DNA from: a virus
DNA length: 64,000 nt
Direction: 5' to 3' (one strand)
IMG/VR virus record: IMGVR_UViG_3300005676_000004
Part shown: piece by piece, positions 1 to 64,000 of the stretch
How positions within the stretch are numbered: the first letter of the stretch is position 1
How the letters are laid out: every line of letters begins with the position of its first letter
Notes under the pieces: model-generated
The model's input: the letters and a program-made list of their open reading frames with translations, nothing else
The model's database searches: none
What the model was told of the DNA's origin: nothing
Made by a program: the position numbers and the translations under genes

Positions 1-1
1 G

Positions 2-721
2 GCAGGAGGGGAACATTACCGGAAATACGCACGTAGAGAAATCACACTATATTACATTATCTCTAAGACAAATCCAGATGATCAAGAGTTTGGAAAGATG
101 GGCGTAGCGGTCTACCCCCCTCATTTAGATTCCAAGGTAGAATGCTTTAATGCGCAAGATAAACCGATGGGGTTTGATAAAATTCTTAAAATTACTGGTT
201 TGGATGAAAATCTATTCAAATCAAATCCAAATGAACTTTCTGTATATGAAAAATTAAACCTTGACGAGTCAAAGATTACCCATAACTCTGACGGTAGTAT
301 TGACTACAATGGAGATGTTGACCTTAGGGAATTAAACTTAACAGAAATTCCATTCAAGTTTAGGATGGTGAGGGGGCATTTTAGTTGCTCACACAATCAA
401 CTTACAACTCTAGAAAACTGCCCAGAGGAAGTTGGTGGAGGTTTTTGGTGTGATAATAATAAACTCGCAACTCTCAAAGGTTCTCCCCGAGAAGTTGGTG
501 GAGATTTTAGTTGCACAAACAATCAACTTACAACTCTCAAAGGTTCTCCCCGAGAAGTTGGTGGACATTTTAGTTGCTCAGCTAATAAACTCACAACACT
601 CAAAGATGCTCCACAAAAAGTTGGTGGATATTTTAGGTGTATGAACACGACACCACCACTTCCTCAATCTGAAATTGATTGGGCTGAACAGAACATTAAA
701 GCTCGATTATTCGTCTGGTAA
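2..721 (+). CDS. 5'-truncated LRR-like repeat protein, paralogue of 3580..4758
   Basis: Frame is open from nt 2 (AGGEHYRKY...GKMGVAVYP aligns with AGGKHYRSY...GKMGVAVYP of the paralogue); 21-aa repeats such as LKGSPREVGGDFSCTNNQLTT. Confidence 0.85.
   Translation, partial: AGGEHYRKYARREITLYYIISKTNPDDQEFGKMGVAVYPPHLDSKVECFNAQDKPMGFDKILKITGLDENLFKSNPNELSVYEKLNLDESKITHNSDGSIDYNGDVDLRELNLTEIPFKFRMVRGHFSCSHNQLTTLENCPEEVGGGFWCDNNKLATLKGSPREVGGDFSCTNNQLTTLKGSPREVGGHFSCSANKLTTLKDAPQKVGGYFRCMNTTPPLPQSEIDWAEQNIKARLFVW
384..640 (+). repeat. Tandem 63-nt (21-aa) LRR-like coding repeats
   Basis: caactctcaaaggttctccccgagaagttggtgga occurs at 468 and again at 531; degenerate copies flank these. Confidence 0.85.
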
Positions 722-724
722 AAA

Positions 725-1507
725 ATGACATTGAAGCTCAAGACCATATTGACTGAATCTAAACAAGTTGGTGTGTTGTATCATTTTACTCCGATTATGA
801 GATTACTTAAGATAATGGATGGTGACGTTTTACTTCCATCTAAGGCGGATGGTCATCAAGGAGAACCATTTATATCGTTCACGCGAGATCGTAATTTTCG
901 CTTTCCTGCAATGTGGAAATCAGAGACGATGGTGAGAATTGTTCTAGATGGCGATAAATTATCAAACATGTATACAATAAAACCGTTTCAGTTCCAAGGT
1001 TCACATAAATACAATCTTCCTGGCGTGGGAATTGTGGCAGAGCCAGTGTCGGACGAGGCTGAGGAAAGGTTGACGTTTCCAAGGAAGAAATATCCAGATA
1101 CTGACAAGTTTATTGAAGCACTTCATGATGTGCGTAAGTATATCATACAGATTGATCTACCGAAGGATATTTTTGTACTTGACAGATTATTCTATACAAA
1201 TTTTTCAGTTGACGTGACGGCAAGTCAACGTAATCATTCCTCTACTAATCTTTCTTTTGATAAAATTTACGCCGACTTGGATACCCTTTACAAGTCGTGT
1301 ATTGATAGGAAAAAATTTTCTAAATTCAAAGAAGAACATCCAGCCGGAGTTTCGTCGGACTTTGGTTTTAGAATCGCTATTAAACCTAGCAACGTTAGAT
1401 ACTTTGCATCTGAAGTAGTTGACTATACTAAATTCCAAACAAAGCTATCTGAAATTGAAAGTATGTTATCAGAATTCTTTAAGGTTCCCGTGAAATGTGT
1501 GTTATAG
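725..1507 (+). CDS. Hypothetical protein with KLK..LxE N-terminus; possible ADP-ribosyltransferase fold
   Basis: MTLKLKTILTE; motifs LYHFT, ISFTRD, DEAEE in H/S/E order. Confidence 0.55.
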   Translation: MTLKLKTILTESKQVGVLYHFTPIMRLLKIMDGDVLLPSKADGHQGEPFISFTRDRNFRFPAMWKSETMVRIVLDGDKLSNMYTIKPFQFQGSHKYNLPGVGIVAEPVSDEAEERLTFPRKKYPDTDKFIEALHDVRKYIIQIDLPKDIFVLDRLFYTNFSVDVTASQRNHSSTNLSFDKIYADLDTLYKSCIDRKKFSKFKEEHPAGVSSDFGFRIAIKPSNVRYFASEVVDYTKFQTKLSEIESMLSEFFKVPVKCVL

Positions 1508-1522
1508 ATTGTGGGGAAGCGT

Positions 1523-2248
1523 GTGATTAAACTAAGAGATATTGTACCCAGCTTAGTCGTTGAAGACTTTGGTAGAATTGCGTTTGGTGATACAACACAA
1601 ATTGTTGTAGATCGGAATCGCATACGGAATCTTATTAAGATGCAACGGGCTACACGTGGAGAACCAAACACTAAAGAAGAAGAGGAGTTGCTTGATATTA
1701 TCTGGCGTTGGTTATACAAGACGGACACTAAGTCCGCCAATTTCCTATATAAGTCTCAAGATGTAATCCGTAGAAACATGGATAAATATCCAGCCATCTT
1801 TAAGCCTAGTACACCCAATGGGACAGTGCTCTATCGCGGTTTACATAAAATACAACCTAAATTAATAGATGAGTTAACTGAACTGATACAGAAAGATGAA
1901 CTCCATCCAGTTGAGATAATTAGGATGCGGTTTGGGAGTAGTTTGTTCTTTCGTATTAAGAAGAAGATAAGTGTCAGTCATCGGTATCCGATACAAAGTT
2001 GGACACGTGATTCTAGGATGGCTAGTGTATTTCTTAACCCTGTGTTTCCAGTGATCTTACGCACTACACAGACGAATGAATTTTTGTTTAATCATGAATT
2101 TTTCAATACGTTATATCATACGCCGGAGGATGAGATACTTCATTTCGGACGATCATATTCTAAGCCAGTTGAGTTACTTGTTGGTGAATCATTTGTTCGT
2201 AAAGTACTGGGACAAGAATACGATCAGCCCGAAGATGACACGTACTAA
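1523..2248 (+). CDS. Putative R-S-E ADP-ribosyltransferase (Alt/Mod-like)
   Basis: GTG start gives MIKLRDIV..VVE; VLYRG, QSWT and EDEIL match the R-S-E ART triad. Confidence 0.65.
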   Translation: MIKLRDIVPSLVVEDFGRIAFGDTTQIVVDRNRIRNLIKMQRATRGEPNTKEEEELLDIIWRWLYKTDTKSANFLYKSQDVIRRNMDKYPAIFKPSTPNGTVLYRGLHKIQPKLIDELTELIQKDELHPVEIIRMRFGSSLFFRIKKKISVSHRYPIQSWTRDSRMASVFLNPVFPVILRTTQTNEFLFNHEFFNTLYHTPEDEILHFGRSYSKPVELLVGESFVRKVLGQEYDQPEDDTY

Positions 2249-2257
2249 TGGTGATAT

Positions 2258-2605
2258 ATGAGAGTTGCAGTTGTTGGTAGTAGAGCATATTCGGATATGC
2301 GTTTCGTTTTTGATGCGCTAGATGTTATCAATTCTGAGCATACGATAACATGTATAGTGAGTGGTGGTGCACGGGGAGTTGATACGTTTGCGGAACGATG
2401 GGCACATAAAAACAAAATTCCTACAAAGATTTATCATGCCAAGTGGGACACGCACGGTAAAGCCGCTGGTATGATACGGAACGCAGATATTGTAGGCGAC
2501 AGTCAACTCGTAGTTGCGTTTTGGGACGGTGTATCTAAAGGTACAAAAAATAGTATCGATATTGCCGAATCACGAGGAATACCCGTCTTGGTGGTTGAAG
2601 TATGA
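2258..2605 (+). CDS. SLOG/YspA-like (DUF2493-type) protein
   Basis: VAVVGSR, IVSGGARGVD, AGMIRN, AFWDGVSKGT. Confidence 0.85.
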   Translation: MRVAVVGSRAYSDMRFVFDALDVINSEHTITCIVSGGARGVDTFAERWAHKNKIPTKIYHAKWDTHGKAAGMIRNADIVGDSQLVVAFWDGVSKGTKNSIDIAESRGIPVLVVEV

Positions 2606-2616
2606 TCCTTCGGAAC

Positions 2617-2624
2617 TATTTATA
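2617..2624 (+). promoter_or_regulatory. TATTTATA motif, candidate late promoter
   Basis: About 40 nt upstream of the TTG start at 2661; the same octamer lies at 4777 and 57690. Confidence 0.5.
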
Positions 2625-2660
2625 AGGGATAACGTATATTATGATTTTCAAGAGAATATA

Positions 2661-3569
2661 TTGATCAAACTTAAGAATATAGTACACGAGGACATTCTTA
2701 AAGAGTACGTACATACAGACATTATGTCGTTATGGCGTTATTTGAATATGTCGCTTGATGAGAAGACTAATGATCTCTTGGAACGTGCTAAACCTCTGAG
2801 AGCTTTGAATAGTCTTTTTGAGTTCGGATTACATACGCTGAGTGATGAGACGAATGAAGATTTTGCAAGTGCCAAAGATGTATCAGACGCATTTGGTTCT
2901 GAAAAATTTACATGGGAGCAAGTCAGACAGAGATTTCCTTACCTTATGACTGATGTGTTTAATTTCTTCAAGGAACAAATTAGACAAAATGATAAATCGT
3001 TTGATGGGAAGCGAGACAGTTTTCGCGACACACGTGGTATATATGATCTCATGATAACTGCTAAGTTACCGACGTGGTTATATATGAAGCCAGTATCTCT
3101 CTTGAAGAATCAATGGTTATTTCATGGTACTAATGCGGAAGTTGTTGATTCTATTTTACAGAGAGGGTTTGTTGGTGTAGATGATTATAAGATGCTTGGG
3201 TTAACTACACATATTTCAGATAAAAACAAAGTACTAGACGGGTTTTCATTTGCATACAGTGCTGACGAAATTATTACTGGCCGAGCTACTGTTTCGGGTG
3301 GAGGTTTTAGATACGGAGATAAAGATAATATCATAATGTTTAGGGCTTCTGCCATAGTGATTTATCACCGCACTGATGATGAGTTCCAAACTATATTTAA
3401 ATCCAATTCAACTACCGATCGAGTTCACTTACAACGAACTACAGAGGATGATACATGGAACGTGATGAGTTCTTCAAAAAAGTCGTTGTACAAATCAAAG
3501 TCATTGAAAAGTGTTGTTTCGTGGGTGATGCGAAACTATGATCAATATAGACGGCAATTTGAGGTATAA
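2661..3569 (+). CDS. Hypothetical protein with MIKLK..E N-terminus and possible ART-like C-terminal domain
   Basis: TTG start gives MIKLKNIVHEDILKE; LFHGTN...ILQRGF...FSFAY. Confidence 0.55.
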   Translation: MIKLKNIVHEDILKEYVHTDIMSLWRYLNMSLDEKTNDLLERAKPLRALNSLFEFGLHTLSDETNEDFASAKDVSDAFGSEKFTWEQVRQRFPYLMTDVFNFFKEQIRQNDKSFDGKRDSFRDTRGIYDLMITAKLPTWLYMKPVSLLKNQWLFHGTNAEVVDSILQRGFVGVDDYKMLGLTTHISDKNKVLDGFSFAYSADEIITGRATVSGGGFRYGDKDNIIMFRASAIVIYHRTDDEFQTIFKSNSTTDRVHLQRTTEDDTWNVMSSSKKSLYKSKSLKSVVSWVMRNYDQYRRQFEV

Positions 3570-3579
3570 CCAAATGTTT

Positions 3580-4758
3580 ATGATCAAACTCAAGACCATA
3601 GTTAACGAGGTTCTCTTGGAGTCACTTTCTTCTGCCAAGAAGAAGTACCTAGACACCAAGCTCATAGATCAAGCTACCTTTGACAAGCTCAAAGCATTTG
3701 ATCCTACGCCAACGTTCAAGTACCTTGAGAAGATCGTAGAGTTCTACCTAGAAAGTAACCCAACGAACTTAGAGCAAGTCTTCGCAGACTATCATCACCT
3801 CCATACCAAGAACCAAGTCAAGACGAGAGATATTAACAAGTTCAAGTCCTTCTCCGATCTTAGTAAGGAAGTTGAAGACGTCATCAAGACCTATTCACAG
3901 AAGACAGCTACCAAGGTCAAGTCTAAAGATGCCGAGGTAGTCTTTGAGAACGATAAGTGGCTAGTTATTATCCCTAGAACCTTTGAAGCATCGTGTAAAT
4001 ACGGTTCTGGTACGAAGTGGTGTACTACTATGGCTGGTGGGAAACACTATCGCTCATATACGCAAAAAGGTATTACACTTTATTACGTCATCTCTAAGAA
4101 GAATCCCGATGATGAACAGTACGGTAAGATGGGCGTGGCTGTGTATCCTAACGGGAAAACTATTGAATGTTTCAATGCACGGGATAAACCAATAGGATTT
4201 GATGAAGTTCTTGAACGTACTGGACTAGACAAGAATTTGTTCAAGTCAAAACCTAACGAGCTTACTATCTATGACAAGTTAGGACTAGATGAGTCAAAGA
4301 TCACACACAATCCCGACGGTAGCATTGACTACGACGGTGACGTGTTCTTGGACAATAACGCATTCGTAAGAGCTACTGGTAAGATACCAATCAAATTTAG
4401 AAAGGTAACGGGTAGCTTCTTTTGTTCTTCTATCAAACTCACCACTCTTAAAAATTGTCCACAAGAAGTCGGTAGAAGTTTTGATTGTTCTCACAATGAG
4501 TTAACAACTCTAGAATATGCTCCTAAGAAAGTCGGTGGATATTTTAATTGTTCTAACAATAAGTTAACAACTCTAGAATATGCTCCTGTTGAAGTCAGTG
4601 GGATGTTTGATTGTTCATACAATAAATTGAAAACTCTAGAACATTCACCTAAGAAAGTCGGTGGAAGGTTTGTCTGTATGAACACTCCGTCCCTTCCGGA
4701 GTCTGAGAAGAAGTGGGCAGAAGAAAACATTGAAGCTAAGAAATTTGTTTGGGGATGA
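3580..4758 (+). CDS. MIKLK..E protein with central YGSGTKWC domain and C-terminal 21-aa LRR-like repeats
   Basis: MIKLKTIVNEVLLE; repeats such as LEYAPKKVGGYFNCSNNKLTT. Confidence 0.8.
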   Translation: MIKLKTIVNEVLLESLSSAKKKYLDTKLIDQATFDKLKAFDPTPTFKYLEKIVEFYLESNPTNLEQVFADYHHLHTKNQVKTRDINKFKSFSDLSKEVEDVIKTYSQKTATKVKSKDAEVVFENDKWLVIIPRTFEASCKYGSGTKWCTTMAGGKHYRSYTQKGITLYYVISKKNPDDEQYGKMGVAVYPNGKTIECFNARDKPIGFDEVLERTGLDKNLFKSKPNELTIYDKLGLDESKITHNPDGSIDYDGDVFLDNNAFVRATGKIPIKFRKVTGSFFCSSIKLTTLKNCPQEVGRSFDCSHNELTTLEYAPKKVGGYFNCSNNKLTTLEYAPVEVSGMFDCSYNKLKTLEHSPKKVGGRFVCMNTPSLPESEKKWAEENIEAKKFVWG

Positions 4759-4776
4759 ACAAGACCCCTAGGACCA

Positions 4777-4784
4777 TATTTATA
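4777..4784 (+). promoter_or_regulatory. TATTTATA motif, candidate late promoter
   Basis: Upstream of the 4820 start. Confidence 0.5.
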
Positions 4785-4819
4785 ATACAGCGATAATATA
4801 GAGATACATGAGAAAATAG

Positions 4820-5332
4820 TTGAATATTAAACTTAGAGATATATTACAAGAGTTCATGGCTACCGATTTATTTAGAGGTGCCGACTTAGCTCGGAAAAAA
4901 CGAGCTAGGACTGTAAACATTAACTTGATTGATCAAGAGTGGGAAGATGAAGCTCCGGTATTCAAGTTTCGTGTACGTCATCCTAACGAACATGGTGGTA
5001 GTGGGCGGTTTCATGAAGTCAATATGCGTCTTGATTCATTTCCTGAAGTTGTTGACGACGACATTCCAGAAATTGATAAGATCAAGCAATCTCTAGTTGC
5101 TGGTGATGTGCACACTAATTGTTCATGTGAAGATTTCTTGTATAAAGGGTTTGCATACATAGGTACACAACTTGACTACTCTTTAACTGACGAAGATCGT
5201 CCGCCTGTTATTCGTAACCCTAAGCAAGAGGGTACCCTGTGTAAACATGCACTTTCGGTAATAAAGAAGTTGAATTTATTTTACCGAAAGATGGCAAAGC
5301 AACTAGAGCAAAATCCAGTCAATCCAGACTAA
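4820..5332 (+). CDS. SWIM zinc-finger protein with MNIKLRDILQE N-terminus
   Basis: CSCEDF...CKH SWIM signature. Confidence 0.7.
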   Translation: MNIKLRDILQEFMATDLFRGADLARKKRARTVNINLIDQEWEDEAPVFKFRVRHPNEHGGSGRFHEVNMRLDSFPEVVDDDIPEIDKIKQSLVAGDVHTNCSCEDFLYKGFAYIGTQLDYSLTDEDRPPVIRNPKQEGTLCKHALSVIKKLNLFYRKMAKQLEQNPVNPD

Positions 5333-5345
5333 TACACATTTGTAG

Positions 5346-5376
5346 TTGTATTATTCAAATTTTTTTCGTATGTTAT
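5346..5376 (+). promoter_or_regulatory. Bacteroidota-type sigma promoter
   Basis: TTG-N20-TATGTT upstream of the primase. Confidence 0.55.
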
Positions 5377-5392
5377 ACGCGAGATCATTCTC

Positions 5393-6379
5393 ATGACTAT
5401 TGATACGGATCAACTATACGCACACGTGATTAACTACGAACTACTTCATCTTCTTGAGAAAGTTCTTGGTGTCGGAAGAAAGACATCAGGAACTAACTAT
5501 TCATTTTTTTCCCCGTTTATTGTTCACCACAAACCAAAGTTGGAGATTGATTTATCTACCAACTCTACGGGAATGAACTTGTGGCACTGTTGGGTTTCAG
5601 ACACAAAGGGGCGAACTATACGAACTCTCTTTAAGCGTATGGGTCTTCGTAGAGAACACTATGACGAACTTAATAAGGTCTTGAAGGTAAACGTACTCCA
5701 CTCTGAAGAGAAGATCATCGATGAAACGCCGACGTTACATCTACCGAGTGACTACGTCAAGTTATCAAAATACTCTTCCGTGACAGATAAGTACGTGAAA
5801 GTTCAACTACAGAAAGCGATACGGTATCTCCAAGGTAGAGGTTTATCTGCGGTTGATATGATACGACATGGTATAGGATACTGCGTCAACGGTGAATATT
5901 CGGGAAGAGTTATCATACCATCGTTTGATCGTAACCATATGTTAAACTTTTTTATTGCGCGAAGTATTTTTGAAACAGAAACGTTAAAGTACAAGAATCC
6001 TAAGGTATCAAAGGATATTGTTGGGTTTGAATCTACGATAAATTGGAATCGTCCCGTGACGATCGTTGAGGGTGCATTTGATGCAATTGCAGTTCGATAC
6101 AATGCTGTGCCTCTCTTCGGTAAGAGAATGTCTCAGACACTGAAGACGACGATCTTGCAGAGGAAGCCCCCGCATGTTATCGTGGCGTTAGATTCGGATG
6201 CGAAGAAGGACGCAATTGAAATGTGTGACTTCTTGATTGCAAACGGGATTTCAACGAAACTAGTATTTACTCCCGGCAAGGATGTGAGTGAGATAGGTCA
6301 CTCCGCGTTTATTTCACTAACACGTGACCTCTCGGATGTAGATACAATTCAACTTATGAAATACAGACTGACGGCATAA
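5393..6379 (+). CDS. DNA primase (Zn-binding plus TOPRIM)
   Basis: WHCW Zn-binding region; IVEGAFDA and ALDSDA TOPRIM motifs; RVIIPSFD. Confidence 0.88.
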   Translation: MTIDTDQLYAHVINYELLHLLEKVLGVGRKTSGTNYSFFSPFIVHHKPKLEIDLSTNSTGMNLWHCWVSDTKGRTIRTLFKRMGLRREHYDELNKVLKVNVLHSEEKIIDETPTLHLPSDYVKLSKYSSVTDKYVKVQLQKAIRYLQGRGLSAVDMIRHGIGYCVNGEYSGRVIIPSFDRNHMLNFFIARSIFETETLKYKNPKVSKDIVGFESTINWNRPVTIVEGAFDAIAVRYNAVPLFGKRMSQTLKTTILQRKPPHVIVALDSDAKKDAIEMCDFLIANGISTKLVFTPGKDVSEIGHSAFISLTRDLSDVDTIQLMKYRLTA

Positions 6380-6460
6380 CCAAAAAAAATTACTGAATTT
6401 GAGTTTTTAGAATTTTTGGTTTATACTTATAGTAAAGAATCTTAATTGATAGGCGACATT

Positions 6461-6616
6461 ATGACTACTCACGTAAACATAGAACTCAAATCCGTTACTT
6501 GCGAGAAGCAAGTCAGCGGCGCATTTCTATCGTTTGGTGATGCGGCGATTACGAGAAACTGGTATGTATATACAGCACCTCGCAACCCGCATACTGATAC
6601 CGTGAGTACTACGTGA
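6461..6616 (+). CDS. 51-aa leader peptide of a putative attenuator (absent from the ORF track)
   Basis: MTTHVNIELKSVTCEKQVSGAFLSFGDAAITRNWYVYTAPRNPHTDTVSTT; stop lies 32 nt before a terminator whose 5' arm can pair with its last codons. Confidence 0.6.
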   Translation: MTTHVNIELKSVTCEKQVSGAFLSFGDAAITRNWYVYTAPRNPHTDTVSTT

Positions 6617-6648
6617 TGTAGATAAGACACTACCCTAAACGATTACGC

Positions 6649-6678
6649 AGACTCACGGCTACCGATGAGTCTTTTTTT
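6649..6678 (+). terminator. Intrinsic terminator (attenuator)
   Basis: AGACTCA-CGG-cta-CCG-a-TGAGTCT followed by a T run. Confidence 0.8.
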
Positions 6679-6682
6679 GTTT

Positions 6683-6790
6683 TAGGTGATTTCACGTAAT
6701 GGAAGTCAAGTGAATTAGCAGTAAGTTGTAGTCGTTCTGCACTTGCAGGATGACGACGACACAGAGAGACGGGTGCAACGCACTCACCTA
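6683..6790 (+). ncRNA. Uncharacterised structured RNA
   Basis: TAGGTGA/TCACCTA closing stem, TTCAC/GTGAA hairpin, 15-bp hairpin with one mismatch (gttgt-a-gtcgttctgc/gcaggatgac-g-acgac), GTGC-AAC-GCAC hairpin. Confidence 0.5.
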
Positions 6791-6801
6791 CGAAAAACGG
6801 A

Positions 6802-6833
6802 TTTGCTTTTGTCGGAAATAATTTGTAGGTTTG
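6802..6833 (+). promoter_or_regulatory. Bacteroidota consensus promoter of the tRNA array
   Basis: TTTG-N20-TAGGTTTG, full match to -33 TTTG / -7 TAnnTTTG. Confidence 0.8.
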
Positions 6834-6842
6834 TAGTCTCAA

Positions 6843-6856
6843 TGTTCTTTGAAAAT
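6843..6856 (+). promoter_or_regulatory. boxA-like antitermination element
   Basis: TGTTCTTTGAAAAT directly after the promoter, resembling rRNA-operon boxA. Confidence 0.6.
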
Positions 6857-6866
6857 CTAGTCCAAT

Positions 6867-6967
6867 ACCCCAGCCAGCGCAGACGGTTCTGCGTCACTAC
6901 GGTGGCTGTGTCAATGCAATATGATGTTGTATTGTTACAGATGTAAGTTCAAGTCTTACCTGGGGAG
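6867..6967 (+). ncRNA. tRNA-like RNA without an anticodon arm
   Basis: CCCCAG/CTGGGG acceptor and canonical T-arm GTAAG-TTCAAGT-CTTAC; the interior holds three non-canonical hairpins. Confidence 0.65.
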
Positions 6968-6995
6968 CAACGTTGTTGACATGGATAACAACGAT

Positions 6996-7067
6996 GGTAT
7001 CATAGTATAATGGTCAGTACATTAGATTGTCAATCTAGCAGTCGGAGTTCAATTCTCCGTGATACCG
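6996..7067 (+). tRNA. trnD: tRNA-Asp(GTC)
   Basis: Cloverleaf, loop TT-GTC-AA. Confidence 0.9.
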
Positions 7068-7069
7068 CT

Positions 7070-7141
7070 TGCGGGGTGGAGAAAGGGTAATCTCGCGGGT
7101 CTCATAAGCCCGAGTTGGCGGTTCGAGTCCGTCCCCCGCAA
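7070..7141 (+). tRNA. trnM: tRNA-Met(CAT), initiator-like
   Basis: GCGGGGTGGAG...CTCATAA...CCCCGCAA resembles tRNA-fMet. Confidence 0.85.
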
Positions 7142-7152
7142 CTGTCACCGAC

Positions 7153-7232
7153 GCTAGGGTAGCCCGATGTGGAAAGGGGGTGGTCTGTAAAACCACTTAA
7201 CCATCAACTGGGTTCGAGTCCCAGCCCTAGCA
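7153..7232 (+). tRNA. trnY: tRNA-Tyr(GTA)
   Basis: Loop CT-GTA-AA; 11-nt variable region. Confidence 0.88.
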
Positions 7233-7238
7233 CGATAT

Positions 7239-7313
7239 GCCACCTTAGCTCAGTTGGGAGAGCAATCGCCTTGTAAGCGATAGGTCGCCAGTTCAAACCT
7301 GGCAGGTGGCCCA
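7239..7313 (+). tRNA. trnT: tRNA-Thr(TGT)
   Basis: Loop CT-TGT-AA. Confidence 0.92.
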
Positions 7314-7342
7314 CTTTAAGTAATAGTTTACATGGAGTTACA

Positions 7343-8467
7343 GTGAGGGAAAGAACACGAAAGGCGTTTGAAGGAATAGAGAACGCATTATACAGTCTAC
7401 GTAGCGACTTTGATAAGTTTGGCGCGATTGCATCATTCTTAGAACGATGCAATGATTACAATCTACGCGGTGATCTTGACATCGATAAGCCACTCTTCCC
7501 AATTGAACGACTGTCAATCGGAGCATTCTATAAATCTCAGACTCGTCAATATGAGTTTGACGTTGTTAACGAGCACAAAAAATATGCTTCAACGATAATT
7601 GTTCTTGATACCATTAAGGAAATTGATCAATATCCGCAGTATCAAGATGAACAGAAGAAATACTTCACTTCACTCGCTGATCAGTCTAAACCTCTAGATT
7701 ACTCTGGGTTTGATAACGCAATTGATCTAGTGAATAAGATCGGTGAGCACAATGCGCCGATGATGCGATATAATGAGGAGGCAGTGAATCTACTCATTGC
7801 ATTCTTATCTGGATTCGGTCTACCAACAACAGTATATGTTGTGGATCATCACAGTAGACAGAAAATTAAGCCCATGCTTGCGCAGACGGCGGAGTGGGTT
7901 AACGAGCTGAAAAAGTTCAAGACTAATAGCAGCGAGTGGAACGTGGAGTATAGCACCAAGCAGATTCAAGAACTACGTAAGGCCTTCACCGCGAAGTACG
8001 ACGTAATCTTAAAAGAACGTGCTGAAGCTAAAAAGATTGAAGAGCAGAAAGAACGTAAAGAGTCACTAGAACGAGAGAAAATTTTTATACTCGCACAGTG
8101 CCAACTTATGTATGGTCTTGAACCATCTGAAGTTCAAGACATTGATGAATGTGTTGAGTTCTTGCTTAGTAAGAATAACTTACTTCGTCTAGCGTATGCA
8201 ATGGAGCAGACTCGAAACGACTGGAGTGAAGGGTACTACCGTGTAGAGAATGCACTTAGTTCATTTCAATCCCCATTATCAGAACGGGACAGAAAGATTT
8301 TTCTAGAGATTCAATCACTGCTTAACACGGATGATTTACCCGATGGTCGAGTGTTTCGAGACTGTGAACACAACTATAGTGAGCTGTATGCTATAGTTGA
8401 GGAAGAGCATCCCGACATCATGGCTTTGTTTAACAGATGTCAACGTGTTATGTGTCAAACGATTTGA
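7343..8467 (+). CDS. Hypothetical protein inside the tRNA array
   Basis: 374-aa ORF; central coiled-coil; no recognised family. Confidence 0.7.
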   Translation: MRERTRKAFEGIENALYSLRSDFDKFGAIASFLERCNDYNLRGDLDIDKPLFPIERLSIGAFYKSQTRQYEFDVVNEHKKYASTIIVLDTIKEIDQYPQYQDEQKKYFTSLADQSKPLDYSGFDNAIDLVNKIGEHNAPMMRYNEEAVNLLIAFLSGFGLPTTVYVVDHHSRQKIKPMLAQTAEWVNELKKFKTNSSEWNVEYSTKQIQELRKAFTAKYDVILKERAEAKKIEEQKERKESLEREKIFILAQCQLMYGLEPSEVQDIDECVEFLLSKNNLLRLAYAMEQTRNDWSEGYYRVENALSSFQSPLSERDRKIFLEIQSLLNTDDLPDGRVFRDCEHNYSELYAIVEEEHPDIMALFNRCQRVMCQTI

Positions 8468-8481
8468 AGAATGTTGATAAT

Positions 8482-8554
8482 GCAGCCGTAGCCAAATGGT
8501 TAAGGCACCACACTTTCAATGTGGAAATTGCTGGTTCAAATCCAGTCGGCTGTA
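8482..8554 (+). tRNA. trnE: tRNA-Glu(TTC)
   Basis: Loop CT-TTC-AA. Confidence 0.9.
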
Positions 8555-8569
8555 CAAGTATCATGCTAT

Positions 8570-8640
8570 GCGGTTATAGCTTAACGGGAAAGCTGCTGGC
8601 TTTTAACCAGTAGATCGAGGTTCAATTCCTCGTAGCCGCA
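8570..8640 (+). tRNA. trnK: tRNA-Lys(TTT)
   Basis: Loop CT-TTT-AA. Confidence 0.9.
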
Positions 8641-8647
8641 CTCTAAT

Positions 8648-8720
8648 GACTCCGAAGCTCAATTGGTAGAGCAACTGACTCTTAATCAGTGGGGTGTGGG
8701 TTCGAGTCCCACGGGGGTCA
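8648..8720 (+). tRNA. trnK: tRNA-Lys(CTT)
   Basis: Loop CT-CTT-AA. Confidence 0.92.
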
Positions 8721-8809
8721 CTCACCACAAGTATCATACAGTGTAATGATGTAGGTGAATAGATTAGTAGAGGGTGATCTTGTGCTATAGACGCCTAGAT
8801 CACCCGAAT

Positions 8810-8882
8810 GCGGGGTTAGCAAACGTGGTCAATGCTCTGGACTGAAAATCTAGATATGTCGGTTCGATTCCGGCACCTCGCA
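8810..8882 (+). tRNA. trnF: tRNA-Phe(GAA)
   Basis: Loop CT-GAA-AA. Confidence 0.88.
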
Positions 8883-8892
8883 CACATACAAT

Positions 8893-8968
8893 ATACGCCA
8901 ATGTTCCAAGGATATAGGCGAATTGGTCTCCAAAACCGATTGGGTAGGTTCGATTCCTACGGCGTATG
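8893..8968 (+). tRNA. trnW: tRNA-Trp(CCA), atypical D region
   Basis: Loop CT-CCA-AA; 6-bp anticodon stem; canonical T-arm. Confidence 0.8.
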
Positions 8969-8978
8969 CTGCTATAAT

Positions 8979-9053
8979 CCTGTATTAGTTTATTTGGTGA
9001 AAACGCCGTGCTGATAACGCGGAGATGGCTTGGTTCGAATCCAAGATACAGGA
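8979..9053 (+). tRNA. trnI: tRNA-Ile(GAT)
   Basis: Loop CT-GAT-AA. Confidence 0.88.
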
Positions 9054-9069
9054 CTTCGTATATTATGAT

Positions 9070-9143
9070 ACACTCGTAGCTCAGCGGTTCAGAGTGCTGG
9101 TCTTACAAACCGGACGTCGTAGGTTCGAATCCTACCGAGTGTA
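9070..9143 (+). tRNA. trnV: tRNA-Val(TAC)
   Basis: Loop CT-TAC-AA. Confidence 0.92.
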
Positions 9144-9147
9144 CAAT

Positions 9148-9248
9148 GGTCGTATGCTGTGTACGCGTAATTGACGAGTGGAGCGAATGACCTCTATATC
9201 AGAGGTTGCGTCTAAGACATGGGTTCGATTCCCATCTGCATACGACCA
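9148..9248 (+). ncRNA. tRNA-like RNA with extended acceptor stem
   Basis: GGTCGTATGC/GCATACGACC 10-bp stem ending in CCA; T-arm ATGGG-TTCGATT-CCCAT; no canonical anticodon loop. Confidence 0.6.
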
Positions 9249-9253
9249 CATAT

Positions 9254-9327
9254 GCTCCTGTAGCTCAGTGGAGTAGAGCAACGGTCTTCTAAACCGTAGG
9301 TCGTAGGTTCGAATCCTACCAGGAGTA
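9254..9327 (+). tRNA. trnR: tRNA-Arg(TCT)
   Basis: Loop CT-TCT-AA. Confidence 0.92.
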
Positions 9328-9348
9328 CAGTTAGTAATATACTATAAT

Positions 9349-9421
9349 GGGCTGGCATGTTCCAAGGGGGCGAGACGCACTTGCAATGCATCTGTGGTGA
9401 GTTCGATTCTCATCCGGTCCA
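9349..9421 (+). tRNA. trnA: tRNA-Ala(TGC), atypical D region
   Basis: Loop CT-TGC-AA; G3:U70 pair; A73. Confidence 0.85.
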
Positions 9422-9425
9422 CGTA

Positions 9426-9500
9426 TATCGGTTCACACGCAACACTAGCAGTAGATGTTAGTTACCGATACTACTCTCAACGGGAGTGTAAAGGTTGCGT
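9426..9500 (+). ncRNA. Pseudoknotted intergenic RNA
   Basis: TATCGGT(9426)/ACCGATA(9464) crosses ACGCAAC(9437)/GTTGCGT(9494); two nested hairpins. Confidence 0.5.
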
Positions 9501-9504
9501 ATAT

Positions 9505-9578
9505 TCGGAAGTAGCTCAGCGGTTTAGAGCGTTCGACTGTTAATCGAAATGCCGTAGGTTCAAATCCTACCTTCCGAG
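9505..9578 (+). tRNA. trnN: tRNA-Asn(GTT)
   Basis: Loop CT-GTT-AA. Confidence 0.92.
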
Positions 9579-9590
9579 CATCATAACTAT

Positions 9591-9663
9591 GCGCTTAGGC
9601 CGGACTGGTAGTCCGAACGGGTCTTATACGCCTGTCAAACTGGTTCGATTCCAGGTAAGCGTA
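9591..9663 (+). tRNA. trnI: tRNA-Ile(TAT)
   Basis: Loop CT-TAT-AC; 7-bp acceptor; T-arm with one mismatch. Confidence 0.75.
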
Positions 9664-9668
9664 CACAT

Positions 9669-9741
9669 GCCAACGTAGCCGAATGGAAGAGGCAACGGTC
9701 TTAGAAACCGTAATTTGTGGGTTCGACTCCCACCGTTGGTA
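9669..9741 (+). tRNA. trnL: tRNA-Leu(TAG), short variable loop
   Basis: Loop CT-TAG-AA. Confidence 0.88.
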
Positions 9742-9776
9742 CATCTAAAAATTTTTTACTGTAAGAAAGTTTTGTA

Positions 9777-11090
9777 ATGCAACAAACTTCGTATCAACTC
9801 TACGGTTCTCTCCATCTACCTCGTAAAAATCGTGCACAACTTGATTCACTACCAGTTGGTACGTATGTCGTTAAACATACTGACATGGGGTTTGCACTTG
9901 AAAAAGTTGAAAATTTCAAACTTCCTAAAAAAATCTACGGCGGAGTTCAGTCCGACGCTAAGCGTATCTTGAAGACGTTTGCGGACAGGACAAACTCTAC
10001 TGGCGTTTGGTTGGATGGCGCGAAGGGGTCTGGTAAGACTATGCTAGCAAAGCTCATATCATCCATGGCGTTGAAGGATGGTATATCCACAATAATAGTT
10101 TCAGAACCATATCACGGCTCGGACTTCAATGTCCTTATGCAGTCAATTGATGTGCCATGTATAGTTTTCTTTGATGAGTTTGAAAAGGTATATCACGAAA
10201 CTAATTTGCAAGAAGAGTTGCTAACTCTGTTAGATGGTGTATATCCGACGCGCAAGTTATTTCTTCTTACGACGAACGGTGGTAAGGATAGTTTAGTGGA
10301 TATGCTCATCTCTCGACCAGGGAGAATTTTTTATTCGCTGACCTTTGAAGGTTTATCTGACAAATTCATTAAAGAATATTGTAAGGATAAACTGAAAGAC
10401 CAAAGTAAGATTAATGATATTATTGTAGCGGCTTCGATAATAGGCGACATGTCATTTGATGTATTGCAAGCAATAGTCGAAGAAGTTAATAGATATGGTG
10501 AGAGTGTAGCTGACGTATGTAGCTGGTTAAATATCGTACCTTCTTCTAGCAGACTTAATTCATATTTTAAATGTATTTCATTTGTTCTTGATGGAAAGAG
10601 ATTAACAAATGGCTGGGACGTGAACGTGTATAGAGATTACACCTCAGACGTCGCTTTTAATGGATATTTTGAAATTATTAACAATCATGATACAAAACAG
10701 CGCAAGCATAATAAAGAAAACGATGTATCGGATATTGTAGTTAAGTCAGTTCAATTGCCTAAGCAAAAGAAAATTTTAGTTGATGAATTTCGTTCGCAGG
10801 ACATAGATGATGATTATGAAGAAGAAATTGAGTTCGCTGCTACGAAAAACGCTCTTAACAGAGAGAAAATGAAAAACTCAAATATCGTTACATTGTCATC
10901 TAGTCAGTTTGAATTAGTGCACATGACAGTTACGCCGTCCGTTGTCTACACTTTCCGGTCGGATGATATTGATGGCCATACTGTTGAACTAAAAATTCGT
11001 CAAGTCGCGAGCACACAATCTACATACTGGATTGATCATCTTAAGAAACGAACAAAAATTATTTCAGAATTTAATACTTCCGATACATGA
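9777..11090 (+). CDS. AAA+ ATPase
   Basis: Walker A GAKGSGKT; Walker B FFDEFEK; SRPGR arginine finger. Confidence 0.88.
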   Translation: MQQTSYQLYGSLHLPRKNRAQLDSLPVGTYVVKHTDMGFALEKVENFKLPKKIYGGVQSDAKRILKTFADRTNSTGVWLDGAKGSGKTMLAKLISSMALKDGISTIIVSEPYHGSDFNVLMQSIDVPCIVFFDEFEKVYHETNLQEELLTLLDGVYPTRKLFLLTTNGGKDSLVDMLISRPGRIFYSLTFEGLSDKFIKEYCKDKLKDQSKINDIIVAASIIGDMSFDVLQAIVEEVNRYGESVADVCSWLNIVPSSSRLNSYFKCISFVLDGKRLTNGWDVNVYRDYTSDVAFNGYFEIINNHDTKQRKHNKENDVSDIVVKSVQLPKQKKILVDEFRSQDIDDDYEEEIEFAATKNALNREKMKNSNIVTLSSSQFELVHMTVTPSVVYTFRSDDIDGHTVELKIRQVASTQSTYWIDHLKKRTKIISEFNTSDT

Positions 11091-11099
11091 TATAAGTAT

Positions 11100-11174
11100 G
11101 CCCCCGTAGCTCAATGGATTTAGAGCGCATGATTTCGACTCATGAGGTTGCAGGTTCAAGTCCTGTCGGGGGTT
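11100..11174 (+). tRNA. trnR: tRNA-Arg(TCG)
   Basis: Loop TT-TCG-AC. Confidence 0.88.
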
Positions 11175-11180
11175 CATCAT

Positions 11181-11253
11181 AGAGATGTAGCGTAGAGGCT
11201 CACGCACTCGTTTTGGGAACGAGACCACGCAGGTTCGAATCCTGTCATCTCTA
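11181..11253 (+). tRNA. trnP: tRNA-Pro(TGG)
   Basis: Loop TT-TGG-GA. Confidence 0.88.
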
Positions 11254-11259
11254 CTATAT

Positions 11260-11333
11260 ACCGTCATAGCTCAACAGAATAGAGCCTTCGACTACGAATC
11301 GAGGAGGTGAAGGTTTGAATCCTTCTGGCGGTG
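11260..11333 (+). tRNA. trnR: tRNA-Arg(ACG)
   Basis: Loop CT-ACG-AA. Confidence 0.88.
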
Positions 11334-11340
11334 CGAATCT

Positions 11341-11411
11341 TGGGGAATGGCCTAATGGCAGGGCATCGGACTTTGAATCCGAGAGTCCCGGTTCGAGTCC
11401 GGGTTCCCCAG
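11341..11411 (+). tRNA. trnQ: tRNA-Gln(TTG)
   Basis: Loop CT-TTG-AA. Confidence 0.92.
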
Positions 11412-11427
11412 CGAGATACCTAGAAAT

Positions 11428-11504
11428 GGTAGGTGTAGCATAACTGGTTAATGCCCCTCGCCTGTGAAGCGAGTGAATGACGAGTTCGAATCTCGCCACC
11501 TACC
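11428..11504 (+). tRNA. trnH: tRNA-His(GTG)
   Basis: Loop CT-GTG-AA; G-1:C73. Confidence 0.9.
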
Positions 11505-11533
11505 CAAATTTTTTGGCCGATGGCCAGAAAGTG

Positions 11534-11565
11534 TTTGGAAATGTCAAATCTTTTCCGTAAGTTAG
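11534..11565 (+). promoter_or_regulatory. Bacteroidota-type promoter for the Y RNA/Ro60 unit
   Basis: TTTG-N20-TAAGTTAG. Confidence 0.65.
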
Positions 11566-11578
11566 TGTAATGAAGTTT

Positions 11579-11650
11579 TTGTCGTGGTGAAGAGTAGAGT
11601 TACTTCAGACTGGAATCCCGAAACCCACTCTGCTCAATTGTTCCCGACAA
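11579..11650 (+). ncRNA. Y RNA-like gene 1
   Basis: TTGTCG/CGACAA terminal stem; GGTGAA opposite TTGTTC; GAGTAGAGT/ACTCTGCTC stem; GTTACTTC motif; T run after; upstream of the TROVE gene. Confidence 0.75.
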
Positions 11651-11658
11651 GTTTTTTT

Positions 11659-11729
11659 GATAGTTGTAGTGAAGAAGTGGGTTACTTCTACATTCCGAAC
11701 CAGTCCCACTTTGATTGTTCTCAACTATC
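11659..11729 (+). ncRNA. Y RNA-like gene 2
   Basis: GATAGTTG/CAACTATC terminal stem; AGTGAA opposite TTGTTC; AAGTGGG/CCCACTT stem; GTTACTTC motif; T run after. Confidence 0.75.
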
Positions 11730-11756
11730 GTTTTTTAATCAACTCTAGGAGTTATC

Positions 11757-13085
11757 ATGCGTAAAAATGTAAAGACTAACAGCTATCAGAAGCGACAGTC
11801 TACCGAGGTTGAACTGCGCCGCTCGGTGATGGCATGTCTCCTGTGGGAAGATTCTTTCTATGAATCTGGAGAAGATCATGCTTCCCGAGTTGAAGCGTTG
11901 GCGTTAAATGTCTCGGAGCAATTTCTCTCTGATCTAGCGATTGAAGCTCGTGACGTGATGAAACTTCGTCACATGCCACTGTTCTTAACAAAAATTCTAG
12001 CAAGTCGTCGTTCTAAGTTAACATCCGATACGCTGTATCACGTGATTCAACGACCAGACGAACTTGCTGAGTTCTTAGCGTTGTATTGGGAAAACGGACG
12101 TTGCCCTCTCTCAGCTCAAGTTAAGAAGGGCTTAGCGAAAGCATTCACAAAGTTTAATGAGTATTCTCTTGCCAAGTATAATCGAGATGCTGACATTAAG
12201 CTGCGAGATGTCATGTTCTTAGTTCATCCGAAGCCACTTAACTCTGAACAAGAATTGTTGTGGAAGCGTTTGGTGGATAATGAACTTGCAACTCCAGATA
12301 CATGGGAAGTTGAACTTTCAAAATCAACTAATAAGACGGCATCTTGGACACGGTTGCTGCAAGAAAATAAGCTAGGTGCTTTGGCGTTGCTTCGTAATTT
12401 GCGAAACATGTTAGATGCTAACGTTGACATTCAATTGATTCGTTCTGCAATCACTCGAATGAAACCGAATAAAGTTTTACCGTTTCGATTTATTTCGGCG
12501 GCAAAGTATGCACCTCGCATTGAATCTGACATTGAAGCGGCTATGCTACGGGAACTTTCAGATGTTGAGAAGCTACCAGGTAAGACCTTACTTGTGGTTG
12601 ATGCATCGGGTTCAATGTTTGGTACACCGTTGTCGGCAAAGAGTGACCTAGAACGATTTGATGCAGCTTGCGCTCTTAGCATCCTTCTGAAAGAAATTTG
12701 CGGAGATGTAGAGACGTTGCTGTTTTCGCATACTACCGAGATTGTCCCATCAGCCCGACGTGGGTTTGCATTGCGAGATGCTATGCTCAGAACTGCTCAA
12801 CGTGGTGGAACTGACACCCCGTCTGCGATTCGCAAGGCTAATGAGTTGGGATATGACAGGATTATTGTCATAACCGATGAGCAAGACAACTCTGGACATT
12901 CTCGTCTACCAGCTCCACTGCCAGACACACAAGCGTACATTATAAATGTAGCTGGTTATTCTCGTGGAATCAATTATGGTTCCGAGTGGAATACCATTAG
13001 TGGTTGGAGTGAAGGTGTAGTGACGTATATTCAAAACTACGAAACAATGTTAGTAGAATCTGACACGATAGATGTAGTTGACTGA
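11757..13085 (+). CDS. rsr: Ro60/TROVE-domain RNA-binding protein with vWA domain
   Basis: AIEARDVMKLRHMP, ATPDTWE, ALLRNLRNM, VLPFRF; vWA MIDAS VDASGSM ... ITDEQ. Confidence 0.93.
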   Translation: MRKNVKTNSYQKRQSTEVELRRSVMACLLWEDSFYESGEDHASRVEALALNVSEQFLSDLAIEARDVMKLRHMPLFLTKILASRRSKLTSDTLYHVIQRPDELAEFLALYWENGRCPLSAQVKKGLAKAFTKFNEYSLAKYNRDADIKLRDVMFLVHPKPLNSEQELLWKRLVDNELATPDTWEVELSKSTNKTASWTRLLQENKLGALALLRNLRNMLDANVDIQLIRSAITRMKPNKVLPFRFISAAKYAPRIESDIEAAMLRELSDVEKLPGKTLLVVDASGSMFGTPLSAKSDLERFDAACALSILLKEICGDVETLLFSHTTEIVPSARRGFALRDAMLRTAQRGGTDTPSAIRKANELGYDRIIVITDEQDNSGHSRLPAPLPDTQAYIINVAGYSRGINYGSEWNTISGWSEGVVTYIQNYETMLVESDTIDVVD

Positions 13086-13125
13086 TTAACGGGGTGCTTA
13101 CGTATTTGTTTGCACCCCATTCTAC

Positions 13126-13196
13126 GCCGCTATGGTCTAATGGTAGGACAGTGCTCTCATAAGGCACACGACCGTGTTCGATTCACGGTAGCGGTA
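13126..13196 (+). tRNA. trnM: tRNA-Met(CAT), elongator-type
   Basis: Loop CT-CAT-AA. Confidence 0.82.
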
Positions 13197-13204
13197 CAAA
13201 ACTT

Positions 13205-13278
13205 GCCTTCCTAGTTCAAGTGGCAGAACCATCGTCTCGTAAGCGATAGATACCAGTTCAAGTCTGGTGGTAGGCCCA
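13205..13278 (+). tRNA. trnT: tRNA-Thr(CGT)
   Basis: Loop CT-CGT-AA. Confidence 0.85.
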
Positions 13279-13291
13279 TTCTAAAATTTTT

Positions 13292-13363
13292 GCGGGAGTG
13301 GTGTAACGGTTAACATACTTGACTTCCAATCAATTGATACTAGTTCGATTCTAGTCTTCCGCA
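13292..13363 (+). tRNA. trnG: tRNA-Gly(TCC)
   Basis: Loop CT-TCC-AA. Confidence 0.9.
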
Positions 13364-13399
13364 CTTCCTTCCATTTCATCACCGCAATGCATAGCGAAT

Positions 13400-14242
13400 A
13401 TGAAGTACTTTCTCATTGACCAAGATGATCTACTACATCTTGAGCATGTACGTCTAGCTAAGAGAGCTGTTGACTTCCAAATTTGGAGGGGAAACACGGA
13501 TGTACGTCTCGTTTCGTCGTTGGATGACATACGTTCTGACGCAACCTTGATAGTTCCAGTGGGGTCTGTTGAGTTTGTCAGAAGCATATTCGCAATGTAT
13601 AGTCAAGTTTTTTTTAATGAGAACTGGCCTTCTGACATTAGAGGCGATCACTTTGTACAGGCTCGGTCCTGGGAATATTCTTCATCTCCATACAGGTCAT
13701 TGTATACATTTGGCTCTTGTAAACTATCTGAGATTGATGCGGCGGTTAAAGACTTTCCTATCTTCATCAAGCCTAAATTTGATAGCACTCTTTTTCATGG
13801 CGAATTATTGAGAGACAACACCGATCTCCAGAGTCTATACGATCTTGTAGTCGGTGTAAACGGTAGACAGATGGACGGTAATACTGAGGTTTACTACAGC
13901 GTTCCGATCAACTTCATTGCTGAGTTCAGAGCTATAATTCACAACGGTAAGTTGTTAGCATTATCTGAATACAGTGTTGATGAGACTTTACCCGATCCGT
14001 TGAAGTGTCTGTATGATTCAAAGTCAGTTTGTTACAACAAGATGTTCTCTGGGCCATACTCCATCTTAAACACAATTGATAGCTCATTCGCTCGTATTGT
14101 CGACGTAGGTATGCCTGAACAAGGAGTTCCGGCGGTAGTCGAATGCGCTAATAACATATTGACTGCTGCGACATATACGTCATTCATTGACGTCGTAGCA
14201 TACTACAAAGCACTTTGCAGTTGTGGGATTAAACTAATATGA
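13400..14242 (+). CDS. ATP-grasp domain protein (DUF4343/R2K-like)
   Basis: VPVGSVEF, PIFIKP, FIAEFRAII, IVDVG, VVECAN. Confidence 0.7.
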   Translation: MKYFLIDQDDLLHLEHVRLAKRAVDFQIWRGNTDVRLVSSLDDIRSDATLIVPVGSVEFVRSIFAMYSQVFFNENWPSDIRGDHFVQARSWEYSSSPYRSLYTFGSCKLSEIDAAVKDFPIFIKPKFDSTLFHGELLRDNTDLQSLYDLVVGVNGRQMDGNTEVYYSVPINFIAEFRAIIHNGKLLALSEYSVDETLPDPLKCLYDSKSVCYNKMFSGPYSILNTIDSSFARIVDVGMPEQGVPAVVECANNILTAATYTSFIDVVAYYKALCSCGIKLI

Positions 14243-15255
14243 AATTCTTAACAGTTCTAACGACATTAGTAGCATCTTCACTGATAGCTTCTACTCAAAC
14301 TCTACGTACTGATTCTTTGAAGTACGAGGTGTATATGGACGTCTTCGTATCATCTACGTTGAACGGAGATAAGACTGATATTCCATACACGACTCAGACG
14401 GTTGTAAATTCACGACCAGTTATCAACCTCTTCATGGCTAAGAGTTCATACTCATACTCTAACTATGAAATAAATGTAGCACTTCAAGCTGGAGAGTATC
14501 CAGTAGTTAACTATGTTAATCAAGATCGTGACGTGCGGTTTATCCAGGGGTTGAATGCAGCAGTGTATTCAAACTCTAGAAAAATTTCCTTACAAGTTGG
14601 TATCTTGCCATCACATGTTGGCTACGCTGGGACGGTATCGCGTGACAACATCAATGTTACGAGTTCATTGATTTCTGACTTCACTCCCTATTATCAGGCA
14701 GGAGCAAAGGTTCAATACTCTCATAACGGTTTAACCGCCGCGATGCTTGTGCTTCAAGGGTGGCAAAATATTTTTGAAACCAATTTAGCGAAGTCGTTTG
14801 GGAGTGCTGTTAAGTACGCAACTGATGATTTCGCAATTGCGTGGAATACCATCATTGGCGCAGACGATGTAGATAATGAGTTCTATCGGTATTACAATAA
14901 CATGTATGCCGCGTATACTTCTGGTAATGTTACAGTCGTAGGGTTGCTAGATGTGTGTCCAGCACAAGGTAAACTTCCTACTCTTTACGCAGGGGTGTAT
15001 GCTCAGTATCGACTCAACGGTGTTAACATCGGCCTTAGATATGAAAATGTAAATGATCGCGATAACGTCATCTTTTACACACTCAATGGAGAGTCGTTCA
15101 TTGCACAGAACTATTCACTTAATGTTGACTATCGTTTGACTGATAAATACAACATTAGGTTAGAATATAGACATACGTCATCTCCTAACGCAATATTTCA
15201 ATCTAATGCTGCATTACTGCGGTATCTAACAGTTTCAACTAATTTTACGTTTTAA
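14239..15255 (+). CDS. Outer-membrane beta-barrel (porin-like) protein
   Basis: N-terminal signal peptide; alternating aromatic beta-strands; C-terminal Phe (NFTF). Confidence 0.75.
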   Translation: MKFLTVLTTLVASSLIASTQTLRTDSLKYEVYMDVFVSSTLNGDKTDIPYTTQTVVNSRPVINLFMAKSSYSYSNYEINVALQAGEYPVVNYVNQDRDVRFIQGLNAAVYSNSRKISLQVGILPSHVGYAGTVSRDNINVTSSLISDFTPYYQAGAKVQYSHNGLTAAMLVLQGWQNIFETNLAKSFGSAVKYATDDFAIAWNTIIGADDVDNEFYRYYNNMYAAYTSGNVTVVGLLDVCPAQGKLPTLYAGVYAQYRLNGVNIGLRYENVNDRDNVIFYTLNGESFIAQNYSLNVDYRLTDKYNIRLEYRHTSSPNAIFQSNAALLRYLTVSTNFTF

Positions 15256-16005
15256 GTGAGCATGAACACGATCTTTAAGAAAGTACTCGGGACATTCGTT
15301 GAGATAGAAGATGCACAGGATGCTGCTCCTGCTCCTACGTCATCTAACTCTCCACTAATGAGTGGAATTGCAAACATTACAGCCAACGGTAAGTATAGTC
15401 CACAGTCAACTCCGAAACCATCTACCGCACCTAGAACATTTACATCACACAGCTCAGAGACGCTAGAGCAGACAGTTCCTACATCTTCAAGCGACGAGGC
15501 AAAACTTAGTCAATTTGAAGAACACTTTCATCAGTTGATGCGAGAAAGAAATTTACCTGGACCTGACTTCCTAGAGTTACTTCAAGTGATGGATGTACTG
15601 CCGATAGATAACTTTGAAGTACGTCTTAAGACAGCGTTTGATACTTTAAAGATTCAAGGCGTTACGAAAGAAATCTTACAGTCTAGTGCTAGGGTATATC
15701 TTGATGCACTAGCAGCCGATAACAAGTCTTTCTCCGATAGTATCAAGTCACAGTCTGAGACTGTAGTGCCATCAAAACAAATTGAGATTGCTAATAACGA
15801 GCATAGAATTTCGTCAATTGATGAGCAGATACTACTACTTCAGACTGAACGAGATTCATTGATCGACCTTAATGCTCAGTTAGCGACTGAAATCCAAGAG
15901 TCTACGGCAACCATCGCAAAGGCTGCTGAGCTGTACAATGCAGCATATACGAAATTCCATCAGCATATCCAGAATATGCTAATTAATATCAATACACTTT
16001 TGTAA
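15256..16005 (+). CDS. Hypothetical coiled-coil protein
   Basis: S/T/P-rich linker, LPGPDFLE motif, C-terminal coiled coil. Confidence 0.7.
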   Translation: MSMNTIFKKVLGTFVEIEDAQDAAPAPTSSNSPLMSGIANITANGKYSPQSTPKPSTAPRTFTSHSSETLEQTVPTSSSDEAKLSQFEEHFHQLMRERNLPGPDFLELLQVMDVLPIDNFEVRLKTAFDTLKIQGVTKEILQSSARVYLDALAADNKSFSDSIKSQSETVVPSKQIEIANNEHRISSIDEQILLLQTERDSLIDLNAQLATEIQESTATIAKAAELYNAAYTKFHQHIQNMLININTLL

Positions 16006-16026
16006 TTCAACGTAAGGGTTTTCTCC

Positions 16027-17022
16027 ATGACTAACAGCAACGTCGCAACGAGTATTGCCGACTTCGGTAGCAACTCGCAAGAAAAATTGAGAAGCTATTG
16101 GAATCGTCCAGGTGGTAAATTTGGTACCATCGTTGGGCTTGCACTACTTGGGCTTGCGGGTTACGCACTCGTACCAGTTCTTACTACCATCGTGTGGAAT
16201 ACCATAAACTTTGCAATCGCCCTCGGCGTAGGTGGTGCGCTAGCATATATGGTATCGCATCGTAAGCTACGAATGAGCTTGTTCTACTTCTATGAAATTC
16301 TCATGAAACGCCTCGTCGGGGTCGTTATTGAGATGGACCCCTTTATTATTGCGGAAAGCAATATTAAAGACATGGAAGACCAACGTAATTATCTGAGTGA
16401 ACAGATAATAGTTGTTAATAAGGAATGTCATCGTATTAGCAACAAGATCACTGAAAAGGAAGCTGAGATTGAAAGAGGGTATCTTAGAATCCAAGCGGCT
16501 GGTAAGAATGACGATAAGAAATCTCTTGCCACCATCTCTAGAAGTACTGAACGTGCGAAAGAGTATATCAAAAATCTAGCACCATTGCGCGAGAAGCTAA
16601 AGCAAATTTCAGAATATCTCACTGCTGTCTATGAAAACTCTGAGTACGTCATTGAAGACGCTAAGAATCATCTAGCCAATCAAAAAGATTTGTACTACAC
16701 TGTTACCGCTGGTAGTAATGCTATGAAGTCTGCTATGGGAATTTTCAAGGGCGATCCTGAGAAGAAACTTCTCGTTGAACAGAGTATGGACTATCTTCGT
16801 GATGACATTGCTGCTAAACTTGGTGCAATGCAACAAGCGATGGATATTACATCTACTGCAATGCGTTCAATTGATCTTGACAACGCAACGTATGAGATAG
16901 CTGGCCTTGAAACTCTCAAGCAACTAGCGGCGACTAAACAAGAAACCTTAGATACTGGTGAATTTGTTCCAGGCGTTCTTAAGGCGGATAAGTATCAGAA
17001 TCTCATCTCTGCTGCACGGTAA
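16027..17022 (+). CDS. Membrane-anchored coiled-coil protein (PspA/IM30-like architecture)
   Basis: Two N-terminal hydrophobic helices followed by a long coiled coil. Confidence 0.65.
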   Translation: MTNSNVATSIADFGSNSQEKLRSYWNRPGGKFGTIVGLALLGLAGYALVPVLTTIVWNTINFAIALGVGGALAYMVSHRKLRMSLFYFYEILMKRLVGVVIEMDPFIIAESNIKDMEDQRNYLSEQIIVVNKECHRISNKITEKEAEIERGYLRIQAAGKNDDKKSLATISRSTERAKEYIKNLAPLREKLKQISEYLTAVYENSEYVIEDAKNHLANQKDLYYTVTAGSNAMKSAMGIFKGDPEKKLLVEQSMDYLRDDIAAKLGAMQQAMDITSTAMRSIDLDNATYEIAGLETLKQLAATKQETLDTGEFVPGVLKADKYQNLISAAR

Positions 17023-17058
17023 TTTTTACACTGTTTAACTTTAAAAAAGGTAAGTAAC

Positions 17059-18828
17059 ATGTCTACGAAGGTAAAAGTAAAGACCTCGGGCAAGGTTCTC
17101 ATTATTTTCTTGATCCTTGCTGGAATTTTTGCTGGTAAAGTATTTTGGTATGATAATTTACCGCAAGATGCTAAGGAGTCTACCGTTGTAGGACAACTCG
17201 CCCTCCCCGATGCTCCAGAGGCATCGTTAAGTGGAAAGGTTGAGCAGTTGTCGCTACCACAAGCAGATGCTGTGACCGGAGCACCTAAGGTAGTGTGGAA
17301 GGTGATGGCTTGGAACTCACAGTTTCCTCTTATGTATGCAAATGGAGGTCCTAGGACAACTGCTGGCTCTCTGTTCCAATCACTCGGCGTTAACATTCAA
17401 ATTGAGCGTCAAGATGACTGTAACAAAACTATTGCTGACTTGGTTGCCTTTGCACAAGCGTACAAAGAAAATCCAAGCACACCTGGTGTCTTTGCATCGT
17501 TCATGGGTGATGGAATGCCTGCGTTCTTCTCAGCTCTAACGAAAGAGCTTGAACCACTTGGCCCCGAGTATCAACCTATTGCGTTCTATACCATGGGTAA
17601 ATCATATGGTGAAGATCAGCTCATGGGTCCAATTGATTGGAAGAGAAATCCGCAGAGTGCGAAAGGAAAGACTGTATCTGTAGTCTTGCGAGATGGTGAC
17701 ATGAACATCGTCTTAAAGTGGGCAGGGGATAACGGCATAAAGGTGAATCCGGACGAGACGTCGTATGATCCTTCCGCTATTAACCTCATCGCTGCTAACG
17801 ACTTCTTAGATGCTGCGAATAAGTACATTACTGGCTATCGTGAAAAACGAAAGCTAGTACAGGATGGCAAGAAGGTTAATATTGATACTACTGTCGGTGT
17901 AGACGCGGTATCAACATGGACACCTGGGGACGTTAATATTGCACAGGGCAAAGGTGGTCTTGTGACCATTGCATCTACTAAGCAATATTCGTCTCAGATG
18001 CCAAACATCACCATTACTATTAAAAAGTTTGCATACGATAATCGATCACTAATGGAGAACATTATTATCGGGTTATCTCGGGCTGGAGATCAAGTACGTT
18101 CGTTTACATCTGCGAAGAAGTTTGCAGCAGACGTCTCGGCTCAAGTGTATAACGAAAAGAATGGTGACTACTGGTTGCGGTACTATAACGGCGTAAAGAC
18201 CAAGGATGCTCAGGGATTGAGTGTGGAACTCGGTGGCTCTATGGCATTTAATTTAGCAGATGCTGCTAACATGTTTGGCCTTGGTAATGATAGAATTGAT
18301 CGGTATCGAGTAGTATACAAGACGTTCGGCGACATTAACTCAAAGATGTATCCAGAGTATATGGCAACATATCCCGAGTATACTAAAGTCGTTGATAAAA
18401 GTTTTATGGCTAGCATCTTGAGTAATCATCCAGAACTTCTAGAAGGAAAGAGTTTGACAGTAAACTATGCTTCTGAAGTCAGTAGTGAGGTTTCTTCAAA
18501 GGCTTACCATATTCAATTTAGAACTGGTAGCTCTGAGATTTTACCTGGATCATACTCCGACCTAGATCGTATTCTAGAGTCTGCGGTTGTTGCTGAAAAT
18601 CTAACCCTCGGCGTATATGGCCATACGGATGACGTCGGTAACCCAGAATCAAACCAGCGATTGTCAGAAGCACGTGCGCAATCGGTAAAAAATTACCTTG
18701 TTCGTAAGGGACTTCGTCCAGATAGAATTGAAGCAAAGGGATTTGGTGAATCAAATCCAATTGAGAGCAATTTATCAGAGTCTGGACGTGCTACAAATCG
18801 TAGAGTTCAAATTGTATTAGGCGAGTGA
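17059..18828 (+). CDS. ABC substrate-binding (NitT/TauT-like) protein fused to an OmpA-like peptidoglycan-binding domain
   Basis: N-terminal TM anchor; C-terminal GHTDDVG...NQRLSEARA...GFGE...NRRV OmpA signature. Confidence 0.85.
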   Translation: MSTKVKVKTSGKVLIIFLILAGIFAGKVFWYDNLPQDAKESTVVGQLALPDAPEASLSGKVEQLSLPQADAVTGAPKVVWKVMAWNSQFPLMYANGGPRTTAGSLFQSLGVNIQIERQDDCNKTIADLVAFAQAYKENPSTPGVFASFMGDGMPAFFSALTKELEPLGPEYQPIAFYTMGKSYGEDQLMGPIDWKRNPQSAKGKTVSVVLRDGDMNIVLKWAGDNGIKVNPDETSYDPSAINLIAANDFLDAANKYITGYREKRKLVQDGKKVNIDTTVGVDAVSTWTPGDVNIAQGKGGLVTIASTKQYSSQMPNITITIKKFAYDNRSLMENIIIGLSRAGDQVRSFTSAKKFAADVSAQVYNEKNGDYWLRYYNGVKTKDAQGLSVELGGSMAFNLADAANMFGLGNDRIDRYRVVYKTFGDINSKMYPEYMATYPEYTKVVDKSFMASILSNHPELLEGKSLTVNYASEVSSEVSSKAYHIQFRTGSSEILPGSYSDLDRILESAVVAENLTLGVYGHTDDVGNPESNQRLSEARAQSVKNYLVRKGLRPDRIEAKGFGESNPIESNLSESGRATNRRVQIVLGE

Positions 18829-18829
18829 C

Positions 18830-19612
18830 GTGAACTTAACTAAGTATATCAGCCCGTTTTCAGTTGTTAACAAAGCTGAGCGATGGACTATACTTGTGGT
18901 TGAAAGTTTAATAGGTCTTGGGGTCTGGCAGCTCTTCGGGAATAGTCTTATCCCAGGACCTATTGATATTATGCTCCGCGTGTTTAGTATATTGACCACC
19001 GCCTCATTTTGGCATAACTTCATGAATAGTTTGACTCTAACGTCGGTTGGCATGGGTATCTCAATTGGAATATCGTTACTCTTTGCATACGCATCGGTAG
19101 TTCCGGTATTTACACCAATTACCAACCTAATCATGAGGTTGCGATACCTCACGTTAACGGGTCTAATTTTTGTGTTTACGCTGTTGACTGCAAACGGTTC
19201 TCAACTAAAGTTGAGTCTTCTCTTGTTTGGTATCATCCCGTTCTTTGTCACATCTCTTATGAGCGTATTGCATTCTATCAATCCGCAAGAATACGAGCTT
19301 GCAAAGACATTGAAGATGAATCCATTTCAAACCCTGTTAGAGGTGATAATCATAGGTCGCCTAGATCAAGCTCTTGACGTCATGCGACAAAATTTTGCAA
19401 TCTCGTGGATGATGATAACGATGGTTGAAGGATTATCAATGTCTGAAGGTGGGCTTGGTACAATGATTATCAAGTCTAACAAGTACATTGATCTCCACAC
19501 TGTGTTTGCGTTGCTAGTTATAATATTCACCGTCGGGATTTTGTTTGACTTCATTTTGAAGAAACTGCGACAGTGGATTTTTCCATACACCGCCATAGCT
19601 AGTCGCCACTAA
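18830..19612 (+). CDS. ABC transporter permease
   Basis: Six hydrophobic segments; EAA-like YELAKTLKMN; GLG motif. Confidence 0.85.
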   Translation: MNLTKYISPFSVVNKAERWTILVVESLIGLGVWQLFGNSLIPGPIDIMLRVFSILTTASFWHNFMNSLTLTSVGMGISIGISLLFAYASVVPVFTPITNLIMRLRYLTLTGLIFVFTLLTANGSQLKLSLLLFGIIPFFVTSLMSVLHSINPQEYELAKTLKMNPFQTLLEVIIIGRLDQALDVMRQNFAISWMMITMVEGLSMSEGGLGTMIIKSNKYIDLHTVFALLVIIFTVGILFDFILKKLRQWIFPYTAIASRH

Positions 19613-19624
19613 GGAAAAAACAAC

Positions 19625-20437
19625 ATGGAATACTCAGTTGAAGAGTGTCTGATGAAAGTTGAAGGTGTATCGTTATCATATGATCGCCCTATACTCACCG
19701 ACATAAATTTTCAAGTGAACAACATTGTTCGACCGAACATGAATCAGGGGCAAGTGTTGTCGCTAGTGGGACGATCCGGCATAGGTAAAACGCAGCTATT
19801 TAAGATTTTGTCGGGACTCATGAAGCCAGACACTGGAAGCGTTCTTATCACAGATAAGCTAACTCCAGTACGAGCTGGTGACGTTTCGGTTGTTCCTCAG
19901 AACTATATACTATTTTCTCATAGAACAGTCAGATCAAATCTAGAGCTGGCTCTTAAAAACTCCCCCGTGGAACTAGTTGATGGTACGCATGAAGTAAAGT
20001 TCTTAATTCAAGAATATGCTCAAGTGTTTGACGTAGTAGATCACTTGGATAAGTATCCATCTCAACTGTCAGGCGGACAACGACAGAGAGTTAGTATCAT
20101 TCAGCAACTCCTCACTGGTAACAAGTTCATATTGCTTGATGAACCTTTCTCTGGCTTGGACATTGTCGTCAAGGAGAAAGTCATAACAATGCTAAAGAAA
20201 GTATCTGTTATGCATGAGCACACTACTATGATCATTACTTCACATGACATTGAAAGCTCGTTATCGGTGTCTGACTCTGTTCTGCTACTAGGTCGCACCC
20301 CAATGAAAGAGGGGGCAACTATCATAGAGACGATAGATTTGGCACAGCATTCTCTTGCATGGCTAGAAGAAATGTCATACCAGGAGCGTCATGCTAAATT
20401 CTCCGAGATAATTGACCACATACGACATGTGATATGA
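19625..20437 (+). CDS. ABC transporter ATP-binding protein
   Basis: GRSGIGKT, LSGGQRQR, ILLDEPF, ITSHD. Confidence 0.93.
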   Translation: MEYSVEECLMKVEGVSLSYDRPILTDINFQVNNIVRPNMNQGQVLSLVGRSGIGKTQLFKILSGLMKPDTGSVLITDKLTPVRAGDVSVVPQNYILFSHRTVRSNLELALKNSPVELVDGTHEVKFLIQEYAQVFDVVDHLDKYPSQLSGGQRQRVSIIQQLLTGNKFILLDEPFSGLDIVVKEKVITMLKKVSVMHEHTTMIITSHDIESSLSVSDSVLLLGRTPMKEGATIIETIDLAQHSLAWLEEMSYQERHAKFSEIIDHIRHVI

Positions 20438-20460
20438 CGTGGTATGCGTATTAATACGTA

Positions 20461-20491
20461 TATGCATTTTCCGTAAGTTTTGGTATGTTTG
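20461..20491 (+). promoter_or_regulatory. Bacteroidota-type promoter for the second tRNA block
   Basis: TATG-N19-TATGTTTG. Confidence 0.65.
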
Positions 20492-20518
20492 TACTCACTC
20501 TGTATGAGTACATACTAA

Positions 20519-20590
20519 GCGGGTATGGTATAATGGCTATCATGTAACCTTGCCAAGGTTAAGATGTCGGTTCGATTCCGGCTATCCGCT
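20519..20590 (+). tRNA. trnG: tRNA-Gly(GCC)
   Basis: Loop TT-GCC-AA. Confidence 0.9.
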
Positions 20591-20600
20591 CAAATAAATC

Positions 20601-20676
20601 GGGCCTATAGCTCAATGGTTAGAGCAGCGGACTCATAATCCGTCGGTTGCTGGTTCAAATCCGGCTAGGCCCACCA
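20601..20676 (+). tRNA. trnI: tRNA-Ile2(CAT, lysidine type)
   Basis: GGGCCTATAGCTCA...CTCATAA...; encoded CCA; sequence typical of Ile2. Confidence 0.82.
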
Positions 20677-20680
20677 TCAT

Positions 20681-20751
20681 GGTACGTTGATCGAGTAGTT
20701 AGATGCTAGTCTGCAAAACTAGCTAGGTGGGTGCAAATCCCACACGTACCT
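20681..20751 (+). tRNA. trnC: tRNA-Cys(GCA)
   Basis: Loop CT-GCA-AA; U73; T-loop TGCAAAT. Confidence 0.88.
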
Positions 20752-20762
20752 CATCTCAACTT

Positions 20763-20834
20763 ACTCTCATAGTTTAATGGATAGAATGATTCTCTCCTAA
20801 AGAATAGATGCGAGTTCGATTCTCGCTGAGAGTT
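20763..20834 (+). tRNA. trnR: tRNA-Arg(CCT)
   Basis: Loop CT-CCT-AA. Confidence 0.88.
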
Positions 20835-20838
20835 CTAT

Positions 20839-20912
20839 GCCGCCGTAACCGAATTGGCATAGGTATCGGACTTAAAATCCGAGTTTTATGGGTTCAAGTC
20901 CCATCGGCGGTA
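20839..20912 (+). tRNA. trnL: tRNA-Leu(TAA), short variable loop
   Basis: Loop CT-TAA-AA. Confidence 0.88.
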
Positions 20913-20924
20913 CTAAACAGCTTT

Positions 20925-20998
20925 GCCACTGTAACCGAATTGGCATAGGTACTAGACTCAAAATCTAGGTTCTGTGGGTTCGAGTCCCACCAGTGGTA
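20925..20998 (+). tRNA. trnL: tRNA-Leu(CAA), short variable loop
   Basis: Loop CT-CAA-AA. Confidence 0.88.
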
Positions 20999-21023
20999 CA
21001 TCACAACGGAGTATATGATATAA

Positions 21024-21374
21024 ATGAAACCATTTATTCACGCAAAATCATCTGCTAAAAAGTTTGGCGGAAATCCTTCAGATTACGAAGACATTCATGA
21101 GTTCATGGATTCGTCCAAGGCTTGCCTACCGGATGTTAGACACCGTGCAATATTCCATTCGTCGTTTGGATGTTTCATTGTTGAAAATGTATTTGGCGCA
21201 ACTCGTATAAACTCCGAGGGTAAAGAATATTCTACCCGAGACGTCGCGGAACAACACATATTAGAAGATTTAGGATTTATCCCAACGATTGAGCGATGGT
21301 TTCAGTCGTTACCGATTGAATCCTGGATGAGCAAGCCGAATATAACTACAAAAACATTTTCCTGGAATGATTAA
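21024..21374 (+). CDS. Conserved hypothetical protein (DUF6915-like)
   Basis: HAKSSAKKFGG...IHEFMDSSK...HRAIFHSSFG...EQHILEDLG. Confidence 0.7.
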   Translation: MKPFIHAKSSAKKFGGNPSDYEDIHEFMDSSKACLPDVRHRAIFHSSFGCFIVENVFGATRINSEGKEYSTRDVAEQHILEDLGFIPTIERWFQSLPIESWMSKPNITTKTFSWND

Positions 21375-21394
21375 CATAACAACGAGGTTAACCG

Positions 21395-21793
21395 ATGGAA
21401 TCCCAACCAAACAATCTGCTAGCTAGTATCAACGAACGAATTGACACTATCAAGGCAATGCAAGAGAAGATAGCCGAAGAAATGCGAAATAGTCTCTATC
21501 CGGTTTTTTCTAAATTTTTTGAGAAATATCCGGAGGTTCACAAAATTACATGGGTACAATATACCCCATATTTTAACGATGGTGACCCGTGTGTGTTTGG
21601 CGTATACGAATCAGAGTTTGAACTTATATCCAATGACATCACTGCATCTGAAGCATTGACTGAAGACTTTCGTGCCGTTTCCGAGTTAATTGAAACAATT
21701 GATGCTACTGTTATGGAGAGCTGGTTTGGCGACCATGCTGAGGTGACCGTTACCCGAGATGGTATAACTGTAGACGAGTATGATCATGACTAA
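21395..21793 (+). CDS. Hypothetical protein
   Basis: WVQYTPYFNDGDPC motif. Confidence 0.7.
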   Translation: MESQPNNLLASINERIDTIKAMQEKIAEEMRNSLYPVFSKFFEKYPEVHKITWVQYTPYFNDGDPCVFGVYESEFELISNDITASEALTEDFRAVSELIETIDATVMESWFGDHAEVTVTRDGITVDEYDHD

Positions 21794-22325
21794 TCCAATT
21801 TCACGAATTGTTTCAAACATTGATCTACGCCGAGAGTTGATCGTGACGGTAGTATCATTTTTGTCGCTCATTGCTTGTCTAGTGTGGGCGCAACCATTTG
21901 TCGCCGCTCTGTCTTCTGTGGTGTTATTTGGGGCGATGGATGCTATCGGATACTATCGCGTTGGAGAATTTTTCGGCGAAAATCGACCTCAAGATAAACT
22001 TGTCTACTATCGAATCCTACAGACTGTATTTCAGCATTTGATTACTGCTGTACTGTTTATTGCATTCGGGTGGCAAATTGCTGGACTATACCTTTTGATG
22101 TGGTGGTTTGGTGTAGCTGATATAGTATACTATATTATCCTACGTCAATCATACCTTCAATACGGTTCTATGTTTTGGCTGTGGTGGACTCCATTAGGAA
22201 TTACCATGAATATCTTAAATCGAGCATGGTCATCAGTTCCGAAGTATCCGTCTGGTATACTAGCAACTGTACAAGCTGACTTCGGAATAGTTCTTGCAGT
22301 CGTACTGTATCTACTCTTTCTCTAA
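21780..22325 (+). CDS. Hypothetical membrane protein
   Basis: Several hydrophobic helices. Confidence 0.7.
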   Translation: MIMTNPISRIVSNIDLRRELIVTVVSFLSLIACLVWAQPFVAALSSVVLFGAMDAIGYYRVGEFFGENRPQDKLVYYRILQTVFQHLITAVLFIAFGWQIAGLYLLMWWFGVADIVYYIILRQSYLQYGSMFWLWWTPLGITMNILNRAWSSVPKYPSGILATVQADFGIVLAVVLYLLFL

Positions 22326-22341
22326 TATTTATTAGAGATAT

Positions 22342-22414
22342 GCCACCGTAGCTCAGTTGGTAGAGCACCGCCTTGGTAAGTCGGAGGTCGTCAGTTCAAT
22401 CCTGATCGGTGGAT
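22342..22414 (+). tRNA. trnT: tRNA-Thr(GGT), imperfect
   Basis: Loop TT-GGT-AA; G1:A72 mismatch and one anticodon-stem mismatch. Confidence 0.78.
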
Positions 22415-22419
22415 CATCT

Positions 22420-22502
22420 GGAATAGTCGCATAATGGTATTGCAACAGTCTCGAAAACTGTCGGGTTAGTAGCCTATGAGGGTTCAAGTCCTTCCTATTC
22501 CG
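22420..22502 (+). tRNA. trnS: tRNA-Ser(CGA)
   Basis: Loop CT-CGA-AA; long variable arm; G73. Confidence 0.88.
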
Positions 22503-22510
22503 CGTAATAT

Positions 22511-22601
22511 GGAGAGTGTCCGGCTGGACGAGGAGCTAGTCTTGAAAACTAGTAAGCCGTGCTAACACCACGGTTTGTGGGTTCGAGTCCCACACTCTCC
22601 T
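22511..22601 (+). tRNA. trnS: tRNA-Ser(TGA)
   Basis: Loop CT-TGA-AA; long variable arm. Confidence 0.85.
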
Positions 22602-22631
22602 CAGAAACAAATTTGTCATTGGAGAAAGGAA

Positions 22632-22793
22632 ATGAAACGCAAGGCATCTATTGAGCGAAAACTCAAACGAGCGAAGCAAGTTGAAGACGGAGCATACGAC
22701 GGTAGATTCAAGACACGAGTTGTACCGTCAAAGCGGCAGAAGGAAAGACAGCAACGACAAAAGATTCATCTGTCTGACGTCTGCGAAGACTAA
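22632..22793 (+). CDS. Small basic protein (53 aa)
   Basis: AAGGA RBS then MKRKASIERKLKRAKQVEDGAYDGRFKTRVVPSKRQKERQQRQKIHLSDVCED. Confidence 0.6.
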   Translation: MKRKASIERKLKRAKQVEDGAYDGRFKTRVVPSKRQKERQQRQKIHLSDVCED

Positions 22794-22805
22794 GTAAGCA
22801 TATAC

Positions 22806-22892
22806 GGAGGGCTGCCCGAGTGGTAAGGGGTCTGTTTGCTAAACAGAAGCCGCGTTTAACGACGCGAACACGTTCGATTCGTGTGCTCTCCG
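22806..22892 (+). tRNA. trnS: tRNA-Ser(GCT)
   Basis: Loop TT-GCT-AA; long variable arm; G73. Confidence 0.9.
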
Positions 22893-22913
22893 CAATTTAC
22901 ATGGAGAAGTTTA

Positions 22914-23510
22914 ATGAAACTTAAGAGTATCCTTGAGCAAAACAGTTTTGAATTTGGAACTATAAACGAAGCTAGTTTATCTAGATTAGTAACGAAAGTT
23001 CAATCAAATGACTTTGCTATAGTTACTGCGTTCAGAGGTTCTAACACGCTACAGCAAAATCGTAATCTTAATAAAAGAATTTTCTCGCAATTACAGCAAC
23101 GTAAGATGGGCGGATATACCTTGATTGGCGTGTGGCAGGAAGTTCCAGATGGTGTTGAGTGGAAAAACTCTGAAGAATCTGAACGTACTGCTGTCCAAGA
23201 AGAATCCGTATTGTTTATACGTCCCGAAACCATGAGTGTAGAAGAATTTATTACGTTTGCCGTTGGTCTTGCTAAGGAATTTAATCAAGACGCTGTACTG
23301 TTAGGATTGCAAGGTGAAGGGATATTTCTGTATTTCAAGAATGGCAACCGTCAGAAGATTGGAGATGGAATCACTATTGATAAGATAGGCCAGGCATACT
23401 CCAAACTTAGAGGTGGTAATCCAACGCCGTTCATCTTTGAGGGGGCATTATTTCCAGATACTATATTCGGTAAGATGCTGTTTAAGACTTCAAACATGAA
23501 ATACATCTAA
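22914..23510 (+). CDS. Hypothetical phage protein with MKLKSILE N-terminus
   Basis: ATG at 22914; INEASLSRL, FAIVTAFR, FNQDAVL. Confidence 0.7.
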   Translation: MKLKSILEQNSFEFGTINEASLSRLVTKVQSNDFAIVTAFRGSNTLQQNRNLNKRIFSQLQQRKMGGYTLIGVWQEVPDGVEWKNSEESERTAVQEESVLFIRPETMSVEEFITFAVGLAKEFNQDAVLLGLQGEGIFLYFKNGNRQKIGDGITIDKIGQAYSKLRGGNPTPFIFEGALFPDTIFGKMLFKTSNMKYI

Positions 23511-23526
23511 TAACATAAGATTGAAT

Positions 23527-24150
23527 ATGAAACTTAAAGAACTATTAGAATCATCCTCAGATACATTTCAGATGTATCACGGCGGCAAGGAATGGATACG
23601 CAAACCGTCTGACATTAAACCCTCAAAGAGTGGACGTTATGAGATGGGGGTTGGGCTGTATTTTACAAACTCAAAGCTGACGGCGCGGGGCTACGCTAAA
23701 GGTTCGAGATCGTTACATCTCGTTGATATAAAAAGTGATATTAAGGATGTTGATGACGTCTACATTGATGTAGAAATTATGGTTGACTTCGTTCGTAATT
23801 GTCCTAGACTACGAAAGAAGGAAATTTTGATTGCTGACATCCATCGGAATCAGCAAAGGACTGGTAAGAAAGAAGTTTCATTAGGTCTTCTCAATAACCT
23901 CATAATCAATTATGAGGTTGGTGCTGGGAGTGTTGGACTAGAGATTACAAAATTTTTTGTTGAGCATGGTGGTCAATGTAACTGGGATGGACGCTCGGGT
24001 AAAGAATGGTGGTTAGTGATATTTGATCCAACTGTAATAGTGGGTTATAAGAAGTTAACCCCGACGGATCAAGATAACTATCCTTGGATGTTAGAAATCC
24101 CACCTTCGGTTCTCCCTAAGTATGCTCGGGCAAATACGAAAAACTACTAA
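23527..24150 (+). CDS. Putative H-Y-type ADP-ribosyltransferase-fold protein
   Basis: MKLKELLE; MYHGG...GVGLYFTNSKLTARGYA. Confidence 0.6.
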   Translation: MKLKELLESSSDTFQMYHGGKEWIRKPSDIKPSKSGRYEMGVGLYFTNSKLTARGYAKGSRSLHLVDIKSDIKDVDDVYIDVEIMVDFVRNCPRLRKKEILIADIHRNQQRTGKKEVSLGLLNNLIINYEVGAGSVGLEITKFFVEHGGQCNWDGRSGKEWWLVIFDPTVIVGYKKLTPTDQDNYPWMLEIPPSVLPKYARANTKNY

Positions 24151-24159
24151 TTTTTAGGA

Positions 24160-24360
24160 GTGGTCTTGACTAGTGAAGCAGAAATTCGTAAATTGAAGGT
24201 TTCTTTGTATTTACAACTTGTAAATTGCACAGATGAACACATGTTTACGGGAAAGAACTCGTCCAACATACAGCTATTGGAAATACTCAAAGAGTCTATA
24301 CTCCAAGAGTTTATAGACCCACCTGAGCATACAGATGAAGTAACTGCAACATCGCAGTAA
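24160..24360 (+). CDS. Hypothetical small protein
   Basis: 66-aa ORF with AGGAG RBS. Confidence 0.45.
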   Translation: MVLTSEAEIRKLKVSLYLQLVNCTDEHMFTGKNSSNIQLLEILKESILQEFIDPPEHTDEVTATSQ

Positions 24361-24416
24361 GAAAGAGTGGAGAAAAAATCTCCATATACATGTTTAATTT
24401 TTTATAAGGTGTACTC

Positions 24417-24713
24417 ATGAGTATCACTATGGATAGAACACAACGCCTTCGCATTTCAGCGTCGGTGTCACGCCAAGCTGGATTTTCTCCAGGGCAACGA
24501 GTTGCAGTCATTGCTAACTCAAAGACTGAGTTCACAGTTGTTCCGTCAAACAAGGTTCCGCGTAATACCGCTTCGGTATCGTACACGGTTGAAGCTGACG
24601 GACGAATCCGCGTAGCTCGGTCAGTCCTGAAGGAACGTCTAGGCGTTTCTGTTAATCCGAAGAAGTCGGCGACTGTTAGTGCCAAGCGCAGTCGTATTGA
24701 CGTCACGTTTTGA
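24417..24713 (+). CDS. AbrB/MraZ-like swapped-hairpin DNA-binding protein
   Basis: MDRTQRLRIS...GFSPGQRV...VEADGRIRV duplicated pattern. Confidence 0.5.
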   Translation: MSITMDRTQRLRISASVSRQAGFSPGQRVAVIANSKTEFTVVPSNKVPRNTASVSYTVEADGRIRVARSVLKERLGVSVNPKKSATVSAKRSRIDVTF

Positions 24714-24770
24714 TCGTGACTAATATTTAGGTACGGTGGGATATTTCCCATATTTTGCGAGGTGTTTTTT

Positions 24771-25274
24771 ATGTTGGTACATCGAGAAGTCCTAGTTTTA
24801 GATCAATCATATAGACCTATCTCATTGACATCGGTCAAGAAGGCGGTAACTCTTGCTTTCCGAGATAAGGTTGAATTTGTTGAGATAGCAGATAGTTTTC
24901 TGCGCTCACCGTCTTCAACATACCCATTGCCACTTGTTATTCGAATCAAGAATAACGTCAAGTTCAAAGCGTTGGGAAAGATTGAACCTACACGCCGTAA
25001 TCTCTTCAAGCGAGATGGATTTGAATGTGCATACTGTGGATCAAAACACGATCTAACAGTAGATCATGTCATTCCAAAATCTCGTGGTGGCGTTTGGAAC
25101 TGGGATAACCTCGTGACAGCATGTCATTCTTGTAACAACAAGAAAGATAACAGAACTCCAGATGAAGCTGGAATGAAGTTGTCTGTCAGACCACGTACCC
25201 CGCACCATGTTGCGTTTATGCTGAAAAGTTCACGTATTCACGACAAATGGAAGCCGTATCTTTATATGTCATGA
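24771..25274 (+). CDS. HNH endonuclease (McrA-like)
   Basis: RDGFECAYCG...TVDHVIPKSRGG...NLVTACHSCNNKK. Confidence 0.92.
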   Translation: MLVHREVLVLDQSYRPISLTSVKKAVTLAFRDKVEFVEIADSFLRSPSSTYPLPLVIRIKNNVKFKALGKIEPTRRNLFKRDGFECAYCGSKHDLTVDHVIPKSRGGVWNWDNLVTACHSCNNKKDNRTPDEAGMKLSVRPRTPHHVAFMLKSSRIHDKWKPYLYMS

Positions 25275-25278
25275 AAAG

Positions 25279-25312
25279 AAGACCCCACCTAACCCGTGGG
25301 GTCTTTTGTTTT
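25279..25312 (+). terminator. Intrinsic terminator
   Basis: AAGACCCCAC/GTGGGGTCTT 10-bp stem plus TTGTTTT. Confidence 0.85.
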
Positions 25313-25333
25313 CTAGGCCGCTAGAAGATGACA

Positions 25334-25365
25334 TTTGCATATTTCACTAAATTGTTGTATATTAC
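25334..25365 (+). promoter_or_regulatory. Bacteroidota-type promoter
   Basis: TTTG-N20-TATATT. Confidence 0.65.
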
Positions 25366-25391
25366 TTTCATAATCTAGACTTATAGGATAC

Positions 25392-26147
25392 GTGATGATT
25401 TGGGCTATTGGTGATACACATGGCAACTTTGCTGTGATAGAATATGCTATACGAGACATCGCTCCGCAGAATCTAAATGGTCACAAGTTTTTTCTTGTGC
25501 ATCTTGGGGATTTCGGTGTGGGGTTTAACACGCCTGACGAAGATGATCGTATACTGAAGAGTATTGATGCGACACTTGCTAGAAACAATGGTGAGCTGTT
25601 GGTTGTGCGTGGTAATCACGATAATCCAACATTTTGGTCTCCATTGTCTGAGTATACCTACGATAATATCTCCTTCGTACCCGATAACAGCATTCGTGTG
25701 CTCGACGGTAAAGTATGTTTGTTTGCGGGGGGTGCTATCTCTATAGATCGAAGCCGAAGGGTGGAGAACAAAACGTGGTGGCGTGATGAAGTATATACAT
25801 TCTCCGAGATACCACTTGACAATATAGAATCTGGAATTGATCTCGTCTTTACCCACGACGTATGGCATGGTATACAACCGTCGTATGATCTTGATGCTCC
25901 AATACTACATCATTTTTACTCTCGCGACCGGAAGTTACGATTAGACTTATATGAGTCGCAGCTTGAGCTTAGAAAACTCTATGATGCGGTAGAGAAACTT
26001 AATATCACCGCGAACAAACGTTGTCAGTGGTTTCACGGTCACTATCACGAGTATCGTGTTTGGACGTGGCCTGAACACCCATTTGTCCAGTGCGTTACGG
26101 GCCTAGATATTGACCAAGTTATTCTCGTAGCAGACAGCGAACAATGA
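25392..26147 (+). CDS. Calcineurin-like metallophosphoesterase
   Basis: GDTHG, GDFG, GNHD, THD, FHGHYH. Confidence 0.9.
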   Translation: MMIWAIGDTHGNFAVIEYAIRDIAPQNLNGHKFFLVHLGDFGVGFNTPDEDDRILKSIDATLARNNGELLVVRGNHDNPTFWSPLSEYTYDNISFVPDNSIRVLDGKVCLFAGGAISIDRSRRVENKTWWRDEVYTFSEIPLDNIESGIDLVFTHDVWHGIQPSYDLDAPILHHFYSRDRKLRLDLYESQLELRKLYDAVEKLNITANKRCQWFHGHYHEYRVWTWPEHPFVQCVTGLDIDQVILVADSEQ

Positions 26148-26158
26148 ATTTTTTTTCA

Positions 26159-26190
26159 TTTGGAAAATACTGAGGTGTAGGGTATATTTG
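26159..26190 (+). promoter_or_regulatory. Bacteroidota consensus promoter
   Basis: TTTG-N20-TATATTTG. Confidence 0.75.
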
Positions 26191-26238
26191 TAGGTCAACT
26201 TTTTCGGACAAAAACTACCTTTCTTTACCGAGACAAAA

Positions 26239-27186
26239 ATGCCACAGCAAGTAATATTCACATACGGCCTTCCGGCTTCTGGTAAGTCTACATGGGCTAA
26301 GGAGTTCGTTAAGAACAACCCAAATTTCAAGCGGGTAAATCGTGATGATTTACGAAAGATGGTTGATAACTCGGTATATTCAAAGGAAAACGAGTCAACT
26401 ATTGTTTCGCTACGAAATACGGCAATAGCTACATTTCTTGAGCGAGGACACTCGGTTATCGTGGACGATACTAACATTCAAACCAAGAATATGTTAGACA
26501 TCTTTCATAACGTACTTCCACGGTTTCCGCGTGTTGAATTTTCCGTACAAGAGTTTAATACTCCGGTGGATACGTGTATTGAGCGCGATTCGCAACGCGA
26601 GAATAGCGTCTCGGAAAACGTAATACGATCAATGGCTCAACAACAGTTGACAGCGAAGAGTGTTGATGAAGTTCGTTCATTAATGAAATTCATTCAAGAC
26701 TTTACGACTCGACTGTCTGAGTCTGCTGCTACGTTTCGGAACTCTCAAGGTAATGAGCACATGCAGCCAGCAATTATCGTTGACGTTGACGGTACTATAG
26801 CAGAACGTCACGAAGGAGAAGGTGGGCGGTCTCCGTTTGATTGGTCTCGTGTTGGCGAAGATACACCACGCGAAGCCATCATTGAAATCGTTAATCAATT
26901 CTTTAACAACGGCTATGCTATTATCGTCCTGAGCGGACGAGATGGCTCGTGTTTTGAGGAAACTACATCGTGGTTGCTTAATCATGGTGTATTGCACCAT
27001 CATCTGTTTATGCGCCCCACTGGTGACATGCGGAAGGATTATATCGTCAAGAGCGAGATATATTCAACGCTGATAGCACCACTCTATCGAGTTGATTTTG
27101 CACTTGATGATCGCGATCAAGTAGTTCACATGTGGCGTAACCATCACAATATTCAAGTTCTTCAAGTTAATTACGGAAACTTCTAA
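26239..27186 (+). CDS. pseT: Polynucleotide 5'-kinase/3'-phosphatase (T4 PseT/Pnk-like)
   Basis: GLPASGKST, RVNRDDLR, IVDDTN; HAD motifs DVDGT, LSGR, LDDRDQV. Confidence 0.92.
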   Translation: MPQQVIFTYGLPASGKSTWAKEFVKNNPNFKRVNRDDLRKMVDNSVYSKENESTIVSLRNTAIATFLERGHSVIVDDTNIQTKNMLDIFHNVLPRFPRVEFSVQEFNTPVDTCIERDSQRENSVSENVIRSMAQQQLTAKSVDEVRSLMKFIQDFTTRLSESAATFRNSQGNEHMQPAIIVDVDGTIAERHEGEGGRSPFDWSRVGEDTPREAIIEIVNQFFNNGYAIIVLSGRDGSCFEETTSWLLNHGVLHHHLFMRPTGDMRKDYIVKSEIYSTLIAPLYRVDFALDDRDQVVHMWRNHHNIQVLQVNYGNF

Positions 27187-27187
27187 C

Positions 27188-28222
27188 ATGAGAAAGCTAG
27201 CATCAATTCAACGAATCAGTGACGTTAGACCACACCCTAATGCTGACAAACTTGACATCTGCACGGTATTGGGATGGAAGGTCGTTACGGTTCGGGGTGA
27301 ATATAAGGTAGGCGATCTATGCGTCTACTGTGAGATTGATTCGGTTATGCCAGAACGTCCTGAATTTGAGTTCTTACGACAACGTAATTTCCGCATTCGC
27401 ACGGTGAAGTTACGCGGCGAACTTAGTCAAGGAATTTGTTTTCCTCTGACAATACTTCCAGTATATGACGAGCCTTATGAAGAACACTTAGATGTTACTG
27501 ACGTCTTAGGAGTTACCAAATTTGAGCCAGCGGCACAGTCAGTCGGTGAATTTACAGTTAAGGGTTCGTTTCCGCATTTCTTACAGAAGACGGATGAGAC
27601 TAGAGTACAAAATTTAGTTGAGCGCGATATTCTAACTCAATACTATGAATCATCTAGAAGAAACCAAGGAAGTTGGTACGTAACGGAAAAACTCGATGGT
27701 ACGTCTACAACTTACTTCGTTTCTCATGGAGAGTTTTCGGTATGTTCTCGCAACCTAGAGTTATCTGACCCTAGGAAAGAAGAACTTACCACTAGGGTTA
27801 CTAGTCCATACTGGATACCAGTTGAGAGGGAGAAGTACGATAAAACTTTACTTTCTCTTAATGGAAGAAACATCGCTGTCCAGGGTGAGACGGTAGGCCC
27901 TGGAGTTCAAGGCAACAAGCTCAAACTTCCGCAAGTTGAATTCTTTGCGTTTCAAGTTATTGACATTGATACTGGAACTATGTTCTCGTATGACGAATTC
28001 ATTGAGTTCTGCAACAAATACAACTTCAAGCACGTTCCCATCGTTTCTGCGGAGTTTACACTCACTGATACGGTAGATTCTTACTTGGAATTTGCTGAAA
28101 GGAAATCTCTCATCAATCCCGACGTGTGGGCAGAGGGTTGTGTCTTCCGCATGAAAGCTGATCCTAGAACATCGTTCAAGGCTATTAACAACAAATTTCT
28201 ATTGAAGTTTGAAGACGCCTAG
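27188..28222 (+). CDS. ATP-dependent RNA ligase, DRB0094 family
   Basis: N-terminal OB domain (HPNADKL, SQG); TEKLDGTS, VQGE, FFAF, EGCVF, FKAIN. Confidence 0.9.
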   Translation: MRKLASIQRISDVRPHPNADKLDICTVLGWKVVTVRGEYKVGDLCVYCEIDSVMPERPEFEFLRQRNFRIRTVKLRGELSQGICFPLTILPVYDEPYEEHLDVTDVLGVTKFEPAAQSVGEFTVKGSFPHFLQKTDETRVQNLVERDILTQYYESSRRNQGSWYVTEKLDGTSTTYFVSHGEFSVCSRNLELSDPRKEELTTRVTSPYWIPVEREKYDKTLLSLNGRNIAVQGETVGPGVQGNKLKLPQVEFFAFQVIDIDTGTMFSYDEFIEFCNKYNFKHVPIVSAEFTLTDTVDSYLEFAERKSLINPDVWAEGCVFRMKADPRTSFKAINNKFLLKFEDA

Positions 28223-28282
28223 GATTAGGTAGCTTAGGTATACTTATAGTGTTAGAAAGGAAGTGTAGGCATGTAAATATCT

Positions 28283-28314
28283 TTTGGCTATTAGCAAAAA
28301 AATTTGTATCTTAT
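28283..28314 (+). promoter_or_regulatory. Bacteroidota-type promoter
   Basis: TTTG-N20-TATCTT. Confidence 0.6.
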
Positions 28315-28359
28315 ACACTTAGTTGAGACGAATTTAGTTAAACGTGATGGAGAATATAT

Positions 28360-28617
28360 ATGGCTGTTTCTGTAATTCATTATACTGCTGCATGGTGTGG
28401 ACCATGCAGAACACTGAAGCCTATCTTGCAGGAGGTTATTAGTGAAAATCCTCAAGTATCATTTAATACTATTGATGTTGACGCAAACAGGGAGTCAGCT
28501 ATCGCCGATGGTATTCGGTCAGTTCCAGTTGTCATCATAAAGAAAGATGGTGTGGAGACTGCGCGGTTTGTTGGCGTTCGTTCAAAGATGGAGTATAGTA
28601 ACGCAATTCGGGGATAA
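28360..28617 (+). CDS. trxA: Thioredoxin
   Basis: WCGPC active site. Confidence 0.92.
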   Translation: MAVSVIHYTAAWCGPCRTLKPILQEVISENPQVSFNTIDVDANRESAIADGIRSVPVVIIKKDGVETARFVGVRSKMEYSNAIRG

Positions 28618-28622
28618 TAGCG

Positions 28623-29099
28623 ATGGTTTTGAAATTCAAGAAGACGCGGGAAGACGCGATAATACCAAATTACGCAAAACAAGGTGATGCTGGTCTTGAC
28701 TTAATAGCGTTGTATCAGAGTAGGATAACTGACGAGTTTACCGAATATGGCACGGGGCTTGCCGTGGAGATACCAGACGGTTATGTTGGGGTTGTAGTTC
28801 CTAGAAGCTCATTCAGTAACTACAATGCTATGCTAGCAAATACAGTAGGTGTAATAGATTCTGGATATAGAGGGGAGATATTACTCCGAGTTCGTAACAT
28901 AGTTACCGATCAAAATTTTTATGACGTCTACATGCACGGCGATCCAGCGATTTTTCTAGAAAAAGATGAGACATTCCTCGGAACACGCGTGTTTCAGCTA
29001 ATAGTCTTACCGTGTCCAACATTTGAGGTTATGGAGGTAGATTCTCTTAGTTCATCGGAACGTGGTGAAAACGGCTTCGGTTCAACTGGACAGTCGTGA
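28623..29099 (+). CDS. dut: Trimeric dUTPase
   Basis: AGLDL, PRSS, GVIDSGYRGE, RGENGFGSTG. Confidence 0.93.
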   Translation: MVLKFKKTREDAIIPNYAKQGDAGLDLIALYQSRITDEFTEYGTGLAVEIPDGYVGVVVPRSSFSNYNAMLANTVGVIDSGYRGEILLRVRNIVTDQNFYDVYMHGDPAIFLEKDETFLGTRVFQLIVLPCPTFEVMEVDSLSSSERGENGFGSTGQS

Positions 29100-29917
29100 T
29101 GACAGTTCTCAGCCTGTTTGACGGAATAAGCTGTGGGCAGTTAGCACTTCAACGTTGTGGTATACCAGTTGATACATATTTTGCATCTGAAATTGACGAG
29201 AACGCGAAGGTAGTAACTCAGCAACATTTCCCAAACACTATACAGCTCGGTGATGTGACAAACATTAGAGGTGCAGACTTACCTACTATTGATTTGTTAA
29301 TGGGTGGTAGTCCATGTCAAGGATTTTCGTTTGCTGGTAAGCAACTGAACTTCAATGATCCGCGTAGTAAACTTTTCTTTGAATTTGTTAGGATTCTTCA
29401 AGAGACTACTCCGAGATGGTTTCTACTTGAAAATGTAAAGATGCGCCGTCAATATCGAGATGTAATAACTGATCATCTAGGGGTACATCCTATTGAAATT
29501 GACTCTGCGATGTTTAGTAAGCAAACTCGCAAACGTTTGTATTGGACAAATATTCCGATAGGAGAAATAACGCCAACCAGCGAAAATTTTGATGGTTTAT
29601 TGTATAGGTTAGGACATGGGTACATACCAGAAGAGATACGGTTCTTTCGTAAATATCCTACACTAGTAGCGCAAAGTCCAGGAACTAAATACCGAATTGT
29701 GGTTGACGCGAATAAAGCTCAAGATGCTGATAAGGCGACACTTCGTAGAGATACACAAGTAACTCGTGTAGCTTCTCCAGAGGAGTGTGAAGAGTTTCAG
29801 ACGTTACCTATTGGATACACAAACATCCTTCCGAAAACACAAAGATACAAGGTGATAGGTAACGGGTGGACTGTTAATGTAATTTCTCATATTTTTAAAG
29901 GATTGCTTTATGAGTAG
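29096..29917 (+). CDS. dcm: DNA (cytosine-5)-methyltransferase
   Basis: SLFDGI, GGSPCQ, LENV, RKRLYW, GNGW. Confidence 0.9.
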   Translation: MMTVLSLFDGISCGQLALQRCGIPVDTYFASEIDENAKVVTQQHFPNTIQLGDVTNIRGADLPTIDLLMGGSPCQGFSFAGKQLNFNDPRSKLFFEFVRILQETTPRWFLLENVKMRRQYRDVITDHLGVHPIEIDSAMFSKQTRKRLYWTNIPIGEITPTSENFDGLLYRLGHGYIPEEIRFFRKYPTLVAQSPGTKYRIVVDANKAQDADKATLRRDTQVTRVASPEECEEFQTLPIGYTNILPKTQRYKVIGNGWTVNVISHIFKGLLYE

Positions 29918-30191
29918 AAGTTTTAAGAAGACTCCGGTTAGAGGTGTTCATCCGTTTGACTCGGAAAAGCAAGATAAACAGAAGTGGCATCGTCGACTAC
30001 GAAAGAAGATACGGCAACTATTATCGGGAACTCATTATGACATTGAAAAACTTGAATCAACAGTGCTACCGACGGAACATGACGTCTCTGATCCATGGTT
30101 GATGTCAAAAGATGGTAAATTTTTCATGAGCATTGAACCAGATTCCGACGAGGCGAAGGTTAACTGGTTTAAGAAATTAATGCGAAAGTAG
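29910..30191 (+). CDS. Hypothetical small basic protein
   Basis: MSRSFKKTP...DKQKWHRRLR. Confidence 0.65.
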   Translation: MSRSFKKTPVRGVHPFDSEKQDKQKWHRRLRKKIRQLLSGTHYDIEKLESTVLPTEHDVSDPWLMSKDGKFFMSIEPDSDEAKVNWFKKLMRK

Positions 30192-30196
30192 TAAAC

Positions 30197-30811
30197 ATGA
30201 TAACGACAAGTATTACGACGGATATGAAATTCACAGACGCGCTCGGTAAGATCGCAGTCCCGAAGGTTGTGAGAGTCTCGGGTGAATTTTCGGAGTCAAG
30301 TGCAAACGCTTTATATACTGCCTGCGATGAAGCTGCTGAGACTGGCCAGCGCATACTTCCAATACTCATAGATTCGTACGGGGGTAGCGTCTATGCATTA
30401 AACGGTATGATAGATTATTTCCAGTCATTTAGAGATAGTGGCATTGAGATAGTTACTATTGCATGTGGTAAAGCTATGTCTGCTGGCTCTGCGTTGTTTT
30501 GCATGGGAGACAGACGCTACATAGGTAAGAGATCAACACTAATGTTTCATCGAGTCTTTGGTGCTGGAATTGGCAATCCATCCGAGGTGGAAGCTGAAGT
30601 CACGGAGATGGCTAGACTTGAGAAGTTAATGTTCGCCGAGATTTCAAAGACATTAAATTATCCAAAAACTTGGTTGTATGACCAATTGAAGAAGAGAGAT
30701 TTTTCTAATTGGTATGTTGATGCAAATGATGCCGTTTCGCTGAAGATTGCTACACACATTGGTATCCCTAAGTTTGAGTTTCAAGTTTCAACTAACTTTG
30801 TTTGTAAGTAG
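30197..30811 (+). CDS. clpP: ClpP-family protease
   Basis: IDSYGGSV, GKAMSAG (Ser), MFH. Confidence 0.8.
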   Translation: MITTSITTDMKFTDALGKIAVPKVVRVSGEFSESSANALYTACDEAAETGQRILPILIDSYGGSVYALNGMIDYFQSFRDSGIEIVTIACGKAMSAGSALFCMGDRRYIGKRSTLMFHRVFGAGIGNPSEVEAEVTEMARLEKLMFAEISKTLNYPKTWLYDQLKKRDFSNWYVDANDAVSLKIATHIGIPKFEFQVSTNFVCK

Positions 30812-30819
30812 GAGGCGAC

Positions 30820-33339
30820 GTGTACCAGAACATCTTCGTTAAATCTAGGACGCGAGAGGCTTGGGTGTGGGATGATCAGAAAGGATTACTCCATTTCAAA
30901 TATTCTCCGTACGCATATAAGCGGGATTCCAAAGGCAAGTACACCTCCATGTACGGAGAGAAACTTTCTAAGGTTACTGATTTTGAGCGGTATGACCCCA
31001 ATTTACTAGAGTCGGATGTTTCCGATACTACGCGAATTTTAATAGATATGTATGGTGACTCTGATATACCATCCACTGGTCACAGAGTAATGACGTTTGA
31101 CATTGAGGTTGAGATGGTAACGGGAACACCCGATCCTCAGACTGGAAACAATGAGATAACATCAATTGCATATCACGATTCGGTTACTGATGTCTATACT
31201 GTATTGGTATTAGATAAGAAGGGGCGAGTTAAAAGTCGTACACAAGGTAATCAAGTTATTGTTTCCTGTCCGAATGAGAGAACACTTCTATTGAAGTTTT
31301 TATCTGGAATGGATGAGATACGTCCTACTATTATAACGGGATGGAACATTAATGGATTTGACATACCGTATATCTACAATAGAATTTCTAACGTGCTAGG
31401 TAAACGTAAGGCTGCTTGCTTATCGCCAATTGAAGAAGTGTATTACTCTCCACATAAAGATACGTATACGATTGGTGGCGTGTCGGTGTTAGATTACATG
31501 GTTATGTATAAGAAATTTTCGTACAAAGAATTACCTTCATATTCGTTGAACTACGTATCCACTAACGAATTGGAGCGTGGAAAACTTGAGTATGAAGGTA
31601 ATTTAGATGACTTGATGGAATCTGATATAGACACCTTCATTCAGTACAACATCACTGACTGCGAACTTGTTAAAGCGTTAGATGAAAAATTACAGTTTAT
31701 TGACCTAGTTCGTGGTATTTGTCATGTCGGTCACGTCCCGTATGAAGATTTCATATACTCATCAAAGTATCTTGAAGGTGCTCTTCTAACCTATCTTAGA
31801 AAGATTGAGGTGGTAGCTCCGAATAAGCCCATTGATTGGAAAGAGAGAATGCAAGAGTTGGGTGAGGACGCGGGGGAAGATAAGTTTGAAGGAGCTTTCG
31901 TCAAAGACCCAATACCTGGTAGATATGAATGGATTTATGATCTTGATCTAACATCACTATATCCATCAATTATTATGACGTTGAACATATCTCCAGAGAC
32001 CAAAGTTGGAAAGATTAAAGATTGGGATTCCGACGCATACACGCGTGGTACTCGTGATTCATATATCATAGAAGGACATGAAGATATAGTTTTGACTCAT
32101 GCCGAGATAAAGCAATTCATTGAATCTAATAAGTATACGGTTGGTGCAAATGGTGCATTCTATACCACAGATTCAATCGGACTTCTACCAGCAGTTTTAA
32201 ACGACTGGTTTGATAAACGAGTTGAATACAAAAACGAGATGAAGAAGTGGGGAACTGCTGGTGATGTGGATAAATATGAGTTCTACAAGAAACGGCAACT
32301 TGTACAAAAAATCTTGTTGAACTCACTGTATGGCGTCTTAGGCCTTCCCGTCTTTCGATGGTTTGACATTGATAACGCCGAAGCCGTTACTCTCACGGGC
32401 CGCACGGTTATTCAGAAGACCCAGGATGTTATTAATTTGAAATACAACAGTGAGTTACAAAGTTCCGACGATCATGTCATCTATATTGATACCGATTCTG
32501 TGTTTGTGTCGTGTCTACCACTCGTGAAGCATAGATACCCTTCAATAGATGTTAGGGATGATACTCTAATGGCTGAACGTATTTACGAGATAGCCAACGA
32601 AGTGCAGGCATATGTTAACAAAATGTATGATGTTCTAGCTAAGAAAGTCTTTAATGCAAGCACTCATAGATTTGAGATAAAGCAGGAGATGATTGCTAAG
32701 ACTGGATTTTGGACTAAGAAGAAACGCTATGCACTGAAAGTTATATCTGATAATGGCTTGCCAGTTGACGAGTTGAAGATAGTTGGCCTAGATGTGGTAC
32801 GGTCTTCATATCCAACCTCGTTTAAGAAATTCATGAAGGAGATTCTGTCGGATATTTTGTTGTTCAAAGACAAAGCTGAGTTGGATGAGAAGATTATCTA
32901 CTTCAAAAAGAATGTTGCCAAGGAAGCATATTCCGAAGTATCAAAGACATCTTCGGTGAAAAACATTGCTAAGTACGAAATACTAAACGATGATACTCTT
33001 GGTAAGTTTAAAACTCGGACCCCTTCGCATGTTAAAGCTGCTATAAATTACAATAGACTCTTGAAGCTGTTTAAGGTGCCACCTAAATATCCACCTGTAA
33101 AGAATGGTGATAAGATCAAGATCGCATACCTTAAGCAAAATCCATACGAAATACATGAGTTGGCATTTCGAGGTGAAAGCGATCCTTCGGTAATTCTTGA
33201 CTTCATCAAAGACAATTTTGACGCGGAGGCGTTATACAACTCGGAAATAAAAAAGAAACTAGATGTATTCTATGATGCAATGGGGTGGTCTTACCCATCC
33301 GAATACACGAAGTTAGCAGCCGAGTTCTTTTCGTTTTGA
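30820..33339 (+). CDS. Family B DNA polymerase with 3'-5' exonuclease
   Basis: FDIE, GWNINGFD; DLTSLYPS, KILLNSLYG, YIDTDS. Confidence 0.96.
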   Translation: MYQNIFVKSRTREAWVWDDQKGLLHFKYSPYAYKRDSKGKYTSMYGEKLSKVTDFERYDPNLLESDVSDTTRILIDMYGDSDIPSTGHRVMTFDIEVEMVTGTPDPQTGNNEITSIAYHDSVTDVYTVLVLDKKGRVKSRTQGNQVIVSCPNERTLLLKFLSGMDEIRPTIITGWNINGFDIPYIYNRISNVLGKRKAACLSPIEEVYYSPHKDTYTIGGVSVLDYMVMYKKFSYKELPSYSLNYVSTNELERGKLEYEGNLDDLMESDIDTFIQYNITDCELVKALDEKLQFIDLVRGICHVGHVPYEDFIYSSKYLEGALLTYLRKIEVVAPNKPIDWKERMQELGEDAGEDKFEGAFVKDPIPGRYEWIYDLDLTSLYPSIIMTLNISPETKVGKIKDWDSDAYTRGTRDSYIIEGHEDIVLTHAEIKQFIESNKYTVGANGAFYTTDSIGLLPAVLNDWFDKRVEYKNEMKKWGTAGDVDKYEFYKKRQLVQKILLNSLYGVLGLPVFRWFDIDNAEAVTLTGRTVIQKTQDVINLKYNSELQSSDDHVIYIDTDSVFVSCLPLVKHRYPSIDVRDDTLMAERIYEIANEVQAYVNKMYDVLAKKVFNASTHRFEIKQEMIAKTGFWTKKKRYALKVISDNGLPVDELKIVGLDVVRSSYPTSFKKFMKEILSDILLFKDKAELDEKIIYFKKNVAKEAYSEVSKTSSVKNIAKYEILNDDTLGKFKTRTPSHVKAAINYNRLLKLFKVPPKYPPVKNGDKIKIAYLKQNPYEIHELAFRGESDPSVILDFIKDNFDAEALYNSEIKKKLDVFYDAMGWSYPSEYTKLAAEFFSF

Positions 33340-33365
33340 AAATTCAACTTTTTTTAGTATATTGA
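33335..33365 (+). promoter_or_regulatory. Bacteroidota-type promoter
   Basis: TTTG-N19-TATATT. Confidence 0.6.
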
Positions 33366-33402
33366 AATACATCTACACACCGTAATTGATGAGGTCATCT
33401 TA

Positions 33403-34146
33403 ATGGATAAGCGAAACCTAACAAATTTTATCAGCAAGTACTTTCTGTCAGGCAATGCGCCATCCGTGGCTTGGGAAGTCGGCGATCAATTGAAAACGAG
33501 GTTCATAACCGATGATCGCGCTCTAGTCGGCGAGATTATACATCGAGAGCAGCTACATACTTCCGAGGGGGGTGTTGATTCTGCTGAGAAGTTGTCTATC
33601 TACAATACCGAACTCCTATTGAAGATGCTTAGCGTCTTAGGAACTGACATAACGTTTGAAATGGTTAAACGCGTAGAGAACTCTAGGGTGAATCATCTGA
33701 TCTTAGCAGATGGGAACACCACACTTAAGTACATGTTATCCGACCCATCAGTAATATCGCCAGTTCCAGAGATGAAGAAAGCTCTTGACTATGGGATAAC
33801 GATACAACTTGATAAAGACCTTAGTGATAGATTTCTGAGAGCAAGGTCTGCACTACCAACGGAAACTAAGTTTGTAATTTCCAAGGATAAAAAGAAAGGT
33901 ACGTATCAACTTGTTCTCGGTGGCTCCGGTAAGGACGTTAACCGCATCACACTAGATGTTATAACTAATGTTAAGTCCGACATAGCACCAATATCCTTTA
34001 GTGTAAAGTATTTCGCTGAGATACTTGCCGCGAATAAGGATGCTGAGACAGGAGCTATGGAGATTGCTGAGAACGCGCTTGCTAAGATTTCATTCAACAC
34101 TGAACTACAGTCTTCGACGTATTATCTGCTTCGTCAGGAGGATTGA
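33403..34146 (+). CDS. Sliding clamp (T4 gp45-like)
   Basis: Size and position between PolB and the clamp loader; two-domain beta-rich pattern (LKYMLSDPSVI). Confidence 0.65.
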   Translation: MDKRNLTNFISKYFLSGNAPSVAWEVGDQLKTRFITDDRALVGEIIHREQLHTSEGGVDSAEKLSIYNTELLLKMLSVLGTDITFEMVKRVENSRVNHLILADGNTTLKYMLSDPSVISPVPEMKKALDYGITIQLDKDLSDRFLRARSALPTETKFVISKDKKKGTYQLVLGGSGKDVNRITLDVITNVKSDIAPISFSVKYFAEILAANKDAETGAMEIAENALAKISFNTELQSSTYYLLRQED

Positions 34147-34556
34147 TAATGACTATGGACTTAAAAGAGCTTTCACGCGAAGATTGTTTTGTAACCACCA
34201 CACGTTTCTCCGTTGAATTGTGTAACAAGAATCTAGGATATTTGTTTGTTTTTGGGGATAATGAACAGCGTGTCGGAAAGGGTGGGCAAGCTATAATACG
34301 TGGTTGCCCCAACACAATAGGTCTCAGGACTAAACGTAGTATTGCAGAATTTTGGACGGATCGCGACTATCACCGGAATTGTAAGCTGATTGATGAGGAC
34401 ATTCACAGTATACTTTCTGCATTGTATCTTGGCTATCGAATTGTCTTCGCATCAAGTGGTTACGGCAACGGATTAGCTGAGTTGCCTGCACGTGCTCCTG
34501 AAACGTATTTGTATTTGAAAAATAAACTCGATGATTATTTCGGGTTTACATTTTAA
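34143..34556 (+). CDS. Conserved hypothetical phage protein
   Basis: FVFGDN...GKGGQA...GLRTK motif. Confidence 0.7.
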   Translation: MIMTMDLKELSREDCFVTTTRFSVELCNKNLGYLFVFGDNEQRVGKGGQAIIRGCPNTIGLRTKRSIAEFWTDRDYHRNCKLIDEDIHSILSALYLGYRIVFASSGYGNGLAELPARAPETYLYLKNKLDDYFGFTF

Positions 34557-34582
34557 TTTGTAACATCTTTTATTGGTTTTTC

Positions 34583-35512
34583 ATGTCTGAACATTCATTG
34601 CTCGTAGAAAAGTACCGCCCGACGTCGCTGGACGAGTACATATGCTCTGAGACTTTACGAAAAAGTTTTACCGAGTATATTGAGAAGAAAGATATTCCTC
34701 ACTTGCTGTTGTATGGCGACGCTGGCTCCGGTAAGACAACGCTAGCTAAGATTTTTGCCAATACAATCTCGCCAGACAACTTCATGTATATTAACGCATC
34801 GGACGAGAACTCAGTTGACACCGTTAGAGACAAGATCAAACAATTCGCGTCTTCCATGGGGTTTGGTGGCTTAAAAATCATCATCCTAGATGAGGCTGAC
34901 TATCTGTCACAGAGTGCACAGGCGGCACTCCGTAATATCATGGAAACGTTCAGTAAGACTACTCGGTTTATCTTGACATGTAACTATGCAGAACGTATCA
35001 TTGAACCACTTCAGTCAAGATGTCAATCGTTCAATATAACTCCGCCATCAAAGAGAGATGTTGCTAAACACATCGTTGCGATGTTAAAGTCGGAGGGTGT
35101 TGAGTTTGATCTTGCGGACGTAGCAACTATTGTCAATGCAAATTACCCAGACGTCCGCAAGACTATCAATTCCATTCAGCGTAGTATAACTGGAGCCGTG
35201 CTAACCTTAGATCAGGAAGCTGTGGAACAGACTCACTACTACGGTTCTATACTAGAAATTTTGAAGTCGGAAAAGAAGACTAAGGATAAGTTTCAAGAGA
35301 TTAGGCAACTGATAGCGAATAACTACGTTAGAGACTATACTCCTATGTTTAGGTTTTTGTATGATAACGTTGATGGTTACGCTAAGACTAAAGTTGGCCA
35401 AGTCATCATTATCATTGCAGAGGCACACTACAGAGATGCATTCGTCATTGATCATGAGATAAATGCAATGTCAATGTTCATTCAGATCATAAATGAGATA
35501 GCTAGTAAATAA
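34583..35512 (+). CDS. Clamp-loader ATPase (RFC/gp44-like)
   Basis: VEKYRP, GDAGSGKTT, NASDE, LDEAD, LQSRC. Confidence 0.94.
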   Translation: MSEHSLLVEKYRPTSLDEYICSETLRKSFTEYIEKKDIPHLLLYGDAGSGKTTLAKIFANTISPDNFMYINASDENSVDTVRDKIKQFASSMGFGGLKIIILDEADYLSQSAQAALRNIMETFSKTTRFILTCNYAERIIEPLQSRCQSFNITPPSKRDVAKHIVAMLKSEGVEFDLADVATIVNANYPDVRKTINSIQRSITGAVLTLDQEAVEQTHYYGSILEILKSEKKTKDKFQEIRQLIANNYVRDYTPMFRFLYDNVDGYAKTKVGQVIIIIAEAHYRDAFVIDHEINAMSMFIQIINEIASK

Positions 35513-35540
35513 TACAACTTATAACGAAGAGGAAGTTTAC

Positions 35541-35828
35541 ATGGTTAATAACGATAACATGTCCAATATCTTAGATCAAGCGTCGGAGATTGAATGTAAT
35601 GTTTGTGGAGGTATATTTTTTGCTGAAGTCTTTTTGTTTAAGAAGATCACACCCATCATTGCACCAGATGGTGTGGGTGGGGTAGTTCCAATCAAAGTCT
35701 TTAGTTGCTTGGAGTGTGGGTCAATAGCTAAAGAACTCATACCATGCACTATAAACAAATACGGTACTAGTGACGCCAGTGATGATACTTCTGCTAGCGA
35801 TTCAAATTCTCCCATTATAACAATCTAA
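35541..35828 (+). CDS. Small zinc-ribbon protein
   Basis: CNVC...CLECG. Confidence 0.7.
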   Translation: MVNNDNMSNILDQASEIECNVCGGIFFAEVFLFKKITPIIAPDGVGGVVPIKVFSCLECGSIAKELIPCTINKYGTSDASDDTSASDSNSPIITI

Positions 35829-35840
35829 CAGATGTGACGT

Positions 35841-36296
35841 ATGTCAAGAAATTTATTTGATCTTATAAAAGATGTTACAAGATCAAAACGAAATGTATCA
35901 GAGCTAACAGATGAAGATTGGAAGGTATGGAGTAACTTTATGGTTACTCGTTGGCTTTCAATGGATATTGATCTTGTTGAGTTCGCCAATGAAGTCCAAG
36001 TTTACAGTAATAGCGTCTTGACGCCGAAGGATTTTTATAGATTTCTGTATCATATCCTTCCCGAAGGCCCATTGTATCTGAAGTACGTAAAGCGTACGTC
36101 TGCATTTGAAATAGATGCGCAATTCATTGACATTATCCGTAATCATCTCCAAATCAGTAGGAGACGGGTATATGAATACATTGAATTGCTCATGAACGAT
36201 GGGGGTATTCAATACATAATTGATATACTCAACATGTACGGTCTTTCAGACGAATCCGTACAAAAATTTGTTACTCAAGTTTCTAAAAAGAGGTAA
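35841..36296 (+). CDS. Probable clamp-loader small subunit (gp62-like)
   Basis: FMVTRWLSM...FLYHILP..LKYVK; replication-cluster context. Confidence 0.5.
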   Translation: MSRNLFDLIKDVTRSKRNVSELTDEDWKVWSNFMVTRWLSMDIDLVEFANEVQVYSNSVLTPKDFYRFLYHILPEGPLYLKYVKRTSAFEIDAQFIDIIRNHLQISRRRVYEYIELLMNDGGIQYIIDILNMYGLSDESVQKFVTQVSKKR

Positions 36297-36298
36297 GT

Positions 36299-36703
36299 AT
36301 GAACATTACAGAGCGGCAGAACGTTAACTCCAAGAAAAATGCCGAGGTATTGGAAAATAATAAAGTTGATCATGTTGTAGAAGAGATGGAAGAACGTTAT
36401 CCACAGATGACAGCCGAGTTCAAACGAATACAACGAGAGCAATATGCACTATTCTGTCGGAAACAGAAAAACTATGGCCCTCACAACATTTCAATGGGTA
36501 CCCCACTTGACACAGAAGAAGATATACGATTTTCTCTTCAGGGTTTGTTCTTTAGATTGAATGACAAGATCAATCGTTTTAAGCAGATGGTATGTTTTGG
36601 TTCTGAGGATGCAGTGGGAGAATCATTGGCTGATACATTCAAAGACATTTCGGTGTACGGTATAATTGCGCAACTAGTACAGAATGGAAAATGGGGTAAA
36701 TAA
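36299..36703 (+). CDS. DUF1599 / nucleotide-modification-associated domain protein
   Basis: KQKNYG, RLNDKINR, ESLADTFKDISVYGII. Confidence 0.75.
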   Translation: MNITERQNVNSKKNAEVLENNKVDHVVEEMEERYPQMTAEFKRIQREQYALFCRKQKNYGPHNISMGTPLDTEEDIRFSLQGLFFRLNDKINRFKQMVCFGSEDAVGESLADTFKDISVYGIIAQLVQNGKWGK

Positions 36704-37938
36704 TGAGCACATATCTTAAGACTAGTGAATATGTTTCTCCTGGTCATCCTGATAAAGTAGCCGATCAGATTTCAGATCGGATCGTTGACTTTTGTTTAAG
36801 CAAGGATAGAAACGCCAAGGTTGCATGTGAAACTCTCATCAAGGGTAACCACATTCATCTAGCAGGTGAAATTAGTAGCGATTACTTCTCGTTTTCTGAA
36901 TTTATTGCTGAGATAGAATCTGATATAAAATCTTTACTGTGGGATGTAGGTTATCACCGTAACAATTACATTGATAGCTTACAATTTTCATATAACATTA
37001 CCGAGCAATCTCCCGAGATAAATTCGGCGGTTGTGACTGATAATGGAACGGCTGCTGGTGATCAAGGTATTATGTTCGGGTACGCTTGCTATGAAACTCC
37101 GACATATATGCCACTACATGTTTTCTTAGCGAGAGAGGTTATCTTCTATTATTACAAAAAATTTGATTTTCTTGAGCCGGATATGAAAGCTCAAGTAACT
37201 GTGGAGTATGATGCAGATACTCATCAGCCGATTGCAGTCAAAACTGTAATTGTATCTTTATGCTATTCTCCTGAGCGGTTTGTATTACCTATTTCTGGAG
37301 ATAGATTTGCAGAGTTCAAACTAATAATAGAGGCTACTAAGCCGCAACTCATTGAACACCTTACTTCTCTATTAGCTCCAGATAGTCGTCCTCACTTTTA
37401 CGAGAAATACAAGAATTTTTCTACTGAATTTTTTACTGATGATACCGACTTCATAATTAATCCAGCAGGAGAGTGGACTAGGGGTGGTCCTGCTGTAGAT
37501 TGTGGTGTCACTGGAAGAAAGATAGTCGTAGACCATTATGGGTCGGCATCTCCTGTCGGTGGTGGAGCTTTCTCTGGTAAAGACCCTTCAAAAGTTGATC
37601 GGTCGGCAGCATATATGGCTCGGCACATGGCAGTATCTCTGTTGTTCCATGACGTAGACACTGTGGAAAGTGCTGTCCAAGTAGAATTAGCGTATGCGAT
37701 AGGACAAAAACATCCAGTTGCAGTTAGAGTATATAATCCCAATACTAACGTGCAAATTGATCATACTAAACTATTTAGTAATGATAGCTTGACGCCGGAT
37801 GCCATAATTTACAGATTTGGACTGAAGGCTAACGTGAAGTACGCTAGTGTAGCGCATTATGGTCATTTTGGGTGTGATGCCTACCCATGGAATTTTCCAG
37901 CCGTATTTGTTATACCAGACTTGGAGTCTATTGGATGA
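36703..37938 (+). CDS. metK: S-adenosylmethionine synthetase
   Basis: SEYVSPGHPDK, AGDQG, GGGAFSGKDPSKVDRS. Confidence 0.93.
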   Translation: MSTYLKTSEYVSPGHPDKVADQISDRIVDFCLSKDRNAKVACETLIKGNHIHLAGEISSDYFSFSEFIAEIESDIKSLLWDVGYHRNNYIDSLQFSYNITEQSPEINSAVVTDNGTAAGDQGIMFGYACYETPTYMPLHVFLAREVIFYYYKKFDFLEPDMKAQVTVEYDADTHQPIAVKTVIVSLCYSPERFVLPISGDRFAEFKLIIEATKPQLIEHLTSLLAPDSRPHFYEKYKNFSTEFFTDDTDFIINPAGEWTRGGPAVDCGVTGRKIVVDHYGSASPVGGGAFSGKDPSKVDRSAAYMARHMAVSLLFHDVDTVESAVQVELAYAIGQKHPVAVRVYNPNTNVQIDHTKLFSNDSLTPDAIIYRFGLKANVKYASVAHYGHFGCDAYPWNFPAVFVIPDLESIG

Positions 37939-38465
37939 GACTAAATTCAGTTATAACCGCGTTGGTAACGGAGAACATGCCAGCGGCGGAAAGTAATTTT
38001 ACTCTCGTTGGTAAAATTGATGTGTATCATTACAGTAAACTAGATTTAGGTGATAAGGTAACTCTTAATCCAGAAGAGACAGTAAAACATCAATCTAGCT
38101 ATTCTAGAAATGACTATAAATTATCAAAATTCCCTAGGATGTTCTTCTATACTGACTTGAATAAGACAGAACATCTAGTTAAGTCTTCATCCAAAGCATT
38201 GTATAAGGCCGAAGTTGATGGTAGCTCAATATTGCTTCTACAGTCGGCGTTGTCCGCGTACAGAGAAAACAAGGAGGAGTTATCTCGTAAGAACAAGAAA
38301 GCCGCCTTGGTTATTCATGCTTTATTAGGCGAAGGGTACACTGATTGGGATGCTATGTTCAAGGAAGCTGCTAAGAATTTTAGCGGTGTGTTCTATGAGA
38401 CAGGCGGTGTACCTATGGTTGTTTTGTTTACTCCAGTTGACGCGAAGAAAATCCAACTTCCGTGA
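37935..38465 (+). CDS. Hypothetical protein, possible ART fold
   Basis: MRLNSVITALVTE N-terminus; VYHYS...RMFFY. Confidence 0.5.
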   Translation: MRLNSVITALVTENMPAAESNFTLVGKIDVYHYSKLDLGDKVTLNPEETVKHQSSYSRNDYKLSKFPRMFFYTDLNKTEHLVKSSSKALYKAEVDGSSILLLQSALSAYRENKEELSRKNKKAALVIHALLGEGYTDWDAMFKEAAKNFSGVFYETGGVPMVVLFTPVDAKKIQLP

Positions 38466-38472
38466 ACATAGA

Positions 38473-38504
38473 TTTGTAAATCTCAAAAAAGTTTCGTATA
38501 TTAG
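38473..38504 (+). promoter_or_regulatory. Bacteroidota-type promoter
   Basis: TTTG-N20-TATATT. Confidence 0.65.
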
Positions 38505-38518
38505 TAATAAAGGTTGCG

Positions 38519-39478
38519 ATGGCTATCTCATTTAGTCAATATTCAATTTGGAAGAATTGCAAGCTACAGTGGAAACTACGTTACTTTGACGGTAACTATG
38601 CATACGAGCCATCAATATCAACGTTGTTTGGCACTGCTATGCATAACACTCTACAACACTTCATCCAAGTTATGTATACTCAAACGATAGATGAAGCTAA
38701 CGCAATAAATCTAGAGGAGTATTTGCAAATAGAAATGATGGCGTTATACCAGCATCAAGTAGAGAATAACAAGAAAGTACATTTCAGTACTGCCGCTGAA
38801 CTTATTGAGTACTACGAAGACGGCGTTGAAATCATTAAGTGGTTCAAGACTCATCGTGTTGACTTCTTCACGAAGAAAGATTGGAAGTTATTAGGTATAG
38901 AGATGCCGATAAAGGTAAAACCTCTCAGTACTCATCCTAACGTAGACTTTGAAGGTTTATTGGATGTTGTACTTCAAAACACAAAGACTAATGAGATTGT
39001 GATCTATGACTTCAAAACGTCTACTCATGGCTGGGGTGAATCTACAAAGAATGATAAAACAAAAATTTCTCAGCTTATTTTGTATAAGACATATTATGCT
39101 GAGATGTTCAACATTGATCCAGACCTTATAAAAATTGAATACCTAATTCTCAAGCGCAAGATAAATGAAGATGCTGAGTACTCATCAATGAAGAAACGGA
39201 TACAACGTTTCTCCCCCGCTGATGGGAAACCTTCTCGCAATAGGGCGCGTAAAGACTTTGAGGCATTTATAGTTGAAAACTATAATAGTGACGGGACAAA
39301 AATTGAACACGATAGTTATCCAGCCACAGCAGGCCATTCTAACAACAATTGTACATTTTGCGCATTCAAGGATGACAATAAGCTATGTCCTTTTTCAAAA
39401 CGCATTATGAAGAGTCGAGAAATGCTTGAACACGAGAACTCTAACGCCACTTTACTAACTAAGGAAACTTCGCAATGA
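38519..39478 (+). CDS. PD-(D/E)XK exonuclease (RecB/Cas4-like)
   Basis: ISFSQY, FGTAMH, GLLD, IYDFKT, QLILY, C-terminal CxxC. Confidence 0.88.
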   Translation: MAISFSQYSIWKNCKLQWKLRYFDGNYAYEPSISTLFGTAMHNTLQHFIQVMYTQTIDEANAINLEEYLQIEMMALYQHQVENNKKVHFSTAAELIEYYEDGVEIIKWFKTHRVDFFTKKDWKLLGIEMPIKVKPLSTHPNVDFEGLLDVVLQNTKTNEIVIYDFKTSTHGWGESTKNDKTKISQLILYKTYYAEMFNIDPDLIKIEYLILKRKINEDAEYSSMKKRIQRFSPADGKPSRNRARKDFEAFIVENYNSDGTKIEHDSYPATAGHSNNNCTFCAFKDDNKLCPFSKRIMKSREMLEHENSNATLLTKETSQ

Positions 39479-40539
39479 TTGTTAAGACTGCGTATACGTA
39501 TGATGACATTCAGATTGTACCTTCATTATCCGAGGTTGAATCTAGGTCACATTGCTCGTTATATACCAATTTTACCGAAAACGTGCCCATCACAATTCCG
39601 TTAATTTCCGCACCAATGGATACTGTAACTGAGGTGGCTATGGCATATACTTTGGGGGTACATGGCGCAGTAGGCATCATTCATCGATTTGATTCAATAG
39701 AAGAGCAAGTTAAGAAAACGGAAATGGTTCATCAGCAACTTGCATTGTTTTCAGATGTGATTCGTCCAACAGCCGCCGCTGTTGGTGTAGTTGGAGATTA
39801 CTTAGAACGTGCGCAAGCACTTGTTTATGCTGGTGCTAATGTGATTCTCATTGATGTCGCACATGGACACACGGAGCTTATGCGGAAAGCACTTCGTGAG
39901 CTAAAGAACTCTTTACCGGAGAGAGTTGACATAATCGCGGGTAATGTTTCGACAGGAGCGGGGGCTACGGCACTAGCTGAATGGGGTGCTAGTGCTATAC
40001 GAGTTGGTATTGGCGGCGGTTCGCTTTGTGAGACTCGTATACGTACTGGTGTAGGAGTTCCGCAGGCAACAGCCGTGTCTGACTGTGTTGCATCGTTAAC
40101 GTATTCAGGCTACGGTCACATTCCAGTAATTGCCGATGGTGGTATACGAACGCCTGGTGACGTTGCAAAAGCTCTAGCGTTAGGGGCGTCTAGCGTTATG
40201 ATTGGCTCAATTTTTGCTGGAACTGAAGAGACCCCAGGTGAAGTAATAAAGATTGGTCACTGGCCTAATGAAAAACGAATGAAGAAATATAGGGGGTCGG
40301 CCTCAATGGATGCTAAGATTGCATCCGGTAAACACACTACGCACGTAGAAGGTAATTCGGTTATGATTCCCGTTAAAGGTTCGGTCATGGAACTTGTTGA
40401 TGATATTTGTGACGGTGTAAAGTCTGCTATGTCGTATGTCGGCGCAACTACACTAAAGGATTTTATGTTACATGCCGAATTTGTACACGTTACGTCAAAC
40501 GGTGTCATTGAGGCACATCCACATCTTATGTTGAAATAA
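39475..40539 (+). CDS. IMP dehydrogenase / GMP reductase family protein (no CBS domains)
   Basis: [30 protein letters not shown]. Confidence 0.9.
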
Positions 40540-40553
40540 TAGGAGATAACTCA

Positions 40554-40784
40554 ATGACTGAGTCATTTAGGAAGATACCTATCACTGGATTTTTCGCTAG
40601 GCTACGAAACTCAATCCGTAAGTTATTCAGACGTCCATACTATGAGTTATATGAGGATGTTGAGACCAAAGAGCAATTTGCAATCGTCATCGGAGTTAAG
40701 GTTTCTACTCCTAGGAGTCCAAGTACGCGACAAAAGGTTCATAGAGTAAAAGATAATAATGCTGACTATACGGTAAAAAACTAA
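40554..40784 (+). CDS. Hypothetical protein
   Basis: 76-aa ORF with AGGAG RBS. Confidence 0.55.
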   Translation: MTESFRKIPITGFFARLRNSIRKLFRRPYYELYEDVETKEQFAIVIGVKVSTPRSPSTRQKVHRVKDNNADYTVKN

Positions 40785-40799
40785 TTTGGAGATATGTGC

Positions 40800-42209
40800 A
40801 TGGAAAATAAGAAGAGGAAGATATTATTGTTGTCTGATGATCTACGGTTGCACTCCGGTATTGCTACCGTGAGTCGTGACCTAGTTTTAGGTTCGGTTCA
40901 TAAGTATGATTGGGTTCAACTAGGCGCGGCAATTAATCACCCAGATAAAGGTAAAGTTTTTGATTTAAGTGAAGATACTGCTAAGTTGACAGGAGTTCCT
41001 GATGCAAACGTGAAGATATATGCGCATGATTCATATGGTAATCCTTTAGTATTGCGAAGTTTGTTAGATGCAGAACAGCCAGATGCTGTACTACACTTCA
41101 CCGACCCTCGTTTTTGGGACTGGTTGTATGCCATGGAGCATGAGCTTCGTGGCAAAATTCCTCTACTGTATTTGAATATTTGGGATGATTTACCCGATCC
41201 GTGGTGGAATCGACAAGCATACGCGTCATGTGACTTACTTATGGCAATATCAAAACAGACGTATGGTATCAATCAACGAGTACTTTCTAGATATGGTGAA
41301 CCTACCGACGGTCGTATAACGTATGTACCACACGGTATCAATTCCGAAATCTTTAAACCGCTATCACCCGACGATCCGGCGTATCCCGTATTTGAGACTG
41401 AAAACAATAAGTTTAGAAAAGACAACAAGGATCGTTTCATCGTCTTCTGGAACAATCGAAATTTACATAGGAAGCATCCAGGGGATGTTGTGCTTGCATA
41501 TACTGAGTTTTGTAACATGGTGAAGGCTAATGGCGGCGATCCGAGCACGGAATGCTTATTGTTTATGCACACAGCCCCTATAGACCCCAACGGTACGGAC
41601 ATTACTGCTGTCATAGATGAGTTATGTCCATACCAAGTGGCCTTTAGTACGGGAACTCTAAGTCCTCAGCAAATGAATATCCTTTATAATATTGCAGACG
41701 TTACTATCAACATAGCATCTAACGAGGGGTTTGGATTAACTACCGCCGAGTCCCTTATGGCTGGAACTCCAATCGTAGTTAATGTAACAGGCGGGTTACA
41801 AGATCAGTGTGGGTTTATAAACCCCGAAACGGGCAAATATTTTACGGAAGATGATTATGTTACAGTAGGTTCTCTGCATAGGAGAGAAGAGTGGAAGGAT
41901 GTCCTGAAAGAGAAGCATGGTGAGTGGGTTATACCAGTATGGCCATCTAATTTATCATTGCAAGGTTCTCCTCCAACTCCATATATCTTTGATGATCGGG
42001 CTTCATATCAAGAATCTGCTTCTGCACTATATGAGTGGTACAGTATGTCAAAGGAAGAACGAAAAGAGCGTGGGCTTCGTGGACGAGAGTTCATGGTTGG
42101 AGAATCAAATATGAGTAGAGATAACATGTGTAGACTTGCAATTGATAGCATTGAATCGTGTTTACAAACCTTCACGCCCCGTAGTCGTTGGGAAATGTTT
42201 CTAGTTTAA
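40800..42209 (+). CDS. GT-B glycosyltransferase (GT4-like)
   Basis: YVPHGI; EGFGLTTAESLMAG. Confidence 0.88.
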   Translation: MENKKRKILLLSDDLRLHSGIATVSRDLVLGSVHKYDWVQLGAAINHPDKGKVFDLSEDTAKLTGVPDANVKIYAHDSYGNPLVLRSLLDAEQPDAVLHFTDPRFWDWLYAMEHELRGKIPLLYLNIWDDLPDPWWNRQAYASCDLLMAISKQTYGINQRVLSRYGEPTDGRITYVPHGINSEIFKPLSPDDPAYPVFETENNKFRKDNKDRFIVFWNNRNLHRKHPGDVVLAYTEFCNMVKANGGDPSTECLLFMHTAPIDPNGTDITAVIDELCPYQVAFSTGTLSPQQMNILYNIADVTINIASNEGFGLTTAESLMAGTPIVVNVTGGLQDQCGFINPETGKYFTEDDYVTVGSLHRREEWKDVLKEKHGEWVIPVWPSNLSLQGSPPTPYIFDDRASYQESASALYEWYSMSKEERKERGLRGREFMVGESNMSRDNMCRLAIDSIESCLQTFTPRSRWEMFLV

Positions 42210-42213
42210 TAAT

Positions 42214-43551
42214 TTGGAAAATGATATGAGTATGACAATACATAAGCCACTTTTAGTATTCTGCGGACCAGTGCTTACACGCTCAGGCTACGGAGAACAT
42301 TCACGTGATCTATTACGATCGCTGAGAGAAATGAATAAATTTGACATTAAAATAATGTCAATAAATTGGGGAAACACACCAATGGATGCGTTGAAACCCG
42401 ACGAGAATGAATTTGATAAATGGATTCTAGATTCGATATTAACGTCGGCATTGCAATCACGTCCCGACATCTTTATGCATTGCTCAGTTCCTTCGGAGTT
42501 CAATCCGATTGGAAATTTCAACGTAGGTATAACTGCGGGTATAGAGACGGATTTATGCTCTCCGGCGTGGATAGAGGGTTGTAACAGAATGCAGTTGGTT
42601 TTAGTTCCTTCTGAACATGCAAAATCTGTCTTTATGAACAGTACATTTGCTAAATTCAACAGGAACACGCACCAGCCGGAGGGGGAGTTAGCAATAACTA
42701 CTCAAATTGAGGTTCTACCAGAAGGCGTACGCCTCGATGTATTTGATGCTAGTTTGGTTTCTGAAACTAACTTCACCACTGCATTGAACGATCGGTTGCT
42801 AACTGATTTTAATTTCTTGTTTGTCGGTCATTGGTTGCCAGGTGACTTCGGTCAAGATAGAAAAGATGTATCTGGGTTAGTAATGCAGTTTATAAAGGCG
42901 TTTTCGTCAGAAACACCTGCTTCGGATAAGCCAGGATTGATTTTGAAAACGTGTGCGGGTACATTCTCAGTTACCGATCGTGATCTAGTAATCTCAAAGA
43001 TAAACTCTATACGATCAATGGCAAATATTCCTAGAGAACAGCAACCTAACATCTATCTTCTCCACGGCGACCTTACAGAAAATCAAATGGCTGAGTTGTA
43101 TAACCACGCGAAGGTTAAAGCATTCGTTTCATTCACAAAAGGTGAGGGGTACGGACGTCCGATTGCAGAGTTCATTCCTTCAGGAAAGCCAGTACTGGTT
43201 TCAGGGTGGTCTGGACATGTTGACTTCGTAAATCCAGCATTTCATCAGTATTTGCCTGGTGAATTGACCACAATTCATCCTAGCTCAGTCTGGAAAGGCG
43301 TTATAGAGCCAGAATCAAAGTGGTTTACAGTCAATTACGAACAATCTATTGAGATTATGAAAGATTGTTATAAGAATTACAAGAAATTTTTGACTAATTC
43401 TAAGAAGTCTGTGTCACAATTCAAGTTAAAGTTCTCTTTTGAAGCTATGCACGACAAGTTTATGGCAATTTTAGACCAAAAGACACCGAAGATGCCAGAA
43501 AAAGTTACAATTCAACTGCCAAAGTTAGTCAAACGAGAGGAAGTTGTATGA
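42214..43551 (+). CDS. GT-B glycosyltransferase (GT4-like)
   Basis: RSGYG; FTKGEGYGRPIAE. Confidence 0.85.
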   Translation: MENDMSMTIHKPLLVFCGPVLTRSGYGEHSRDLLRSLREMNKFDIKIMSINWGNTPMDALKPDENEFDKWILDSILTSALQSRPDIFMHCSVPSEFNPIGNFNVGITAGIETDLCSPAWIEGCNRMQLVLVPSEHAKSVFMNSTFAKFNRNTHQPEGELAITTQIEVLPEGVRLDVFDASLVSETNFTTALNDRLLTDFNFLFVGHWLPGDFGQDRKDVSGLVMQFIKAFSSETPASDKPGLILKTCAGTFSVTDRDLVISKINSIRSMANIPREQQPNIYLLHGDLTENQMAELYNHAKVKAFVSFTKGEGYGRPIAEFIPSGKPVLVSGWSGHVDFVNPAFHQYLPGELTTIHPSSVWKGVIEPESKWFTVNYEQSIEIMKDCYKNYKKFLTNSKKSVSQFKLKFSFEAMHDKFMAILDQKTPKMPEKVTIQLPKLVKREEVV

Positions 43552-44243
43552 AACTAGTGTATACAATAGCCGCATGTGACGAACATGAGGAGTTAACGCA
43601 ACTTTTGACGCAATTGACGAGTAAGACTCCGTTTGAGGATTATGCTATAGTCGTTGTTATTGATACTACCAAGATTAATGCACAGATGATGGCTACAGTT
43701 GCATACTTTTCAGTAAATCCGAAGATAGAGTTCGTAGATAACGCATTTAATGGAAATTTTTCAGATTTAAAAAATCTCATGAACAGTATGGCTACCAACT
43801 ACAACTGTAGATGGATTTTCAATATTGATGCTGATGAGACTCCAACTGATGAGTTTTTGCGCGATATAGAGCTTATCCTTAGTGCAGCAGATGATAGTGA
43901 CGTGGATGCAATATCAATACCTCGTGCAAATTATGTCCATGGTATAACGGACTATCACATCAATCGTTGGGGTTGGATCGTTGACACGCATGGAAGAATT
44001 AACTGGCCAGATTATCAAGTCAGATTGTATAGAAATTTACCACGATTAGTTTGGTCTGGCACCGTTCATGAGACACTTAGTGGGATAACACGACTATGGC
44101 CTCTGCCCGATAAAGAGATTCGTACTGACACCGGAGAGGCAACGACTCATCCACCTTTGTATTTCTTAAAGCATCCGAAGACAATTGAGCGGCAAGAACG
44201 GCAAAACAGTTTATATGCAGCAATGATTCACGGTACAGCGTAA
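43548..44243 (+). CDS. GT-A (GT2-like) glycosyltransferase
   Basis: WIFNIDADE; WPDYQVR; VHE. Confidence 0.8.
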   Translation: MKLVYTIAACDEHEELTQLLTQLTSKTPFEDYAIVVVIDTTKINAQMMATVAYFSVNPKIEFVDNAFNGNFSDLKNLMNSMATNYNCRWIFNIDADETPTDEFLRDIELILSAADDSDVDAISIPRANYVHGITDYHINRWGWIVDTHGRINWPDYQVRLYRNLPRLVWSGTVHETLSGITRLWPLPDKEIRTDTGEATTHPPLYFLKHPKTIERQERQNSLYAAMIHGTA

Positions 44244-45217
44244 TGAAGACAGCATTTGTCTCCGAGATTCCTTACTTTGGAAAGTTCACACGTGAACATC
44301 CGAACATGCGAGTAGAATTTGCATGGATGGTTCAACACGATGCTACGCATTTTCCAATAGGCAACTATCAACAAGTTGAAGGATTTGATGAGGTATACGT
44401 CATAATTCCGAAGGGTGAACTAACCCTTAATGCAGTTGGAGCTGATTTACTTGCAGTTTATCCACCAACTGATACCAATCCCGTGAAGAAGTTTCTGGGT
44501 GAAAATATAATCCAAGTACTCAAAGGGAAGAATGTAAAGGTTTTTATAATCCAAGAAGGCCCGACTACACTTTTCAACGACTGGAGTGTTGAGACGCAAA
44601 TGCTATGGTACAGTAACGTCATGCAAAGCGACGGTATCTGTTGCCATAATACAAGTGATGTACCTTTTTATGAAGGGCTTTTCAAGGGATTAATCCCAGT
44701 GACTGTTAAGAAGACAGTAATGATTGATACTCTCCTTAAGAAACTTCAACCCGTTGACACCACTGATACCGTTATCATAGGTGGAAATTTCTCCCGATGG
44801 TACGGCGGATTTCAGAGTTGGATAGTTGCATCTGAACTGGTTGATGATTTGAATACGGCAGCATTTGTTCAGACTTCTCACTCTACACGGTTTTCTGAAA
44901 ATTTATACTTGAATGTGTTACCACGAATGTCGTGGATTGACTGGATGGATAGACTACGCCAGTTTAAGTATGCCGTACACCTTATGCCGACAGTTGCTGC
45001 TGGAACGTTTAATTTGAACTGCGCATACTGGGGTATACCATGTATAGGTAATAAGAAAGTTGACACCCAGAGGGAGTGCTTCCCTCTCCTATCCGTTGAT
45101 CCAGAAGATGTTCTATCGGCAAGTATATTAGCGCAACGTCTCAGGAACGAGAAAGAATTTTATACTCAAGTATCCGAACATGCCAAGCGCATTGCTCGTG
45201 AAAAATTTTTAATGTAA
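44243..45217 (+). CDS. Probable glycosyltransferase-like protein
   Basis: Cluster context; AGTFNLNCAYWGIPCIG resembles a GT-B C-terminal motif. Confidence 0.5.
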   Translation: MKTAFVSEIPYFGKFTREHPNMRVEFAWMVQHDATHFPIGNYQQVEGFDEVYVIIPKGELTLNAVGADLLAVYPPTDTNPVKKFLGENIIQVLKGKNVKVFIIQEGPTTLFNDWSVETQMLWYSNVMQSDGICCHNTSDVPFYEGLFKGLIPVTVKKTVMIDTLLKKLQPVDTTDTVIIGGNFSRWYGGFQSWIVASELVDDLNTAAFVQTSHSTRFSENLYLNVLPRMSWIDWMDRLRQFKYAVHLMPTVAAGTFNLNCAYWGIPCIGNKKVDTQRECFPLLSVDPEDVLSASILAQRLRNEKEFYTQVSEHAKRIAREKFLM

Positions 45218-45220
45218 ACT

Positions 45221-46885
45221 ATGAAGAATAAGTTTCGTATTATAACTCCATCGTATAATAATGCGTTGTGGCTAGAGTACAACGTTGCATCTGTACTCAA
45301 TCAGACCTATGCAAATTGGGAATGGATATACATTGACGACTGCTCAACTGATGGTACGTATGATCTAGTTAAGAGCCTTGTTGATGACCCTAGGGTTACT
45401 ATTATCCGTAACGAGACTAATCTAGGCGCAATGTGGAACTACTTTGAGATAGGTCTCAGAGACATTGAGGATGATACTATAGTTGTTCATTTAGATGGTG
45501 ATGACTGGCTATTTGACATTCATGTCCTAGAACGACTCAATGATTACTACAACCAACACGATGTATGGATGACATATGGAAAGATGTACGTGTGGCGTGG
45601 GGCGGATTCCACCGTTGAAGAATCCACACCTCAGAATAGTCCTGCGCCCGAAATTGTAATGCAACGTCGTTCGTTTAGAGAAGACATTTGGCGGTACTCT
45701 CATCTACGCACATATAGAGCATTTCTATTGAAAGCTATTAATAAAGATGATATGATTGATCCAGTTACGAATGAGTTCTATTGGGAAGCAAGTGATCTAT
45801 CGTTTCAGTATCCATGTCTAGAGATGTCGGCTCCCGATAAGATAGGGTGTGTTGACTTTCCAACTTACGTATACAATGCGAATCCGCTTCAAACATCTAG
45901 GACATCAACTCGACAGCATTCATCTAGACATTGGGAGATTGAACAGTCTATCCGAGGCAAGAAGAGATACAGTAAGGGTATTGGCCTCGGTAAATTACCG
46001 CAAGTTAATATTCATGGCTATCAATACGATAGCGACACGATACCAACAAAATTTAGTATTGTCTACAACGCTACTACTAACACTGAATATGATGTAACGG
46101 TGTTCACTGATTTTGATATACCAAAGTATATTAATAATCCTTCTCTAGTTGGTGGACTGGTGATTGCAGACTTACATGAGACGCGAGAGTTTTCGGAAGA
46201 CCTTAATCGAATTTATGATCTAGTGTATGACAACTACTCTCTGTTTGATTGCATTATAACACACGACGAAAAGTTGTTAACGTTGCCGAATGCTAAACTA
46301 CGATTTATAGCATGGCGAACGCACCTGTATCGGTACGACGTAAATAAGCCAGTTATTCGTGACCCAATGGAAGGGCTGTATTGTTACCCAAAGTCACGGC
46401 AAGTATCTTGTGTGTCTTCAAATAAGGCATTTCTCCCCGGACATCATAAACGTCTAGAGTTCGTACATTGGATGCGCCATAATGCTCCGCACGTTGATAT
46501 GTATGGTCGCGGGTTCAACGCGGTAGAGCAGAAGCTCGATGCTTTGCGTGATTATCGTTTCTCGGTTGTTATAGAGAATGCAGTTAGACCTAACTGGATA
46601 ACTGAGAAGGTGACGGACTGTTTTATTACGGGCACGATACCGATCTATTATGGTGCTCCGAATATAGGGGATTACTTTGATTCAAACGGAATATTACAGT
46701 TTGCAACTGTTGAAGAACTCCAGCAAATTTTGCAGATGATTGAAACATCTGGAGAAGAGTTATATAGAGACAAAATTGAATCGGTTATGGAAAATTTTAA
46801 GCACGGGTTACATTATACGCTAACACTTGACAAGTGGTTTGATGTATACATTCGGCCTATTATATGTGGAGGTAAGCGTGGGTAA
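45221..46885 (+). CDS. Bifunctional GT2 plus GT10 (alpha-1,3-fucosyltransferase-like) protein
   Basis: IITPSYN...IDDCSTD...LDGDD; C-terminal YRFSVVIEN...ITEK...PIYYG. Confidence 0.82.
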   Translation: MKNKFRIITPSYNNALWLEYNVASVLNQTYANWEWIYIDDCSTDGTYDLVKSLVDDPRVTIIRNETNLGAMWNYFEIGLRDIEDDTIVVHLDGDDWLFDIHVLERLNDYYNQHDVWMTYGKMYVWRGADSTVEESTPQNSPAPEIVMQRRSFREDIWRYSHLRTYRAFLLKAINKDDMIDPVTNEFYWEASDLSFQYPCLEMSAPDKIGCVDFPTYVYNANPLQTSRTSTRQHSSRHWEIEQSIRGKKRYSKGIGLGKLPQVNIHGYQYDSDTIPTKFSIVYNATTNTEYDVTVFTDFDIPKYINNPSLVGGLVIADLHETREFSEDLNRIYDLVYDNYSLFDCIITHDEKLLTLPNAKLRFIAWRTHLYRYDVNKPVIRDPMEGLYCYPKSRQVSCVSSNKAFLPGHHKRLEFVHWMRHNAPHVDMYGRGFNAVEQKLDALRDYRFSVVIENAVRPNWITEKVTDCFITGTIPIYYGAPNIGDYFDSNGILQFATVEELQQILQMIETSGEELYRDKIESVMENFKHGLHYTLTLDKWFDVYIRPIICGGKRG

Positions 46886-47852
46886 GAGGGCACTGATCAC
46901 TGGTATAAACGGTCAAGATGGATCATATCTATCGGAGTTTTTACTTGAAAAAGGTTATGAAGTTCACGGTATACTGAAGCGAAATTCTGTATCCGAGAAT
47001 CAGACAGCTAGGCTGAACGATAATGTATTTGCAGATGTTCGCCTTCATTATGGTGACATGCTTGATATACCATCAATCATCGCGGCTATTAAGAAGAGTA
47101 AGCCAGATGAAATATACAATCTAGCGGCGCAATCACACGTTAGGATTTCATTTGATCAGCCGATCTATACAGCCATGGCTACTGGTTTAGGTGCGTTGAA
47201 TCTACTTGAATCTCTGATTTCAACTGATTACGCTGACTCTAAGGTGTATCAAGCAAGCTCATCGGAGATGTTTGGTAACTCTATTGATGCAGACATGTAT
47301 CAGCGAGAAACTACTCCAATGTATCCAGTGTCTCCGTATGGTTGCTCTAAGTTATTTGCCTATAACATCTCTCGCAACTACAGAAATTCTTACGGCATGT
47401 TCATATCAAATGGGATACTATTCAATCATGAGTCACCACGCCGTGGAACTAACTTCGTTACAAATAAGGTTGTGAAGGAAGCGGTTAAAATTTCTAAAGG
47501 ACTTTCGGATAAAGTTGTGTTAGGTAATTTACATGCACAGCGCGATTGGGGACACGCTAAAGACTACGTTAGGGCAATGTGGGAAATCTTACAGTTAGAC
47601 CAACCGGATGACTTCGTATGTGCAACTGGAATAACGCACACGGTTCAATATCTGTGTGAATATACGTTCTCATCATTGGGATTGGACTGGCGGGAATTTG
47701 TCAAAACTGACGCTGTATATCAACGACCAGAAGAACTTCATGCGCTTCGCGGTGATGCTACCAAACTGAAGATTAAGACTGGATGGTCGCCCGAATACAC
47801 GTTTGAAACAATGTTAGATGAAATGATTGATTATTGGAAAGGTGTATTATGA
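46878..47852 (+). CDS. gmd: GDP-mannose 4,6-dehydratase
   Basis: GINGQDGSYL, LAAQSHV, YQASSSE, SPYGCSK, FNHESP, RDWG. Confidence 0.95.
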   Translation: MGKRALITGINGQDGSYLSEFLLEKGYEVHGILKRNSVSENQTARLNDNVFADVRLHYGDMLDIPSIIAAIKKSKPDEIYNLAAQSHVRISFDQPIYTAMATGLGALNLLESLISTDYADSKVYQASSSEMFGNSIDADMYQRETTPMYPVSPYGCSKLFAYNISRNYRNSYGMFISNGILFNHESPRRGTNFVTNKVVKEAVKISKGLSDKVVLGNLHAQRDWGHAKDYVRAMWEILQLDQPDDFVCATGITHTVQYLCEYTFSSLGLDWREFVKTDAVYQRPEELHALRGDATKLKIKTGWSPEYTFETMLDEMIDYWKGVL

Positions 47853-48763
47853 GAGTATTAGTAACAGGCGGCAGTGGTCTCGTCGGTAAACATCTAGCCG
47901 AGCATGAGCCAACTTGGAACTACTTATCTTCGTTTGACGGAGACCTCCGAGATCGAAATACTGTGTGGGACATCTTTGAATTTTACCAACCGGATGCAGT
48001 TATACATCTAGCGGCGAAAGTTGGTGGTATCCAATCAAATAGCAGCCAACCGATGGACTACTTCACCGATAATGTTCTCATAAACACGAACGTAGTTCAA
48101 ACTGCCTTAGACTTTGGAGTTAGAAAGTTTGTAGGACTCATCTCATCATGCGCATACACCGACGTATCCCCGTCGTATCCTCTTCAGGAGAATCAGTTAT
48201 TTGAGGGTGAGCCGCACATGTTAAACTATGGATATGGTATGGCAAAACGTATGTTAGCTGCGCAGATAAAGATTGCTCGGCAACATCTAGGTAAAAATTT
48301 TTCATATCTCATTCCGTCAAATTTGTACGGGTTGTATGAGACTGGCGATATTAGTGTCAAGCATTTCGTCGGTGCTCTCATGGATAAGATCATACGTGCC
48401 GAGGAAGGCGACGGCATCGTAACATTATTTGGTGACGGAACACCGTTACGCCAGTTTACGTATGCGGAGGATGTTGCTAACATATTGCGGCGTGTAATTG
48501 AACAAGATGTCTCTGAGAATTTAAACGTTTCTATTGATGAAAACTTAACAATAGATCAGATAGCTAGGATAGCTGTATCCGTGAGTGATAATCCAAACCT
48601 AACTATTCAATACGATTCCAGTAAACCCAACGGGCAGTATCGCAAGGACATTGATACTACATTACTTAAGAAAGTATTTGGAGATTTCAAATTTACTCCG
48701 TATATTGAAGGTCTTAGAAAGACTTACAGATTTTACAAAAACAAATCACGTGATGAAAATTAA
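47849..48763 (+). CDS. fcl: GDP-L-fucose synthase family protein
   Basis: TGGSGLVG, HLAAKVGGI, YGMAKR, PSNLYG, DGTPLRQF. Confidence 0.88.
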   Translation: MRVLVTGGSGLVGKHLAEHEPTWNYLSSFDGDLRDRNTVWDIFEFYQPDAVIHLAAKVGGIQSNSSQPMDYFTDNVLINTNVVQTALDFGVRKFVGLISSCAYTDVSPSYPLQENQLFEGEPHMLNYGYGMAKRMLAAQIKIARQHLGKNFSYLIPSNLYGLYETGDISVKHFVGALMDKIIRAEEGDGIVTLFGDGTPLRQFTYAEDVANILRRVIEQDVSENLNVSIDENLTIDQIARIAVSVSDNPNLTIQYDSSKPNGQYRKDIDTTLLKKVFGDFKFTPYIEGLRKTYRFYKNKSRDEN

Positions 48764-48780
48764 CATAGAGGAATCGCTGC

Positions 48781-50130
48781 ATGGATAATAAGGGTGAAAT
48801 TCTTAATCTAGTTGAACAGTACATTAACACAAAGAACTCCCAGAAGTCATGGACTCCTGGGGAAGATTGGGTTCAATATTCAGGACCATATTTCAATGCA
48901 GAAGAGTATGTCGCTGCGGTTGATACGTTATTAAACGGGTGGTTTATTCTAGGTGAGAAGGGTAGAGAATTTGAAAATAAATTTTCTAAAATGTTAGGTA
49001 AGCAAGATGGTGTCTTTGTTAACTCGGGAAGTTCAGCTAACTTACTGATGGTGTCTATGCTACGCACACGACGTGGTGGCAACTTACCAGTGGGTAGTAA
49101 ATTTATTACCCCAGTAGTGTGCTTTCCGACCACGATAAATCCACTCATTCAGAATGGATTTAAGCCTGTCTTCGTTGATGTTGAACTCCCAAACCTAAAT
49201 CTTAACTTAGATCATGTTGAGAAACTTTTGGAGGAAGATACTGAGAAGGAGATTAAAGGTATCATATTTGCACATGTGCTCGGTAACCCCCCTGACATGG
49301 ACAGACTGATGTCTATTGTTGAGAAGTATAATTTGATCTATCTTGAAGACACGTGCGATGCTTTAGGTTCAAAGTGGGATGGTAAGCCGCTAGGTTCGTT
49401 CGGTAAACTTTCAACATGTTCATTCTTTCCTGCGCACCACATGACGACGGGGGAAGGTGGGTTCGTAGCTTGTAACTTACCTATGCACCGAATGGCGTTA
49501 GCGTCTCTTCGAGATTGGGGACGTGGGTGCTATTGCAATACAAAGAAGCCTGGTAACGTTATTGACGGAACTGCATGTGGTATGCGTCTGAACTCTTGGT
49601 TTAAAGATTATCCAGAGATTCAATACGACCATCGATATGTCTTTGAGGAAATTGGCTATAATCTCAAGCCAACCGAGATGCAAGCTGCGATGGGATTGGT
49701 TCAGATCACTAAACTTGATGAGATGCACGAGAGACGAAAACATAATTTTGCTAGAATGTATTCTATATTCGAACAATACTCTGAGTTCTTCCATCTGCCA
49801 TATTCTCTTGAGAAGGCAGACACGAGTTGGTTTGGATTTCTGCTGACACTTAAAGACGGTTGCCCATTTGATAAGAGTGAAATTGTTGACCATCTAGAGA
49901 GTGCAAAAATTCAAACTAGGTCGTACTTCACTGGCAATGCGTTGTTTCATCCAGCATATTCAACCATGTTCAAAGAACAGTATCCAGACCCAAAGAATCA
50001 GTTTCCAGTAGCCACTAAGACTACAAAGGATACATTCTTCACTGGTGTGTATCCTGGCATTACGGACGACCAGCTTGATTACATAAAAGTTGTAGTTGAC
50101 AACTTTATGTCAAAGTATACAGCGAAGTGA
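48781..50130 (+). CDS. rfbH: NDP-4-keto-6-deoxyhexose 3-dehydratase (RfbH/DdhC type)
   Basis: SFFPAHHMTTGEGG (His at the PLP-Lys position); WGRGCYC...CG cysteines; YDHRY...GYNLK. Confidence 0.85.
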   Translation: MDNKGEILNLVEQYINTKNSQKSWTPGEDWVQYSGPYFNAEEYVAAVDTLLNGWFILGEKGREFENKFSKMLGKQDGVFVNSGSSANLLMVSMLRTRRGGNLPVGSKFITPVVCFPTTINPLIQNGFKPVFVDVELPNLNLNLDHVEKLLEEDTEKEIKGIIFAHVLGNPPDMDRLMSIVEKYNLIYLEDTCDALGSKWDGKPLGSFGKLSTCSFFPAHHMTTGEGGFVACNLPMHRMALASLRDWGRGCYCNTKKPGNVIDGTACGMRLNSWFKDYPEIQYDHRYVFEEIGYNLKPTEMQAAMGLVQITKLDEMHERRKHNFARMYSIFEQYSEFFHLPYSLEKADTSWFGFLLTLKDGCPFDKSEIVDHLESAKIQTRSYFTGNALFHPAYSTMFKEQYPDPKNQFPVATKTTKDTFFTGVYPGITDDQLDYIKVVVDNFMSKYTAK

Positions 50131-50139
50131 TAGATTACT

Positions 50140-50991
50140 ATGCAATACGTTTCCTTCCAATCTCTAGGAGAGATAGGTAACATGTGTTCTCAGATGCAAC
50201 AGTTTGCATCATTATGTGCTGTTGCATCTGAGACTGGTCATGAGATACGTTTACCAGAATCGTCAAAAAGTCGTGGGTTCGGAATACGAATGTTTGATCT
50301 TCTTGACGTAGAACCTCAATATGAGCCGGATGAGTTCTTTCAGGGCTTTAAGCGTTTCAGACTTAACGAGAAGACACGCGTTGACGATAGAGTCTTTGGG
50401 TTAGATAGTAGCTATTCGTATTTCGTTGACGGGAGATTTGATCTCTTTACGTATTGGTACCCTAAACATGCTCAGCATGTTCTTGGATGGAATATACGCC
50501 CACAATTTGTAGAGAAGGCAAACGAGTTCATTCGGCGAGTTAAAGACTCGTATGAAACTAACGTAAGAGTGGTTGCAATGCATATACGTTTGGGTGACTA
50601 CCTTTTACCAGAGCATCACCATTTCGTTAGATTATGGCAGACTGATTACTACACCAAGGCGATGCAAGTAATAACGGAAAAGCATGAACATGTTAAATTC
50701 CTGATATTCAGCAACGACATTAAATGGTGTCGAGAGAATTTACTCCCCGACTCTTCAGATGAAGACTTTGTAGATACTAAAGATGACTGCTTAGATTTTG
50801 CAATAATGGCTAGCTGTGACGACATTATCATAGCGAATAGTTCGTTTAGCCTATGGGCTGCATTTATGAATAAGAATCCTGATAAGACTATAGTATGTCC
50901 GACGCAGTACTTGTATGAGTATAGTGAGTTTTCCCATATCAATGGTAACTACTATCCTAACGATTGGACGTCAATTAATATGGAGTTATGA
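50140..50991 (+). CDS. GT11 alpha-1,2-fucosyltransferase-like protein
   Basis: GNMCSQ, MHIRLGDY, IFSND, IANSSFSLWAA. Confidence 0.88.
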   Translation: MQYVSFQSLGEIGNMCSQMQQFASLCAVASETGHEIRLPESSKSRGFGIRMFDLLDVEPQYEPDEFFQGFKRFRLNEKTRVDDRVFGLDSSYSYFVDGRFDLFTYWYPKHAQHVLGWNIRPQFVEKANEFIRRVKDSYETNVRVVAMHIRLGDYLLPEHHHFVRLWQTDYYTKAMQVITEKHEHVKFLIFSNDIKWCRENLLPDSSDEDFVDTKDDCLDFAIMASCDDIIIANSSFSLWAAFMNKNPDKTIVCPTQYLYEYSEFSHINGNYYPNDWTSINMEL

Positions 50992-51980
50992 TTATGGTAG
51001 ATACGAAGATAGTATATGTCACAGGCTGTGCTGGATTTATCGGGTGCACGGTGGCAGAATTATGCCTCAATATGGGATGGTATGTTATTGGTGTTGATAA
51101 GATGACATACGCGTCATCGAATGATGCGGTTAAATATCTACAGCAGTTAGGTGAAGATAGATTTAAGATGCTAACGTGTGACATCAACGACCTAACGTTT
51201 CTGTACGATTGTGATTACATCATCAATTGTGCTGCTGAGACACACGTTGGAAATTCGATAGTAAATTCTGATGAGTTTATTCATTCAAATGTCCGAGGTG
51301 TTCATCACTTGTTAAAATTGCTTCGAGAGTATAGGCAAGAAAACGGCAAGACGCCAACACTACTTCATTTTAGTACTGATGAAGTGTATGGTGATATTCA
51401 GTCTGGATTCCACACTGAATCTGATATGCTTCGACCTTCAAATCCATACTCTGCAACGAAGGCTGCCGCTGATATGCTTATATTGGCTTGGAGTAGAACA
51501 TACGGAATTCCATACGTAATTGTTCGCCCGACAAACAACTATGGGATCGGTCAATATGCTGAGAAGCTAATTCCGAAAGCGGTAAAGTATCTTGGGCTAG
51601 GTAGGAAGATTCCTCTACATAACGGGGGGTCTCCCGTGCGGAGTTGGTTGCACGTGTATGACACTGGAGCTGCAATAATTGAGATAATACTGAATGGTGT
51701 TGTGAACGAAATTTTCAACATATCGGGTGGATTTGAACAGACTAATGAAGAGACTGTTCGTAAAATAATATCATGTTGGAATGACATTCACCGAGACAAT
51801 CCCGATATGATAGTTGAATATGAGTCGGTTGTCGATCTTGGAATACATCGCGAAGGCCAAGATGTTCGATATGCTCTTGATGACTCAAAACTACGTTCTC
51901 TAGGGTGGACCCCAGTCGTTAACTTTGACGACACTATTGGAAGTATAGTGGAATACTACAGTAACAAATTTTTGTGGTAA
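50988..51980 (+). CDS. rfbB: dTDP-glucose 4,6-dehydratase
   Basis: TGCAGFIG, AAETHV, STDEVYG, YSATKA, NNYG, RSWLHV. Confidence 0.88.
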   Translation: MIMVDTKIVYVTGCAGFIGCTVAELCLNMGWYVIGVDKMTYASSNDAVKYLQQLGEDRFKMLTCDINDLTFLYDCDYIINCAAETHVGNSIVNSDEFIHSNVRGVHHLLKLLREYRQENGKTPTLLHFSTDEVYGDIQSGFHTESDMLRPSNPYSATKAAADMLILAWSRTYGIPYVIVRPTNNYGIGQYAEKLIPKAVKYLGLGRKIPLHNGGSPVRSWLHVYDTGAAIIEIILNGVVNEIFNISGGFEQTNEETVRKIISCWNDIHRDNPDMIVEYESVVDLGIHREGQDVRYALDDSKLRSLGWTPVVNFDDTIGSIVEYYSNKFLW

Positions 51981-51987
51981 TACGAAA

Positions 51988-52209
51988 ATGAAATCACTAA
52001 CAGATAATACTCCGTTTAGCGGTAGAGCTATCTCATTAACGTTGCGAGTTGAGTTTCTTGATGAGTATATCAAGGAAGATGAGCTACACGTTGAAGTTAT
52101 AGGAGACTCTAGAATTGAACGTGTAAAACTTAATGCAGAGACATTTAAAGGTCGCTCCATTGGTGACGTCATCAATGAGTTGATACAACAACTTAATATT
52201 CGAGCTTAA
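51988..52209 (+). CDS. Hypothetical small protein
   Basis: 73-aa ORF abutting the next gene. Confidence 0.55.
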   Translation: MKSLTDNTPFSGRAISLTLRVEFLDEYIKEDELHVEVIGDSRIERVKLNAETFKGRSIGDVINELIQQLNIRA

Positions 52210-54179
52210 TGACGAAAGGTAATAAGATGACAGTCGCAGAAGCAATATTCGCGTTCCTTAAAGGTGCTGGCTTTGAAATTGGATTCACAGTTACGGGTGG
52301 TGGCGCGATGTTCCTTAATGAAGCACATCGAAAATCACAACTCTTGTCGGTACACCATCATCATGAACAAGCTGCGGCAATGGCTGCTGTTGGCTATTCA
52401 AAGTCTACACGGAAGCCGTCATTTGTAGTGTGTACAAGTGGGTGTGGATCAACTAATACGTTGACTGGGGTTCTTGATGCGTATCAAGATGGCGTTCCTG
52501 TCTTGTTTTTATCTGGAAATGCTAACGAACAGCAGTTAACAGAGACCCATATTAAAAACTACCCAACTATGCGAAAGTTAGGAGTTCAAGAAAATGATAT
52601 TAGACCGCTCGTCTTTTCCATTACTAAATGTGCATACACCATTACTTCCGCAGATGTTGGGGGAGAATATCTCGTTGAATTATTACAAATGTCCGTACGC
52701 TCCATGTTTCAGGGTAACCCTGGACCAGTTTGGATAGACGTCCCGTTAAATGTGCAGTCGTTACAAGTTGATACATCAATATTTCCAGAAGGAGATGATC
52801 GCTTCAATAGAGCTGGATTAATGACTAGAGACTCTTGCAATGATGTCAACAGAAGGATATTCAGCAAAGTTCCAGCGCAAAAATTACTTAACGCTATAGA
52901 CAAGATAACGAAATCGAAGAGACCGTTATTTCTAATTGGCAACGGCGCATATCAATGGCTTGAGTCCGCGCCATACAATGAAACTCATTTGAATCCAATT
53001 CCTAAAGTGTTTACGTATTTAACTGCTGGATATAGACGATTGCATGATCCAGATACACCCGGTCTAGGGGTCGTTGGTATAAAGGGAAATCGCGCTGCCA
53101 ACTATGCAATGCAACATTGTGATCTTCTAATAGTATTGGGTTGTTCATTATCTACTCCAGTTACTGGATATGACTTAAGTAAATGGATTCCAAACGCATC
53201 TCTTCTGGTAGTTGATGTCGACGACACCGGAACAAGTAAATATGTTTTCGATAAATGGGTTTCTGACAATATTTCCAACGGTAGAAAACCTGGTAGTGAT
53301 TTTCATGCTGATTTTTTGAGGCAAGATGTTAGTGCATTCATGGATGCCTTGCGTTGCTTTGTGCATCCAGAATTAGAGTTTAATTGGTCTCCGTGGAGAA
53401 AGTGGTGTCACGCGCTTGCACGTGAAATGCATATTGAAAGTGAACCACACACCCCAGAAGACGACGATGATTCAGCTTTGAACATCTATACGTTTTTAAA
53501 TTGGCTGAGTAATACAGTAAACGAAAGAACAGATGGTAAAATAACAACCATAGTATCGGATGCGGGCAGCGCATACTACACAGTTTCACAGGCGTTTGAC
53601 TTCGGCCCATGTACACGATATGTAACATCTGGTGCACAAGCCGATATGGGGTTTGCTATCCCCGCAGCAATCGGCGTCCAAGTCAGGCATTGGCCGAAAA
53701 GTAACGTACACCATACCATGGCTATAACTGGGGATGGGTCAATGCTTACAAATGTCCAAGAGCTTACAGTAGCTGGTGGTATGAATTTACCAATAAAATT
53801 TATTATACTAGATAACAATGGGTATCTATCCATACGAAACACTATGGACAAATTCTTTAATTCAAAATATTTCGGAACTGATTGTAACTCTGGACTAGCA
53901 TTGCCTACTGATTTTAAGTCCATAGCAGACATGGCGTCTCTTGCATATTACGAGGTCAATTTAGAAAATCTGTTTGACGAAGATACACGGCAGATTTTTT
54001 TGAATAATACTCCAGCACTTATAAGAGTACGTTGTCTGCAACAACAAGATATAATACCAACCGTAGCCTCGCGCACTATGGAGAACGGTGAAGTTGTATC
54101 TCAACCACTAGAAAATATGTATCCGTTCCTAGATACTATGCCGTCAATGTATGTACCACAAATTCCATCAAATGTTTAA
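52209..54179 (+). CDS. ThDP-dependent enzyme, acetolactate-synthase-like (YerE-type candidate)
   Basis: TGGGAMFL, HHEQAAAMAA, GADMG-like QADMGFAIP, GDGS...NN ThDP motif. Confidence 0.88.
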   Translation: MTKGNKMTVAEAIFAFLKGAGFEIGFTVTGGGAMFLNEAHRKSQLLSVHHHHEQAAAMAAVGYSKSTRKPSFVVCTSGCGSTNTLTGVLDAYQDGVPVLFLSGNANEQQLTETHIKNYPTMRKLGVQENDIRPLVFSITKCAYTITSADVGGEYLVELLQMSVRSMFQGNPGPVWIDVPLNVQSLQVDTSIFPEGDDRFNRAGLMTRDSCNDVNRRIFSKVPAQKLLNAIDKITKSKRPLFLIGNGAYQWLESAPYNETHLNPIPKVFTYLTAGYRRLHDPDTPGLGVVGIKGNRAANYAMQHCDLLIVLGCSLSTPVTGYDLSKWIPNASLLVVDVDDTGTSKYVFDKWVSDNISNGRKPGSDFHADFLRQDVSAFMDALRCFVHPELEFNWSPWRKWCHALAREMHIESEPHTPEDDDDSALNIYTFLNWLSNTVNERTDGKITTIVSDAGSAYYTVSQAFDFGPCTRYVTSGAQADMGFAIPAAIGVQVRHWPKSNVHHTMAITGDGSMLTNVQELTVAGGMNLPIKFIILDNNGYLSIRNTMDKFFNSKYFGTDCNSGLALPTDFKSIADMASLAYYEVNLENLFDEDTRQIFLNNTPALIRVRCLQQQDIIPTVASRTMENGEVVSQPLENMYPFLDTMPSMYVPQIPSNV

Positions 54180-55215
54180 GGATAACAAAATCATGGGAAA
54201 CTCAGAAATTAGAATTCAAGATGGTAGAACACATTTTGATGTTCAGAAACAAGTAAAGAAGAAGAAAACAATCACTGAGCTTCGTGAGATGCGACGTAAC
54301 GCTAGACCTATAACATGGATAACTGCGTACTCGTATCCAACTGCAACGGTTGCCGAGAGAGCAGACATTGATATGATCCTCGTTGGAGACTCAGGTGGAA
54401 TGGTTGAGCTAGGGTACAAGAGCACAAATCCAGTTACTATGGATGAGATGATTAGTATGTGTAAAGCCGTACGACGCGGCGCACCTAAAACATTTGTAGT
54501 CGGAGATATGCCTCAGGGGTCGTATGAGATTTCCGATGAAGATGCCGTTACAAACGCTCTTAGATTTATTAAAGAAGGTGATTGTGACGCTGTTAAATTG
54601 GAAGGCGGTGAGAGAGTTGCATCTCGTGTAAAGGCAATCCACAATGCTGGAATAATTGTTGTTGGACACTTGGGGCTAACTCCGCAGTCTGCACAATCAT
54701 TTGGGGGTTATCGAGTACAAGGACGGACAGTTGATGAGGTAAAGCAAATTAGACGCGATATGCGTTCACTTGAAGATAGCGGGGCAAGTATCATTCTCAT
54801 TGAAGCTACTCCATCTGCATGTGGTGTATATCTTTCGTTAGCAGCTCGTCCCGATACGATCGTCATGGGGATTGGGGCTGGTAGGGGGGTTCATGGGCAA
54901 CTAGCAATTTTTCATGATGTTGTTGGATTTTATCCAGACTTTAAACCGAAATTTATAAAGTCATTTATTCCCGACGTTATTGGACATTTCAATGATTGCG
55001 TAAAGATGGCTGAAAATACTAGGTTAGTTAATGATGCAGTAATTCCTGGGTTTGACGGTGTTTTGATGTTAACAACTTTAGCTGTTCGCGAATATGGCAA
55101 CCAAGTACGAAACAAGGCATTTCCATCTAATGAATACATCTATTCAAACAACGATGCCAATGAGGAAAGTATTATGGAACTGTGTAATCAGTTACCTGTG
55201 GCTCTACGTCTATGA
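54172..55215 (+). CDS. panB: Ketopantoate hydroxymethyltransferase-family protein (start uncertain)
   Basis: ITAY, ILVGDS.GM, GDMP.GSY, AVKLEGG, GHLGLTPQ, IGAG, FHD. Confidence 0.85.
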   Translation: MFKDNKIMGNSEIRIQDGRTHFDVQKQVKKKKTITELREMRRNARPITWITAYSYPTATVAERADIDMILVGDSGGMVELGYKSTNPVTMDEMISMCKAVRRGAPKTFVVGDMPQGSYEISDEDAVTNALRFIKEGDCDAVKLEGGERVASRVKAIHNAGIIVVGHLGLTPQSAQSFGGYRVQGRTVDEVKQIRRDMRSLEDSGASIILIEATPSACGVYLSLAARPDTIVMGIGAGRGVHGQLAIFHDVVGFYPDFKPKFIKSFIPDVIGHFNDCVKMAENTRLVNDAVIPGFDGVLMLTTLAVREYGNQVRNKAFPSNEYIYSNNDANEESIMELCNQLPVALRL

Positions 55216-56159
55216 TAATCGTAACTGGTGTGCGTGGCTACCTCGGTTCTCTTGTCTACGAGAAGCTAAAAAAAGATGGAAAACATACCGTTGTTGGTAT
55301 AAGTAGACAAGATGTTGACTTAGAAGACAATTACGAGGTATTGAAATTCTTTACAGCTCAAAATGACATTGAGAGAATTGAAACAGTGATTCACTGTGCA
55401 TCTGCTGGTAACTCCGTAACACCAACAGATGACTTCTCAATTATTCCAGCAAATGTTAAGATGATGCAAAACATTTTATCTTCTATAGACACATCTAATG
55501 TTAGATTCATCTTACCATCTTCTGGAGCTATGAGAAATCGGAGTTTCGCATTTCACATTGATGTGGAAGAATACTTACGTGTTCCAACTGATGCCTATGG
55601 GTTATCAAAATATTTGTGTTGGCAAATGGCAGTCAATTTACCGAATTTTCTAGGTATTGTTATCTATGGTTTGTTCGGGGACACCGAACCAGAGTATAGG
55701 TTCTTTAAGTCAGTTATAACAAACGCACTACGGGGCGATCCTATCTATGTTTATGACGCAACTAGCATTATGGACTTTGAGTATACACCGAATCTTGTAA
55801 ATTTTATAAGTGATGTTGCGGTTGATAATAGTTGGCAGGGAAAAGTTGAGGTATTCCGACCTGAGAGAGATTCTCTGTATGGACATGCCATTTGTATATC
55901 TGAAAAATGTTACGCATACAAACAGAAACTCATCAATAGCGGCGTATTAATAGAATCTAACCCATACTATGCTACTGGCGTAAGTTCTGTGAACTTCAGT
56001 GACAAATATAAACCGAAATTCAAGTCGTCGTATATTGCACAACGTAATGTATCTTTGCGTAACAGTATGTTAGGTGGGGCGAAACTTTTATCACTTGAAG
56101 AAGGAATTGATGAGATGATATGTAAACTTGCACCAACCATACTAGGAGTAGAAATATGA
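55212..56159 (+). CDS. NAD-dependent epimerase/reductase (SDR)
   Basis: TGVRGYLG, YGLSK. Confidence 0.85.
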   Translation: MIIVTGVRGYLGSLVYEKLKKDGKHTVVGISRQDVDLEDNYEVLKFFTAQNDIERIETVIHCASAGNSVTPTDDFSIIPANVKMMQNILSSIDTSNVRFILPSSGAMRNRSFAFHIDVEEYLRVPTDAYGLSKYLCWQMAVNLPNFLGIVIYGLFGDTEPEYRFFKSVITNALRGDPIYVYDATSIMDFEYTPNLVNFISDVAVDNSWQGKVEVFRPERDSLYGHAICISEKCYAYKQKLINSGVLIESNPYYATGVSSVNFSDKYKPKFKSSYIAQRNVSLRNSMLGGAKLLSLEEGIDEMICKLAPTILGVEI

Positions 56160-57658
56160 TTCAACCTATAAGTTTTTGTATACCAGTAACTGATACCGAA
56201 ATTGAGTATCTTGAGTTGCTTTTAACTTCGTTGGAGAAATCAACGAAGGCAGATATGCATGAAGTAATTGTCTTCGTTGATTCAGTCCATCCAGACCCTA
56301 TTGTAGATATGTTGCGACAACGGAAGAACCTATTTTCGTCGTTTGTAATCATGACTCTAGGTAGTAGTATTCCCCATGCAATTGGATTGCAACAAAATAT
56401 GTCATTAATGGTGGATGACTGCAAAAATAGTATCTTCTGCCATCTACAATCAGATATGGTAGCTTCGCCTGGAATTGATGAAGTAATAACTAGATATTTG
56501 TATGAAGGAGAAGATACGTCAACACCTCATCTGAATAGAGTGGTGTCTCTTACACGGATAGAACCACCATTGCATCCACCAAGCCCCGAAAAGATAACTC
56601 ACGACTTTGGGAAAAATCCATCTGAGTTTAATAATTTGGGATGGGATTCCTTTGTGTCATTCGTTGATAATACTAAAGTTGCTAAGATAGCCAAAGAAGG
56701 GAAGAAGGAACTACTTGATCAATTTTTCTCTCCATTTGCGATGTTTAAGCAATCATACATTGACGTCGGGGGTTTCGATACTATATTCTTATGCTCACGG
56801 GAAGATTCTGACTTCATAGTTCGGCTTCATTCCCTTAACTATGAGCTAATACAGCCACTAGAGGCAATGGTGTATCATTTTACATGTGTTGCTTCGCGAG
56901 GAGTGAATTGGTTTGATAACGAGAGTGAAGACAACCCGTCTAACCCATCAAGCATATACCAGTGGGCAGATATGGCGGAGGTTCGTCGTTTTATTCGAAA
57001 ATGGGGAACATTTGCTCATAATATTGAATACACATCATTTTCACAGTTGCGTATTATACTTGATTCCGACGTAACTCCTATGGTGATTGACGCCCTCCTA
57101 GATATAGAGCCGTATTTCTACAATATTCAGATAGAAGGCCCACACTCTCAGTTCTTAGCACATTTTCTTAACGCTACATGTCAATTTAATTCGGAGTACT
57201 ATACTGCTCAAAAGAGAAAGAGAGACGTGAATTTGGGGTTCTATTATGGTTTTAGATTCAATAGTGTTTATCCTAACGTAGAACATAAACGTTTACCCCT
57301 TCTAAATTCAGAGTTGACGTTACCAGTTTCTGTATTGAAGAAGGTTATTAGTAGTAATCATATACGAGATTTTTATGAATCTGTCGGCACACTCCATTTA
57401 TTACCGAAGACGCATGAGCCTGGAGTATATGACATACAGATAGTTCCGAACTCTAAGATACCAAGTGTGCAATTGAATATTTTATCAACTGAAAATAGAA
57501 TTCCTTTTATCGTAAATCGTGATCGCGATACGGTATACGATGGAATTGGTAGTATATTCAATACTGTAATTCGAAGATATGAAAAAGATCATACACTGTC
57601 GGAATCATCAGAAGAATATGCAAATGTTATAGTTTCTTCGGCATATAACGACTGTTAG
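56156..57658 (+). CDS. GT2-like glycosyltransferase with C-terminal extension
   Basis: HLQSDM, GGFD...REDSD, YHF. Confidence 0.78.
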   Translation: MIQPISFCIPVTDTEIEYLELLLTSLEKSTKADMHEVIVFVDSVHPDPIVDMLRQRKNLFSSFVIMTLGSSIPHAIGLQQNMSLMVDDCKNSIFCHLQSDMVASPGIDEVITRYLYEGEDTSTPHLNRVVSLTRIEPPLHPPSPEKITHDFGKNPSEFNNLGWDSFVSFVDNTKVAKIAKEGKKELLDQFFSPFAMFKQSYIDVGGFDTIFLCSREDSDFIVRLHSLNYELIQPLEAMVYHFTCVASRGVNWFDNESEDNPSNPSSIYQWADMAEVRRFIRKWGTFAHNIEYTSFSQLRIILDSDVTPMVIDALLDIEPYFYNIQIEGPHSQFLAHFLNATCQFNSEYYTAQKRKRDVNLGFYYGFRFNSVYPNVEHKRLPLLNSELTLPVSVLKKVISSNHIRDFYESVGTLHLLPKTHEPGVYDIQIVPNSKIPSVQLNILSTENRIPFIVNRDRDTVYDGIGSIFNTVIRRYEKDHTLSESSEEYANVIVSSAYNDC

Positions 57659-57689
57659 ATACAGTGCTTTTAGCAAATACGCTGATATT

Positions 57690-57697
57690 TATTTATA
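57690..57697 (+). promoter_or_regulatory. TATTTATA motif, candidate late promoter
   Basis: About 35 nt upstream of 57733. Confidence 0.45.
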
Positions 57698-57732
57698 GTG
57701 TAAGATTGTATGTTAAATTTATGTAGGCAAAC

Positions 57733-57927
57733 GTGATGAATACCGACGACAATACCAAAGAATCCGAAGGTTTGGGTGACACTATTGCAAAATTGTCTGA
57801 AATATTAGGAATAGACAAACTCGCAGACGGTGTAGCAAAGACTATGGGAAAGTCTGACTGTGGATGTAACAAACGCAGGAAGAAACTCAACGAGTTGTTT
57901 CCGTACAAACCTAAGAACAAGAAATAA
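57733..57927 (+). CDS. Small conserved phage-type protein
   Basis: GLGDTIAK...DCGCNKRRKKLN. Confidence 0.7.
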   Translation: MMNTDDNTKESEGLGDTIAKLSEILGIDKLADGVAKTMGKSDCGCNKRRKKLNELFPYKPKNKK

Positions 57928-57942
57928 GTTCTAGAGACATGG

Positions 57943-58389
57943 ATGCAACCACGCAATACGTTTGAACATAGTCAAATTTCTAGTATAACAAATCCAGCGG
58001 CATCTGGTGTACTAGTATTTTGTGAACCATCTAAAGAATTTCTTTTAGTAAAGCGACATCCTAGGGCAAAGGCATACGCTAACACGTGGGCTATACCGGC
58101 GGGAGAAATTAACGTTGAGATATTAGAGTCTGTGGACAATTGTGCTCGAAGGGAATTTGAAGAAGAGACCACCGTCACGATACCAGATTCAGTACAACTA
58201 TGGTGTATTGATCGGTATCTCACTGATGACAATCGCGTGTTCTTTCTCTTCCTGTGGAAAGTCCAAAAGAAGTTTTTTGTTCGTATAAACAGTGAGCATA
58301 CCGAAGTTGGTTGGTTTTCGGGTGATAATTTACCTGAACCAATTACAGATCAAGTTAAGGATGCTATTCATCGGGTGTTGTCGCTATGA
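57943..58389 (+). CDS. NUDIX hydrolase
   Basis: WAIPAG...ESVDNCARREFEEET Nudix box; SEH...W. Confidence 0.85.
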   Translation: MQPRNTFEHSQISSITNPAASGVLVFCEPSKEFLLVKRHPRAKAYANTWAIPAGEINVEILESVDNCARREFEEETTVTIPDSVQLWCIDRYLTDDNRVFFLFLWKVQKKFFVRINSEHTEVGWFSGDNLPEPITDQVKDAIHRVLSL

Positions 58390-58739
58390 AAATACAAGAA
58401 ATTAAAGATGCTGATTATGTGATTAGTTTATTACGCGAAGCGTTATATAGACATCGCCAAATAACATACACTACGAAAGATAGTGATCGACTCCACTCAA
58501 AAGTAAGAGAACCTCTTACAGACAAAGAGAGAGAAGAGCGATACGAGAAGATGAAGACCCAGATGGATAGAAGAAATCTCAAGACTACGGGGGTTGATCC
58601 TACGTTAGACAGATATTTAGATATGGATACGCACGTGGATCGTGCATCCTATATGACAGACCCCGACGACGAGCAAGAAAATAGTGACATTGAGGCACAA
58701 TTTGCCGATGTTGAGGATATTAGCAAACTATTTATGTAA
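58386..58739 (+). CDS. Hypothetical protein
   Basis: 117-aa ORF. Confidence 0.6.
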   Translation: MKIQEIKDADYVISLLREALYRHRQITYTTKDSDRLHSKVREPLTDKEREERYEKMKTQMDRRNLKTTGVDPTLDRYLDMDTHVDRASYMTDPDDEQENSDIEAQFADVEDISKLFM

Positions 58740-58766
58740 TAAGGTAAACTTTTTACGGAGATATAC

Positions 58767-59858
58767 ATGTCGACCTCAAAGTCTAAGACGAAAACAACAC
58801 CAAACAAGAAACAAAAAGTAGTTTCTAAGATCATACGTGAGGAAGTTCAGCGAGAAGTGGCTAAACGAGCTATAACTCGGAAGCTAGATACCGAACTTCA
58901 AGAGCTTAGAGAGGTTTTCTCTGCCGCAGAAGCTCTTCGTGAAGCGAAGACGGCAAACGGTAAAAAGTTAGCAGCGAAGAAGCTACCAATTCTTGAGCGT
59001 AAGATTTCGCACATTAAGAAGAATATCATGAATCTACGCGAGATGCACCACGAGATTGAGATGTCCGATGACGTATCTTCTGTTATAGAACCGACGATGA
59101 GTCCCGATGTGAGTGGTGCGGAAGACCCGATGGACTTTGATGTGTATGAGTGTTTAATTGATACTATTGAAGCGGCTAAGACTCTTTACATGGAAATTGA
59201 GTTAGATGCTCCGATTGATTCCCTCATTCTACAGTCTATAAAGAATGCTAACGCTGAGATTAACATTGCACTTGATACTTTCTCACGTGCAGAGGCTAGT
59301 TTAGAGATTGATACTAATCAAGATGCAAGTGATAGGTATCTCTACCCAAACGGTAACGACGCCGAAGACTATGGTGATGATGATGATTTTTATGATGATG
59401 ACGACGATGACGATTGTGATGAATGTAATGAGAGTAAAAAGAGTCGGGTGAATAAAAAAGTAGTTGAAGCTGTAAATAAGCCTGTTTTTACTGAAAAGAA
59501 TGTTAAGAGTATAATGAATAAGTTATCAAGTACATTTCTTACAATTCCTCCACATCCGATGCGCCATGCTGACGCGGATGTTATGCGAGTGGAGTTAGGA
59601 AGTGAGAAGGTAGATGATAAATTAGCGTTAGATATTACAGTATCTGGCTCTATAAAAGGTAAAGTTGGTAAGACTCCAACCGAGGTAGTATTTAGATGGC
59701 TTGATGACGGAACGTTTACATTGTATCATCATGAATATCCAGGCCCTGGTAATCCTCCAAAGTTACAACCAAAAGTCGTTACGTCCTTAGAACAAGTTCG
59801 GCAAACAATTATATCGTATATGAAGACGTATTATGATAATGTTAAAAAAACTAATTGA
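58767..59858 (+). CDS. Acidic coiled-coil protein, putative head core protein; C-terminal domain paralogous to the next gene
   Basis: Poly-Asp tract; many (I/L/V)xE sites; VFRWLDDGTF..YPG repeated in 59839..60318. Confidence 0.65.
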   Translation: MSTSKSKTKTTPNKKQKVVSKIIREEVQREVAKRAITRKLDTELQELREVFSAAEALREAKTANGKKLAAKKLPILERKISHIKKNIMNLREMHHEIEMSDDVSSVIEPTMSPDVSGAEDPMDFDVYECLIDTIEAAKTLYMEIELDAPIDSLILQSIKNANAEINIALDTFSRAEASLEIDTNQDASDRYLYPNGNDAEDYGDDDDFYDDDDDDDCDECNESKKSRVNKKVVEAVNKPVFTEKNVKSIMNKLSSTFLTIPPHPMRHADADVMRVELGSEKVDDKLALDITVSGSIKGKVGKTPTEVVFRWLDDGTFTLYHHEYPGPGNPPKLQPKVVTSLEQVRQTIISYMKTYYDNVKKTN

Positions 59859-60318
59859 ATCTACTAGTCAAACAGTTTTTACTGATAAAGACATCGACAG
59901 CATCATTCGAAAAATTGATGGTACGGGTACTGTTCAACACAAAGGTGCATTGAACGGGGAATGGTCGTTCCATCTAACTGTAGATAATCGAGATAAAGAT
60001 TCTTATCAGTTTGCGGGTGGAGATGAATATGATGGCTACTCCGAAGATGGTAAATTATTCATAGACATTGCTGTTAGTGGTAATGTTGCACGAAAATCTA
60101 GGACTAAAGGTAATGAACATAGTCCATTCTCCCCTGTGATCTTTAGATGGGTTGAGGATGGAACATTCAAGTTGGTGTATGATGAATATCCAGGTTCGGG
60201 TGGTGCTCCTAAATTTCAACAGAGAAAGATTACAAATGTTGAAGAAATTATAACAGTAATAAAAGTGTATATGAAAGAATATTACAATAAAGCTGTTAAG
60301 GATTTCAAATTAATGTGA
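59839..60318 (+). CDS. Hypothetical protein with MLKKLIE N-terminus
   Basis: IFRWVEDGTF..YPG paralogous domain. Confidence 0.7.
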   Translation: MLKKLIESTSQTVFTDKDIDSIIRKIDGTGTVQHKGALNGEWSFHLTVDNRDKDSYQFAGGDEYDGYSEDGKLFIDIAVSGNVARKSRTKGNEHSPFSPVIFRWVEDGTFKLVYDEYPGSGGAPKFQQRKITNVEEIITVIKVYMKEYYNKAVKDFKLM

Positions 60319-60560
60319 ACGAGGCAAATATGACAAGTTTCAACATTCCGTTTATGTTTGATTGTGGTGCGGTGAGAGGTATGCCTTTCATTTTCTCAAT
60401 GGAAGGCCGGATTTTGGGCTTGACGGAAGACGACATTAACAACTATAGAGAAGAGAATGCACTTTCCGATGATAATATCAAGACAATAGCATACGCATTT
60501 CTCGCAAAGCAGGGGTTTGCTGACTTTTCTAGTACAATATTGACTGAGGTGGTTTCGTAA
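60315..60560 (+). CDS. Hypothetical protein
   Basis: Coupled ORF. Confidence 0.5.
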   Translation: MNEANMTSFNIPFMFDCGAVRGMPFIFSMEGRILGLTEDDINNYREENALSDDNIKTIAYAFLAKQGFADFSSTILTEVVS

Positions 60561-60844
60561 TGAATTTTGATACACGCACCGTCCTAGACATAATCTATCT
60601 AGACGGTAAATTAGCCAAGCAGCTTGAGACTCTCATCACAGAAGAACGTTATCTGTGGACGAAGACTGGAAAGAGTAGTCCGAACCAGTTTATCAAGACT
60701 ATTATACCAGTAGTCAAAGATGAGCTTCGGATAACGTTACTAGCGTCTCTTGCTAACATGAAGATGCCGTTTATATCGGGGTTTATTGATTTTGATAAAG
60801 TAGATTACTATCAATTGATACCAACAATAGCTCAGATAACGTAG
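60560..60844 (+). CDS. Hypothetical protein
   Basis: TAATG-coupled 94-aa ORF. Confidence 0.6.
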   Translation: MNFDTRTVLDIIYLDGKLAKQLETLITEERYLWTKTGKSSPNQFIKTIIPVVKDELRITLLASLANMKMPFISGFIDFDKVDYYQLIPTIAQIT

Positions 60845-60851
60845 AAAACGC

Positions 60852-60882
60852 TTTGAAATTTCAAAAAATTTTCGTATATTTA
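60852..60882 (+). promoter_or_regulatory. Bacteroidota-type promoter
   Basis: TTTG-N19-TATATT. Confidence 0.65.
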
Positions 60883-60928
60883 AGTTTGCGCTTGAATTGA
60901 GTGCACTTCTACTGAAAGGTTTCGTCGT

Positions 60929-61084
60929 ATGAAAGAAATAACTGATTTCCTGTCCTTGTTACTGTCTAGCTTTGCATTTCTTGTGCTAGTGGCAGTTGCC
61001 ATCTTTGTAGTTACCTTCTTAGTTGGCATACCAGCATACTTCGGCATCCAAGCGGCAATAGCCGTAGCAACGATGATAGTGTAG
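60929..61084 (+). CDS. 51-aa hydrophobic membrane peptide (absent from the ORF track)
   Basis: MKEITDFLSLLLSSFAFLVLVAVAIFVVTFLVGIPAYFGIQAAIAVATMIV, just after a promoter. Confidence 0.5.
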   Translation: MKEITDFLSLLLSSFAFLVLVAVAIFVVTFLVGIPAYFGIQAAIAVATMIV

Positions 61085-61164
61085 CGTTGGGAACTGCTGT
61101 GAAGAAACGTGTTCCCACCGTACCTAAGAAACGTCCCCCAAAGAAGAGAAGAAGGGAGAAGATA

Positions 61165-61356
61165 ATGCCTACTTATGATTACTTATGTAACCGCTGTGGA
61201 ATTTACTTAGAACGTATTGTACCAATTGCGGAACGTGATGAGCAGTTTTGTCAATGCACCGAGGCGTATAAGTTAGAACGCCTTGAAATATTTCCAACAT
61301 CCCCGCCTATCTTAAAGGCCACGGGGTTCTATCAGACCGATTATAAAAAATCTTAA
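61165..61356 (+). CDS. FmdB-family zinc-ribbon protein
   Basis: MPTYDYLCNRC...G.YQTDY. Confidence 0.8.
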   Translation: MPTYDYLCNRCGIYLERIVPIAERDEQFCQCTEAYKLERLEIFPTSPPILKATGFYQTDYKKS

Positions 61357-61374
61357 TTTCTAAAGGAATGTATT

Positions 61375-61734
61375 ATGCCTGAACCAAATTTCCCAGCGTT
61401 TCGTAATGGATCGGATATTGATGTACGGTTTGCCCCGAACCTCGGTGTTATTGAGTGTTCGTATACGCATCTTAAGCGCACCTTCGGACTACCGACATAT
61501 AGGTCGGATAACAACGATGTATTTGAAGGTAATGAACGCTGTGTGTGGATGATTCAATTTGAAAATGGACCTACTGTCTCTATCACCGAACATATTGAGT
61601 TTGGGATGAAAAGTGATGACGAAGAGAGTGACGCCCCTTACGTGCGAAGCACCCGTTGGCGCATTAATTCAAATCACAGAGAAACGTACCAATGGGTAAA
61701 GAGTGCGATCATCTATTCAAATCCACAGCCATAA
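61375..61734 (+). CDS. Hypothetical protein
   Basis: 119-aa ORF with AGGA RBS. Confidence 0.65.
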   Translation: MPEPNFPAFRNGSDIDVRFAPNLGVIECSYTHLKRTFGLPTYRSDNNDVFEGNERCVWMIQFENGPTVSITEHIEFGMKSDDEESDAPYVRSTRWRINSNHRETYQWVKSAIIYSNPQP

Positions 61735-61825
61735 AAATCACCAATACGTAGTTCTACGTATAGCATAAATAAACGCATTTCCGTAGATTTATACTCAAAC
61801 AACAACATTCCATGAAAGAATTGTA

Positions 61826-62620
61826 ATGATCTGTCCAATTGTTTTGCACTCCAAGTCACCACTAAATCCGCTGAATCGGAGCTGTCCGACTGTAAACTCG
61901 GAAACCATTTCATCAGTTTCCGATGAGACTATACAGTCTATCGTGAGCGATCTCCAAGATTCTTTGGAATTTGCCGATGGACTAGGTCTTGCGATCAACC
62001 AATTGTATCGCCGTGGTAATGATGAACGTCTAGTATACGGTAGTGAAGAAATTGCATCTGTCATCGTCCGCCTAGGATACAACCCACAAGATACGTCTGC
62101 TTCAACTGAGACTATCGTGATGATTTCCCCTGTTATTGTAGATCACTCTCTAGAGGTCGTTGACTCTCAAGAGGCATGTCTATCAATTCCAGGAATAAAT
62201 CACACAGTCACGCGATATGCTTGGGTAGAAGTTAAATACTTCAATGAACTCCGGCAAGAGGTTACACGGAAGATTTCATTCCCAGACTCGGTAGTAGTTC
62301 AGCATGAGATAGATCATATTCAAGGGATGACGTTGCTAGATCACATGACTCCGATGGCGAGGCAGTTAGCATCGAACAAACTTAAGAAGATTGCACGTGG
62401 TACTGTGAAAATTCCGTATGTAGCGGTAACAGTAAACGAAAGTAATAACCGTACAACTACACGTGTAGTTGGCTTTGAGTATCTAACTCAAGCCCGTAGA
62501 CTTCAATTCATGCCGTTCTTTATGGGAACCAAATCTATTGAAGAGTCGTTAGATGAAATTCAAGACTCTGTCGGTGACGAAGTTGTCGCCGATGAAACAA
62601 CTGAAAAATCAATTTTTTAA
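61826..62620 (+). CDS. def: Peptide deformylase with C-terminal extension
   Basis: GLGLAINQ, EACLSIPG, QHEIDHIQG. Confidence 0.88.
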   Translation: MICPIVLHSKSPLNPLNRSCPTVNSETISSVSDETIQSIVSDLQDSLEFADGLGLAINQLYRRGNDERLVYGSEEIASVIVRLGYNPQDTSASTETIVMISPVIVDHSLEVVDSQEACLSIPGINHTVTRYAWVEVKYFNELRQEVTRKISFPDSVVVQHEIDHIQGMTLLDHMTPMARQLASNKLKKIARGTVKIPYVAVTVNESNNRTTTRVVGFEYLTQARRLQFMPFFMGTKSIEESLDEIQDSVGDEVVADETTEKSIF

Positions 62621-62642
62621 CATTTTCCAAAGGAGTTTTACA

Positions 62643-63077
62643 TTGTTAAGACTAATAGGATTTCTAGCGGTGATATGTATGATTTCCGCCGGAACAGTAT
62701 TTGCTCAGAGTAGTGCCAAGACACTTGTTGTAGGTGGAAATGGTAAGGTATCTCTCGGCCAAGTAATATCTGGATTCAATCGTGGGCATGTTGGTATTCG
62801 TATGCCAATTTCAACGACGTCTGGAATTATGGACGAGGATAACCCACTGATTCCATTCAGTGGTAAATTCTTCCCGAATCCATGCAACGGTGTAGTTCAA
62901 TATACTGGACCTACTCTCCGATCAATTCAAGCATTCACCATCCTCGGTAATGAACTTGAATCTTCGGCTGTCAGCTTAGAATCACAAACGATTACGTTTC
63001 CTGCTCGTGGTACTTACATAATCAAAATTGTAACCGAGCTAGGATTGCGTAAATCTTTTACAATCATTTACAAGTAA
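62643..63077 (+). CDS. Small secreted protein with T9SS (Por) C-terminal sorting domain
   Basis: Signal peptide ending VFA-Q; FPNPCNG...FTILG...GTYIIKIV. Confidence 0.65.
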   Translation: MLRLIGFLAVICMISAGTVFAQSSAKTLVVGGNGKVSLGQVISGFNRGHVGIRMPISTTSGIMDEDNPLIPFSGKFFPNPCNGVVQYTGPTLRSIQAFTILGNELESSAVSLESQTITFPARGTYIIKIVTELGLRKSFTIIYK

Positions 63078-63103
63078 CAAATTTTTCACTAAAGGATAAA
63101 AAA

Positions 63104-64000
63104 ATGCGTCATCTTTTACTTGCTCTCGTAGCAATGTTTTCCGTAGCAGTTGCATCGTCACAGACTACACTGCAATACCAAGCTCATTCGCGTACACCGA
63201 GGACATCAATTATGTTCTCTGCGTACATTGCGGATAGCACATTTAACGAAGATTCACACCTTAACACTTCGGCGTTCTGGTATGTTGAGAACCAACAAAT
63301 CTTTGTTGAGAATGGGGTCGTAAACGCGACACTAGCAAACATACCAGACTCGGTGTTTAACGGGCGAGAAGGGCAACTATTTGTCTTTGGTTACGTGGAT
63401 GGACAAAGTCTAGGAAGACTCCCTATTAATACGTTACCATACTCACGATTCTCAACAAACGCAACTAACGCGTTGAACTCTCAGTTCTCAGACTCATCAA
63501 GGTCCTCAAACTTCGCAGTGTGGTCGGACTCATCTGGATTCGCCGGAAGAGCATATCAATCTGACTTTGCAGATAGTGCTAAATATTCCGACTCATCTAT
63601 GTTTGCAGATCGAGCTGATGTTGCGGGTGTAGCGTCGTTAGCAACTACAGCTCTTAAGGCTGATACCGCTATTGAAGCATTATCTGCCGATTGGTCGCAA
63701 TATTCCGATACTGCTACGTATTCTCATGAAAGTGGTTTAGCATACCTTTCAAACTCAGTTTCAAATAACGGGGTATCTGCGTATGCGATCAGTGGAGGGC
63801 AAACTGCACCAGCGGGGTCGGTTCTCACGAAGGGTGTTGGTAATACACTTGCGTGGCAGACGAATCCGCAATACTACACGGCTGACGTGATGATCTTCAC
63901 GGTAGCCCCTGGAGTTATCCCTTCAAACGTTCGTTACGTGGTATCGCGCGTAGCGTCAAATTATAGCATCGTTGCGCCTAGCAACCCCGAAACAAATCGT
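63104..64000 (+). CDS. 3'-truncated secreted or surface protein with AxxA-rich repeats (absent from the ORF track)
   Basis: MRHLLLALVAMFSVAVASSQ signal peptide; LPYSRFS then ADSAKYSDS/ADRADVA repeats; frame open to the window end. Confidence 0.7.
   Translation, partial: MRHLLLALVAMFSVAVASSQTTLQYQAHSRTPRTSIMFSAYIADSTFNEDSHLNTSAFWYVENQQIFVENGVVNATLANIPDSVFNGREGQLFVFGYVDGQSLGRLPINTLPYSRFSTNATNALNSQFSDSSRSSNFAVWSDSSGFAGRAYQSDFADSAKYSDSSMFADRADVAGVASLATTALKADTAIEALSADWSQYSDTATYSHESGLAYLSNSVSNNGVSAYAISGGQTAPAGSVLTKGVGNTLAWQTNPQYYTADVMIFTVAPGVIPSNVRYVVSRVASNYSIVAPSNPETNR

What the first reader, a model, noticed from the sequence alone, without database searches (positions are those of the whole stretch)
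6398..6678. Ribosome-coupled attenuator at the head of the tRNA/Ro60 region: a candidate translation-stress sensor
Seen: a 51-codon ORF (6461-6616) is followed by a strong terminator (6649-6678). CCGTGAGT (6600-6607, within the last five codons) is perfectly complementary to ACTCACGG (6651-6658, the 5' arm of the terminator), giving mutually exclusive terminator and antiterminator folds. The peptide contains all 20 amino acids and nine Thr. Known: this is the geometry of classical leader-peptide attenuation, in which a ribosome reaching the stop masks the antiterminator strand while one stalled upstream frees it. Inference: the phage senses ribosome stalling (for example from host tRNA cleavage or starvation) and switches on read-through into a structured RNA and the tRNA array. 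A phage feedback circuit controlling tRNA replenishment would be a notable system. Caveat: an independent promoter at 6802 also feeds the array.
Basis: partly seen in the sequence, partly recalled or inferred. Interest (0 to 1): 0.82.

Follow-up and report, generated by a model that had tools for sequence, protein, structure and literature searches.

The report
Switchable terminator before phage tRNA island
At the head of a jumbo phage's tRNA and Ro60 gene island, a 51-codon reading frame lies in a folded RNA whose terminator has two competing partner helices; this could let ribosome traffic decide read-through, but nothing shows that it does.

Summary
The ORF (6461-6616), the terminator (hairpin 6650-6671 plus U7) and the 8-nt complementarity are exactly as described.

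The pairing is larger than reported. Strand R2 (6600-6619, covering the stop codon) has two partners:
- R3 (6641-6658), which includes the terminator's 5' arm: 16 bp, -21.3 kcal/mol.
- R1 (6456-6473), which covers the start codon and codons 2-5: 17 bp, -19.4 kcal/mol.

This gives a trp-like 1:2 / 2:3 / 3:4 set. It is the only such case among 176 terminator-like hairpins in comparably AT-rich phage DNA.

The terminator is the default (probability 0.99). It also wins with a ribosome in mid-ORF or at the stop. The antiterminator wins only when the first ~8 codons are occupied.

The peptide is an orphan, and its only variant differs by three changes, all non-synonymous. The ORF RNA is more structured than 97% of coding windows.

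No informative relatives exist: only two haplotypes, no homologue and no paralogue. Covariation therefore cannot be tested, and translation and read-through are untested.

My odds are about 0.4 for a translation-gated attenuator and about 0.35 for an ordinary small gene or sRNA with its own terminator. Earlier notes from this scan describe similar candidates ahead of tRNA arrays in other phages; those notes are unverified.

The parts
6399..6427 (+). Promoter-like site, TTGAGT-17 nt-TATACT, in the AT-rich 81-nt gap after the primase stop codon. It would start an RNA near 6435.
   Evidence: 9 of 12 matches. This is weak evidence: such hits occur at chance frequency in this genome. The site is identical in both haplotypes.
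6451..6455 (+). Weak Shine-Dalgarno-like AGGCG, 6-10 nt before the ATG.
   Evidence: Sequence. Phage genes show a purine-rich stretch at -12 to -7, and 35% carry a 4-mer SD against 10% background. In the full-length minimum-energy fold this region and the AUG are paired.
6461..6616 (+). 51-codon ORF (leader candidate).
   Evidence: - Features: all 20 amino acids and 38 distinct codons.
- Homologues: only one, a 94% identical variant.
- Substitutions: three between haplotypes, all non-synonymous.
- Codon-usage score: uninformative.
- Folding: z -2.59, lower than 97% of coding windows.
6456..6473 (+). R1, the anti-antiterminator strand. It covers the start codon and codons 2-5.
   Evidence: Pairs with 6601-6619 (8+1+8 bp, -19.4 kcal/mol). 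Pair probability is 0.86-0.99 in the full transcript. It is a 75% direct repeat of R3 (family D1).
6475..6595 (+). Two internal hairpin domains (6475-6535 and 6536-6595) inside the ORF. With the R1:R2 closing helix they form a three-way junction.
   Evidence: (-36.4 kcal/mol, z -2.89, 1 of 200 shuffles).
6600..6619 (+). R2, the shared strand. It covers codons 47-51 and the stop codon, and pairs with either R1 or R3.
   Evidence: inverted repeats I6 and I7.
6641..6658 (+). R3, the antiterminator partner of R2. Its 3' half (6650-6658) is the 5' arm of the terminator.
   Evidence: -21.3 kcal/mol. It is the minimum-energy fold when R1 is masked, and for nascent RNA ending at 6660-6665.
6650..6678 (+). 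Intrinsic terminator: hairpin 6650-6671 plus U7 at 6672-6678. R4 is 6662-6671.
   Evidence: -12.1 kcal/mol, z -3.1. It has the longest uninterrupted T run among the 31 terminator-like hairpins of the genome.

Best explanation
The stretch 6435-6678 is a structured leader RNA carrying a conditional intrinsic terminator of the trp type, placed where the replication genes give way to the RNA-gene island (tRNA-like RNAs, 33 tRNAs, Ro60).

Shown in sequence and by folding:
- Strand R2 (6600-6619) can pair with R1 (6456-6473, over the start codon) or with R3 (6641-6658).
- R3 shares nine bases with the terminator hairpin (6650-6671, then U7).
- Free RNA folds as R1:R2 plus terminator.

Inferred mechanism:
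1. With no translation, R1:R2 forms and transcription stops.
2. With smooth, closely coupled translation, the lead ribosome reaches the stop codon, covers R2, and transcription stops.
3. If ribosomes sit on the first ~8 codons when R2 and R3 emerge, R1 is blocked. This could come from slow early decoding or from a queue behind a stall further down the 51-codon frame.
4. R2 then pairs with R3, the terminator cannot form, and RNA polymerase runs on into the RNA island.

On this reading the peptide itself has no function. The terminated ~245-nt RNA, closed by R1:R2 and ending in the terminator hairpin, would accumulate as a stable by-product.
For: - Exact terminator plus a 16-bp antiterminator.
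- A second partner, R1, over the start codon.
- The three-helix set is the only one among 176 terminator-like hairpins with local GC of 0.50 or less. The antiterminator alone ranks 2 of 470 and 2 of 31 in this genome.
- Masking R1 makes the antiterminator the minimum-energy fold. Masking mid-ORF or the stop region keeps the terminator.
- Nascent RNA ending at 6660-6665 prefers R2:R3.
- The ORF start and stop codons both lie inside the switching strands.
- An open frame occurs in only 5.5% of shuffles of the same sequence.
- The peptide seems unconstrained but the RNA constrained: 0 synonymous and 3 non-synonymous changes, against 20:3 in the adjoining part of the primase gene. All three changes fall on unpaired bases. 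The ORF RNA is more structured than 97% of coding windows.
- All 20 amino acids are present (2% of gene windows, 3.8% of own-composition shuffles), ahead of an island with tRNAs for at least 19 amino acids.
- The scan found no promoter-like site between 6679 and 6975. The only hits (6976, 6982) would start transcription inside tRNA-Asp.
- A 53-codon leader with terminator, antiterminator and anti-antiterminator that senses general translation inhibition is experimentally established for bmrB (PMC4191407).
Against: - There is no experimental or transcript evidence.
- There is no comparative evidence: two haplotypes only, no substitution in any helix, and no homologue or paralogue.
- R1:R2 on its own is matched by about 10% of shuffles.
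- All rarity figures are post hoc.
- At equilibrium the terminator wins in every state except ribosome occupancy of codons 1-8, and the margins are small (2-5 kcal/mol).
- There is no run of regulatory codons, and Asp/Met/Tyr/Thr of the first tRNA block are not enriched.
- R1 and R2 lie 127 nt apart, unlike classical leaders.
- The SD is weak and the AUG is paired in the stable fold.
- The codon score is ambiguous and GC by codon position is not gene-like.
- A 53-codon antisense frame is also open over the same stretch.
- The promoter assignment is at chance level.
- 70 tRNA clusters in other Ro60-carrying phage contigs show no general leader signal.
Confidence: 0.4

Rival explanations
1. It is an ordinary self-contained unit: a small orphan phage gene, or a ~245-nt structured small RNA whose open frame is accidental. 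It ends in a constitutive terminator that simply separates the replication genes from the RNA island. The alternative pairings are chance or serve only RNA stability.
For: - Small orphan ORFs followed by terminators are common in phages.
- The terminator conformer holds 99% of the ensemble.
- R1:R2 is not statistically exceptional.
- A few natural hairpins show equally strong upstream pairing.
- The structure z-scores, the lack of homologues, the non-gene-like GC by codon position and the open antisense frame fit a non-coding RNA in an island full of RNA genes.
Against: - The joint three-helix geometry is unique in 176 comparable hairpins.
- The switching strands coincide with the start and stop codons of a frame that is open in only 5.5% of shuffles.
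- The scan found no promoter-like site between the terminator and 6975 that could drive the island independently.
- If it is a protein gene, the 0:3 synonymous to non-synonymous pattern differs from the adjoining primase gene (Fisher P about 0.008, from the counts).
Confidence: 0.35
2. It is a conditional terminator flipped by something other than the ribosome. A protein, small RNA, tRNA or ligand binds R1 or the three-way junction and releases R2 to form the antiterminator. The ORF is incidental.
For: - The same three-helix geometry.
- Strong internal structure resembling an aptamer-like junction.
- No regulatory codons.
- Weak SD and a sequestered AUG.
Against: - No Rfam riboswitch, T-box or other family matches, even at E up to 10.
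- No specific complementarity of R1, R2 or R3 to the phage tRNAs or neighbouring RNAs beyond background.
- No relatives are available to show a conserved ligand pocket.
- The start and stop codons sit precisely in R1 and R2, which this reading leaves unexplained.
Confidence: 0.1
3. It is translational self-control only. R1:R2 hides the ribosome-binding site, so the small protein is made only during transcription. The terminator is unregulated.
For: The SD and AUG are paired with probability 0.9-0.99 in the finished RNA.
Against: - It does not explain the 16-bp R2:R3 alternative.
- The peptide shows no sign of purifying selection and has no homologues.
Confidence: 0.1

Closest known systems
Leader-peptide transcription attenuators of enterobacterial amino-acid operons (trpL, hisL, thrL, leuL, pheL, ilv leaders); textbook knowledge
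   Same: - A leader ORF followed by an intrinsic terminator.
- Three overlapping helices (1:2 anti-antiterminator, 2:3 antiterminator, 3:4 terminator).
- A ribosome at the leader stop codon covers region 2.
- No translation gives termination ('superattenuation').
   Different: - The ORF has 51 codons rather than 14-32.
- Region 1 lies at the start codon, not at the end of the leader.
- 127 structured nucleotides separate regions 1 and 2.
- There is no run of control codons.
- The downstream genes are RNAs (tRNA-like RNAs, tRNAs, later Ro60), not biosynthetic enzymes.
- The setting is a phage genome.
bmrB leader of Bacillus subtilis bmrCD (PMC4191407)
   Same: - Long leader ORF (53 codons there, 51 here).
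- Predicted terminator, antiterminator and anti-antiterminator.
- It senses general slowing of translation rather than one amino acid.
   Different: - In bmrB all three structures lie inside the coding region (nt 60-162). Here the terminator lies 33 nt after the stop codon.
- bmrB control is shown by experiment. This case rests on sequence only.
- The regulated genes are of a different kind.
Attenuator-derived small RNA rnTrpL of Sinorhizobium meliloti (PMC6614838; seen only as title and abstract)
   Same: A terminated leader transcript that carries a small ORF and persists as a structured small RNA.
   Different: rnTrpL's action in trans is shown experimentally. Here a stable terminated RNA is only predicted from the closing helix plus the terminator hairpin.
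Small stable RNAs encoded in phage tRNA clusters (T4 species 1 and 2 RNAs; from my own knowledge, not checked here)
   Same: A structured non-tRNA RNA at the edge of a phage tRNA gene cluster.
   Different: Those RNAs are processed from the tRNA precursor. They are not known to carry an ORF or a terminator switch.

Membership tests
Leader-peptide (ribosome-mediated) transcription attenuator | Short translated ORF with start codon and ribosome-binding site in the leader | tested here: inconclusive
   An intact 51-codon ORF is present in both haplotypes, with a weak AGG-type SD. The codon score is ambiguous. Translation cannot be tested with these tools.
Leader-peptide (ribosome-mediated) transcription attenuator | Intrinsic terminator between the leader and the regulated genes | tested here: met
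   Hairpin 6650-6671 plus U7, -12.1 kcal/mol. The first tRNA starts at 6996 on the same strand.
Leader-peptide (ribosome-mediated) transcription attenuator | Antiterminator helix that shares a strand with the terminator | tested here: met
   6600-6617 pairs with 6641-6658, 16 bp, -21.3 kcal/mol. It is rare among natural hairpins.
Leader-peptide (ribosome-mediated) transcription attenuator | Anti-antiterminator overlapping the ORF, so that ribosome position selects the fold | tested here: met
   R1 (6456-6473) pairs with R2. A ribosome-footprint scan gives the antiterminator only for codons 1-8. This rests on thermodynamic prediction only.
Leader-peptide (ribosome-mediated) transcription attenuator | Control codons cognate to the regulated product, placed where a stalled ribosome masks region 1 | tested here: not met
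   There is no codon run. Asp/Met/Tyr/Thr of the first tRNA block are not enriched (P 0.1-0.16). Four of the nine Thr codons lie where a stalled ribosome would mask region 2 instead. The only hint is that all 20 amino acids are present.
Leader-peptide (ribosome-mediated) transcription attenuator | Alternative helices conserved, with covariation, in relatives | tested here: inconclusive
   Only two haplotypes exist, about 99% identical over 6370-7000, with no change in R1-R4. No homologue was found by nhmmer or by covariance model in 965 kb of related loci.
Leader-peptide (ribosome-mediated) transcription attenuator | Read-through responds to translation of the leader | not testable with these tools
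   This needs reporters, Term-seq or in-vitro coupled transcription-translation.
Known riboswitch, T-box or other Rfam cis-regulatory families | Match to a curated covariance model | tested here: not met
   No family reached its gathering score in 5000-24000 except tRNAs. In 6380-7000 nothing scored better than E 0.34, and the hits were irrelevant families.
Independent small RNA gene | Own promoter, own terminator, stable structure and no coding constraint | tested here: inconclusive
   The terminator and structure are met. The promoter-like site is at chance level. The open frame is mildly unexpected by chance (5.5%).

The most novel reading that the evidence does not exclude
A trp-like three-helix attenuator in a 253-kb phage reads ribosome occupancy at the 5' end of a 51-codon test frame that contains all 20 amino acids. 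It opens transcription into an island of 33 tRNA genes, tRNA-like RNAs and Ro60 when translation slows. This would be a feedback loop by which the phage replenishes tRNAs, and possibly RNA-repair functions, under tRNA depletion or translational stress.
Probability: 0.3. Interest if true: 0.8.

Novelty: new variant of a known kind. Interest (0 to 1): 0.5.

Why it matters
Large phages carry tRNA arrays, thought to offset loss of host tRNAs and anticodon nucleases, but how they time or dose tRNA expression is unknown. My literature searches found no paper describing leader-peptide attenuation in front of phage tRNA genes.

If this terminator is gated by ribosome occupancy, it would extend a classical bacterial control logic to tRNA supply in a virus. 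It would also give a compact, testable sensor of translational stress.

If it is not gated, the element is only a structured small transcript with a terminator, and is ordinary.

Tried and rejected
1. Covariation in relatives. The primase next door has one 97% relative, and the next relatives are at 55% or less with different synteny. The closest named phages, Microcystis phage Mel-JY01 and Flavobacterium phages, lack the unit. Nine contigs carrying the ORF collapse to two haplotypes.
2. Homologues of the peptide. Only the 94% variant exists. Hits to giant repeat proteins (E 1e-20) are repeat-inflated: the best single segment scores 28.5 bits, far below significance for that library. I rejected them. 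There is no Pfam match.
3. Homologues of the RNA. nhmmer, blastn and a covariance model found nothing in 61 Ro60-carrying viral loci and five other loci. There is no paralogue in the phage's own genome.
4. Rfam. No match.
6. Host inference from the phage porin gene. The only hit was a 28% match to a deltaproteobacterial MAG, which is uninformative.
7. Phage-specific promoter motif. None was found, and sigma-70-like hits are at chance level.
8. The 'leader spells the downstream tRNAs' idea, taken from earlier scan notes. It is not met for the first tRNA block. Cognate codons are present for 26 of 31 anticodons, which is not exceptional (P 0.06-0.11). No general signal appears over 70 tRNA clusters of other phage contigs. 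Terminators before tRNAs there have no stronger antiterminator pairing than other terminators.
9. Pairing of R1, R2 or R3 with phage tRNAs or neighbouring RNAs. Nothing specific.
10. Read-through extension of the primase gene, which is in the same frame. Two in-frame stops lie between it and the ORF, so this is rejected.
11. tRNA layout in the nearest public relatives. Mel-JY01 has one tRNA, and the 484-kb uncultured phage has dispersed tRNAs. Neither has a comparable array head.

Full report
**Context**

The window is the minus strand of a 253,401-bp IMG/VR phage record rated complete. From about position 100 to 23,500 nearly all genes lie on the + strand.
- A DNA primase gene ends at 6379.
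- 33 tRNA genes lie between 6996 and 22893.
- A TROVE/Ro60 gene lies at 11757-13085.

The finding sits in the gap between the primase gene and the first tRNA.

**Observation**

- ORF: 6461-6616, 51 codons, all 20 amino acids, nine Thr.
- Terminator: hairpin 6650-6671 with U7 at 6672-6678, -12.1 kcal/mol, z -3.1.
- Complementarity: CCGTGAGT (6600-6607) is the exact complement of ACTCACGG (6651-6658).

An 8-nt match within about 200 nt upstream occurs in 0.4% of dinucleotide shuffles and in 1.7% of 470 natural hairpins in this genome.

The pairing is larger than reported. 6600-6617 pairs with 6641-6658 as 8+2+6 bp, -21.3 kcal/mol.
- Only one other of the 470 hairpins does as well.
- It ranks second among 31 terminator-like hairpins of the genome. 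The one above it lies in a G-run/C-run repeat region and is not comparable.

The same strand, R2 (6600-6619, covering codons 47-51 and the stop codon), also pairs with R1 (6456-6473). R1 covers the start codon and codons 2-5. The pairing is 8+1+8 bp, -19.4 kcal/mol. R1 and R3 (6641-6658) form a 16-nt, 75% direct repeat.

The RNA therefore has a full 1:2 / 2:3 / 3:4 set.
- R1:R2 alone is matched by about 10% of shuffles.
- Among 244 terminator-like hairpins (this genome plus 62 other phage loci), six have both alternative pairings at least as strong, counting this one. The other five all lie in 59-68% GC DNA.
- Among the 176 with local GC of 0.50 or less, this is the only one.

These figures are post hoc, because the site was chosen for its complementarity. 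I treat them as moderate evidence, not strong evidence.

**Folding logic**

In the full transcript (6435-6682):
- R1:R2 plus the terminator dominates, with pair probabilities of 0.86-0.99.
- The antiterminator has probability 0.01.

Nascent RNA ending at 6660-6665 prefers R2:R3. Once R4 is out, the terminator state wins again.

I masked a 29-nt ribosome footprint codon by codon:

| Ribosome P-site | Favoured fold | Margin |
|---|---|---|
| Codons 1-7 | Antiterminator | 2.2-3.6 kcal/mol |
| Codon 9 | Terminator, marginally | 0.7 kcal/mol |
| Codons 11-41 | Terminator | 2.9-5.2 kcal/mol |
| Codon 43 to stop | Terminator (R2 is masked) | not applicable |
| No ribosome | Terminator | 3.1 kcal/mol |

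R1 recaptures R2 unless R1 itself is occupied.

A workable model is that read-through scales with occupancy of the first ~8 codons. Occupancy would rise with slow early decoding or with a queue of ribosomes behind a downstream stall; five ribosomes fill the frame. This step is inference.

**Is the ORF a gene?**

- The peptide has one homologue, a 94% identical variant, in 5.8 billion clusters and in 1.84 billion representatives.
- The apparent hits to giant repeat proteins sum many copies of one weak segment (best 28.5 bits), and I reject them.
- The codon-usage score lies at the 13th percentile of real-gene windows. It is reached by 8-20% of random or shadow open frames, so it decides nothing.
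- GC by codon position is unlike the phage's genes.
- The two haplotypes differ at three positions in the ORF. All three are non-synonymous and all fall on unpaired bases of the predicted fold. The adjoining part of the primase gene has 20 synonymous and 3 non-synonymous changed codons.
- The ORF RNA folds with z -2.59, lower than 97% of coding windows in this phage. Its interior forms two hairpin domains with z -2.89.
- The frame is open in only 5.5% of shuffles of its own sequence.

Together these point to a function at the RNA level, or in the act of translation, rather than in the peptide. That fits either a leader or a non-coding RNA.

**Peptide composition**

- All 20 amino acids occur in 2% of 51-residue gene windows and in 3.8% of own-composition shuffles.
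- 38 distinct codons occur in 0.3% of gene windows, 1% of ORFs of 51-70 codons, and 8.6% of own-composition shuffles.
- Five of the nine Thr codons lie in R1 and R2, so the Thr excess follows from the helices.
- The amino acids of the four tRNAs directly behind the terminator (Asp, Met, Tyr, Thr) are not enriched (P 0.1-0.16).
- Cognate codons exist for 26 of the 31 distinct phage anticodons (P 0.06-0.11).

**Relatives**

- The primase gene has one 97% relative. The next relatives are at 55% or less and lack the unit.
- Nine contigs from one group of samples give two haplotypes, with no change in R1-R4.
- nhmmer, blastn and a covariance model found no homologue in 965 kb of loci from Ro60-carrying and primase-related phages. 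There is no paralogue in the phage's own genome.
- Rfam has no match.

**Transcription units**

A promoter-like TTGAGT-17-TATACT lies at 6399-6427. The scan found no promoter-like site between the terminator and 6975, and the two hits at 6976 and 6982 would start transcription inside tRNA-Asp. This is the layout expected of an attenuator.

However, sigma-70-like hits in this genome are no more frequent than in shuffles, and the host is unknown. I give this little weight.

**Earlier notes of this scan**

A word search returned follow-up notes on other phage genomes that describe leader-peptide attenuators in front of tRNA arrays, with leaders spelling the downstream tRNAs. These are unverified AI notes, and I did not count them as support. 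I tested the idea here.
- It is not met for the first tRNA block.
- It shows no general signal over 70 tRNA clusters in the Ro60-carrying contigs I fetched.
- One locus, L043 380-510, does look like a compact example. It has a promoter-like site, a 14-codon frame with Pro-Gln-Pro-Gln-Pro, a copy of the terminator's 3' arm right after the stop codon, a terminator, and then tRNA-Pro, tRNA-Pro and tRNA-Gln. In the unbiased test it ranks only at P 0.13.

**Comparison with known systems**

The geometry works like the trp-type leader attenuators. In its length and lack of control codons it resembles bmrB of Bacillus subtilis: a 53-codon leader with terminator, antiterminator and anti-antiterminator that responds to general translation inhibition (PMC4191407).

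It differs in three ways:
- region 1 sits on the start codon;
- 127 structured nucleotides separate regions 1 and 2;
- the downstream genes are RNA genes in a phage.

One defining feature of the classical family, control codons, was tested and not met. I therefore say that it may work like an attenuator, not that it is an established member.

**Verdict**

| Reading | My odds |
|---|---|
| Translation-gated conditional terminator | about 0.4 |
| Ordinary small gene or small RNA with a constitutive terminator | about 0.35 |
| Switch flipped by another factor | about 0.1 |
| Translational self-control only | about 0.1 |

If real, it is a new variant of a known kind with an unusual output. Reporter and 3'-end mapping experiments would settle the question quickly.

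Noticed in passing
window 6679-6995: The stretch between the terminator and tRNA-Asp folds far better than shuffles (-100.9 kcal/mol, z -3.38, 0 of 100). It contains a tRNA-like element at about 6867-6967, with a CCCCAG/CTGGGG stem and a perfect T-arm (GTAAG-TTCAAGT-CTTAC). Neither ARAGORN nor Rfam calls it.
   Followed up: partly
window 6487-6496 and 6796-6805: A perfect 10-nt inverted repeat (CAAATCCGTT / AACGGATTTG) links the interior of the leader ORF to the region just after the first structured RNA. It could pair only in a read-through transcript. About 0.2 such repeats are expected by chance in this 621-nt stretch.
   Followed up: no
L043 364-510 (IMGVR_UViG_3300038499_000012): A compact attenuator-like unit in an unrelated Ro60-carrying phage contig:
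- TTGAAA-17-TATACT;
- a 14-codon frame, MNTRRNPQPQPGVI;
- CGAGGGCC directly after its stop codon, copying the terminator's 3' arm;
- the terminator GGCCCTCG-AAAG-AGGGCC followed by a T-run;
- then tRNA-Pro, tRNA-Pro and tRNA-Gln.
It is suggestive, but ranks only at P 0.13 in an unbiased test.
   Followed up: partly
window 4804-11379 versus L004: Divergence between the two haplotypes is mosaic. There are about 14-19 differences per 100 nt over 4804-5603, dropping abruptly to 1-4 per 100 nt inside the primase gene from about 5604. Further hot patches lie at 7204-7403, 7804-8003 and 9204-9403. This suggests recombination breakpoints.
   Followed up: no
window 7343-8467: The 374-aa ORF between the first two tRNA blocks has no Pfam match and evolves fast (18 synonymous against 25 non-synonymous changed codons between haplotypes). 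Its only viral-contig relative covers residues 222-354 at 45% identity.
   Followed up: no
window 11757-13085 and loci L011-L071: The phage Ro60 (TROVE plus vWA-like) protein has 61 relatives at 40-57% identity in IMG/VR viral contigs. Half of these loci carry tRNA genes within 8 kb, up to 32 in L039.
   Followed up: partly
genome outside the window, about 119,800-120,050 in window-oriented coordinates: An intergenic region rich in G-runs and C-runs (GGGGGG/CCCCCC blocks) forms very stable nested hairpins before a T-run (-66 kcal/mol over 165 nt). It is the only terminator-like site with stronger upstream alternative pairing than the one studied.
   Followed up: partly
window 6469-6630, minus strand: A 53-codon frame is open antisense to the leader ORF. 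This indicates that the balanced base composition of the stretch (46% GC against 41% for the window as a whole) depletes stop codons in several frames.
   Followed up: no

Follow-up and report, generated by a model that had tools for sequence, protein, structure and literature searches.

A Diverged PanB Paralogue as the Likely Donor-Making Enzyme in a Candidate Phage Pathway to a Branched Deoxysugar

In the biosynthesis of yersiniose A by Yersinia pseudotuberculosis (DdhA-D, YerE, and YerF), the E1/RfbH step leads to a 3,6-dideoxy-4-keto sugar, which is branched at C4 by a ThDP-dependent lyase and then reduced in the side chain. YerE uses pyruvate directly and requires no donor-making enzyme. 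A "unifying scheme" for acyl-branched sugars was subsequently reported for erwiniose and caryophyllose, with the ErwI/ErwJ aldolase pair, the lyase ErwE, and the reductase ErwF of Pectobacterium atrosepticum, and MMAR_2331/2332 of Mycobacterium marinum (Steitz et al. 2022, PMC9306805). The order of aldolase, lyase, and reductase was established, and ErwE was found to reject pyruvate and to accept 4-hydroxy-2-oxobutanoate (PMC9306805). The latter compound is the expected product of pyruvate hydroxymethylation. Here we describe a phage locus that resembles these systems and in which a homologue of PanB, the vitamin-B5 enzyme ketopantoate hydroxymethyltransferase, is found between the lyase and the reductase.

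The 64,000-nucleotide stretch analyzed (the window) belongs to the 253,401-bp record of a T4-like phage, called a large or jumbo phage. A single tightly packed block of plus-strand genes (48781-57658) runs from an RfbH/E1-like enzyme through a GT11 glycosyltransferase, an RmlB-like dehydratase, a 73-residue ORF, a ThDP-dependent enzyme, the PanB homologue, and an SDR to a GT2-like glycosyltransferase (Table 1). The first-pass annotation had described the ThDP, panB, and SDR genes as overlapping or abutting after rfbH and rfbB, and all of these are present where they were placed; the GT11 gene, the 73-residue ORF, and the GT2-like gene had been omitted. The PanB and SDR genes overlap by 4 nt, as do the SDR gene and the next one. 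The ThDP and PanB genes overlap by 29 nt when counted from the first ATG, or are separated by 13 nt when counted from Met15 at position 54193, which is probably the true start and is the one implied by a 340-residue database protein (P0005). The 73-residue ORF has no match in Pfam or PHROG. In some related loci it is missing, and the dehydratase gene there lies directly against the ThDP gene.

Table 1. Genes of the phage glycan locus, with positions in the window
Feature	Position	Strand	Basis or remark
GT4-like glycosyltransferase	40794-42209	+	Pfam
GT-like protein, 445 aa	42214-43551	+	phrog_2170 glycosyltransferase
GT2	43548-44243	+	Pfam
Unknown ORF, 324 aa	44243-45217	+	
GT2+GT10 fusion	45221-46885	+	Pfam
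GDP-mannose 4,6-dehydratase	46827-47852	+	PF16363 384 bits; TIGR01472 381 bits (cutoff 415)
Fcl-like epimerase/reductase	47834-48763	+	NF047922 GDP-fucose synthase 160 bits, under cutoff
RfbH/E1-type PMP-dependent NDP-4-keto-6-deoxyhexose 3-dehydratase	48781-50130	+	NF011936 440 bits (cutoff 423)
GT11-family glycosyltransferase	50140-50991	+	PF01531 95.6 bits; between rfbH and dehydratase
RmlB-like NDP-glucose 4,6-dehydratase	50988-51980	+	TIGR01181 285 bits, under cutoff of 365
73-aa ORF	51988-52210	+	Fills apparent gap ahead of ThDP gene; stop overlaps ThDP start (TAATG)
YerE-like ThDP-dependent lyase (C4-branching carboligase)	52209-54179	+	Three ThDP domains; phrog_11199
PanB (ketopantoate hydroxymethyltransferase) paralogue	54151-55215	+	PF02548 287 bits; TIGR00222 235 bits (cutoff 207.55)
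Extended SDR	55212-56159	+	PF01370 66.5 bits
GT2-like glycosyltransferase	56156-57658	+	4-nt overlap with SDR gene

The best PDB match of the ThDP enzyme was found to be JanthE (8rph; PMC12188165), over the full length and with 207 bits, and acetolactate synthases all rank behind it at no more than ~140 bits. By sequence the enzyme is nearest to the ketone-accepting YerE-like subclass. It shares the three-domain architecture of JanthE at about one-third identity, as judged by eye on the alignment, but has the canonical GDG motif where JanthE has CDG and, with extra insertions, is 656 residues long as compared with ~590-620 for JanthE and other YerE-like lyases. The RfbH/E1-like protein scores 316 bits against Yersinia E1 (3bcx) and 170 bits against ColD; its PLP lysine is replaced by histidine (PAHH), and four aligned cysteines match those of E1. 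Homologues of the RmlB-like dehydratase that are 55-65% identical to it are present in most module-bearing viral loci. The CDP-type model gives 74 bits with the phage dehydratase, and the RmlB-like assignment fixes no nucleotide specificity. The SDR translation contains the TGxxGxxG and YxxxK motifs and matches phrog_540 (nucleotide-sugar epimerase), and in many loci an SDR homologue directly follows PanB. We propose that it is the side-chain ketoreductase, in the role of YerF/ErwF. The terminal GT2-like protein has no match in Pfam or PHROG, is predicted to be soluble, and resembles phage GT2 clusters from the ESM Atlas (feature score 0.98, structure TM 0.69-0.78); it is a candidate transferase for the branched sugar.

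The AF2 model of the PanB paralogue (pLDDT 83.7) has the fold of the canonical enzymes from E. coli (1m3u) and M. tuberculosis (1oy0), with TM 0.91-0.93 and an identity of ~38-40% (tblastn and BLAST alignments). The Mg-binding, carboxylate-binding, and catalytic residues of canonical PanB are all present; equivalents of Asp45, Ser46, Asp84, Lys112, Glu114, His136, and Glu181 are kept in 142 of 142 aligned rows of its clade, one Ser-to-Thr excepted. The phage protein differs from canonical PanB in a C-terminal extension of ~25-40 residues with a conserved Trp at the end, and the match to the Pfam model covers only positions 1-234 of 259. The clade as a whole carries Leu for I212, Ile for V214, Gly for A83, and Leu for V179, and the window's subclade additionally has Gly for L47, Asn for L58, and Gln for F87. 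I212 is a donor-pocket position, and the E. coli enzyme hydroxymethylates many 2-oxo acids with a scope that is tuned by this residue (PMC7611260). A homoserine auxotroph was partly rescued by overexpressed PanB via 4-hydroxy-2-oxobutanoate (bioRxiv 10.1101/2025.02.17.638773).

The paralogue scores above the cutoffs of the NCBI PanB equivalog models, and thus ketopantoate synthesis is compatible with its sequence. Viromics papers have interpreted viral "pantoate transferase" genes as auxiliary metabolic genes for pantothenate (PMC8940887), and the full set of catalytic residues fits this reading. It is nevertheless very improbable that the phage gene provides ketopantoate for the CoA supply of the host and is in a sugar cluster only incidentally. 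The lack of panC, panD, and panE, which had been noted for the window, extends to the entire phage record, and panB is translationally coupled to the ThDP and SDR genes. In the phylogeny, which has a small canonical outgroup of 11 sequences, the phage PanB is not nested among the housekeeping enzymes but falls in a 142-sequence clade (support 100; SH-aLRT 95 in an IQ-TREE subset) that holds all 105 ThDP-linked PanBs and none of the 11 panC-linked ones. Three genomes (G001, G002, and G005) have a separate canonical panB besides the paralogue, beside panC in G001 and G005, and the Falkowbacteria and Pacearchaeota carriers (CPR/DPANN) have no panC. The earlier advice against a pantothenate annotation is supported, and viral "PanB" genes have probably been misread as vitamin genes.

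The association with YerE-like genes that had been suggested was borne out in loci sampled by motif. A YerE-like ThDP gene is adjacent to PanB in 96 of 104 viral loci (103 contigs), while panC is present in only 5. The ThDP neighbor was found in 24/24 viral contigs retrieved with paralogue motifs and in 72/80 viral loci retrieved with canonical-type motifs. RfbH, RmlB-like, and SDR genes flank the ThDP-PanB pair in most loci, and the arrangement recurs in ~100 other phage contigs. Among 66 cellular loci, 25 also have the adjacent ThDP gene; as the other 41 have no ThDP neighbor, the clade is not confined to sugar loci. It is highly probable that the phage paralogue functions in this sugar module.

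The ThDP, PanB, and SDR enzymes could instead yield an acyloin or hydroxy acid as a free small molecule, to be used either as a non-carbohydrate glycan substituent or for a purpose unrelated to the NDP-sugar, with RfbH nearby only as part of a shared glycan locus. Consistent with this are ~10 cellular loci that have ThDP and PanB genes and, out to 10 kb, no detected RfbH (e.g., L012, L014, L026, and L027), the aldehyde carboligations that YerE-like enzymes also catalyze in vitro (PMC12247030), and the weak similarity of the SDR to characterized nucleotide-sugar enzymes. We consider it quite unlikely, since most viral loci pair ThDP/PanB with RfbH/E1 and a 4,6-dehydratase, the ThDP enzyme is nearest to lyases that accept ketones, and the cluster has no other obvious consumer of the E1 product. 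Moreover, the best-resolved bacterial loci have the strict order transferase, dehydratase, RfbH, ThDP, PanB, SDR. A glucose-1-P cytidylyltransferase (TIGR02623) is found above cutoff in bacterial loci L051 (337 bits) and L015 (367 bits) and below it in L016 (281.5 bits); L015 also has a CDP-glucose 4,6-dehydratase (494 bits) and L051 an RfbH (741 bits). Together these three enzymes are predicted to make the acceptor sugar of YerE/ErwE.

Among the 80 viral loci nearest to the window's ThDP gene, PanB is present in 53. In 8 of the 27 that lack it, an HpcH/HpaI aldolase (PF03328, 32.5 bits; cutoff 25) is located directly after the ThDP gene or close downstream, and the aldolase and PanB never occur together in this set. 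The two are thus equivalent in slot. HpcH/HpaI aldolases are known makers of free 4-hydroxy-2-oxo-acid donors. In some viral loci the SDR directly follows the ThDP gene and there is no donor-making gene, and PanB is therefore not obligatory for the module; such PanB-less sister loci resemble true YerE/YerF equivalents.

The first-pass annotation had offered two roles for PanB, making a 2-oxo-acid donor or hydroxymethylating the keto sugar. The first is reasonably probable, and it is favored by the complete set of 2-oxo-acid- and Mg-binding residues, by clade members in several genomes that have no YerE-like gene, and by the donor-making aldolase in the same slot of sister loci. For the second to apply, the lyase would first use pyruvate to place an acetyl group, or another acyl group, on the keto sugar, and PanB would then hydroxymethylate the alpha-carbon of the side-chain ketone, the alpha-hydroxy-ketone of the NDP-sugar chelating Mg in place of the 2-oxo acid. 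The end product could be identical, and thus gene content cannot tell the two orders apart. PanB is mostly downstream of ThDP, and the clade-wide extension and the changed residues near the active site could fit a bulkier substrate. This order is unlikely, however, given the conservation of the carboxylate-binding Ser46 and Lys112 equivalents. Close clade members in genomes lacking a YerE-like gene, and some in methionine operons, must have a substrate other than a branched NDP-sugar, and in the erwiniose system, where the order was tested, the donor is built first (PMC9306805).

With PanB as the donor-making enzyme, we consider it somewhat better than an even chance that the block specifies a route to an acyl-branched 3,6-dideoxyhexose. 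The analysis establishes the gene identities, their conserved linkage, the paralogy, and the slot shared with an aldolase; all of the reactions that follow are inferred, and so are the donor, the nucleotide, and the glycan target. The RmlB-like dehydratase would convert host-made NDP-glucose to NDP-4-keto-6-deoxyglucose, and the E1/RfbH-type enzyme would convert this to the NDP-3,6-dideoxy-4-ketohexose; an E3-type reductase is lacking in the phage, and the host is presumed to provide the reductase. Meanwhile, the PanB paralogue would hydroxymethylate a free 2-oxo acid at its beta-carbon, with 5,10-methylene-THF or formaldehyde as the source of the C1 unit, to give a 4-hydroxy-2-oxo acid. In the simplest case pyruvate would give 4-hydroxy-2-oxobutanoate, an assignment that we make only tentatively. 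The YerE-like lyase would decarboxylate the donor and add the acyl anion equivalent to the C4 ketone, the SDR would reduce the side-chain ketone, and the coupled GT2-like enzyme would transfer the sugar. No nucleotidyltransferase is encoded by the phage, and this gap, like the missing E3-type reductase, speaks against the pathway, as does a dehydratase that appears RmlB-like where the bacterial counterparts are CDP-type.

The locus shares with the erwiniose/caryophyllose systems the genes that lead to a 3,6-dideoxy-4-keto NDP-hexose and those for a YerE-like lyase, an NAD(P)H reductase, a glycosyltransferase, and, as we propose for the phage, a gene adjoining the lyase that builds a hydroxylated 2-oxo-acid donor. 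It differs in being phage-encoded, in its RmlB-like dehydratase, and in lacking a nucleotidyltransferase and an E3 reductase. The PanB-type hydroxymethyltransferase would be the counterpart of the pyruvate aldolase (ErwI, MMAR_2331), with a C1 unit in place of an aldehyde, and its most probable role is to provide the unit from which the side chain of an unusual branched deoxysugar is built. A point against this is that the literature searched yielded no natural sugar whose C4 side chain is hydroxymethyl-derived. Such genes may already be mentioned in the 2024 survey by Krug et al., which covers more than 200 YerE-like clusters. The earlier description of the pathway as new chemistry was overstated, because a donor-making enzyme with a YerE-like lyase and a reductase has been published (PMC9306805), and only the PanB-type enzyme in this setting is new.

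Upstream of the block, no transmembrane segments are predicted in the glycosyltransferase genes at 40794-46885, and the GT4-like and 445-residue genes are again found next to the module in related phage contigs (L092 and L100). The GDP-mannose 4,6-dehydratase and Fcl-like genes are a probable GDP-L-fucose branch within the same glycan locus, and genes of the fucosyltransferase-type families GT10 and GT11 are close to this pair.

The window covers the final 64 kb, on the minus strand, of an IMG/VR record of 253,401 bp that is rated complete by CheckV and encodes a T4-type Gp23 major capsid protein. It carries 33 tRNA genes, and almost every gene lies on one strand. A glycan locus runs unbroken across 40794-57658 on the plus strand, and its genes overlap or abut from the RmlB-like dehydratase through the GT2-like transferase. 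The block from rfbH to the SDR gene that was described in the first-pass annotation was confirmed, with three additional genes found within the same stretch. A 73-aa reading frame between the dehydratase and the ThDP gene has no family match, is missing from some related loci, and ends with a stop codon that overlaps the start codon of the ThDP gene. A scan of the cluster for sigma-70 promoters and terminators gave nothing better than shuffled sequence. Metabolic genes flank the locus, at 36703-40539 and in the two stretches listed last in the table.

Features of the glycan locus and its flanks in the window
Feature	Position	Strand	Placement
Five glycosyltransferase-like genes		+	first part of locus 40794-57658
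GDP-mannose 4,6-dehydratase and Fcl-like enzyme		+	after glycosyltransferase-like genes
RfbH/E1-like dehydratase	48781-50130	+	
GT11 gene	50140-50991	+	
RmlB-like 4,6-dehydratase	50988-51980	+	
73-aa ORF	51988-52210	+	
Three-domain ThDP enzyme	52209-54179	+	
PanB homologue	54151-55215	+	
Extended SDR	55212-56159	+	
GT2-like transferase	56156-57658	+	
SAM synthetase	36703-37938		flank of glycan locus
PD-(D/E)XK nuclease	38519-39478		flank of glycan locus
IMPDH/GMP-reductase family enzyme	39475-40539		flank of glycan locus
NUDIX hydrolase, peptide deformylase	57943-58389, 61826-62620		flank of glycan locus

The RfbH homologue was found to score 440 bits against NF011936 (cutoff 423), and 316 bits against Yersinia E1 versus 170 bits against ColD. 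It has a PAHH motif with histidine in place of the PLP lysine, and four cysteines, presumably with an Fe-S role, align with those of Yersinia E1 (3bcx); the spacing of the final cysteine is longer than in 3bcx owing to an insertion. These features predict an enzyme of the E1 type. No dedicated E3 reductase (RfbI/AscD-type) is apparent, as no NAD_binding_1 (FNR-type) domain was found across the phage genome, and the step would have to rely on a reductase of the host; SpnQ works with general cellular reductases. A search of the phage genome for a sugar-1-phosphate nucleotidyltransferase was also negative.

The ThDP enzyme contains the N-terminal, middle, and C-terminal domains PF02776, PF00205, and PF02775, and falls far below the cutoff for all NCBIfam ALS equivalogs. 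It scores 162 bits against 5ahk, which we take to be PpYerE. Its best solved relative is 8rph, to which the match extends over the full length with 207.6 bits, compared with at most 140.7 bits for acetolactate synthases, and a GDG-type ThDP motif is visible in the alignment; 8rph is JanthE, a YerE-like lyase (PMC12188165). By these scores, the window enzyme is nearer to the characterized YerE-like enzymes than to the acetolactate synthases. The genomic context of YerE, namely genes for a 3,6-dideoxy-4-keto sugar together with a reductase, is present in the window, in the viral loci, and in bacterial CDP-pathway loci.

The PanB homologue matched PF02548 with 287 bits (cutoff 28.7), TIGR00222 with 235 bits (cutoff 207.55), and NF001452 with 282.7 bits (cutoff 272), with the profile match covering only model positions 1-234 of 259. 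PHROGs has no family for this protein. The AF2 model (pLDDT 83.7, pTM 0.84) has the TIM-barrel fold of PanB, and Foldseek aligned it to 3vav, 1o68, and 1m3u with target-normalized TM scores of 0.90-0.93. The Mg ligands and catalytic residues (Asp45, Ser46, Asp84, Lys112, Glu114, His136, and Glu181 in E. coli), whose roles we take from the literature on 1m3u, are all present. A phosphonate pathway, in which the pair would be a PEP mutase and a phosphonopyruvate decarboxylase, was rejected because the PanB homologue scores 20 bits as PEP mutase against 287 as PanB and the ThDP enzyme is of the three-domain ALS/YerE type.

The nearest database relatives form a large set of proteins of about 309 aa (53-60% identity), with a patchy distribution among Acidobacteriota, Bacteroidota, Cloacimonadota, Spirochaetota, Elusimicrobiota, CPR bacteria, and DPANN archaea. 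Three of the carrier genomes encode an additional, canonical PanB with a match over the full Pfam model, adjacent to panC in two of them, and in one Falkowbacteria and one Pacearchaeota genome the paralogue is the sole PanB, with no panC. In a FastTree analysis of 154 rows, all 105 ThDP-linked PanBs and 36 unlinked cellular sequences formed one clade with support 100 that left out 11 of 11 panC-linked PanBs, a small canonical outgroup. An IQ-TREE analysis of 72 sequences likewise separated the paralogue clade (SH-aLRT 95) from the panC-linked PanBs. This placement agrees with the first-pass suggestion of a repurposed enzyme: the window PanB is not a housekeeping PanB, and the two do not share a clade as orthologs would. 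The absence of panC, panD, and panE noted earlier for the window holds for the whole phage genome, where neither these genes (panE/ApbA included) nor SHMT could be found. Near the viral PanB homologues, pantothenate-pathway genes were found in only 5 of 104 loci.

Within the clade, 60 sequences form a virus-only subclade, and the gene of the window falls in a mixed subclade of 82. The seven catalytic and metal-binding residues are kept in 142 of 142 members, except for one Ser-to-Thr change. Four positions of canonical PanB, A83, V179, I212, and V214 (in approximate E. coli numbering), are changed throughout the clade. At three further positions, where Leu, Leu/Ile, and Phe/Tyr occur both in canonical PanB and in the virus-only subclade, the subclade of the window carries Gly, Asn, and Gln, and the substrates of the two subclades may therefore differ.

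The PanB and ThDP genes were found to be tightly linked. A search with the paralogue motif returned 24 viral contigs, all with an adjacent ThDP gene, and a search with the canonical-type motif returned 80 viral loci, of which 72 were ThDP-adjacent, 5 had panC instead, and 3 had neither; one contig is common to both sets, and since the loci were gathered by motif, these frequencies are subject to sampling bias. Some cellular DNA may be present among the IMG/VR contigs. Most viral PanB loci also contain RfbH (up to 72% identical), an RmlB-like dehydratase (55-65%), and an SDR. All three of the larger viral contigs that were checked encode Gp23, and one of them, 197 kb long, has terminal repeats and is a complete genome. 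A ThDP gene lies within about 2.5 kb in 25 of 66 cellular loci, and in one ORF cluster of 24 cellular loci the median gap between the two genes is 70 bp. The co-occurrence with YerE-like genes in sugar loci that the first-pass annotation named as a check is found in both viral and cellular loci. In the best-resolved cellular loci, the gene order is glucose-1-P cytidylyltransferase, 4,6-dehydratase, RfbH, ThDP enzyme, PanB, and SDR, which corresponds to the CDP-3,6-dideoxy-4-ketohexose route that supplies YerE and ErwE. One locus, L127, is a close relative of the window cluster (RfbH 72%, GMD 66%, RmlB-like 60%, and GT11 44% identical), and yet it has a PanB from the other subclade and a ThDP enzyme with only 25% identity. 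This locus suggests that the lyase and PanB are exchanged as a unit among related phages.

A scan with the ThDP alignment identified 462 viral stretches. Among the best 80 of these, RfbH, RmlB-like, and SDR genes lie beside most of the ThDP genes, and PanB is nearby in 53; the remaining 27 keep the RfbH, RmlB-like, and SDR context. An HpcH/HpaI-family aldolase follows the ThDP gene immediately or close downstream in 8 of these 27, and the aldolase and PanB occur together in none of the loci examined. The 4-hydroxy-2-oxo-acid donors for ErwE, MMAR_2332, and MyGE come, as demonstrated or proposed, from HpcH/HpaI-type and related aldolases (PMC9306805). Because an aldolase of a known donor-making type replaces PanB, we conclude that PanB occupies the donor-making slot. 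In 11 of the 27, a DJ-1/PfpI gene and a conserved 226-aa ORF without a known family form a pair (L237:6762-9386; L224; L247-L249 and L253-L258 near 3400-4600), joined in 2 of the 11 by a member of the Ldh_2 family of 2-hydroxy-acid dehydrogenases; these genes may be other alternative routes to the 2-oxo-acid donor. In some of the 27, the SDR gene directly follows the ThDP gene, as with YerE and YerF. That the cassette beside the lyase can be exchanged suggests that phage-made glycans are under selection for diversity in their side chains.

PanB catalyzes an aldol-type addition in which the beta-carbon of a 2-oxo acid receives a C1 unit. The published route to acyl-branched sugars starts with an aldolase that supplies a hydroxylated 2-oxo acid, continues with a YerE-like lyase that transfers the acyl unit to CDP-3,6-dideoxy-4-ketoglucose, and ends with a reductase that completes the side chain (PMC9306805). 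ErwE rejects pyruvate and accepts 4-hydroxy-2-oxobutanoate (PMC9306805). PanB from E. coli takes many 2-oxo acids, with variants at I202 and I212 shifting its scope (PMC7611260), and overexpressed PanB partly supported growth dependent on 4-hydroxy-2-oxobutanoate (bioRxiv 10.1101/2025.02.17.638773). From the donor preference of ErwE and the breadth of PanB, we propose that the paralogue would make a hydroxymethylated 2-oxo-acid donor for the YerE-like lyase. As in the "unifying scheme" (PMC9306805), the lyase, reductase, keto-sugar genes, and glycosyltransferase are found together; here, however, the phage has no nucleotidyltransferase, no aldolase was found in the window, and the position of the pyruvate aldolase that makes the 4-hydroxy-2-oxo-acid donor is taken by the PanB paralogue.

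PanB could instead hydroxymethylate the sugar after it has been branched by the lyase. This is less likely, because the carboxylate-binding residues are invariant in the clade and close members are found outside YerE-like contexts, both in genomes without a YerE-like gene and, in four loci, beside methionine-pathway genes. These four loci are cellular (L059:6715-10990, L017:9992-12663, L021, and L011), and the order in L059 is a MetY-like enzyme (Cys_Met_Meta_PP), a MetX-like hydrolase, MetW, and the paralogue. Since the keto acid corresponding to homoserine is 4-hydroxy-2-oxobutanoate, members of the clade may also have a part in supplying or salvaging homoserine. Replacement of the aspartate route to homoserine in such carriers gained no support from gene absence, and was rejected, because homoserine dehydrogenase is present in 4 of the 5 genomes checked.

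The formation of a hydroxymethylated 2-oxo acid thus remains our preferred reading. We tentatively propose that the clade is an unrecognized family of 2-oxo-acid (probably pyruvate) hydroxymethyltransferases feeding YerE-like lyases, that the product is an undescribed 3,6-dideoxyhexose of the 4-C-(1,3-dihydroxypropyl) type, and that large T4-like phages widely encode the pathway and diversify the side chain of a virion or infected-cell glycan by swapping the donor cassette (PanB, HpcH aldolase, or DJ-1/Ldh_2 sets); taken as a whole, this proposal is slightly more likely to be wrong than right. The cluster contains many soluble glycosyltransferases and a GDP-fucose branch. No transmembrane segments were found in any protein of the locus, and no flippase, polymerase, or membrane-bound initiating transferase was found in the cluster, so that the cluster would fit a soluble target that is glycosylated directly, for example virion proteins, better than a lipid-linked polysaccharide. 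Genes for GDP-mannose 4,6-dehydratase, an Fcl-like enzyme, and GT10-type and GT11-type transferases (fucosyltransferase families) lie at 45221-48763 and 50140-50991, and fucose or a related 6-deoxyhexose is probably a further component of the phage glycan.

YerE-like carboligases are sought as biocatalysts for tertiary alcohols. The pathway predicted here would widen their donor repertoire and lead to a new branched-chain sugar. In the papers searched, no PanB-type enzyme is tied to YerE-like lyases or branched sugars, and the literature search returned no natural sugar with a matching side chain. The kind of pathway (donor maker, YerE-like lyase, and reductase) is known, and PanB would be a new variant within it. 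This is likely a new role for a large and widely scattered family of PanB paralogues that annotation pipelines now name as a vitamin-B5 enzyme. A 2025 review listed viruses among the unexplored sources of YerE-like enzymes, and exotic branched deoxysugar pathways appear to be common in large T4-like phages. In at least one viromics study, a viral "pantoate transferase" was read as a pantothenate AMG (PMC8940887). Caution is warranted in treating such genes as auxiliary metabolic genes for pantothenate or CoA. If the 2-oxo-acid hydroxymethyltransferase reading is true, this abundant viral AMG has been systematically misassigned.

Several apparent PanB variants were discarded. In L043, a 924-aa "ThDP-PanB fusion" proved to be an artefact of a run of N that joins two genes, and the aminotransferase-PanB "fusion" in the database protein P0184 is a broken gene call with canonical-type motifs. 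A search for longer fused forms of PanB yielded just the classical PanB-PanE and PanB-PanC proteins, mostly eukaryotic, with no fusion to a ThDP enzyme or SDR. PanB matches in the cultured-phage database were to cellular-type panB-panC regions or unannotated contigs. In Microcystis phage MaAM05 (L078, MW495066.1 257372-270070), canonical panB and panC lie beside pxpA, sufB, and sufC; this gene content is cellular-looking, and the record may be mis-assembled or misassigned.

In phage loci where the HpcH/HpaI aldolase takes the place of PanB (L209:6780-9086, L212, L226, L230, L231, and L243), the next gene often encodes a 379-aa protein that combines LdpA-like regions with two 4Fe-4S ferredoxin motifs, and a conserved ORF of 118-126 aa comes after it. 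The viral contigs L255 and L259, both with a YerE-like ThDP gene, are labeled GVMAG (giant-virus metagenome bins), which may mean that nucleocytoviruses, too, encode the branched-sugar lyase or that phage DNA was misbinned. A conserved protein of about 420 aa without a Pfam family adjoins the paralogue in L033, L035, L039, L040, L050, and L063, from Spirochaetota, Elusimicrobiota, and Desulfosporosinus, and co-occurs with a ThDP gene in L040. Genes for the alpha and beta subunits of electron-transfer flavoprotein are nearby in the Spirochaetota loci L039 and L063.
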